Below, in pieces: positions 1 through 20,520 of a DNA stretch of 20,520 nt. The position numbers and the translations under genes were made by a program. Numbering within the stretch: position 1 is the first letter of the stretch; every line of letters starts with the position of its first letter. The notes beneath the pieces were generated by a model, which was given only the letters and a program-made list of their open reading frames with translations, did no database searches and had not been told where the DNA came from. Origin of the DNA: Okeania sp. (GTDB lineage: Bacteria; Cyanobacteriota; Cyanobacteriia; Cyanobacteriales; Microcoleaceae); contig NZ_JAYKGW010000046.1 of the NCBI RefSeq assembly GCF_035285525.1, forward strand, positions 1 through 20,520, in the 5' to 3' direction.

Positions 1-5
1 TATGA

Positions 6-26
6 AGTCAGGAGTTAGAAGTTATA
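6..26. repeat. Degenerate heptamer array (AGTCAGG AGTTAGA AGTTATA), STRR-type
   Basis: Three consecutive 7-nt units read directly. The same AGTCAGG unit recurs at 16788-16818. Confidence 0.6.
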
Positions 27-49
27 ACCGAGAATTTAAAATCCCGATA

Positions 50-643
50 TTAATAATTTTCCTTAGAAAAATTATCTTGAATTAATTCCTCAAATTCTGC
101 CACAGAATTAACTCTGATTGTTTCTAGATGTAACTGTTTTAAGAAAGCTAAATCTTCAATATTATTCAGAGTTTCTACCAGAGTTTCTGGGACTGATGAA
201 AATCGCATTTGGAGTAAGTCCAAAATATTTTGTCGGCAAGTTTGTTTGGCTCCTATTTGTTGACCTATTTTTTCACCTCTTTGTTCACCTATTTTTTCAC
301 CTATTTGTTGACCTATTTGTTTACCTTTCTCAAGACCACGTTCTTCCATCATACATAAAAGTTCCACTTTTTTTTCCTCCTCATATTGATTAATTTTTGT
401 TTCTAGATTTTGTTGTAATGCTGGAGGCAATGTCATCATTTTATCTATGAATTTAAACAAGTTAATAATATCAAACTTGCTTAATCCTTTTTCATATAAA
501 CTTCTGACTAATTGCCATTTCCATTCTTCTCGCTCTGTGAAATCTCTGGTGGTACTCTTAGTCTTTAAGTGTGCCATTACTATCATAGCAAAAACATTGT
601 TACTTGCTGATAATTCTTCCCACTTATAATCTAAGAGTTTCAC
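50..643 (-). CDS. Rpn-family recombination-promoting nuclease / putative transposase, C-terminal (DUF4351-type) fragment; probably part of a pseudogene
   Basis: The translation (V)KLLDYKWEEL...NVFAMIVMAHLKT...WKWQLVRSLYEKG...LFKFIDKMMTLP matches, from memory, the conserved C-terminal half of cyanobacterial Rpn/transposase_31 proteins. The track start at 641-643 is GTG. The same frame stays open and family-like (RWRPSSYKSGF..DFYVVKLLDY) up to 709, then meets a stop at 710-712 at the edge of the CAGTTAT array. A 12-nt periodic IGQQ/IGEK repeat lies at about 240-330. Confidence 0.7.
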   Translation of the reverse strand: MKLLDYKWEELSASNNVFAMIVMAHLKTKSTTRDFTEREEWKWQLVRSLYEKGLSKFDIINLFKFIDKMMTLPPALQQNLETKINQYEEEKKVELLCMMEERGLEKGKQIGQQIGEKIGEQRGEKIGQQIGAKQTCRQNILDLLQMRFSSVPETLVETLNNIEDLAFLKQLHLETIRVNSVAEFEELIQDNFSKENY

Positions 644-710
644 AACATAAAAGTCTAATCTAATCCGACTTTTTTTGAACCCAGACTTATATGAACTGGG
701 ACGCCATCTT

Positions 711-805
711 CAGTTATCAGTTATCAGTTATCAGTTATCAGTTATCAGCATTTTTGTTAGAGATAGTTTTCATTATCCATTATCCATTATCCATTATTAA
801 TTATT
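711..805. repeat. Two tandem heptamer arrays: (CAGTTAT)x5 at 711-745 and (CATTATC)x3-5 at 771-805
   Basis: Counted directly in the sequence. The arrays occupy the gap between the two Rpn gene fragments. Confidence 0.9.
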
Positions 806-1076
806 CTTGGTCGTACTGACTTTGAACTTCTATATGAACTAACAGCCATTTTTCTTCGTTGTTTAATAGCCAAACTTTAAATAATTTGTCAGCATAACGT
901 TTTTCTGTTGTGGCTGAGGCAGTAATTTGCTCTAGTTCTTTATCTAAAGAAATTGGCGTTTTTTTCCAATTAATGGAGTTGTGAATTTCTGGATAAAAAA
1001 AGCTGAGGAAAGATGGCAAATATTCTCCAATTGCTGCTTTCCACGGTTCATCATAATTGGCGGTTATTTCTATCAT
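801..1076 (-). CDS. Rpn-family nuclease / putative transposase, N-terminal fragment (truncated after the nuclease-core E-x-Q motif)
   Basis: The ORF carries YDEPWK...ADKLFKVW...WLLVHIEVQSQ, which is the D...(hydrophobic)EVQ start of the PD-(D/E)XK core typical of this family. It ends after QYDQE with a TAA at 801-803 that lies inside the heptamer array. Its frame differs from that of the 50-709 fragment. Confidence 0.65.
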   Translation of the reverse strand: MIEITANYDEPWKAAIGEYLPSFLSFFYPEIHNSINWKKTPISLDKELEQITASATTEKRYADKLFKVWLLNNEEKWLLVHIEVQSQYDQE

Positions 1077-1097
1077 TAATTAGAAGTTATAAAGTCT

Positions 1098-1508
1098 GAT
1101 TTTACTAATTCTCCCACAATTTTTGCCACACTTTCCGAAGGAGATAGTTATTTACAATTAGATAATCAAGAATATCCCTTTAATAGTGGGTTAAACTTAG
1201 TCGCTCACCCGAAAGGAAAACCAGTTCAAAGATTAGCATCTATGTCTGGAGGAGAAAAATTTTTAACAGCTTTAAGCTTTATTTTTGCCCTCCAACGTTA
1301 TCGCCCATCTCCTTTTTATGCTTTTGATGAAGTAGATATGTTTTTAGATGGAGCGAATGTAGAGCGATTAGCTAAAATGATAAAACAACAAGCACAACTA
1401 GCTCAATTTATTGTAGTTACTCTGGGTCGGCCTATGATGGAAGCATCCGAACGTACTATTGGTGTTACTCAAGCAAGAGGCGCTCATACTCAAGTTTTAA
1501 GAATCTAA
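1098..1508 (+). pseudogene. smc: Chromosome segregation ATPase SMC, C-terminal head fragment only (5'-truncated; copy A)
   Basis: The frame of ORF 1242-1508 extends upstream. It reads ..[85 protein letters not shown]...[33 protein letters not shown]. The ABC signature (SGGEK), Walker B (FYAFDEVD) and D-loop are all present. A full SMC is about 1200 aa; here the upstream sequence is the divergent Rpn fragment. Confidence 0.85.
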
Positions 1509-1544
1509 GATGTAGGATAAAAAAATAGAAACTAAAAAGCCAAA

Positions 1545-1617
1545 AGAAACCCGGTTTCTGAGTTAGAAGCTGGGTTTCTGAGTTATCAATCAAGAAACCG
1601 GGTTTCTGAGTTATCAG
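1545..1617. repeat. Three copies of a small palindromic element (A)GAAACCSGGTTTCTGAGTTATC
   Basis: Copies are AGAAACCCGGTTTCTGAGTTA at 1545-1565, a partial copy at 1566-1588, and AAGAAACCGGGTTTCTGAGTTATCAG at 1591-1617. Each core is self-complementary. The same element recurs at 4110-4178. Confidence 0.85.
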
Positions 1618-1673
1618 CAAGAGGTATACCCGCGCGAGCAAGATGCTTGCACTAAATATCATCAAAAAATAAA

Positions 1674-1703
1674 TTGATTTAGAGTTTTACAGTTCCTTAT
1701 GAT
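1674..1703 (+). promoter_or_regulatory. Candidate sigma70-type promoter for the sugar-nucleotide operon (TTGATT-N18-TATGAT)
   Basis: Hexamers at 1674-1679 and 1698-1703 lie about 70 nt upstream of the 1775 start. This is a sequence match only, in AT-rich DNA. Confidence 0.25.
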
Positions 1704-1774
1704 ACAATGGAAAATTATCCATTATCAAAAGGAGTATTAAGAATGCTTATTTCAGAAGAAAAACAGGAACAAAA

Positions 1775-2551
1775 ATGAAAGTAGTTATTCTAGCCGGTGG
1801 TATGGGAACCCGCTTAAGAGAAGAAACCGAATACCGTCCTAAACCATTAGTGGAAGTGGGAGGGCATCCGATTATTTGGCACATAATGAAGCTCTATGCT
1901 CATTATGGTTTTTGGGATTTTATTATTTGCTTGGGTTATAAAGGCAATTTAATTAAGGAGTATTTTCTTAATTACGAGGCCATGAATAATGACTTTACCA
2001 TTAATTTAGGTCGTTCCCAGGAAATTACTTACCATAACCTCCATCAAGAGCAGGACTTTCGCGTGACTCTGGTCAATACTGGTTTGGAAACTATGACTGG
2101 GGGGCGAGTTGCTAAAGTTAAACAATATATTAATGAAGATTTATTTATGGTGACTTATGGTGATGGTCTGGCAGATATTAATATTAAAGATTTGGTAGAA
2201 TTTCATAAAAGTCATGGAAAAATGGCTACTGTCACTACGGTACAACCGCTTTCTCGTTACGGAGTTTTAGATATTGACAAGGAAGCTAGGGTATTGAAGT
2301 TTGGGGAAAAGATTAAAGACGATAAAATAGTGAGCGCTGGTTTTTTTGTGTTTGACCGTCGAGTGTTTGATTATTTATCCGCGGAAAATTGTGTTTTAGA
2401 AAAAGACCCATTAGAAAAGTTGGCAGCAGAAGGTCAACTAATGAGTTATTATCATTCTGGTTTCTTTTATGCGATGGATACTTTTAAGGAATATCAGGAG
2501 TTGAATAAGATGTGGAAGTTGGGTCAAGCACCTTGGAGAATTTGGGAATAA
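1775..2551 (+). CDS. rfbF: Glucose-1-phosphate cytidylyltransferase
   Basis: The N-terminus [57 protein letters not shown] and the 258-aa length are characteristic of RfbF/DdhA. The next gene starts 1 nt after the stop. Confidence 0.9.
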
Positions 2552-2552
2552 T

Positions 2553-3554
2553 ATGCAGGTAAATGATTTTTGGGGCGATCGCTCTGTCTTTATTACTGGC
2601 TGTACTGGTTTACTAGGCAGTTGGATGGTAGCTGAGTTGGTGGAGCGGGGGGCAAAAGTTACTGGTTTGGTACGGGACTTGGTGCCGAAATCTCGCCTTT
2701 ATACTGACGATCGGGCGGATAAAATTAATATAGTCCGAGGTGGTGTTGAGGATTTGGATGTTATTGAAAGGGCGATCGCTGAATATGAAGTAGATACGGT
2801 TTTTCATCTGGCGGCCCAAACCATTGTGGGAGTGGCCAATAAACATCCTTTGGGGACTTTTGAAGCTAATATTAAAGGAACTTGGAATGTATTGGAAGCT
2901 TGTCGTCGGGTGGGGGGTGTGAGTCGCATTGTTATTGCCTCTAGCGACAAAGCTTATGGAGACCAGGAGGTTTTGCCCTACAATGAAACTACCCCGTTAC
3001 AAGGAGAACATCCCTACGACGTTTCTAAAAGTTGTGCAGATTTAATTAGTCGTACTTATTATGTTTCTTATGGGTTGCCCATCTGTATTACCCGTTGTGG
3101 TAATTTTTACGGTGGGGGAGATTTGAATTTTAATCGCATTGTACCGGATACTATTAGGTCTGCTTTGCGGGATAAACCTGTGACTATTCGTAGCGATGGT
3201 ACTTATATCCGGGATTATTTTTATGTTAAAGATGGAGTTTTGGCTTATTTGCATTTGGCAGAACAAATGGATAGAAAAGAAATTTTAGGGGAAGCTTTTA
3301 ATTTTAGTAATGAGTTACAAATTACGGTATTAGAGTTGGTGCGTAAAATTTTGGTGTTAATGAATAAAACCAATCTAGAACCTGTTATTTTAAATCGGGC
3401 AACTAACGAGATTAAACATCAATATTTATCGGCAGAAAAGGCTCGTAAATTGTTAAAATGGCATCCAGAATATACTTTGGAAAAAGGTTTACAAGAGACA
3501 ATTAAATGGTATGATGGTTTTCTGAATTTAACTGATTTCAACAAATATAAATGA
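2553..3554 (+). CDS. rfbG: CDP-glucose 4,6-dehydratase (extended SDR)
   Basis: The N-terminus has [20 protein letters not shown], following the FW..+.V.ITG.TG..GSW pattern of RfbG. It also has an SSDKAYG serine and a YDVSK YxxxK catalytic motif. It sits immediately downstream of rfbF. Confidence 0.75.
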
Positions 3555-4108
3555 AAATGAAATTAATTGAAACCAAACTGACTGGATGCTATATTATCCA
3601 GCCCAGAGTTTTTCAAGATGAAAGAGGGAGTTTTGTCAAGACTTTTCATCAAGAAACATTTGAAAAATACAAATTAGAAACAAAATATGTTGAGGAAGTT
3701 TATTCTATTTCTCATCAAAATGTTTTAAGAGGTTTACATTTTCAAATACCACCTCACGATCATACTAAACTGGTTTATTGTCTTTTTGGTCGAGTAATTG
3801 ATGCTGTGGTAGATTTACGGGTAGGTTCGCCTACTTACGGACAATACGAAACCTTCGAGTTAAGCCAGGAAAATGCTCATATCTTATATATACCAACTGG
3901 TTTTGCTCATGGTTTCTATGCTACTAGCGAAAAAGCTATTCTGGTTTACAATCTTTCCAGCATTTATGCTCCTAACCACGATCGCGGAGTACGCTGGGAT
4001 TCCGTAGGAATATCTTGGCCTATTGGTGAGACTAACCCTATTATTTCCGAGCGCGATCGCGCATTTTTACCTTTTTCTGAGTTTGAAAGTCCCTTTATTT
4101 ATGAATAA
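3551..4108 (+). CDS. RmlC-like cupin, NDP-4-keto-6-deoxyhexose 3,5- (or mono-) epimerase
   Basis: [42 protein letters not shown] and IPTGFAHGF are RmlC-family hallmarks. The ATG overlaps the upstream stop (ATGA at 3551-3554), which implies translational coupling. Confidence 0.85.
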
Positions 4109-4109
4109 T

Positions 4110-4178
4110 AAATTGCTTTCAGAAACCCGGTTTAAATTGCTTTCAGAAACCCGGTTTCTCCAAGAAACCGGGTTTCTA
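4110..4178. repeat. Three copies of the GAAACCCGGTTTC palindromic element, including a 24-nt direct duplication AAATTGCTTTCAGAAACCCGGTTT x2
   Basis: Read directly. The duplicated units lie at 4110-4133 and 4134-4157, and a third palindrome at 4163-4178. The cluster sits in the 95-nt gap inside the sugar operon. Confidence 0.85.
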
Positions 4179-4203
4179 ACCACGTTATATTAATCATAAA
4201 TTA

Positions 4204-5118
4204 ATGAAAAAAACGGTTTTAGTTACAGGTGCAACAGGTTTCATCGGTAGTCAGTTAGTTAAACACCTACTTAAATATAATTATCAAGTTATTATTCTCA
4301 AGCGTAGTTTTTCTGACACCAAAAAGATTGAGGATTGCTTGTCAGAGATAACTGCTTATGACATAGATAAATGCAGCATAGAAAAACCCTTTCAAGACTT
4401 TGGAAAAATTGATGCAGTAGTTCACACAGCAACAGCTACTGGCCGCCGTCAAGAGAGTCTAATAGAAATATTTGAAACTAATACTGCATTTCCTTTAAAA
4501 TTGTTAAATGCAGCTAAACATTTCCAGACCAAAACTTTTATTAACACCGATACTTATGTAAATAAAATCAATCTTCCCTATCAAGAATTAGGGAGTTATT
4601 CTCTTTCTAAAAAGCATTTCCAACAGTGGGGAAAACAAATTGCTCTAGCTCATCAGATCGAGTTTTTTAATGTTAGATTAGAATACGTTTTTGGTGTAGC
4701 AGATTATCCTAACAAACTCATACCATTAGTAATTAAAAAAATTTTAAGCAATGCCTCTGAGGTAGAACTTACTTCAGGGGAACAGCAACGAGATTTTATT
4801 CATGTTGAGGATGTAGTTTCGGCCTATTATTTACTGTTGGAAAAAGAATCCGAACCGTCACAATATTATCAAGAATATGAAGTAGGAATGGGTAAAGCAA
4901 TTTCTTTGCGACAACTTATAGAAATGCTGAAAGAGCTTACAGAAGTTCAAACAGAATTAAAATTTGGAGCTTTACCTCAACGTTCAGGTGAAATTATGTT
5001 TTCTCAAGCTGATACTAAAGCTATGAAAAAAATTGGTTGGTATCCTGCTAAAAGTTTAAAAGAACGTTTAATGCAAACCATTGAAGGCGAAAAAACGCTA
5101 AAAGAGCAAGCAAGCTGA
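4204..5118 (+). CDS. NAD(P)-dependent SDR epimerase/reductase, probable NDP-4-ketohexose reductase
   Basis: A Rossmann motif VLVTGATGFIGSQLV and a YSLSK YxxxK motif are present. The 304-aa size and operon context fit the terminal 4-ketoreductase. Specificity cannot be read from the sequence. Confidence 0.7.
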   Translation: MKKTVLVTGATGFIGSQLVKHLLKYNYQVIILKRSFSDTKKIEDCLSEITAYDIDKCSIEKPFQDFGKIDAVVHTATATGRRQESLIEIFETNTAFPLKLLNAAKHFQTKTFINTDTYVNKINLPYQELGSYSLSKKHFQQWGKQIALAHQIEFFNVRLEYVFGVADYPNKLIPLVIKKILSNASEVELTSGEQQRDFIHVEDVVSAYYLLLEKESEPSQYYQEYEVGMGKAISLRQLIEMLKELTEVQTELKFGALPQRSGEIMFSQADTKAMKKIGWYPAKSLKERLMQTIEGEKTLKEQAS

Positions 5119-5186
5119 AGAAATTGCTATTTTTTACCAAATTACTTGTAAAATACTACCATAGTCCGATTTATTGAAAAAAACAA

Positions 5187-6503
5187 ATGACTCAATCAAC
5201 TTCTTACTCTAGAGAAATTACTAAATGCCGAGTTTGTGGCAACGAAAAACTTACCCCAGTTTTAAGTCTGGGGAGTCAACCCCTGAGCGGAGTTTTTCCA
5301 TCCGCTGACTCTCCCGATCCATCCACTTCTCCTTTAGATTTAGTAATTTGTGATGGTGATGAATCTGTCTGTCGAACCCTGCAACTCCAACACAGTGCTA
5401 ATGTATCGGAAATGTATGGTACTACCTACGGTTATCGTTCCTCAACCAGTCGGACAATGCGCAGTCACCTACAAGGTATTGTTACAGAAGTTTTGGAAAT
5501 GGTACAACCTAATCCTGGGGATTTGGTTTTAGACATTGGTTGCAATGATGGTACTTTGCTGAACTTTTATCGAGAACGCAACCTAACTCGCATAGGTATG
5601 GATCCCTCAAGTAAAAAATTCGCAGATAATTTTGATACAGATATTCAAGTTATCTATGATTTCTTTTCTGCTGATGGGGTGCGGGAAATGGTGGGCGATC
5701 GCAAATGTAAAATCGTTACTTCCATAGCCATGTTTTATGACTTGGAAGACCCAATAGACTTTATGAAGCAAATTCATTCTGTTTTAGCTCCAGATGGGGT
5801 TTGGGCGTTTGAACTTTCCTATATGCCGCTGATGTTGACCAATCTGACTTACGACCAGATTTGCCACGAACACTTAACTTACCTGGGTTTGCAGCAGATT
5901 CAATGGATGGCCGAACGGGCTGGCCTCAAAATACTTGATGTCAGTTTGAATTTTGTTAATGGTGGGAGTTTTCGGATTATAGCTGCCCACAAGGATAGTG
6001 CCATGAAGCCTAACTATGAGGTTATCAAAAAACTTCTTGATGCTGAAGCGCCCCTCGCAACAATGGCTCCTTTTGACCGATTCCGCAATCGGATTATTCA
6101 ACATCGCGATGAGGTAAGAGCATTTTTTGATACGATGCGTTCCTCTGGTAAGAAAGTTTATGGGTATGGAGCTTCGACTAAAGGAAATATTGTTTTGAAC
6201 TATTGTGGCATTACCCCAGAGGATTTAGTAGCTATTAGCGACCTGCAACCTCAAAAAGATGGTTTGCTTACGCCAGGAAGTCGTATTCCCATTATAACTC
6301 ACGAAAAGTTAAGGGAAGCACATCCAGATTATGCTATGGTATTGATTTGGCATTTGCGTCGGGAAGTGATTGAGGATGAGATTAACTACTTAGAAAAAGG
6401 AGGGAAGTTGGTATTCGATTTACCGCGTCCCCATACAGTTAATTTTGAAAACTATCAGCATTATTTGAATGCTTCCTTTGAAGACCTAGCATTTTCTTTG
6501 TAA
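5187..6503 (+). CDS. SAM-dependent NDP-hexose C-methyltransferase (TylC3/EvaC-type)
   Basis: It has an N-terminal Zn-ribbon CRVCGN...LSLGSQPLSG, a SAM motif VLDIGCNDGTLL, and a long C-terminal domain with GYGASTKGN. This three-part layout and the ~440-aa size match sugar 3-C-methyltransferases as I recall them. Confidence 0.75.
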   Translation: MTQSTSYSREITKCRVCGNEKLTPVLSLGSQPLSGVFPSADSPDPSTSPLDLVICDGDESVCRTLQLQHSANVSEMYGTTYGYRSSTSRTMRSHLQGIVTEVLEMVQPNPGDLVLDIGCNDGTLLNFYRERNLTRIGMDPSSKKFADNFDTDIQVIYDFFSADGVREMVGDRKCKIVTSIAMFYDLEDPIDFMKQIHSVLAPDGVWAFELSYMPLMLTNLTYDQICHEHLTYLGLQQIQWMAERAGLKILDVSLNFVNGGSFRIIAAHKDSAMKPNYEVIKKLLDAEAPLATMAPFDRFRNRIIQHRDEVRAFFDTMRSSGKKVYGYGASTKGNIVLNYCGITPEDLVAISDLQPQKDGLLTPGSRIPIITHEKLREAHPDYAMVLIWHLRREVIEDEINYLEKGGKLVFDLPRPHTVNFENYQHYLNASFEDLAFSL

Positions 6504-6508
6504 AACAT

Positions 6509-6550
6509 AACAGCAGCACCTATTTGTTACAAATAAGTGCTGCTGTTTTA
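6509..6550 (+). terminator. Probable intrinsic terminator of the sugar operon
   Basis: AACAGCAGCAC (6509-6519) pairs with GTGCTGCTGTT (6537-6547). The stem extends inward through TATTTG/CAAATA, and a T-run follows at 6545-6549. It starts 6 nt after the stop codon. Confidence 0.5.
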
Positions 6551-6577
6551 CAGCGGTTTTCATTTGAATAAACCACA

Positions 6578-6605
6578 GTAGGGACGTTGCATGCAACGTC
6601 CCTAC
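6578..6605. repeat. Perfect 28-bp palindrome GTAGGGACGTTGCATGCAACGTCCCTAC (small dispersed repeat)
   Basis: Perfect self-complementarity was checked by eye. A near-identical copy lies inside a CDS at 16011-16038, and a sibling with the same GTAGGG...CCCTAC ends lies at 17492-17519. Confidence 0.9.
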
Positions 6606-6660
6606 AGAATTATCGCTTTTTTCGTGTGGCTCATTGACCTGAAAGCGGCTGTATGCCCTT

Positions 6661-6683
6661 AGAACAGACATCTTGTCTGTTCT
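6661..6683 (-). terminator. 10-bp hairpin just downstream of the TPR-GT61 gene (possible terminator)
   Basis: AGAACAGACA-TCT-TGTCTGTTCT lies 11 nt beyond the stop at 6694. No clear U-tract follows on the minus strand. Confidence 0.3.
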
Positions 6684-6693
6684 GTGTAGGTTT

Positions 6694-9600
6694 TCATTCT
6701 GCCTCAAGTATTGTAGTAATAACTTTTTTCAACTTATTTATGTTCGTTTCCCAGCCATTAGCTGTTTTTTTACCTAATAGCAAGTACAAACTGTATTCAC
6801 TCCAAGCACACATCCTATAATTGTATGTACACGGAGAAGTACCCGGAGGCATTATTACGACAATAGTTGTATTTGGATGACACATAACCGAGTTGAGAAT
6901 ACCTGCACCGTGGGGGCTAACTACAAAAGAAGCATAATTCATTAGCATGGCTTTTTCTTCAAAACTCAACCTTTCGGCATAAACAATCGAAAATCCTAAG
7001 CTCGCCATCAACTCCTCTACTTCTGCTTCATTAGTCATTGCTCTGTTAGTGGAATGTTTTCTTGAAATATACACATAACGAGCGCGATATTCTGAGGGTA
7101 TATCGGAACGCTTTGCTACGATTGACTCTCTCAATTTTCTGTAAATATCAATTATCTCTGCATTGTGTTGATAGCAGCTAATTATGAAATATTTAAACTT
7201 CTGCTCTTGTTTCACCAAAATTCTCTCTCTTGGTATGTTCAAAGCATTAAAGATTTCCCAGTGGCTATCCATAATGTGGGGAACAAATATTTTACACGAT
7301 AAATTCAGTTTTTGATACAGAATCAAACTAGGAATTTGGTCGAACAGTAAATGACCGTAGTTCTGGTATGCACCCCAAATTCCCCAAACATTAGGTATGC
7401 CGAAAACTACTTCATCCTCGTAATAACTATCTAGTTTTTTTTGACTTATAGCAATTTCCTCAAAAAAGCCTCTAGAATCGAAAACTTTCATACTGTCTTT
7501 AGAACAAGCCTTGCTATAAATAATGTTTTGTTCAGAGTTTTCAGCCTTCTCACTGTCTAGTTCATGAATAAACTCTTGAGATACTAAACTGCAATAGTAA
7601 AACCAAGGTAGAATATATCCCTCAGAAATACCATAAGGAGGCTCGCAAATAAAATCCTTAAATATCTCTATAGTTTGCCTGCTTCTCAGCTTAAGCCAAC
7701 TTGCCAATTTCCCAACTTTAGCTGGAAAATACTCCTTTTCTTCATCCATTAACCCGGGTAAATATTTTACTGTAGCTTCTGTCTGAAATTTAGGCATCCA
7801 TTCGTCAGCACCTATTACATAGCGTGCTGACGATGATAAGCCCTCAAAACGCAACTCATTAATTAATGACAGTGGAATTTCTGTGCGAAGCAGCTTAACC
7901 TTTCTCCACTCGCTGCTATTTAATCTCTGGGATTCTTTTTCCAGGAGTTGAATAGCCATATTGAAGTGTTTTAAGACTAACAAATCCTGCTCTTTACAAT
8001 CCTCTTGAGTAGCAATAACTTGCGAAAACAATTCTTTTAATATCTTTAACTTCGGCAGCAACGAAGAAGCATCTTTAGCTACGGGTGCAGGATAATTCCT
8101 TCGATATAATAATATATTATCTGTTAACTGAGCTAAAGAAACAACATCCTTAGCACTATTCGGTTGTTTTGTAACCAGTCGGTCAAGTAACAAACCTAAT
8201 TCCTGAATAGAAGTTAAACCTGTCCCCAGTAGTTTAACCTCTGGATATAAACCCCGCTGCTGATGGAAACTTAAAATTTGCTCGTACTTCGCCTCAGCTT
8301 CAGTTTCGCGACCTAAATATTTTAATTCCGTTGCCGCCAGTATATAGGCATCAATAGCTTTTTGAGGATCGTAAGACTCGCTCGCTCGCTCAAACCTCTC
8401 CAAAGCTAACTCTCTATTTCCTTGTTGGCTTGCTAAAATTCCCCCTTGGAGCAAAACCGTTAAATTATTAGGATTTCTCTGCAAAGCCTCTCGGTATTTT
8501 GCCTCAGCCTCAACAAAACGCCCCATGGCCATCAATTCTTTAGCAGCCTCACAGTAGGCCGGAATATGCCCAGGGAACTTTTCCATAATTTGTTCAAACC
8601 TTTGCCAAGCAAATTTCCGATTTCCCAAATGCCTCGCTAGAGTAGCACTTTTGGACAATCCTTCATGGCGATGGGGATATTTAGCAATAACTTTTTTCCA
8701 CCAAGTTTCTGCTTCTTCATAACGAGACAGAATAGCTAGTGCATCCCCTTTTGGCAAATAAAAATTAAAATAGTTGGGAAACTTTTCTAAAGCATTTTCC
8801 CACCGTTGTAATGCCAACTCCCAATCTGGCAAGCTCTGAGCTACTCTAGCATAACCCTCATAACCATGATGCTGATTTGGATACTTTTCTATTAACTGTT
8901 GAAAAACCCCCTCTGCTTCTTTAAACCGAGATAAATTGATTAAAGCATTGCCTTTTCCAATTTGAAACCAGATATATTCGGGAAACTTAGCAATACCATC
9001 TGACCACCGCTTTAATGCCAACTCCCAATCAGCTAAATGATGACTTACCTTAGCATAACCCTCATAACCATGATGCTGATTTGGATACTTTTCTATTAAC
9101 TGTTGAAAAAACGCCTCTGCTTCTTTAAACCGAGATAAATTGATTAAAGCACTGCCTTTTTGGTGCTGAAAACTGATATATTGGGGAAACTTAATTGCTG
9201 CCTCCGACCACCGTATTAATGCCAATTCCCAATTACCTAAACTATGACTTACCTTGGCATAACCTTCATAACCATGAGGTTGATTTGGATACTTTTCTAT
9301 TAACTGTTGAAAAACCACTTCTGCTTCTTTAAATCTGCTTAAAGTAATTAAATTATTGCCACAATTACGATAAATAGACATCGGTTGTTGAGGGTTGAGA
9401 AATAATGCTTGTTGGTAAAACTCAACAGCTTCTTTTATCTTTCCTTCCTTATTTAACTTATCCCCATTATCCACAAAATTTTTAGCAATATCTGTTTGCA
9501 ACCAAGAGATTTTTTGAGTTGCCTTGAAGTGATTTGGATTAAGAGAAAGCACTTTTTGCCAAGTTGTTAATTCCTGCGCAAAATCCGATTTGGCTTCATA

Positions 9601-9942
9601 AACTAAAGCTAATGTTTGATAATAAATTGCCAAATTTGGTTCGAGAGAAATAGCTTTTTTTGAGGAATTAATTGCCCGATCTAATTCTCCTTGTTTGATT
9701 AATGCTTCGGCTAAACTATTATACAAGTTGGCAGAATTAGGATTAAGTTTAATAGCCTGTTGATATTGGGCTACGGCATCAGACCATTTTTGTTGTTGGA
9801 CAAACACTTGCCCCAAATAATAGTAATTCCAGGCAAAATTAGGTTTTTGATCTATGAGTTTCTGATATTCTTGGCACGCATCATCCAATCTACCCGCTTT
9901 TAATAGTTGATTAGCAGTTTTGAGAGAACTGGTATAAGCCAT
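6694..9942 (-). CDS. TPR-repeat protein fused to a C-terminal GT61/DUF563-type glycosyltransferase
   Basis: About 560 aa of TPR units at the N-terminus include three near-identical 68-aa double-TPR modules. The C-terminal ~300 aa carry YQNYGHLLFDQIPSL, RYVYISRK, NEAEVEEL and VVSPHGAGILNSV. These correspond to the NYxHW, YxSR and HGAG(L)xN motifs of DUF563/GT61. I saw no hydrophobic membrane-span-like run. Confidence 0.75.
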   Translation of the reverse strand: MAYTSSLKTANQLLKAGRLDDACQEYQKLIDQKPNFAWNYYYLGQVFVQQQKWSDAVAQYQQAIKLNPNSANLYNSLAEALIKQGELDRAINSSKKAISLEPNLAIYYQTLALVYEAKSDFAQELTTWQKVLSLNPNHFKATQKISWLQTDIAKNFVDNGDKLNKEGKIKEAVEFYQQALFLNPQQPMSIYRNCGNNLITLSRFKEAEVVFQQLIEKYPNQPHGYEGYAKVSHSLGNWELALIRWSEAAIKFPQYISFQHQKGSALINLSRFKEAEAFFQQLIEKYPNQHHGYEGYAKVSHHLADWELALKRWSDGIAKFPEYIWFQIGKGNALINLSRFKEAEGVFQQLIEKYPNQHHGYEGYARVAQSLPDWELALQRWENALEKFPNYFNFYLPKGDALAILSRYEEAETWWKKVIAKYPHRHEGLSKSATLARHLGNRKFAWQRFEQIMEKFPGHIPAYCEAAKELMAMGRFVEAEAKYREALQRNPNNLTVLLQGGILASQQGNRELALERFERASESYDPQKAIDAYILAATELKYLGRETEAEAKYEQILSFHQQRGLYPEVKLLGTGLTSIQELGLLLDRLVTKQPNSAKDVVSLAQLTDNILLYRRNYPAPVAKDASSLLPKLKILKELFSQVIATQEDCKEQDLLVLKHFNMAIQLLEKESQRLNSSEWRKVKLLRTEIPLSLINELRFEGLSSSARYVIGADEWMPKFQTEATVKYLPGLMDEEKEYFPAKVGKLASWLKLRSRQTIEIFKDFICEPPYGISEGYILPWFYYCSLVSQEFIHELDSEKAENSEQNIIYSKACSKDSMKVFDSRGFFEEIAISQKKLDSYYEDEVVFGIPNVWGIWGAYQNYGHLLFDQIPSLILYQKLNLSCKIFVPHIMDSHWEIFNALNIPRERILVKQEQKFKYFIISCYQHNAEIIDIYRKLRESIVAKRSDIPSEYRARYVYISRKHSTNRAMTNEAEVEELMASLGFSIVYAERLSFEEKAMLMNYASFVVSPHGAGILNSVMCHPNTTIVVIMPPGTSPCTYNYRMCAWSEYSLYLLLGKKTANGWETNINKLKKVITTILEAE
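8725..9336 (-). repeat. Three tandem 204-bp near-identical repeats inside the CDS (each is two TPRs, RFKEAE..FQQLIEKYPNQ.HGYEGYAKVSH...ALINLS)
   Basis: The string ATAACC(C/T)TCATAACCATGA recurs at 8851, 9055 and 9259, exactly 204 nt apart. The protein units start at aa 203, 271 and 339. Confidence 0.9.
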
Positions 9943-10097
9943 GAATTTTTTAGAAGTTTGAGTGTAATATTATGTTAGGATAATCACTTATAAGTATACT
10001 TTTTATTTGTAGTCGGGCTAAATCCCTAATTTTAGATAAGTTTTCAGCCTTAATACGAGCTTCAATTATAATAAGTATTTAACCAAATATGATATAA

Positions 10098-10259
10098 CTT
10101 TGCAAGTTATTGTTTTTAGTCTACCAGATTTTGATTTTATACTATGTGAACAATCCAGAATTAACTTTGAAAAAAGTGTTTGAATTTTTAGGCAAGGAAT
10201 ATAATCAGAAAGTTATAGAATTTTATTGGATAGAAAACGCTGGTATAGTATATTCCTAA
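10098..10259 (+). pseudogene. Relic of a sulfotransferase C-terminus
   Basis: The frame reads ..ILILYYVNNPELTLKKVFEFLGKEYNQKVIEFYW..*. This resembles the conserved (V/L)RYEDLVxxPExTLxKVCEFLGxxF...M tail of Sulfotransfer-family enzymes. Only about 50 codons remain, with no start codon, and the relic is on the strand opposite its neighbours. Confidence 0.4.
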
Positions 10260-10283
10260 AACACCTAATCTTTGCATATGCTA

Positions 10284-11243
10284 TCATACAAGTAGCAGAT
10301 TTTCTATTAGCTGACTCAAATCATTTGTATCAACTTGAATGTTACGGCTGTTTGAATTTCTTTCATCCCTCTCGCTAAAATTTCCTACTAAAAATCTGTA
10401 CTCACACCCAACGTGTTTTGCTATTTGGTAAAATAAGCTGCTTATATAACAGGGAGCAAAAATTTCTAAGACCTTTGTTTTCGGATTACAAAAAGCCAGG
10501 TTAGTCAGTCCAGCACCATGGGGTGCAAGGACAAAAGAAGCATTCGGCATTAACTTTACCTGGGAATCAAAGGCTATTTTTTCAAATTCATACGTTATAA
10601 AACCATATTTTTTGAGAATTAATTCAACCTCAGCAGCATTTTCAATTGCTCTCAATCCCCTACTTTTCCTACTTATATAAATACGTTTCTCTTCTTCACT
10701 ATTTTTTTCAATTTTAGCAAGAAAAGAATTACGAAGAAATTCAACCATCCATTGACTGACTTGATGATTTCCCGTTCTTCTTTCCGAAGGGATGCTCAGT
10801 CGCTCGGCTGAAAGCATCATTCCAGGTTCGGCTATAAGCACTTGGGCTTCATTAATGCCAAGAGCAGAAATAACTTTTTGTCCATACTTGGAATTAATCT
10901 TAGGAAAAATTATATAGTCTAATTCTTCTAAGTTTCCAAGTGCTTTGATTCGCGAAACACAATCAATCATCCAATGAAAATAGTTGTTAGTACCTGCAAG
11001 TTGAGATGCTAATACACCTACCGAACCTGATATATGATTCTGAGCTTGAGTAGAAGACTCATCAATCCAAAAATTACAGTCGTCTTCAAATGATATAGAA
11101 CAGCATTCATAAGTATCACAGTAGTGAAAAGGTTCATTCTTGTAATATCCCAGAATTGAGATAGTATTGTCAATATCCTGACTGATGCCGATGGGAGACT
11201 CGTATCCCCAGGAATAGGCATCCGATACAATTTTTCTCTTCAT
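10284..11243 (-). CDS. GT61/DUF563-type glycosyltransferase (stand-alone)
   Basis: NNYFHWMIDCVSRI, RIYISRKSRGLRAIENAAEVE and VLAPHGAGLTNLAFCNPKTKVLEI are the family motifs. It is a paralogue of the C-terminal domain of the 6694-9942 product. Confidence 0.8.
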   Translation of the reverse strand: MKRKIVSDAYSWGYESPIGISQDIDNTISILGYYKNEPFHYCDTYECCSISFEDDCNFWIDESSTQAQNHISGSVGVLASQLAGTNNYFHWMIDCVSRIKALGNLEELDYIIFPKINSKYGQKVISALGINEAQVLIAEPGMMLSAERLSIPSERRTGNHQVSQWMVEFLRNSFLAKIEKNSEEEKRIYISRKSRGLRAIENAAEVELILKKYGFITYEFEKIAFDSQVKLMPNASFVLAPHGAGLTNLAFCNPKTKVLEIFAPCYISSLFYQIAKHVGCEYRFLVGNFSERDERNSNSRNIQVDTNDLSQLIENLLLV

Positions 11244-11336
11244 TTTATATTGATACCTTAATTAATTTCAAATGTTTAGTTCTTAGTTGCCTGCAACATA
11301 TAGCTCTATAAATTCATACATCAGTTTTGTCCACAA

Positions 11337-14219
11337 TTATTTAGAAAAGCCAGACATTTTTGCATAAAGAACCTGATAACCAAATAGTTCAACAACCTTA
11401 AACGTTGTTGCTAAGGGAGATATATCTGCCAAAACATAATTAAAAAATGTTTGGTAGTATTCTTGGCGGCATAAGTAAAGTTTATTATTTCCATAGCAGA
11501 AAGGTGCCAAACCCTGACTAGAATTAGAGCCAAAATAAGTAACTACACCCTCCATTACTCCAGGCCAGCGTAGATTAACAAAATCATCGACAATAATAAT
11601 ACCACCATCTGATAGAGTTTCTTGAGCAAGGGCCAAGTCGTTCAGAACATGGTTGACTGTGTTACCACCATCTACACTAAACAATCGTGCATATTTTCCT
11701 TCTGATAAAGTCAAAATTTCACCAGGGGTAAGCAACAGAGAATCAGAACTTAAGATTCTCAACTGCTTTTCGTTGTCTATCCATTGGTTAAAGTTTTTGG
11801 TAAATTGAAGGCTATCTCCTTTACCAGAATTATCAATATTGGCACTTTGATTTTCAAAACAATCAATAGCAATTAAAGGACTTTCAGAATCTACCATCAT
11901 TGCTAAAGCTATAAATAGCCTACCATGATGAACGCCAATTTCACAAACGCTACCAGATAAACTATGAACATTTTGAAAATGAGCCAACATACTTATGGTT
12001 AATAAAGCCCCATCCTCGACCCATCCAGGTACTTTCTTATGTCCGTCCTCGACAACATAAGACTCGTAGGATTTATGGGGCATAGAAGAAATAGCATATT
12101 TTGGGGAAGAATCTGGTATGCTATCAGACTGAATACCAAAATTTTTTGATATATCTTTGGGAGATGAACCTCTAAGTGGTACTGAATTATAATCGATTTC
12201 TTCTAGTCCTAAAGAGTCAAAATCATCTCTCTTTAAAACCAGAGAAAGAAATTCAGCAGTGCGTAAACCTTCTTTCTCCAAACTATAATTTTCAACCGTA
12301 CTTTTTGCATTAGCAAGATGGGTTTGAAAAGAATCAGGTTTAGTTATAAAGCTTTCTAAAGCTTCCACAATTTCTTGTTGATTCAAAGGATTGATAAGCA
12401 AGCAATTATAGTTATGCTTGGCATATTGGGTAATGCCACCTTCCCGCGTCAGAACCGGGAAAACTCCACAGGCCATTGCCTCTAAACCAGGTCTGCCAAA
12501 CCCTTGAAAAGTTGAGCAGTCTAGCAAAATGCTTGACTCATTTAGGGCGCGAGCAACATCTTCCATTCGGGTTAAAAGACCATAATCTTTACAAGGAAAC
12601 GGCAACTTTGTCATATCATAGCCAAAACCATAGAGCGCTAAAATTACATGAGGGTAACGACGATGGATTTCAGCATAGACAGAGATGACCATTTCAAAAT
12701 TACGTCTTTCTGACTGTGGGCGACCCAGGGCAATTATCTGTAGTTTGCGTTCAGTATTAGTGTTGTGGAAATAGTCCAGATTCAGACCTAGAGGGATACG
12801 GTGAACTTTGCCCGGGAACTCCTCCATTTTACACTTTAGCCATCTCGTTTTGACAATTTTATCTGGGATCATATAATAGGTTTGTTCTGCCGCTTTTTGC
12901 AGGTTTTTGTAGTTATCGTTATAAAAGTCAGGTTCATAATCCTGGACGAAATAGCAAAGGCGCAGATTGGCTCGTTTTTTCTGGAGAAGATAAGCAGGAT
13001 AAACCGTACTCCAGTGAGTCGCAACTATCAGGTCACAGTCTGGAAACTCAGCTACCATTTCTTCCATGCTAGAAAATCTAAAAGGATTAAAAAACATAGG
13101 AAATAGTTGTAGTACCTGCTCATCAACTTCCCCATAAGTAGCAATATTAGCATCAAAACCATTAATAATAAGTTGGTTGACAATCTGCAAAACAGATATA
13201 ATGCCACCATACACTTTGAGTGCTGGCAGAATATATAATATTCTTGGGCTGTCATTATTTACTAATGCTTGCCCTTTTGGAGTAATGGGTAGCGGTAGTT
13301 GCTCCGATAGCTTTAGGGCTTCAATTTCTGCACCGACTGACCTCTTGTCAATAGGGTACTTACACGCCTGGGAACTAGCATCCTTAAAGGCCGAATTTCG
13401 GCACAGTAGGTCAGGATACTTTTTTTTGTCCTCAATAACTGCACGTTCCATATAGCTGATTGGATTATGTGAACGCCATTGTTTTTGATAAGCTTCGTAA
13501 TCTTTAGACCACCGTTCCATAAATATCCCTTTGTTGTGCTTCATATTAAAATCGCGACCTGATTCCAAAAAGCTACCCCATCCATGGTGATAAACAAACA
13601 AGGTTTCATCGACAACAACTCGAAGATTACGACTAAGAACTTTCATGCAAAAATCTGCTTCTTCCCAATAACCACGACCATATACTGGGTCAAATCCACC
13701 CAAATCCTGGAATATTTCACGACGCACAGCGAAAAAGAACCCGGAGGCATTGTTTATGTCAGAAAGTCTGTTTTGAGATATCTGCTCTAGCTGTTTTTGT
13801 AGTGAGTGTATATTATGACCAGGAGGAATAGTCCAGCATATTCGAGTCCAGTTTGCCCAATTTGATACAGCCGTTAATACCCCGATTGTAGGATCGGTAT
13901 CAAAGGCATCCGCAACTTTTTCTAAAAATCTTTCAGGAACACAAGCATCAGAGTTAACAAAGACAATATAAGGATTTGTCCCTGTCATGCCACCACGATT
14001 AGCAGAATATAAGTAACCTTTATTATTTTCGTTTACCAGCAATTTTACCTTTGGGCTATTTTTGTTGGCAACTAACTCAAGCTGAGTTCTTACATAGTTA
14101 TTACAGCCGTCATCAACAATATAAAGTTGATAGGGAAGACTTCCAGACTTAAGTATACTATTCAAGCAACTCCGAGCATGGTGGATGGCCTGATAAACAG
14201 GTACTACAATATCGAACAT
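11337..14219 (-). CDS. Trifunctional GT2 - GT4 - class I SAM methyltransferase fusion protein
   Basis: Residues 1-260 have FDIVVPVY..YIVDDGCNN..NKGY..FVNSDA..EEADFC (GT-A, GT2). Residues ~325-660 have PRILYILPALKVYGGIISV...FQGFGRPGLEAMACGVFPVLTREGG (GT-B, GT4). Residues ~735-960 have VPGWV..GSVCEIGVHHGR...FSVDGGNT...LSDGGIIIVDDF (Methyltransf_24-like). The start lies 20 nt downstream of the preceding gene's stop. Confidence 0.75.
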   Translation of the reverse strand: MFDIVVPVYQAIHHARSCLNSILKSGSLPYQLYIVDDGCNNYVRTQLELVANKNSPKVKLLVNENNKGYLYSANRGGMTGTNPYIVFVNSDACVPERFLEKVADAFDTDPTIGVLTAVSNWANWTRICWTIPPGHNIHSLQKQLEQISQNRLSDINNASGFFFAVRREIFQDLGGFDPVYGRGYWEEADFCMKVLSRNLRVVVDETLFVYHHGWGSFLESGRDFNMKHNKGIFMERWSKDYEAYQKQWRSHNPISYMERAVIEDKKKYPDLLCRNSAFKDASSQACKYPIDKRSVGAEIEALKLSEQLPLPITPKGQALVNNDSPRILYILPALKVYGGIISVLQIVNQLIINGFDANIATYGEVDEQVLQLFPMFFNPFRFSSMEEMVAEFPDCDLIVATHWSTVYPAYLLQKKRANLRLCYFVQDYEPDFYNDNYKNLQKAAEQTYYMIPDKIVKTRWLKCKMEEFPGKVHRIPLGLNLDYFHNTNTERKLQIIALGRPQSERRNFEMVISVYAEIHRRYPHVILALYGFGYDMTKLPFPCKDYGLLTRMEDVARALNESSILLDCSTFQGFGRPGLEAMACGVFPVLTREGGITQYAKHNYNCLLINPLNQQEIVEALESFITKPDSFQTHLANAKSTVENYSLEKEGLRTAEFLSLVLKRDDFDSLGLEEIDYNSVPLRGSSPKDISKNFGIQSDSIPDSSPKYAISSMPHKSYESYVVEDGHKKVPGWVEDGALLTISMLAHFQNVHSLSGSVCEIGVHHGRLFIALAMMVDSESPLIAIDCFENQSANIDNSGKGDSLQFTKNFNQWIDNEKQLRILSSDSLLLTPGEILTLSEGKYARLFSVDGGNTVNHVLNDLALAQETLSDGGIIIVDDFVNLRWPGVMEGVVTYFGSNSSQGLAPFCYGNNKLYLCRQEYYQTFFNYVLADISPLATTFKVVELFGYQVLYAKMSGFSK

Positions 14220-14239
14220 AATTATTTTTGTGGTTGTTT

Positions 14240-16519
14240 TTAGAGGTTAGATACTTTTTTATAGAGATTTATGTACCGATCGGCTATTGTCGTAACTGCA
14301 TGTTTTTCACAGAAAACTCGACACATATATTTGTAGTGATCGGGATAAGGGGATAGCATTACGCTTTTGATTGCATCTAAAAGTGAATCTCGCTCTCTAT
14401 GTTTATACAAAAATCCTGTGTTATCTTGTTCTACATACTCTCTAAGTAAACCAATGTCTGGAACAATTACAGGAGTTTGATAAGATATTGACAAAATCAC
14501 TGAACTAGAAACCCATATATCCTGAAATGAGAAGATAGAGGCATCCAATGAAGAAATCCAAGCTGACATCTCATCGAAGGGAATTTTTCCTGGTTGGAGT
14601 AAAACATTATTTGGCAGATTAGCCTTTAACTTATCAACATAAGTCTGCGATCCTGGATTCCCAGCAATGATTAACTTTGGTGTAGGCTTTTCGTCTGTCA
14701 ACTTTGCAAAAGTTTCTATCTGAAATTCTAAGCCTTTGTAAGGCTTAATCTCTCCAATGCTACCAAATAAGAAACCATCAGTCTCAAGTCCCAGACGACG
14801 GCGTGCTCCAGTTTTTGGTAATAAGTCCCCATAAACCAAATCGAAAGCAGGATGGGGAATTACAGTAATTTTATCAGGAGGACATACCGAAGAGAGTATT
14901 TTCTTTGCCCCATAACCCAAAACAATCACTCGATCGACTATATCTAGAACCTTTTGTTGGAGTTCAATATCGACAGATGCAAACTGGCGATCGTGAGGAA
15001 GAGGGTTATGTTTAGTCCAGACAATCTTACCACCCTCTTTTTTGATATTTCCTAGGAAGTCAAGCAATGACTTAGCACGTTGACGTATGCTTGATTCTGC
15101 CTTATCACCAGGGTGATAGAGAGGATCGAGCTGATGAAAATGGATAACAGTAGGTTTCGGCATTGCCAGACAGGATTTGATGACATCATCTCGGTTCGTA
15201 GTGAAACGAAAATTAATGTCAGAGTGCTTCATAACTTCTGTGGGGATTATCGTGTAAAAAGGATTGCGAGTTTTTTCTGGCGTAAACTGTAAAACATTAA
15301 CAGTAACAACCCTAGAATTATTTTTACTAGAAATAGAAACTCTTGGCCATTCTTTATTATGAGTGTCTGGGTTCAGAGCGATCGCCTTCCCATAAACCTC
15401 AACCGCCTCTTCCTTTTTCCCCAACTCCTTCAACACATCTCCCAACTGCTGCCAAACCACAGCGGACTTAGGATACAACTCCACAGACTTCCTTAACTCA
15501 ATCTCCGCTTCACTCCAATATCCCAACCGCATCAAAGCATACCCCAACTGATACCTCACCACGGCAGACTTCGGATTAACCTCTAGCACTAACCGATACT
15601 CAACCACTGCTTCTTCCCATCTTCCCAACTGCGTATGAGCATACCCCAAATCATGCCTTACCTCGGCTTTCTCAAAACCCAAATCAATAGCCTTTTTATA
15701 CTCACCAACTGCCTCTGACCATCTACCCAACTGCCCTAAAGCCTGACCTAAACCAAAGAATACTTCACCAGAAACAATTGACAAAACCACCACACTATGG
15801 TAAGTATCTACCGCTTCTGACCACCGTCCCAACTTACCCAAAGCTTTGGCCAAACCAACACCACAGTCTACCCTACTCGAATCAATATCCCAACTCTGCT
15901 GATAAAACTCCACTGCCTCCGACCATTGTTGTTGTCCTGACTTAGCTTCTGCCCAATAATAATAAATATCTGGTAAGTAGGGAGTAGGGGGTAGGGAATA
16001 GGAAGTAGGGGGTAGGGACGTTGCATGCAATGTCCCTACAGGATTAGGGTGCAACGTCCCTACAGGATTAGGGTGCAATGTCCCTACAGGATTAGGGTGA
16101 GGAGATTGAGAATCTAAAGAAAACTGAATCATTTGATCAAGACAGTCCTCTACCTCTGACCATTTTCCCAACTTCAGCAACGCACTGGCCAAATCTAGAT
16201 AAAAATTACACACATCTTTTCTTATTTCTAGCGCTCGGCGAAAATAATCTACGGCCTCGGTCAATTGGCCTTGCTTGCTCAACATTCTCCCCAAATAATT
16301 TAAAAGCAAAGGATTCTGGGGATTTATGGCCACTGCTTGACGTAAAGCAGCGATCGCCTCATCTATGCGTCCCACCTGTTCCAGCACTTTGGCCAAATTT
16401 TCGTAAGAGCAAGTAAACTGAGGATTTGCTTGTATGGACTTTTGATAACAAGCGATCGCTTCCCCTAGTTTTCCTTCTTGAAAAAGTTGATTTCCTCTAG
16501 CAAAAGCGGTAACACCCAT
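14240..16519 (-). CDS. TPR-repeat protein fused to a C-terminal GT-B fold (GT4/GT1-like) glycosyltransferase
   Basis: About 10 TPR units (LG(R/K)WSEAV pattern) in the N-terminal ~390 aa are interrupted by a repeat-derived insert. The C-terminal ~360 aa have HFHQLDPLY.., WTKHN.., GSIGEIKPYKG.., and a distal D/E-rich nucleotide-sugar lobe. The family call is the weaker part of this assignment. Confidence 0.65.
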   Translation of the reverse strand: MGVTAFARGNQLFQEGKLGEAIACYQKSIQANPQFTCSYENLAKVLEQVGRIDEAIAALRQAVAINPQNPLLLNYLGRMLSKQGQLTEAVDYFRRALEIRKDVCNFYLDLASALLKLGKWSEVEDCLDQMIQFSLDSQSPHPNPVGTLHPNPVGTLHPNPVGTLHATSLPPTSYSLPPTPYLPDIYYYWAEAKSGQQQWSEAVEFYQQSWDIDSSRVDCGVGLAKALGKLGRWSEAVDTYHSVVVLSIVSGEVFFGLGQALGQLGRWSEAVGEYKKAIDLGFEKAEVRHDLGYAHTQLGRWEEAVVEYRLVLEVNPKSAVVRYQLGYALMRLGYWSEAEIELRKSVELYPKSAVVWQQLGDVLKELGKKEEAVEVYGKAIALNPDTHNKEWPRVSISSKNNSRVVTVNVLQFTPEKTRNPFYTIIPTEVMKHSDINFRFTTNRDDVIKSCLAMPKPTVIHFHQLDPLYHPGDKAESSIRQRAKSLLDFLGNIKKEGGKIVWTKHNPLPHDRQFASVDIELQQKVLDIVDRVIVLGYGAKKILSSVCPPDKITVIPHPAFDLVYGDLLPKTGARRRLGLETDGFLFGSIGEIKPYKGLEFQIETFAKLTDEKPTPKLIIAGNPGSQTYVDKLKANLPNNVLLQPGKIPFDEMSAWISSLDASIFSFQDIWVSSSVILSISYQTPVIVPDIGLLREYVEQDNTGFLYKHRERDSLLDAIKSVMLSPYPDHYKYMCRVFCEKHAVTTIADRYINLYKKVSNL
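15976..16102. repeat. Composite repeat inside the CDS: six heptamers (GTAGGGR), a 28-bp palindrome, and three 24-bp tandem units
   Basis: The heptamers span 15976-16017 (42 nt). The palindrome GTAGGGACGTTGCATGCAATGTCCCTAC lies at 16011-16038. GTCCCTACAGGATTAGGGTGCAAY x3 spans 16031-16102. The translation is SPHPNPVGTLHPNPVGTLHPNPVGTLHATSLPPTSYSLPPTPYLP. Confidence 0.9.
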
Positions 16520-16526
16520 ATTAGTT

Positions 16527-16559
16527 CTTAGTTGTATATTAATCTTAGTTGTATATTAA
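16527..16559. repeat. Tandem 16-nt direct repeat CTTAGTTGTATATTAA x2, just upstream of the 16519 start codon
   Basis: The copies lie at 16527-16542 and 16544-16559, separated by 1 nt. On the minus strand this sits 8-40 nt 5' of the ATG. Confidence 0.8.
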
Positions 16560-16785
16560 GTAGGATAATAGCTTTAATAAGTATGCAGTATAAATTAAGA
16601 GTTTCACAAAAATTACTTATTTAGTGGAGTTATCTTTAATATACCAAATCCGATTATTAAAACCTACTTTCTCCAAATCATTCTTAACCTTTTGCCTCCT
16701 CTTTCCTATGTCCTGCCTTAAACTTCTGAAAAACATCCTATAGAAGCTATTTGGTATCTTTGTAAAAGTGCGAGTTTTTGGTATC

Positions 16786-16818
<33 letters not shown>

Positions 16819-17181
16819 GGGAGAAATAAAATAGGGAAAAAAGTAGAAAAATACCTTGATATACCCACACGAACTACACGAACCACAGGAACCACCCTCC
16901 CCATCTATTAAAAAAAATAGATACCAACCAAATGGGTTCTATATATAAAGCTCTACTATTAATTCAGTTATTAGCAGTTAGCTGGCTGTTTTCTGCCATT
17001 AATTTAGTCGTCTGTGAAGATGACCTCAGCTATGAGCCAAGTATTTTAATCTTTGGCGGTCTTTAATTCAGTTATCAGTTATGGGAAGTTAATTGCCAGT
17101 TTCCAGCAAAACATTAACAAGACTTACGAAGAACCACTTTATTAAGACTTAGGCAAACTTGTAGATAAACCTTATTTGTAA

Positions 17182-17353
17182 GGGGCCAATGTAGAGCGAT
17201 TACCTAAAATGATTAAACAATAGGCACTGGCAAGCTTAGTTTATGTTTATTGTAGTTAGTCTGGGTCGGCCAATAATAGAATAGTCCGGAGGTAGCATCA
17301 ATGTTACCCAAGCTAGAGGCGCTCATACCCAAGTTTTACGGATTAAAATATAA
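17182..17353 (+). pseudogene. smc: Decayed duplicate of the smc 3' end (copy B)
   Basis: It aligns by eye to 1358-1508. The reading is [39 protein letters not shown], against copy [42 protein letters not shown]. In-frame TAG codons fall at 17221 and 17282. There is also a ~9-nt insertion and a frameshift. Confidence 0.8.
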
Positions 17354-17490
17354 AATTGAAGATTAATAATTAAATATTAAGGTAGTATTTTGATTCAAGA
17401 TATCTAGGTCTAATTTGGGAATTGCATAATTATAGGATGGTATGGAGAACGTAAATTTGAAATTAATAGGACTTAGGTATAGCCAATACT

Positions 17491-17520
17491 TGTAGGGGCG
17501 AATGGCCATTCGCCCCTACA
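17491..17520. repeat. Perfect 30-bp palindrome TGTAGGGGCGAATGGCCATTCGCCCCTACA
   Basis: Self-complementarity was checked by eye. Its ends (GTAGGG / CCCTAC) and 28-bp core length match the 6578 element. Confidence 0.9.
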
Positions 17521-17711
17521 TATAATGTAGAGTTTCATGTTTAAATCTTTAAAATGCCTAACTCCTGAGTTACAAACAATTCAAAACCTAGAACTATTTC
17601 TCATAAATGCAATACCCTAATTCAATCTAAACTATGCCTCACTAGGCAAGGTTTAATCTGCTCAGACTAAAATCAAAAATATATATAAAATTTAATCGGG
17701 ATTATTTTATA

Positions 17712-18773
17712 ATGACATCTGAAAAAATCCGCCAACGCTCGGAACTATTAGGAACTCAAGTAATTACTCGTGATAAGGGTAAGCGCCTGGGAGTAGTCAG
17801 CCAGTTATGGGTAGATGTGGATCGGCGGGAAGTGGTAGCTGTGGGACTACGGGACAATATATTAGCAGTAGCTGGAATACCCAAGTTTATGTTTCTGAAA
17901 GAGGTCCGTGAAATAGGTGACGTTATCTTAGTCGATGATGAAGAAATAATAGAAGAAGAAATTGATACGGAAGCTTATAGCAGCTTAATAAATAGTGAGG
18001 TTTTGACAGAAAATGGGGAATTATTAGGCCGAGTTAGGGGCTTCAAATTTGATACCAGAGATGGTAAAGTGGTGTCTTTGATTATCGCTTCTATTGGTAT
18101 ACCCCAAATTCCAGACCAATTTATCAGTACCTATGAACTATCAATTGATGAAATTGTCAGTAGTGGGCCAGATCGTCTAATTGTGTTTGAAGGTTCTGAA
18201 GAAAAATTACAGCAGTTAACGGTAGGAGTATTAGAACGTTTGGGTTTAGGGGAAGCTCCTTGGCAAAAAGAGGAGGACGGATTATATTATCCTCCTACTG
18301 TTAATCCTGGTAATCAATTAGGTACAGGACAACCAGTTAGTAGTGAACCTATTCGTACAGTAAAACCTTCTATTCAGGAAAAATGGGATGAAGACTGGGC
18401 GGAACCTGAGCCAGTTTATCGTGATTATTATGAAGAAGAAGTTGCTCCTTCTCCACGGCAATTAGAACGAGAAGCAGTTTATGATGATTATTATGAGTCA
18501 GAACCTATAGCTCCACCACCAGTAAAGCAGGTAAGACCAGAACCTGTTAAGGAGGATTACTATGAGGAAGATAATTGGGGGGACTCAGATGATGGGTATG
18601 ATGATTATGAAGAGGATAAGAGTCAGCCGAAAGAGTATCAAGCAACTTTAGAGTATCAATATGATGAGGAGATCGAGAAGGATGCTTGGGCTGATGATGA
18701 GGCTCCTAAACCTTATCAACCAACTCCTGTAAATATTCCTCAGAAAACTAAGGTGCCAGAATATGAGGAGTAA
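17712..18773 (+). CDS. PRC-barrel domain protein with an acidic Tyr/Pro-rich C-terminal tail
   Basis: Two PRC-barrel-like modules are present: SELLGTQVITRDKGKRLGVVSQLWVDVDRREVVAV and LINSEVLTENGELLGRVRGFKFDTRDGKVVSLI. The last ~150 aa are low complexity with three DYYE(E/S)E motifs. Confidence 0.7.
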   Translation: MTSEKIRQRSELLGTQVITRDKGKRLGVVSQLWVDVDRREVVAVGLRDNILAVAGIPKFMFLKEVREIGDVILVDDEEIIEEEIDTEAYSSLINSEVLTENGELLGRVRGFKFDTRDGKVVSLIIASIGIPQIPDQFISTYELSIDEIVSSGPDRLIVFEGSEEKLQQLTVGVLERLGLGEAPWQKEEDGLYYPPTVNPGNQLGTGQPVSSEPIRTVKPSIQEKWDEDWAEPEPVYRDYYEEEVAPSPRQLEREAVYDDYYESEPIAPPPVKQVRPEPVKEDYYEEDNWGDSDDGYDDYEEDKSQPKEYQATLEYQYDEEIEKDAWADDEAPKPYQPTPVNIPQKTKVPEYEE

Positions 18774-18818
18774 TTAATAATTGATAATTGATAATTGATA
18801 ATTAATTATTAATTATTC
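18771..18818. repeat. AT-rich heptamer array (AATTGAT / AATTATT units)
   Basis: Read directly. The array begins at the TAA stop of the PRC-barrel gene. Confidence 0.8.
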
Positions 18819-18837
18819 ATATAGCCTTTTCCTTTGT

Positions 18838-18910
18838 AATGTGGGATGGGCATCCTGCCCAGTGTGAAAATATCAGGAACAGTAAACAGGCAGGATGCCT
18901 GTTCCACATT
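18838..18910. terminator. Imperfect 22-bp inverted repeat between convergent genes (likely bidirectional terminator or small dispersed repeat)
   Basis: AATGTGGGATGGGCATCCTGCC (18838-18859) pairs with GGCAGGATGCCTGTTCCACATT (18889-18910) at 19 of 22 positions. The loop is 29 nt. Confidence 0.5.
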
Positions 18911-18945
18911 CAAGAGGGACATTCCACGTCTTTATTATCCATTAA

Positions 18946-18987
18946 TAATTATTAATTATTAATTATTAATTATTAATTATTAATTAT
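18946..18987. repeat. (TAATTAT)x6 heptamer array overlapping the 3' end of the response-regulator CDS
   Basis: I counted six exact units. The stop codon (18973-18975) and the last four codons (I-I-N-N) are encoded by the array. Confidence 0.9.
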
Positions 18988-20109
18988 CCATGCGCCTAAA
19001 TAATTTCCCACTACCTTCACTAAATTAATTAACTGTTGATTTTTGGGCAGACTTTCTCTATTAAAAAATACTAAAATAGCTAATACCTGATTTCTCCACA
19101 AAATTGGTACAGCAAAAGCAGATTTTAATCCTATTTTAACAGCAATATTATCACTTTCAAAAATTGTAGGTGATGTTACAGAAATATCTTCTATCCATTC
19201 TGTATTTTTACTATGCCAAACTCTACCTAGTAAATCTTTATTCTCATATATTTCTCCCCCCTTACAAAGGGGGGTTGGGGGGGATTCTAAGCCCCCCTTA
19301 CAAAGGGGGGTTGGGGGGGATTCTAATTTCTGACTAAGCGGGGCAGGGGGAGATTCTAAGCCCCCCTGAGAAAGAGGGGCAGGGGGAGATTCTAAGCCCC
19401 CCTGGGTAAGGGGGGTTGGGGGGGATTCTAATTCCTGACTAGGAGTATCAGGAGGAATATTAAGATAGTAAGATTGACTATATACAAGTTGAGAATTATC
19501 AGGATTAGGAAGCCAAGCTTCACCATAATCCCACTTAATATTTTCACAAATATATTTGAGGGTAATTTCTAGTGCAGAATGAATATCTAAACTAGCATTA
19601 ATAGCTGCAGTAATTGATAATAAAAAATTTAGTTGTTCCTCAGAATTTTGACGTTCAATAACTTCTTTTTCTAGCTGGGAATTTTTTTCTTTCAATTGCA
19701 TTTGCAGTTGATAAATAGATAGTTGATTTTCGACTCTAGCTAATACTTCTCTCAGTTGAAAAGGTTTAGTAATATAATCTCTACCTCCGACTTCAAAGGC
19801 TTTAACTTTATCGACTTCTTCACTATAAGCACTCAGAAAAATTATTGGTATTTCTTTAGTTGATTCTAAAGATTTTAATTTTTTACATACTTCATAACCG
19901 TCTATATCTGGTAAGTTAATATCGAGTAATATTAAATCTGGTTTAGCAATTTGTGCGCCATTAATGGCAATTTTACCATTAATTGCTTTCCTGACATTAT
20001 ATCCCTGATGCTCTAGCATACTTGATAATAGTCGTAAATTTTCTGGTGCATCATCAACTATTAAAATATTATTTTTATCTGGCAAGTTCTGAAAATTTTT
20101 TTTATTCAT
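18973..20109 (-). CDS. Response regulator: REC receiver - coiled coil - GAF domain (GAF interrupted by a repeat-encoded insert)
   Basis: The REC domain has ILIVDDAPENLRLL..DLILLDINLPDIDGYEVC..PIIFLSA..GGRDYITKPF. The GAF-like C-terminus has LNFLLSITAAINASLDIHSALEITLKYI...AFAVPILWRNQVLAILVFF. A 60-aa (G)LESPP(T/A)PL(T/S/C)(Q/K)G x5 insert lies between them. Confidence 0.85.
   Translation of the reverse strand: MNKKNFQNLPDKNNILIVDDAPENLRLLSSMLEHQGYNVRKAINGKIAINGAQIAKPDLILLDINLPDIDGYEVCKKLKSLESTKEIPIIFLSAYSEEVDKVKAFEVGGRDYITKPFQLREVLARVENQLSIYQLQMQLKEKNSQLEKEVIERQNSEEQLNFLLSITAAINASLDIHSALEITLKYICENIKWDYGEAWLPNPDNSQLVYSQSYYLNIPPDTPSQELESPPTPLTQGGLESPPAPLSQGGLESPPAPLSQKLESPPTPLCKGGLESPPTPLCKGGEIYENKDLLGRVWHSKNTEWIEDISVTSPTIFESDNIAVKIGLKSAFAVPILWRNQVLAILVFFNRESLPKNQQLINLVKVVGNYLGAWIINN
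19256..19430. repeat. Five tandem 33-36-nt GC-rich units (CCCCCCTTACAAAGGGGGGTTGGGGGGGATTCTAAG and variants) inside the CDS
   Basis: Read directly. Each unit contains a C6-N7-G6 inverted repeat plus a G5-G7 run. The total length keeps the reading frame. Confidence 0.9.
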
Positions 20110-20349
20110 TTATAATAAAATAAATCTGGTTAACAGAGGATAAACTTTATGATAATCCTATAATTTTATGTGTCAATGCTTCTAGATTTAATCATAGGAA
20201 TCTGCATAATGAATTCACTTACTAGGCGATCATTAACAGATAATACTGCAAAATGTAATTGTTCTAACCATTCAGAAGACATGATATTGAAAGATTCTTT
20301 TATTGCTGCTATTTGTGATTTTGTAGCAACAGAAGAAAAGTTATTTTTT

Positions 20350-20370
20350 CCTCCTTCCTCCTTCCTCCTT
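20350..20370. repeat. (CCTCCTT)x3 heptamer array; a GTGCTGA-type array follows at about 20420-20440
   Basis: Read directly in the intergenic region upstream of the response regulator. Confidence 0.7.
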
Positions 20371-20520
20371 TTTTCTGCCTTCTGAAGAAGAGCAGAGCAA
20401 TAATTATTAATTACTAATTGCTGAAGTGCTGAGTGCTAATAGCTATTTGCTTACAAATATTCCTGATTTTCTATTAATTCCAGAATAACATCTAAACGAA
20501 AATTTTCCACTAGATTTTTT

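Follow-up and report, generated by a model that had tools for sequence, protein, structure and literature searches.

In the biosynthesis of dTDP-L-mycarose, TylC3/EryBIII is the C-3 methyltransferase and TylK/EryBVII is the 5-epimerase. The noviose pathway (NovV/T/W/U/S), which belongs to an actinomycete antibiotic cluster, uses the dTDP carrier and methylation at C-5, and the C-methyltransferase family also contains C-5 methyltransferases of the NovU type. Vinelose of Azotobacter vinelandii is reportedly a CDP-linked 6-deoxy-3-C-methyl-2-O-methyl-L-talose. CDP-sugar pathways also include those of the CDP-3,6-dideoxyhexoses (RfbF, RfbG, RfbH/E1, RfbI/E3 and RfbS/RfbJ) and of CDP-6-deoxy-D-gulose in Yersinia enterocolitica O:8 (DdhA, DdhB, WbcA and WbcB). 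Virenose of Coxiella is 6-deoxy-3-C-methyl-D-gulose (PMC3539893), and a route via GDP or dTDP involving CBU_0691 was proposed for it (PMC3539893, PMC3204966). Genes SMb21416-21418 on pSymB of the model organism Sinorhizobium meliloti have already been annotated as ddhA-ddhB-'NDP-hexose 3-C-methyltransferase' (PMC4053727); no product of these genes was reported in the literature searched.

The 20.5-kb stretch of DNA analyzed here (the window), from the marine filamentous cyanobacterium Okeania sp., contains five intact, closely packed ORFs on the plus strand at 1775–6503, exactly where the original prediction had placed an operon (Table 1). The intergenic distances are, in order, a 1-nt gap (rfbF/rfbG), a 4-nt overlap (rfbG/epimerase gene), 95 nt and 68 nt. 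The same five genes, each of identical length, were found in the same order in Okeania sp. SIO3B5. The block at 1759–6503 showed 92.9% DNA identity with the SIO3B5 contig over 4747 nt, and the neighboring glycosyltransferase gene was only 77% identical. The equal ORF lengths and the identity of the block indicate that these are genuine conserved genes and not chance ORFs. As judged from the sequence, the block is probably an operon for a CDP-activated methyl-branched 6-deoxyhexose. This had been the original interpretation, and it was supported overall by the family matches and by the link of the methyltransferase clade (clade A, see below) to rfbF/rfbG across phyla.

Table 1. Features of the Okeania sp. 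window discussed in the text.
Feature	Position	Strand	Properties
rfbF/ddhA, glucose-1-phosphate cytidylyltransferase	1775..2551	+	258 aa; TIGR02623 equivalog
rfbG-like CDP-glucose 4,6-dehydratase, short subtype	2553..3554	+	333 aa; TIGR02622 best model
RmlC-type NDP-4-keto-6-deoxyhexose epimerase	3551..4108	+	185 aa; TIGR01221
Extended-SDR reductase, CDP-paratose-synthase-like, proposed C-4 ketoreductase	4204..5118	+	304 aa; PF01370
NDP-4-ketohexose C-methyltransferase, clade A	5187..6503	+	438 aa; PF08421+PF13489+PF08484
Putative terminator-like hairpin, 18-bp stem, where the C-methyltransferase and TPR-GT61 genes converge	6509..6547		Consensus scan only
TPR-repeat/GT61 glycosyltransferase fusion	6694..9942	-	1082 aa; TPR families and PF04577 at 862-1028
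Stand-alone GT61 glycosyltransferase	10284..11243	-	319 aa; PF04577 at 1e-29
GT2-GT4 (WsaF-like)-Methyltransf_24 fusion	11337..14219	-	960 aa; Pfam domains
TPR-GT4 fusion	14240..16519	-	759 aa; TPR families and PF00534 at 573-727

The product of the first gene scored 339.1 bits against the glucose-1-phosphate cytidylyltransferase model TIGR02623 (equivalog cut-off 300.25 bits), in agreement with the claimed preference for glucose-1-phosphate. Its orthologue in Trichodesmium erythraeum IMS101 (90% amino acid identity) is also above this cut-off. For the second protein, the top NCBIfam model was TIGR02622 (CDP-glucose 4,6-dehydratase), with a score of 229 bits, which is under the cut-off of 278 bits. 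Its top PDB matches were the CDP-glucose 4,6-dehydratases 1rkx (1.5e-46) and 1wvg (1.7e-44). A YxxxK motif was found in this protein, and its SSDKAYG motif aligned to TSDKCY (Asp-Lys) of 1rkx and 1wvg; the dTDP type has STDEVYG. Orthologues with 54–55% identity are located after rfbF in verrucomicrobial cassettes.

The RmlC-like epimerase and the SDR reductase of the original prediction were recovered as well, with 189 bits against TIGR01221 rmlC (cut-off 156 bits) and a PF01370 match at 3e-38 (extended SDR), respectively. The nearest solved relative of the epimerase was the CDP-sugar epimerase WbcA (5BUV; 5.5e-49, 45% identity), and NovW (2c0z) was also among its PDB relatives (8e-27). Its His, Lys, Tyr and Asp align with the positions that we take to be catalytic in E. 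coli RmlC. The Tyr shared by the window protein and RmlC is replaced by Cys in WbcA. This full RmlC catalytic set fits a 5- or 3,5-epimerase. The reductase contains the motifs GATGFIGS and YSLSK, and its beta-2 is followed by a basic 'IILKRS'; together, these features suggest NADPH as the cofactor. Source records label its homologues (42–55% identity) as CDP-paratose synthetase or 3,6-dideoxyhexose synthase, and those called CDP-paratose synthetase are found beside rfbF in Nostoc and Brevibacillus. In the cyanobacterial loci examined, a reductase of this type always adjoins the C-methyltransferase gene.

The fifth protein has the domain architecture of sugar C-methyltransferases (PF08421 at 14–77, PF13489 at 103–250 and PF08484 at 257–413) and matched MtmC (7e-61), TcaB9 (5e-60) and KijD1 (1e-48). 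These three were also the only whole-length matches to its predicted structure (AF2, pLDDT 89.9) in a Foldseek search of the PDB, with TM values of 0.83–0.86. Thus, the 438-aa enzyme groups with full-length NDP-sugar C-methyltransferases, as proposed, and not with O-, N- or non-sugar methyltransferases. It retains the Cys4 Zn site, and its Y81, E228 and H229 are the conserved equivalents of Y76, E224 and H225 of TcaB9. D185 and C226 stand at the positions of TcaB9 H181 and Y222, and both replacements (His181 to Asp and Tyr222 to Cys) are common to every member of clades A and B. These enzymes may thus handle their substrates differently from the characterized C-3 enzymes.

A bootstrapped NJ tree placed the enzyme in clade A of sugar C-methyltransferases (198/200 bootstraps), which is sister to clade B (194/200); the two clades together are separated from TcaB9, MtmC, the SgcA3-like and the S. 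meliloti enzymes (200/200). The designation 'TylC3/EvaC-type' is correct for the family but fails in the narrow sense, given the separate clade and the two changed pocket residues. Clades A and B are told apart by nine positions, and their gene neighborhoods were compared using non-redundant loci (14 for clade A and 71 for clade B). A rfbF gene was located within 10 kb in 10 of the 14 clade-A loci versus 4 of the 71 clade-B loci (Fisher p = 2.6e-7), whereas Gmd-type genes were found near none of the former and 42 of the latter (p = 3.5e-5). An Azospirillum plasmid enzyme adjoining manC and fcl is an example of clade B. The link of clade A to rfbF/rfbG and of clade B to GDP-mannose dehydratase supports CDP-4-keto-6-deoxyglucose as the substrate of the window enzyme. 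The clade-A cassettes of Verrucomicrobiota consist of rfbF, rfbG, C-methyltransferase and SDR genes without any epimerase gene, which suggests that the methyltransferase may be able to take the RfbG product directly. Cassettes of rfbF, rfbG and methyltransferase genes are common, occurring in Verrucomicrobiota and S. meliloti pSymB, so the statement that such sugars are rare holds for the reported sugars but not for the genes.

Methylation at C-3, as originally proposed, is consistent with the C-methyltransferase family, although this family also holds C-5 enzymes. A noviose-like route with C-5 methylation, an RmlC-type 3-epimerase and C-4 reduction by the SDR would give a CDP-5-C-methyl-6-deoxyhexose (5,5-gem-dimethyl). 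We consider this route unlikely, despite the presence in the window of the same enzyme types as NovV/T/W/U/S and the relationship of the epimerase to NovW. The SgcA3-like enzyme of a C-1027-type enediyne cluster, presumably a C-5 methyltransferase as proposed, belongs to the same family, groups with MtmC and keeps its pocket residues. Since these are the residues of the C-3 enzymes, the tree and the residues do not distinguish C-3 from C-5. However, all family members characterized structurally and kinetically in the PDB are C-3 methyltransferases, and the epimerase-free verrucomicrobial cassettes and the complete RmlC catalytic set also argue against a noviose-like route. It is very doubtful that the genes are neighbors without being parts of a single pathway, or that the carrier is not CDP (e.g., with the methyltransferase serving a dTDP- or GDP-sugar made elsewhere). 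Some clade-A loci (BBD metagenome loci, Baaleninema simplex (GCA_000332355.1) and locus L005) have no rfbF/rfbG nearby, and the dehydratase does not reach the cut-off of its family model. Nevertheless, the association of the clade with rfbF is strong, the whole block is conserved as a unit, RfbF exceeds its equivalog cut-off, and the rfbF, rfbG and epimerase genes appear from their spacing to be translationally coupled.

The claim that neither E1 nor E3 is encoded here was confirmed for the window: all ORFs of at least 80 aa were assigned and none was DegT-like or ferredoxin-reductase-like, and the best tblastn match to a bona fide RfbH had only E = 0.37. If both enzymes were encoded elsewhere in the genome, this local absence would be uninformative and the real product would be a CDP-3,6-dideoxy-C-methyl-hexose, which we regard as quite improbable. 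Such a product would fit the close relative T. erythraeum IMS101, which shares with the window rfbF, the reductase (81%) and the methyltransferase (84%) and carries RfbH/E1 between rfbF and the latter two genes (NF011936, 658 bits; cut-off 423 bits); the reductase and methyltransferase pair may thus also accept 3-deoxy substrates. It would also fit the naming of the reductase family after 3,6-dideoxyhexose synthases and a Nostoc locus that joins this reductase with rfbF, a rfbG-like gene and a DegT-family protein. However, the Trichodesmium E1 sits where the window has rfbG and the epimerase gene and is not added to them. Moreover, the window, SIO3B5 and a tar-biofilm MAG carry a self-sufficient five-gene set, RfbH was not found in the sequence of these loci and their flanks, and no E3-like gene was seen in them or in the Trichodesmium locus.

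Family membership and gene context therefore lead us to prefer the CDP-activated methyl-branched 6-deoxyhexose, for which they suggest the following steps. RfbF would convert CTP and glucose-1-phosphate to CDP-D-glucose, and the RfbG-like SDR would convert this to CDP-4-keto-6-deoxy-D-glucose; both steps are well supported. The clade-A C-methyltransferase would then use SAM to methylate a carbon beside the 4-keto group, most likely C-3 by analogy with TylC3, TcaB9, KijD1 and MtmC. The RmlC-type epimerase would invert C-5 to give an L-series sugar, because C-3 would be quaternary after methylation, and the NADPH-type CDP-paratose-synthase-like SDR would reduce C-4. The predicted product is CDP-6-deoxy-3-C-methyl-L-hexose (talo or manno), with a tentative order of methylation and epimerization. 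A CDP-linked C-methyl-6-deoxyhexose of some kind can be expected with considerable confidence; given such a product, the methyl group is quite likely at C-3, and the L-series is likely.

The product is probably used by the TPR-GT61, GT61, GT2-GT4 and TPR-GT4 proteins to decorate a protein or polysaccharide. The TPR-GT61 protein is a candidate user of the sugar, as its gene is convergent with the methyltransferase gene and is found at the corresponding place in the loci of Okeania, the tar-biofilm MAG and Trichodesmium. The stand-alone GT61 and the TPR-GT4 fusion may be tied to the sugar through their position. The 960-aa fusion contains PF00535 (4–173), PF21374 WsaF_N (383–450), PF00534 (489–630) and PF13578 (759–880); an O-methylating role for it is speculative.

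A comparison with known systems indicated that the late steps of the dTDP-L-mycarose pathway (with a 4-ketoreductase) and MtmC, TcaB9 and KijD1 involve the same three-domain methyltransferase fold, and the logic of methylation beside the 4-keto group, RmlC-type epimerization and 4-reduction is shared (general background and PMC3539893). However, the window enzyme has only 30–31% identity with MtmC, TcaB9 and KijD1, and the locus differs in its predicted CDP carrier, the absence of 2-deoxygenation genes and its placement in a cyanobacterial glycan locus rather than an antibiotic cluster. The noviose pathway corresponds to the window by enzyme type. The putatively GDP-linked clade-B enzymes (43–49% identity) have the same Asp/Cys pocket and a C-methyltransferase gene followed by that of an SDR reductase, but their neighbors are gmd and Gmd-like reductase genes. 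The S. meliloti locus follows the same idea of rfbF, rfbG and C-methyltransferase without E1/E3; its methyltransferase is only 28% identical to that of the window and lies in a different clade, and its pocket retains His181 and Tyr222. The CDP-3,6-dideoxyhexose pathway has RfbF, RfbG-like and RfbS-like enzymes in common with the window, which lacks E1/E3 and adds the C-methyltransferase and the RmlC-type epimerase; Trichodesmium is a hybrid with E1. The Y. enterocolitica O:8 pathway likewise lacks E1/E3 and continues from the dehydratase product with an RmlC-like epimerase and a reductase, but a C-methyltransferase is absent. By sugar class, CDP-vinelose corresponds to the product predicted for the window. 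Thus, the gene set is genuine and conserved and represents a variant of known deoxysugar pathways with a predicted product.

At positions 1775–6503, the five genes of the original prediction were confirmed as five plus-strand ORFs at exactly those coordinates (see the table). The first three genes are translationally coupled, with a gap of 1 nt between ORF1 and ORF2 and an overlap of 4 nt between ORF2 and ORF3; the spacers between ORF3 and ORF4 and between ORF4 and ORF5 are 95 nt and 68 nt long, respectively. A hairpin with an 18-bp stem separates the block from a convergent gene. Comparison with the contig of Okeania sp. SIO3B5 showed a DNA identity of 92.9% over 4747 nt (window positions 1759–6503). 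This contig contains five genes identical in kind and length, and the TPR-GT61 gene convergent with them; for the latter, identity to the window gene is only 77%. The gene order recurs in a tar-biofilm MAG of the Cyanobacteriota. The 95-nt gap includes a perfect 24-bp direct repeat (two copies), and the corresponding gap in the Okeania contig is 53 nt long. Upstream of the five-gene block of Okeania sp. SIO3B5 (locus L092, 2579–6219), Pfam domains resembling a Kdo-synthesis set were found, namely CTP_transf_3 (KdsB-like), SIS+CBS (KdsD-like), DAHP_synth_1 (KdsA-like) and Hydrolase_3 (KdsC-like). The upstream context in the window differs, so the sugar block occupies different neighbourhoods.

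Features of the window and their coordinates
Feature	Position	Strand	Length
ORF1, rfbF, glucose-1-phosphate cytidylyltransferase	1775-2551	+	258 aa
ORF2, rfbG-like, putative CDP-glucose 4,6-dehydratase	2553-3554	+	333 aa
ORF3, RmlC-type epimerase	3551-4108	+	185 aa
ORF4, extended SDR, proposed reductase	4204-5118	+	304 aa
ORF5, sugar C-methyltransferase	5187-6503	+	438 aa
Direct repeat	4109-4157
Hairpin	6509-6547
Convergent glycosyltransferase gene, TPR-GT61	6694-9942	opposite to ORF1-ORF5
Glycosyltransferase gene, GT61		opposite to ORF1-ORF5
Glycosyltransferase gene, GT2 - WsaF-like GT4 - Methyltransf_24 fusion		opposite to ORF1-ORF5
Glycosyltransferase gene, TPR-GT4		opposite to ORF1-ORF5
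ORF without family match	50-643	-
ORF without family match	801-1076	-
smc, 3' part	1080-1508	+
PRC-barrel protein	17712-18773	+
Response regulator fused to GAF domain	18973-20109	-
Heptamer arrays	710-748, 771-797, 15976-16018, 16786-16818, 17068-17082, 18771-18821, 18941-18987
In-frame coding repeats	16026-16099, 19256-19431, 8800-9333

Outside the sugar genes, only the last ~143 codons of smc were found (TIGR02169 positions 1076–1162), with a stop at 1077 closing the frame. The two minus-strand ORFs are located where the rest of smc should be, and this smc may be either a truncated or interrupted gene or a remnant. Heptamer tandem arrays (TCAGTTA, CATTATC, AGTAGGG and others), typical of filamentous cyanobacteria, are scattered over the window. 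Together with the conserved block in Okeania sp. SIO3B5 and in the tar-biofilm MAG, they assign the window to an Okeania-like member of the Microcoleaceae. In-frame repeats include a 24-bp unit (3.1 copies, encoding HPNPVGTL three times) in the TPR-GT4 protein, a 36-bp unit (five copies) in the response-regulator/GAF protein and a 204-bp unit (2.6 copies) in the TPR region of TPR-GT61, where the copy number seems to vary between relatives. The PRC-barrel protein, which has a long acidic low-complexity tail, and the response-regulator protein have no evident tie to the sugar genes.

The ORF1 product scored 339.1 bits against TIGR02623 (equivalog cut-off 300.25), and its residues 1–257 were aligned with model positions 1–255 of 255. 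The best NCBIfam model for ORF2 was that of CDP-glucose 4,6-dehydratase (TIGR02622), with a score of 229.4 bits, below the cut-off of 278.45; the orthologue in verrucomicrobial cassettes, with 217 bits, is likewise under the cut-off. The top solved relatives of ORF2 were the CDP-glucose 4,6-dehydratases 1rkx (1.5e-46) and 1wvg (1.7e-44), a dTDP-glucose dehydratase being next, and a dTDP-type dehydratase or an epimerase was considered as an alternative. The YxxxK motif is present (YDVSK aligned with YSNSK). The ORF2 motif SSDKAYG was aligned with TSDKCY of 1rkx and 1wvg, and the dTDP enzyme 6bi4 has STDEVYG; we take the Asp-Lys pair to mark CDP-type dehydratases and Asp-Glu to mark the dTDP type. 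The pair of rfbF and an rfbG-like gene was also found in Okeania, in the tar-biofilm MAG and in other rfbF–rfbG loci (L007–L009). The alternative was rejected in view of the Asp-Lys motif and of the link to rfbF, which favour the CDP type, and we read ORF2 as a short CDP-glucose 4,6-dehydratase subtype.

ORF3 scored 189 bits against the rmlC model TIGR01221 (PF00908; cut-off 156), and its closest solved relative was 5BUV (WbcA; 5.5e-49). Its RGLHFQ, HTKLV, VYN and HDRG motifs align with the catalytic His, Lys, Tyr and Asp of E. coli RmlC; where both proteins have Tyr, WbcA has Cys. ORF4 is an extended SDR whose PDB matches were weak (1e-18) and mostly 4-epimerases, so that an epimerase was considered. 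JGI/NCBI annotations call its homologues (42–55% identity) CDP-paratose synthetase or 3,6-dideoxyhexose synthase, and these homologues adjoin rfbF in Nostoc and Brevibacillus. The protein contains GATGFIGS and YSLSK motifs, and the basic stretch IILKRS after the second strand (beta-2) was taken as a sign of NADPH use, i.e., of a reductase. This basic residue and the names and contexts of the homologues favour a predicted NADPH-type reductase over an epimerase.

Pfam analysis of ORF5 revealed PF08421 (residues 14–77, 7e-14), the class I SAM domain PF13489 (103–250) and PF08484 (257–413, 1e-45), and the protein matched MtmC, TcaB9 and KijD1 along its entire length (1e-48 to 1e-61). Its AlphaFold model (pLDDT 89.9) gave end-to-end Foldseek matches only to these three enzymes (TM 0.83–0.86), the remaining methyltransferases covering the Rossmann domain alone (TM about 0.3). 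The Zn-binding cysteines C14, C17, C55 and C62, invariant in the clade of the window enzyme (clade A), align with the TcaB9 cysteines, and all four are conserved in every sequence compared. TcaB9 residues Tyr76, His181, Tyr222, Glu224 and His225 have been probed by mutant structures, of which 4e31, 4e2y and 4e2z concern the active-site Tyr76, Glu224 and His225. The latter three correspond to Y81, E228 and H229 of ORF5, which all the sequences compared share. In ORF5, D185 and C226 stand in place of the pocket residues His181 and Tyr222. The first position is Asp in 12/12 sequences of clade A and in 21/21 of the sister clade B, and the second is Cys in 11/12 (one Met) and 21/21, respectively; MtmC, an SgcA3-like enzyme and the S. 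meliloti enzyme retain His and Tyr. The TcaB9 sequence used was that of the H181N mutant (4e2w), so the Asn at 181 in the alignment is a mutation and not wild type. Neither His181 nor Tyr222 of TcaB9 is, as we assume, essential for catalysis, and Asp/Cys would thus mark a sub-type rather than exclusion from the C-methyltransferase family. The original prediction of a TylC3/EvaC-type methyltransferase holds for the sugar C-methyltransferase family, given the domains and fold, but not for a close relationship, the enzyme belonging instead to a distinct sub-type.

At E ≤ 1e-30, the family included 2,505 cluster representatives (clustering at 50% identity); at least 574 matches were found in species-representative genomes. 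Many members are 650–1150 aa long, with the C-methyltransferase (CMT) fused to other domains (P0246, P0253, P0254, P0264 and others). The family placement of METHYLTRANSFERASE was obtained with a neighbour-joining tree of 41 sequences (200 bootstraps). It contained the window enzyme, the enzymes of clade A (12 in total) and clade B (21 in total), MtmC and TcaB9 (sequences taken from PDB alignments), the SgcA3-like enzyme (encoded in a C-1027-type enediyne cluster that a Streptomyces globisporus plasmid carries) and the enzyme of S. meliloti pSymB; these references stand in for TylC3, EvaC, NovU and CBU_0691. The window enzyme was found inside clade A in 198/200 replicates, together with cyanobacterial, verrucomicrobial and elusimicrobial proteins (55–92% identity). 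The large clade B (43–49% identity) was its sister in 194/200 replicates, and both clades together were set apart from all other tree sequences in 200/200. At nine further positions, clades A and B are each fixed for a different residue, and these positions may determine the specificity for the carrier or the sugar. The literature searched yielded no biochemical characterisation of an enzyme from either clade.

The two clades have different neighbours. A rfbF gene was located within 10 kb in 10/14 non-redundant clade-A loci versus 4/71 clade-B loci (Fisher p = 2.6e-7), and genes for Gmd or a Gmd-like SDR adjoined 0/14 versus 42/71 (p = 3.5e-5). A clade-B enzyme on an Azospirillum plasmid is encoded directly after manC, with fcl nearby, and the verrucomicrobial clade-A cassette consists of rfbF-rfbG-CMT-SDR, without an epimerase. 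These clade-specific neighbours are the strongest evidence here for the substrates, which would be the RfbG product CDP-4-keto-6-deoxy-D-glucose for clade A versus GDP-4-keto-6-deoxy-D-mannose for clade B. The CDP-pathway interpretation of the original prediction is thus supported as far as sequence goes and is strengthened by the clade-specific rfbF/rfbG association, but the word "rare" does not suit the gene cassette, which is widespread.

In some genomes, two or three C-methyltransferase types occur at one locus. In a Pseudomonadota MAG (L062), a third kind of rfbF-rfbG-CMT cassette (15912–19047) lies beside a clade-B enzyme with gmd (9869–11248), and locus L014 has a TcaB9-like paralogue (14737–15990) near its clade-A cassette. 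In Nostoc sp. (JBALCY010000004.1, L094), a pilin gene and a gene for TPR-GT41 are directly followed by a CDP-sugar cassette comprising rfbF, an rfbG-like gene and genes for a DegT-family protein, a methyltransferase and two SDRs, one of them RfbS-like; the context hints that pilin may be glycosylated with a deoxysugar of CDP origin.

E1 (RfbH/DdhC) and E3 (RfbI/DdhD) of the CDP-3,6-dideoxyhexose pathway had been predicted to be missing, which is correct for the window: no DegT-family or ferredoxin-reductase-like ORF was found in its 20.5 kb, and a tblastn search of it with the Trichodesmium RfbH gave a best E of only 0.37. Neither enzyme was found in the Okeania contig or in the flanks of the tar-biofilm MAG. 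However, the absence of E1 does not extend to the close relative Trichodesmium erythraeum IMS101 (CP000393.1, 3512037–3532942; locus at 5285–12416). Its locus contains orthologues of rfbF (90% aa identity), the reductase (81%) and the methyltransferase (84%), as well as TPR-GT61. Between rfbF and the reductase, it has genes for RfbH/E1 (658 bits, cut-off 423), a UXS/dehydratase-like SDR and UDP-glucose dehydrogenase (ugd). This E1 module stands in place of rfbG and the epimerase, and the swap predicts a different (3-deoxy?) branched sugar in this relative. Baaleninema simplex and metagenomes of coral black-band disease likewise have the reductase–methyltransferase pair, there with the epimerase and without rfbF/rfbG nearby. 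The pair is kept across the Okeania, Trichodesmium, Baaleninema and black-band-disease loci and is thus the constant core in these cyanobacteria, in which the front end of the pathway is, by gene content, exchangeable.

The metagenome loci L001–L004 (coral black-band-disease and related) contain a second CMT paralogue (416 aa, ~23–25% identical) directly after the clade-A enzyme. These loci and that of Baaleninema simplex (KB235958.1, L095) have sulfotransferase genes nearby, and in all of them an ORF of 527–530 aa without a Pfam match shows translational coupling to the epimerase gene.

The proposed pathway is deduced, at every step, from the protein families, their motifs and the gene context. 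RfbF, as a member of its family, would form CDP-D-glucose, which the RfbG-like SDR, judging by its motif and context, would convert to CDP-4-keto-6-deoxy-D-glucose. The CMT would then form an enolate beside the 4-keto group and transfer the methyl group of SAM, most likely to C-3, with C-5 as the alternative. With methylation at C-3, epimerisation of C-5 by the RmlC-type enzyme (the order of these two steps is provisional) and reduction of C-4 by the SDR with NADPH would give a CDP-6-deoxy-3-C-methyl-L-hexose with either configuration at C-4. The four glycosyltransferases on the opposite strand are likely users of the predicted sugar, and the TPR-GT61 gene stays in its place in each of the four cyanobacterial loci containing it. 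The TPR-fused transferases suggest a protein acceptor, which is speculation, as is the idea that the Methyltransf_24 domain of the GT2-GT4 fusion acts in O-methylation.

The most far-reaching reading, proposed tentatively and at less than even chances, is that clade A is a previously uncharacterised CDP-specific CMT lineage with a remodelled pocket (Asp/Cys for His181/Tyr222) and a GDP-specific sister lineage. In marine cyanobacteria of the Okeania/Trichodesmium type, it would supply a vinelose-like CDP-6-deoxy-3-C-methyl-L-hexose, put by the TPR-fused GT61 on a surface protein or polymer, and the locus would swap modules (rfbG and epimerase versus E1, UXS-like SDR and ugd), diversifying the branched sugar between close relatives. 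If the predicted pathway is right, a CDP-dependent sugar C-methyltransferase would for the first time be assigned from gene to product, and there would be a genetic candidate for a vinelose-type CDP-sugar; ecologically important marine cyanobacteria (Okeania, Trichodesmium) would bear such sugars on their surface. The paired CDP/GDP clades would also offer a natural experiment in nucleotide-carrier recognition by this fold, useful for glycoengineering.

To our knowledge, methyl-branched sugars are found almost only in antibiotics of actinomycetes and in a few LPS structures, and the characterised C-methyltransferases all use dTDP-sugars. The one CDP-linked 6-deoxy-3-C-methyl-L-hexose known to us is the CDP-vinelose of Azotobacter vinelandii, a type of CDP-sugar described in the 1960s. 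Azotobacter was absent from the best 80 loci of the genome scan for CMT homologues, and nothing was found in the literature searched on vinelose or on a C-methyltransferase acting on CDP-4-keto-6-deoxy-D-glucose. Sugars with a 3-C-methyl group have been described as rare, namely 3-C-methyl-D-mannose in H. pylori and evalose in orthosomycins (PMC12961483); virenose in Coxiella is another (PMC3539893). On S. meliloti pSymB, the existing annotation includes a trio of rfbF, rfbG and "3-C-methyltransferase" genes (PMC4053727). No reported product of this trio was found in the literature searched, and its methyltransferase, only 28% identical to the window enzyme, belongs to a different clade. The proposed methylation, epimerisation and reduction mirror the late steps of dTDP-L-mycarose synthesis, in which TylC3 was reported to invert C-3 on methylation (PMC3539893). 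A CDP pathway of Y. enterocolitica O:8 (WbcA) includes an RmlC-like epimerase and a reductase without E1/E3. Each building block of the window pathway belongs to a known family, and the predicted pathway is an extension of well-understood deoxysugar logic rather than a new kind of system.

Follow-up and report, generated by a model that had tools for sequence, protein, structure and literature searches.

The window analysed here is a whole contig of 20,520 nt (20.5 kb) from a fragmented Okeania MAG, in which two convergent operons lie between a pair of direct repeats. Its features are as follows.

1343-1504, plus strand: left copy of the direct repeat, inside an 88-aa ORF (1242-1508) that is the C-terminal end of an SMC protein
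1775-2551, plus strand: glucose-1-phosphate cytidylyltransferase (RfbF)
2553-3554, plus strand: CDP-glucose 4,6-dehydratase-like SDR
3551-4108, plus strand: RmlC-fold epimerase
4204-5118, plus strand: SDR reductase
5187-6503, plus strand: sugar 3-C-methyltransferase
6509-6684, no strand: hairpins between the convergent operons, likely bidirectional terminators
6694-9942, minus strand: gene A, 1082 aa; TPR array, helical linker and GT61 domain
10284-11243, minus strand: gene B, 319 aa; stand-alone GT61 (DUF563), domain at nt 10467-10982 (Pfam E 1e-29)
11337-14219, minus strand: gene C, 960 aa; GT2, WsaF-like GT4 and Methyltransf_24
14240-16519, minus strand: gene D, 759 aa; TPR (Pfam E 7e-55) and Glycos_transf_1 at aa 573-727
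17175-17343, plus strand: right copy of the direct repeat, no longer coding

The minus-strand operon (6694-16519) consists of four co-oriented genes in the order D, C, B and A, with D first. The intergenic gaps are 20 bp (D-C), 93 bp (C-B) and 341 bp (B-A), and given the length of the last one gene A may have its own promoter. In the four products Pfam recognises five GT domains, two TPR arrays and a single methyltransferase domain, as counted in an initial annotation of this DNA. The palindrome GTAGGGACGTTGCATGCAACGTCCCTAC has one copy at 6578-6605, among the inter-operon hairpins. The two direct repeats are 81-83% identical to each other and bound a 15.8-kb block with both operons inside; the ORF around the left copy covers positions 137-218 of the 220 in SMC_N (E 3.5e-29), so the smc repeats named in that annotation are real. 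Such bracketing repeats suggest acquisition as an island. The GC content is patchy over the window (0.32-0.45) and the nearest named relative of C is from Hyphomonadaceae, which is compatible with horizontal acquisition without establishing it. The PRC-barrel protein neighbouring the island has an acidic Tyr/Pro/Glu tail and is not rich in Ser/Thr.

Gene A encodes 16 TPR repeats over aa 1-563 (nt 8254-9942; Pfam TPR families with E-values down to 1e-40) and a Glyco_transf_61 domain at aa 862-1028 (nt 6859-7359; Pfam E 6e-24). Its AF2 model has 32 confident helices over aa 1-563, and the GT61 part is poorly modelled. Relatives of A are rare, with only 8 representatives at E<=1e-30 among 1.84 billion proteins, and the orthologues with names come from Okeania, Arthrospira and Dapis. 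Gene B keeps the PHGAG motif and the invariant H90, and its top metagenome matches include several (L088, L090, L091 and L092) that fall within TPR-GT61 proteins. The product of C starts with the GT2 part (Glycos_transf_2 at aa 4-173, Glyco_tranf_2_3 to aa 210; nt 13590-14210), continues with WsaF_N/Glycos_transf_1 (aa 383-643; nt 12291-13073) and ends with Methyltransf_24 (aa 759-880; nt 11580-11945), the linkers being Ser/Pro-rich. C has 92 homologues, and its catalytic-type residues, including D37, N89-S90-D91 and E580, are invariant in 29 sequences. The AF2 model of D (pLDDT 81) places TPR blocks at aa 1-136 and 214-388 with a 75-aa disordered insert between them, and a confident GT4-type GT-B domain at aa 404-759 (nt 14243-15310). 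Using Foldseek, the GT-B domain of D resembles MshA/GlgM; the whole chain finds the protein glycosyltransferases SPINDLY and OGT on top, a likeness at the level of architecture only (TM about 0.27), with Cps3D (8qoy) also among the matches. We saw no coiled-coil ruler of the kind that is typical of polymerase-terminator systems, and the helices in the models of A and D do not exceed about 25 residues.

We scanned A-D for transmembrane segments using Kyte-Doolittle averages over 19-residue windows with a threshold of 1.6. Only one window in C and one in D exceed it, and they fall in a Rossmann beta-alpha element and a TPR helix. The scan predicts no transmembrane segment in any of the four proteins, which agrees with their proposed solubility, and no N-terminal signal-like sequence is visible. 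None of the window ORFs of at least 100 aa matches exporter, Wzx/Wzy or priming transferase families in Pfam. The claimed absence of export and priming genes hence holds for the 20.5 kb, but it is weak as an argument since the window is just one contig of a fragmented MAG. The priming gene wecA sits outside classical O-antigen loci. In cyanobacteria, exporter and priming genes are reported to be scattered and all three types of export pathway are encoded (PMC4594306).

The plus-strand operon (1775-6503) is predicted to make CDP-6-deoxy-3-C-methylhexose. RfbF passes the NCBIfam equivalog cut-off (339 bits vs 300) and the epimerase passes that of rmlC (189 bits vs 156), while the 4,6-dehydratase scores below its own NCBIfam cut-off. 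Over its full length the methyltransferase is homologous to sugar 3-C-methyltransferases (E 1e-60, PDB search), and together with RfbF it supports the earlier suggestion that this operon provides an unusual CDP-sugar. A gene A orthologue in another Okeania genome (L004) likewise converges on a CDP-sugar operon, and the link between TPR-GT61 and this type of operon is thus conserved in a second Okeania genome. The donor-sugar set is like slr0977-slr1610 of Synechocystis PCC 6803 (kpsM, kpsT, rfbF, rfbG, rfbC and a C-3 methyltransferase) by annotation only. There the four sugar genes are clustered with kpsM/wzm and kpsT/wzt, and mutants of the cluster lose EPS and show altered PilA glycosylation (PMC3769361, PMC7885315). 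The transporter genes lie within the Synechocystis operon, whereas the Okeania window has none; TPR-glycosyltransferases are not reported in the former, and the SDR reductase is extra in the latter.

The D-then-C pair is kept in seven independent loci from several phyla (L001, L003, L007, L024, L038, L086 and L087). In L007, L038 and L087 Methyltransf_24 takes the place of the TPR at the N-terminus of the D homologue, and L003 encodes the methyltransferase as a separate gene; this placement indicates that Methyltransf_24, GT4 and GT2-GT4 form one module, reshuffled in Okeania. The three closest non-cyanobacterial homologues of C (57, 53 and 50% identity) have ABC2_membrane/ABC_tran-type genes (wzm/wzt) within 10 kb and adjoin a separate Methyltransf_24 gene, one of the nearby Wzt proteins carries Wzt_C, and GT4-domain homologues of D (41-42% identity) are encoded beside C homologues in wzm/wzt loci. 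We found wzm/wzt in all three closest long loci (3/3; L003, L086 and L087), and an adjacent pair in 26 of the 54 more distant genome loci with a C relative, counting loci of at least 15 kb and wzm/wzt within 10 kb; adjacency by chance is estimated at about 1%. In L050, a locus from a Synechococcus MAG, wzm/wzt are accompanied by a C relative of sulfotransferase-GT2-GT4 composition, a GT4-GT4 protein and a methyltransferase. The initial annotation had proposed a cytoplasmic protein target or an intracellular glycan, and had itself named homologues in ABC-transporter loci as contrary to this; our neighbourhood survey places homologues of the D-C-methyltransferase module beside wzm/wzt outside cyanobacteria, in other phyla. 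GT61 genes are found directly beside wzm/wzt in L136, L157 and L163, and bacterial GT61 genes also occur in kps capsule loci, a context that does not favour a protein-directed role.

N-terminal TPR plus GT61 recurs in HIP1-rich, probably cyanobacterial loci with no exporter nearby. We checked 18 TPR-bearing stretches of about 240 kb in total, i.e. the window, L001, L004, L005 and 14 TPR-GT61 metagenome loci, all HIP1-rich and probably cyanobacterial; wzm/wzt pairs, MOP flippases and priming transferases were absent from every one (0 of 18). The TPR-fused partners in related islands are a sulfotransferase, a NodB-type deacetylase, a GT10 fucosyltransferase and Methyltransf_24, families that act on carbohydrate acceptors. 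TPR-GT61 orphans of about 590-620 aa lie among unrelated genes in L092, L110 and L117, one of them with the gene for an SLH-domain protein directly downstream. None of the loci retrieved has a flagellin gene. The literature searched holds no description of the TPR-GT61 architecture or of the islands, in line with the earlier view that the combination is undescribed.

In the established scheme for ABC-transporter O-polysaccharides, a multi-module soluble polymerase acts with a methyl terminator (PMC11231755). E. coli O8/O9a WbdA-WbdD and K. pneumoniae O12 WbbB, O4 and O7 have, like Okeania, a soluble multi-GT polymerase and a methyl-type modifier per locus or polypeptide, and the shared link is the C/D homologues beside wzm/wzt, once with Wzt_C. 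Okeania differs in having N-terminal TPR arrays instead of a detectable coiled-coil ruler; its window lacks wzm/wzt, GT61 modules are present, and the predicted donor is a branched sugar linked to CDP. The priming enzyme of polymerase-terminator systems is encoded outside the locus. TPR domains are also fused to the cytoplasmic ABC-pathway capsule enzymes Cps3D/Cps7D, TviD and VexE, with roles in dimerisation, partner binding, membrane association or processivity (PMC11666461, PMC8760489), so that TPR plus GT, taken initially as the mark of a protein-directed enzyme, is not a safe sign of a protein target. Okeania A and D share with these group 2 and Vi capsule enzymes the joining of TPR to a cytoplasmic polysaccharide enzyme. 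The catalytic domains differ, being TagF-like or GT-B polymerases and an SGNH acetyltransferase in Cps/Vi and GT4 and GT61 in Okeania, and the Cps/Vi loci carry the kps/vex export genes that the window lacks.

The domains, homologies and synteny, and the association of the homologues with transporters, lead us to think that the block 1775-16519 is on balance probably a surface-glycan island of the ABC-transporter type, gained by horizontal transfer and serving a methylated deoxy-sugar polysaccharide with an unlinked exporter. From these observations we infer the acceptor, linkage roles, sugar stereochemistry, TPR function and export route in Okeania. The plus-strand operon would convert glucose-1-phosphate to CDP-6-deoxy-3-C-methylhexose, and the minus-strand operon would provide peripheral enzymes that build the glycan at the cytoplasmic face of the membrane, on a lipid carrier whose priming transferase would be encoded outside the island. 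D (GT4) and C (GT2 and GT4) could form the conserved backbone/polymerase module, with D itself as an adaptor or backbone transferase and C as a two-module polymerase whose fused Methyltransf_24 domain would decorate the chain by O-methylation, possibly terminating it. The GT61 enzymes A and B may add further residues, B as a side-chain transferase and A probably using the CDP-derived sugar. The TPR arrays, apparently cyanobacterial add-ons, are probably docking or scaffold and possibly spacing elements that would keep these soluble proteins assembled at the membrane, in the manner of Cps3D and TviD. The completed chain would leave through a transporter not linked to the island, an ABC-2 Wzm/Wzt (KpsM/KpsT) pair being the likeliest, and become O-antigen, EPS or sheath polysaccharide, or possibly be attached to pilin or an S-layer protein after export. 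Counted against an ABC-type island are the lack of exporters and priming transferases in the 18 stretches, the orphan TPR-GT61 genes, the missing ruler and the whole-chain fold ranking of D, and the likeness to Synechocystis, one of annotation, is a weak point.

TPR-guided cytoplasmic protein glycosylation, in which the arrays of A and D would bind a client and the five GT domains and the methyltransferase would assemble a short O-glycan, methylated, either ahead of secretion or to serve inside the cell, seems unlikely to us. The orphan TPR-GT61 genes, one directly upstream of an SLH-domain protein gene, fit a protein-directed enzyme better than a surface-glycan island, and both the recurrence of TPR-GT61 in HIP1-rich loci and the lack of exporters, priming transferases and transmembrane segments in the TPR-GT loci examined are in its favour. 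Serine-rich-repeat adhesins provide a precedent for multi-enzyme cytoplasmic protein glycosylation. FlmG (PMC7591256), OGT and SPINDLY have, like Okeania D with its OGT/SPY whole-chain match, an N-terminal TPR superhelix followed by a C-terminal GT-B-type transferase, cytoplasmic and with no membrane segment, and the cyanobacterial cytoplasmic TPR-GT41 enzyme Ogt glycosylates pilin (PMC9306852). However, the OGT/SPY catalytic family is GT41 while Okeania has GT4, GT2 and GT61; FlmG is reported to be confined to Caulobacterales; and the Okeania genes are embedded in a multi-GT, sugar-synthesis operon with no flagellin or nonulosonic-acid genes. The island itself holds no candidate acceptor gene, the PRC-barrel neighbour is not Ser/Thr-rich, and flagellin is missing from all loci retrieved. 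The wzm/wzt loci with D/C homologues, where D can carry a methyltransferase instead of TPR, the glycan-tailoring types of TPR-fused enzymes in sister islands and the well-documented TPR on polysaccharide enzymes (PMC11666461, PMC8760489) point the same way.

The island could also supply only repeat-unit glycosyltransferases and donor sugar for a lipid-linked surface polysaccharide made by a Wzx/Wzy or synthase/secretin route, which we regard as quite unlikely. L038 (C homologue of 50% identity) encodes a MatE/MurJ-like 8-TM protein and no wzm/wzt in 16 kb, L007 (41% identity) encodes, immediately downstream of the pair, a 12-TM protein that has no match in Pfam, wzm/wzt are lacking within 10 kb in about half of the C-relative loci, and cyanobacteria encode all three pathway types (PMC4594306). 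But a fused multi-GT and methyltransferase is a hallmark of processive cytoplasmic polymerisation and termination (PMC11231755), the closest long loci have wzm/wzt, and in Synechocystis an operon annotated with the same sugar genes also contains kpsM/kpsT (PMC3769361). Very improbable is a methylated polysaccharide kept in the cytoplasm, like the mycobacterial 3-O-methylmannose and 6-O-methylglucose polysaccharides. In its favour, all the enzymes are soluble, the methyltransferase is fused to the putative polymerase and the window has no exporter. Yet in other phyla ABC exporters are found next to the module, one of them with the terminal-residue-binding domain Wzt_C, and a rare branched deoxy-sugar donor in a repeat-flanked island is typical of variable surface antigens. 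The four-gene MMP system is expected to include a glycoside hydrolase, and Pfam finds none in the window.

An ABC-type surface-glycan island also recalls the S-layer glycan enzymes WsaE/WsaF of Geobacillus stearothermophilus, where multi-domain GT-methyltransferase proteins make methylated 6-deoxyhexose polymers that are exported by Wzm/Wzt and then transferred to protein. In C, the GT4 domain just reaches the gathering score for WsaF_N (27.0), a weak match only, and that host is Gram-positive with a dTDP-rhamnose donor, unlike the CDP-sugar of the Okeania island. TPR arrays on cytoplasmic polysaccharide enzymes are already known from Cps3D and TviD; mildly new is that they recur on GT61 and other glycan enzymes in further, probably cyanobacterial loci.

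We consider it somewhat probable that the four minus-strand genes D, C, B and A serve the synthesis of a lipid-linked, exported surface glycan, probably dependent on an ABC transporter, whose exporter and priming genes are encoded outside the window. This reading is favored because D and C are by sequence homologous to exported-glycan machinery, because the TPR-fused enzymes of sister islands are of carbohydrate-tailoring types, and because the three arguments from which the initial annotation had inferred a cytoplasmic TPR-guided glycosylation system (no exporter, no priming enzyme, and TPR arrays taken as the sign of a protein substrate) can each be accounted for in an ordinary way that is already documented. 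The four genes lie head to tail, separated by gaps of 20 bp (D-C), 93 bp (C-B) and 341 bp (B-A), and converge with a donor-sugar operon:

14240-16519, minus strand, gene D
11337-14219, minus strand, gene C
10284-11243, minus strand, gene B
6694-9942, minus strand, gene A
1775-6503, plus strand, donor-sugar operon of five genes

The window covers all 20,520 bases of one contig from an Okeania sp. MAG and has a GC content of 37%, 12 ORFs of at least 100 aa and 7 copies of HIP1 (GCGATCGC). The smc repeats mentioned in the initial annotation exist as two direct copies of ~165 bp (1343-1504 and 17175-17343), 81-83% identical and 15.8 kb apart, and since both operons lie between them we take the enclosed block to be an island. 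The left copy lies within an ORF (1242-1508) that is the 3' end of smc, coding for the final 88 aa of the SMC protein, and the window holds no intact smc gene. This arrangement suggests that an island entered at the 3' end of smc and that the region was later rearranged. Strong hairpins at 6509-6684 separate the two convergent gene sets; apart from them, the promoter and terminator scans say nothing about operon structure, being at background (32 hits vs 33.6 expected and 8 vs 7.9 expected, respectively).

Pfam confirmed the domain list of the initial annotation: A consists of a TPR array and Glyco_transf_61, B of Glyco_transf_61, C of GT2, WsaF_N/GT4 and Methyltransf_24, and D of a TPR array and GT4. 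Its two negative observations also held, as hydropathy gives no membrane segment in A-D and Pfam assigns no window ORF to a family of exporters, flippases, polymerases or priming transferases. With GT2 and GT4 in the single chain of C and three further GT modules contributed by D, A and B, the proteins would suit a soluble polymerase having one GT module per linkage. The Methyltransf_24 domain of C keeps its SAM motif intact (EIGVHHG) and may either terminate or merely decorate the chain; PDB sequence searches with this domain and with full-length C returned nothing informative. The linkers between the domains of C are rich in Ser and Pro. In the AF2 model of A, 32 helices are predicted with confidence as far as residue 563, and the GT61 half has pLDDT <50; in that of D, a disordered insert accompanies two TPR blocks, and the GT-B domain is well modelled. 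No extended coiled-coil ruler was seen on inspection of the two models, neither of which has a helix longer than about 25 residues. A and B belong to CAZy family GT61 (DUF563), with Pfam scores of 85 and 104 bits, respectively, vs a gathering cut-off of 27; the PHGAG motif and H90 are conserved. They have only the GT61 core in common, at 40% identity over 97 residues, and GT61 matches POMGNT2 structures weakly (E 0.004).

C has 92 homologues, mostly GT2-GT4 proteins of about 650 aa, and the closest non-cyanobacterial ones connect the operon to ABC exporters. In L003, a Hyphomonadaceae locus (C homologue 57%), an ABC_tran gene adjoins a 259-aa gene that has no Pfam match and was matched in other loci by later Wzm searches. 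The same locus encodes large GTs, a GT4 of 527 aa and the C homologue, with Methyltransf_24 as a gene of its own. An 8-kb stretch of L086 (C homologue 53%) holds ABC2_membrane, a Wzt that carries Wzt_C, and a Methyltransf_24 gene. In L087 (50%), a Methyltransf_24-GT4 protein and the C homologue are followed by ABC2_membrane and ABC_tran. Scanning one genome per species, we found 54 loci with a C relative and a length of at least 15 kb, and 26 of them have an adjacent wzm/wzt pair; the chance rate for such a pair in 20 kb is estimated at about 1%. The pair calls were Pfam-confirmed in L086, L087 and L050, the last a Synechococcus MAG locus in which wzm/wzt occur together with a C relative of sulfotransferase-GT2-GT4 architecture and with genes for a GT4-GT4 protein, a methyltransferase and a sulfotransferase. 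The window being one 20.5-kb contig, and the closest non-cyanobacterial homologues lying beside ABC exporters, the missing exporter and priming genes need not mean a cytoplasmic system.

In seven independent loci, the gene directly 5' of the C homologue is related by homology to the GT4 domain of D. In three of them the D homologue begins with Methyltransf_24 and not with TPR; the module of GT4, GT2-GT4 and Methyltransf_24 is hence ancient and mobile. In the cyanobacterial versions, i.e. the window and L001 (79% identity), the methyltransferase has moved to the C-terminus of C, with a TPR array at the N-terminus of D.

Several features of the operon have counterparts in known export pathways. 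In the polymerase-terminator scheme of ABC-transporter O-polysaccharides, soluble multi-GT proteins work with methyl-type terminators, and Wzt recognises the terminal group through a carbohydrate-binding module (PMC11231755). The window resembles these systems in its multi-GT soluble protein C; homologous Methyltransf_24 genes accompany the module elsewhere and would be terminators or decorating enzymes. The window differs in lacking a coiled-coil ruler in the models and in having no wzm/wzt, which are also absent from the related HIP1-rich TPR-GT loci. TPR arrays are fused to the cytoplasmic capsule polymerases Cps3D and Cps7D and also occur on TviD and VexE, and their roles in capsule pathways include dimerisation, processivity, membrane association and partner binding (PMC11666461, PMC8760489), so that a TPR array does not by itself imply a protein substrate. 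A TPR-like bundle has been reported for the Klebsiella O4 terminator, and bacterial GT61 genes are found in kps capsule loci. Cyanobacterial EPS genes have been described as scattered (PMC4594306). In Synechocystis, rfbF, rfbG, rfbC and a C-3 methyltransferase gene are clustered with kpsM/wzm and kpsT/wzt; mutants of the cluster have altered EPS, unaltered LPS and a PilA shift from about 22 to 17 kDa, and pilin glycosylation is altered in the kpsM mutant (PMC3769361, PMC7885315). The PilA result hints that the glycan could end on a protein after export.

The donor-sugar operon is predicted to make, with its SDR reductase included and stereochemistry left aside, a CDP-6-deoxy-3-C-methylhexose. 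Gene 1 scores above the NCBIfam equivalog cut-off for glucose-1-phosphate cytidylyltransferase; gene 2 is nearest to CDP-glucose 4,6-dehydratase, yet falls under that NCBIfam cut-off; and gene 3 passes the RmlC model, its top solved relative being 5buv, above dTDP-rhamnose epimerases. Gene 5 is homologous along its full length to the sugar 3-C-methyltransferases MycC3, TcaB9 and KijD1 (E about 1e-60; for 4rv9 and TcaB9, E 7e-61 in aa 8-425). Pfam finds Methyltransf_13, Methyltransf_23 and Methyltransf_14 in it, and we predict it to be an NDP-hexose 3-C-methyltransferase of the TylC3/TcaB9/MycC3 type. The cytidylyltransferase score and the 3-C-methyltransferase homology thus support the earlier suggestion that this operon provides an unusual CDP-sugar. 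We know of no report of a CDP-activated 6-deoxy-3-C-methylhexose in cyanobacterial glycans; to our knowledge, the sugar product of the Synechocystis kpsM/kpsT operon, which has the same annotated gene set, was never identified. The corresponding operon of Okeania sp. SIO3I5 (L004, 12479-17073) has a DegT/E1-type enzyme in place of the 3-C-methyltransferase, and hence the donor sugar seems to vary among strains with the transferase kept. Okeania and its relatives make glycosylated macrolides; such natural-product glycosylation was considered here and rejected, as the window has no PKS/NRPS and no GT1-type transferase and the GTs are of polysaccharide type.

Relatives of the linker and GT61 part of A are few. 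It has 18 word-indexed matches, the named ones being from Okeania, Arthrospira and Dapis, and only 8 representatives at E<=1e-30 among 1.84 billion proteins, a set in which the GT61 core has 9288 at E<=0.001. The A orthologue of L004 is likewise convergent with a CDP-sugar operon and has as neighbors a TPR-GT4 protein of 1291 aa and two sulfotransferases, of which one is TPR-fused; that of Dapis adjoins radical-SAM and methyltransferase genes. An N-terminal TPR array with a C-terminal GT61 was found in 20 of the 96 GT61 ORFs from loci fetched in the GT61-alignment metagenome scan and before, and these fusions are often tandem paralogues. The loci are probably mostly cyanobacterial, since they are HIP1-rich. 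The Pfam census of GT61 neighborhoods excluded TPR proteins, whose redundant families swamp the counts. The neighbors of TPR-GT61 include six TPR-sulfotransferases, multi-GT2 proteins, and one case each of TPR fused to a polysaccharide deacetylase, to a GT10 fucosyltransferase and to Methyltransf_24. GT61 genes without TPR lie directly beside wzm/wzt in L136, L157 and L163.

Mostly TPR-fused enzymes make up the HIP1-rich metagenome islands L088, L090, L091, L097, L101, L102, L105, L112 and L116 and positions 8471-9787 of L004, with TPR-GT61 frequently present as 2-3 tandem paralogues. L105 combines TPR-GT61 genes with a stand-alone 319-aa GT61, as with A and B in the window. An orphan 622-aa TPR-GT61 gene in L092 (8945-11607) has a 239-aa SLH-domain protein directly downstream, the two being surrounded by housekeeping genes (Hsp70, ABC importer), and they could be an enzyme-client pair.

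TPR-guided glycosylation of a protein in the cytoplasm is unlikely, though it has points on its side: no exporter was found in any TPR-GT61 island examined, three orphan TPR-GT61 genes sit among unrelated genes, and the whole-chain fold of D is as like SPY/OGT as Cps3D. The last comparison cannot separate the hypotheses because Foldseek matches both the protein OGTs and the capsule polymerase Cps3D, in each case at the level of architecture only (TM about 0.27 and rmsd about 30 A for SPY/OGT). Unlike OGT/SPINDLY, D carries Glycos_transf_1 (GT4) and A Glyco_transf_61, and Pfam gives no Glyco_transf_41 match. The FlmG class shares the architecture of an N-terminal TPR array and a C-terminal GT-B domain seen here; the window differs from it in having no flagellin or nonulosonic-acid genes. 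A flagellin gene is absent from every fetched locus too, and cyanobacteria are not known to have flagella. The FlmG literature searched holds no statement whether the FlmG GT domain is a GT61. In an extended form, cyanobacteria would have glycan assembly lines in which TPR arrays recruit enzymes to a common protein client, with no lipid carrier or exporter, a scheme to which we give little credence. It is similarly doubtful that the GT61, GT4, sulfotransferase, NodB-type deacetylase, GT10 fucosyltransferase and Methyltransf_24 enzymes, each with its own TPR array, work in this way. A pilin, an S-layer/SLH protein or an RTX-type protein could be the client glycosylated in the cytoplasm, and the Okeania operon would then, improbably in our judgment, perform multi-step TPR-addressed protein glycosylation with the rare CDP-3-C-methyl-6-deoxyhexose.

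Export through Wzx/Wzy or another route is quite unlikely. The suggestion of an intracellular methylated polymer comparable to mycobacterial MMP/MGLP is very improbable, as the window, unlike those clusters, has no glycoside hydrolase and the homologues of its core module adjoin ABC exporters. A categorically new cytoplasmic system is not upheld, and under the reading of a lipid-linked exported glycan the locus is a variant surface-glycan locus.

If the exported surface glycan is the correct reading, the locus is another variable surface-glycan island whose value is mainly for annotation, and in cyanobacteria the lack of transporter or priming genes in a glycan cluster is no ground for calling it cytoplasmic. 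The predicted CDP-activated sugar has some wider interest. So has the repeated occurrence, in HIP1-rich loci, of TPR arrays on GT61, sulfotransferase, deacetylase, fucosyltransferase and methyltransferase domains, which suggests that soluble glycan enzymes are organised in a manner specific to the phylum, and we speculate that the arrays address enzymes to the plasma membrane and not to the thylakoids. The pattern bears on the assembly of sulfated and methylated cyanobacterial exopolysaccharides. No description of the TPR-GT61 family, or of islands in which every enzyme carries a TPR, was found in the literature searched, and the predicted CDP-3-C-methyl sugar is likewise undescribed in (probable) cyanobacteria as far as the searchable literature shows; these three novelties may be of use to cyanobacterial EPS researchers.

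The window also has several kinds of small repeat. Gene A has three tandem 204-bp units at 8708-9319 (68 aa, two TPRs), 73-76% identical to the first, and such similar units indicate recent growth of its TPR array by tandem duplication. The palindrome GTAGGGACGTTGCATGCAACGTCCCTAC has one copy in the inter-operon terminator region (6578-6605) and recurs inside D (16012-16094) as three 24-bp tandem units, in frame and coding for HPNPVGTL x3. Together with an AGTAGGG heptamer run (15976-16018), these units make up the disordered insert at aa 138-214, by which the TPR array of D is interrupted, and the coding region appears to tolerate a small mobile repeat. A PRC-barrel protein (17712-18773), encoded divergently from the glycosyltransferase operon with a spacer of 1.2 kb between them, has a long acidic Tyr/Pro/Glu-rich tail with repeated DDYYEE-like units; no link between this gene and the operon was found, and its candidacy as the acceptor protein has no support. 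In the response-regulator/GAF ORF (18973-20109), a 36-bp palindromic repeat of G/C runs, CCCCCCTTACAAAGGGGGGTTGGGGGGGATTCTAAG, occurs in five copies (19256-19431) that lie between the receiver domain and the GAF domain. Many perfect or near-perfect heptanucleotide tandem repeats, e.g. of TCAGTTA, CATTATC, GGAGTCA and TAATTAA, occupy intergenic DNA at 710-748, 771-804, 16786-16818, 18771-18821 and 18934-18987.
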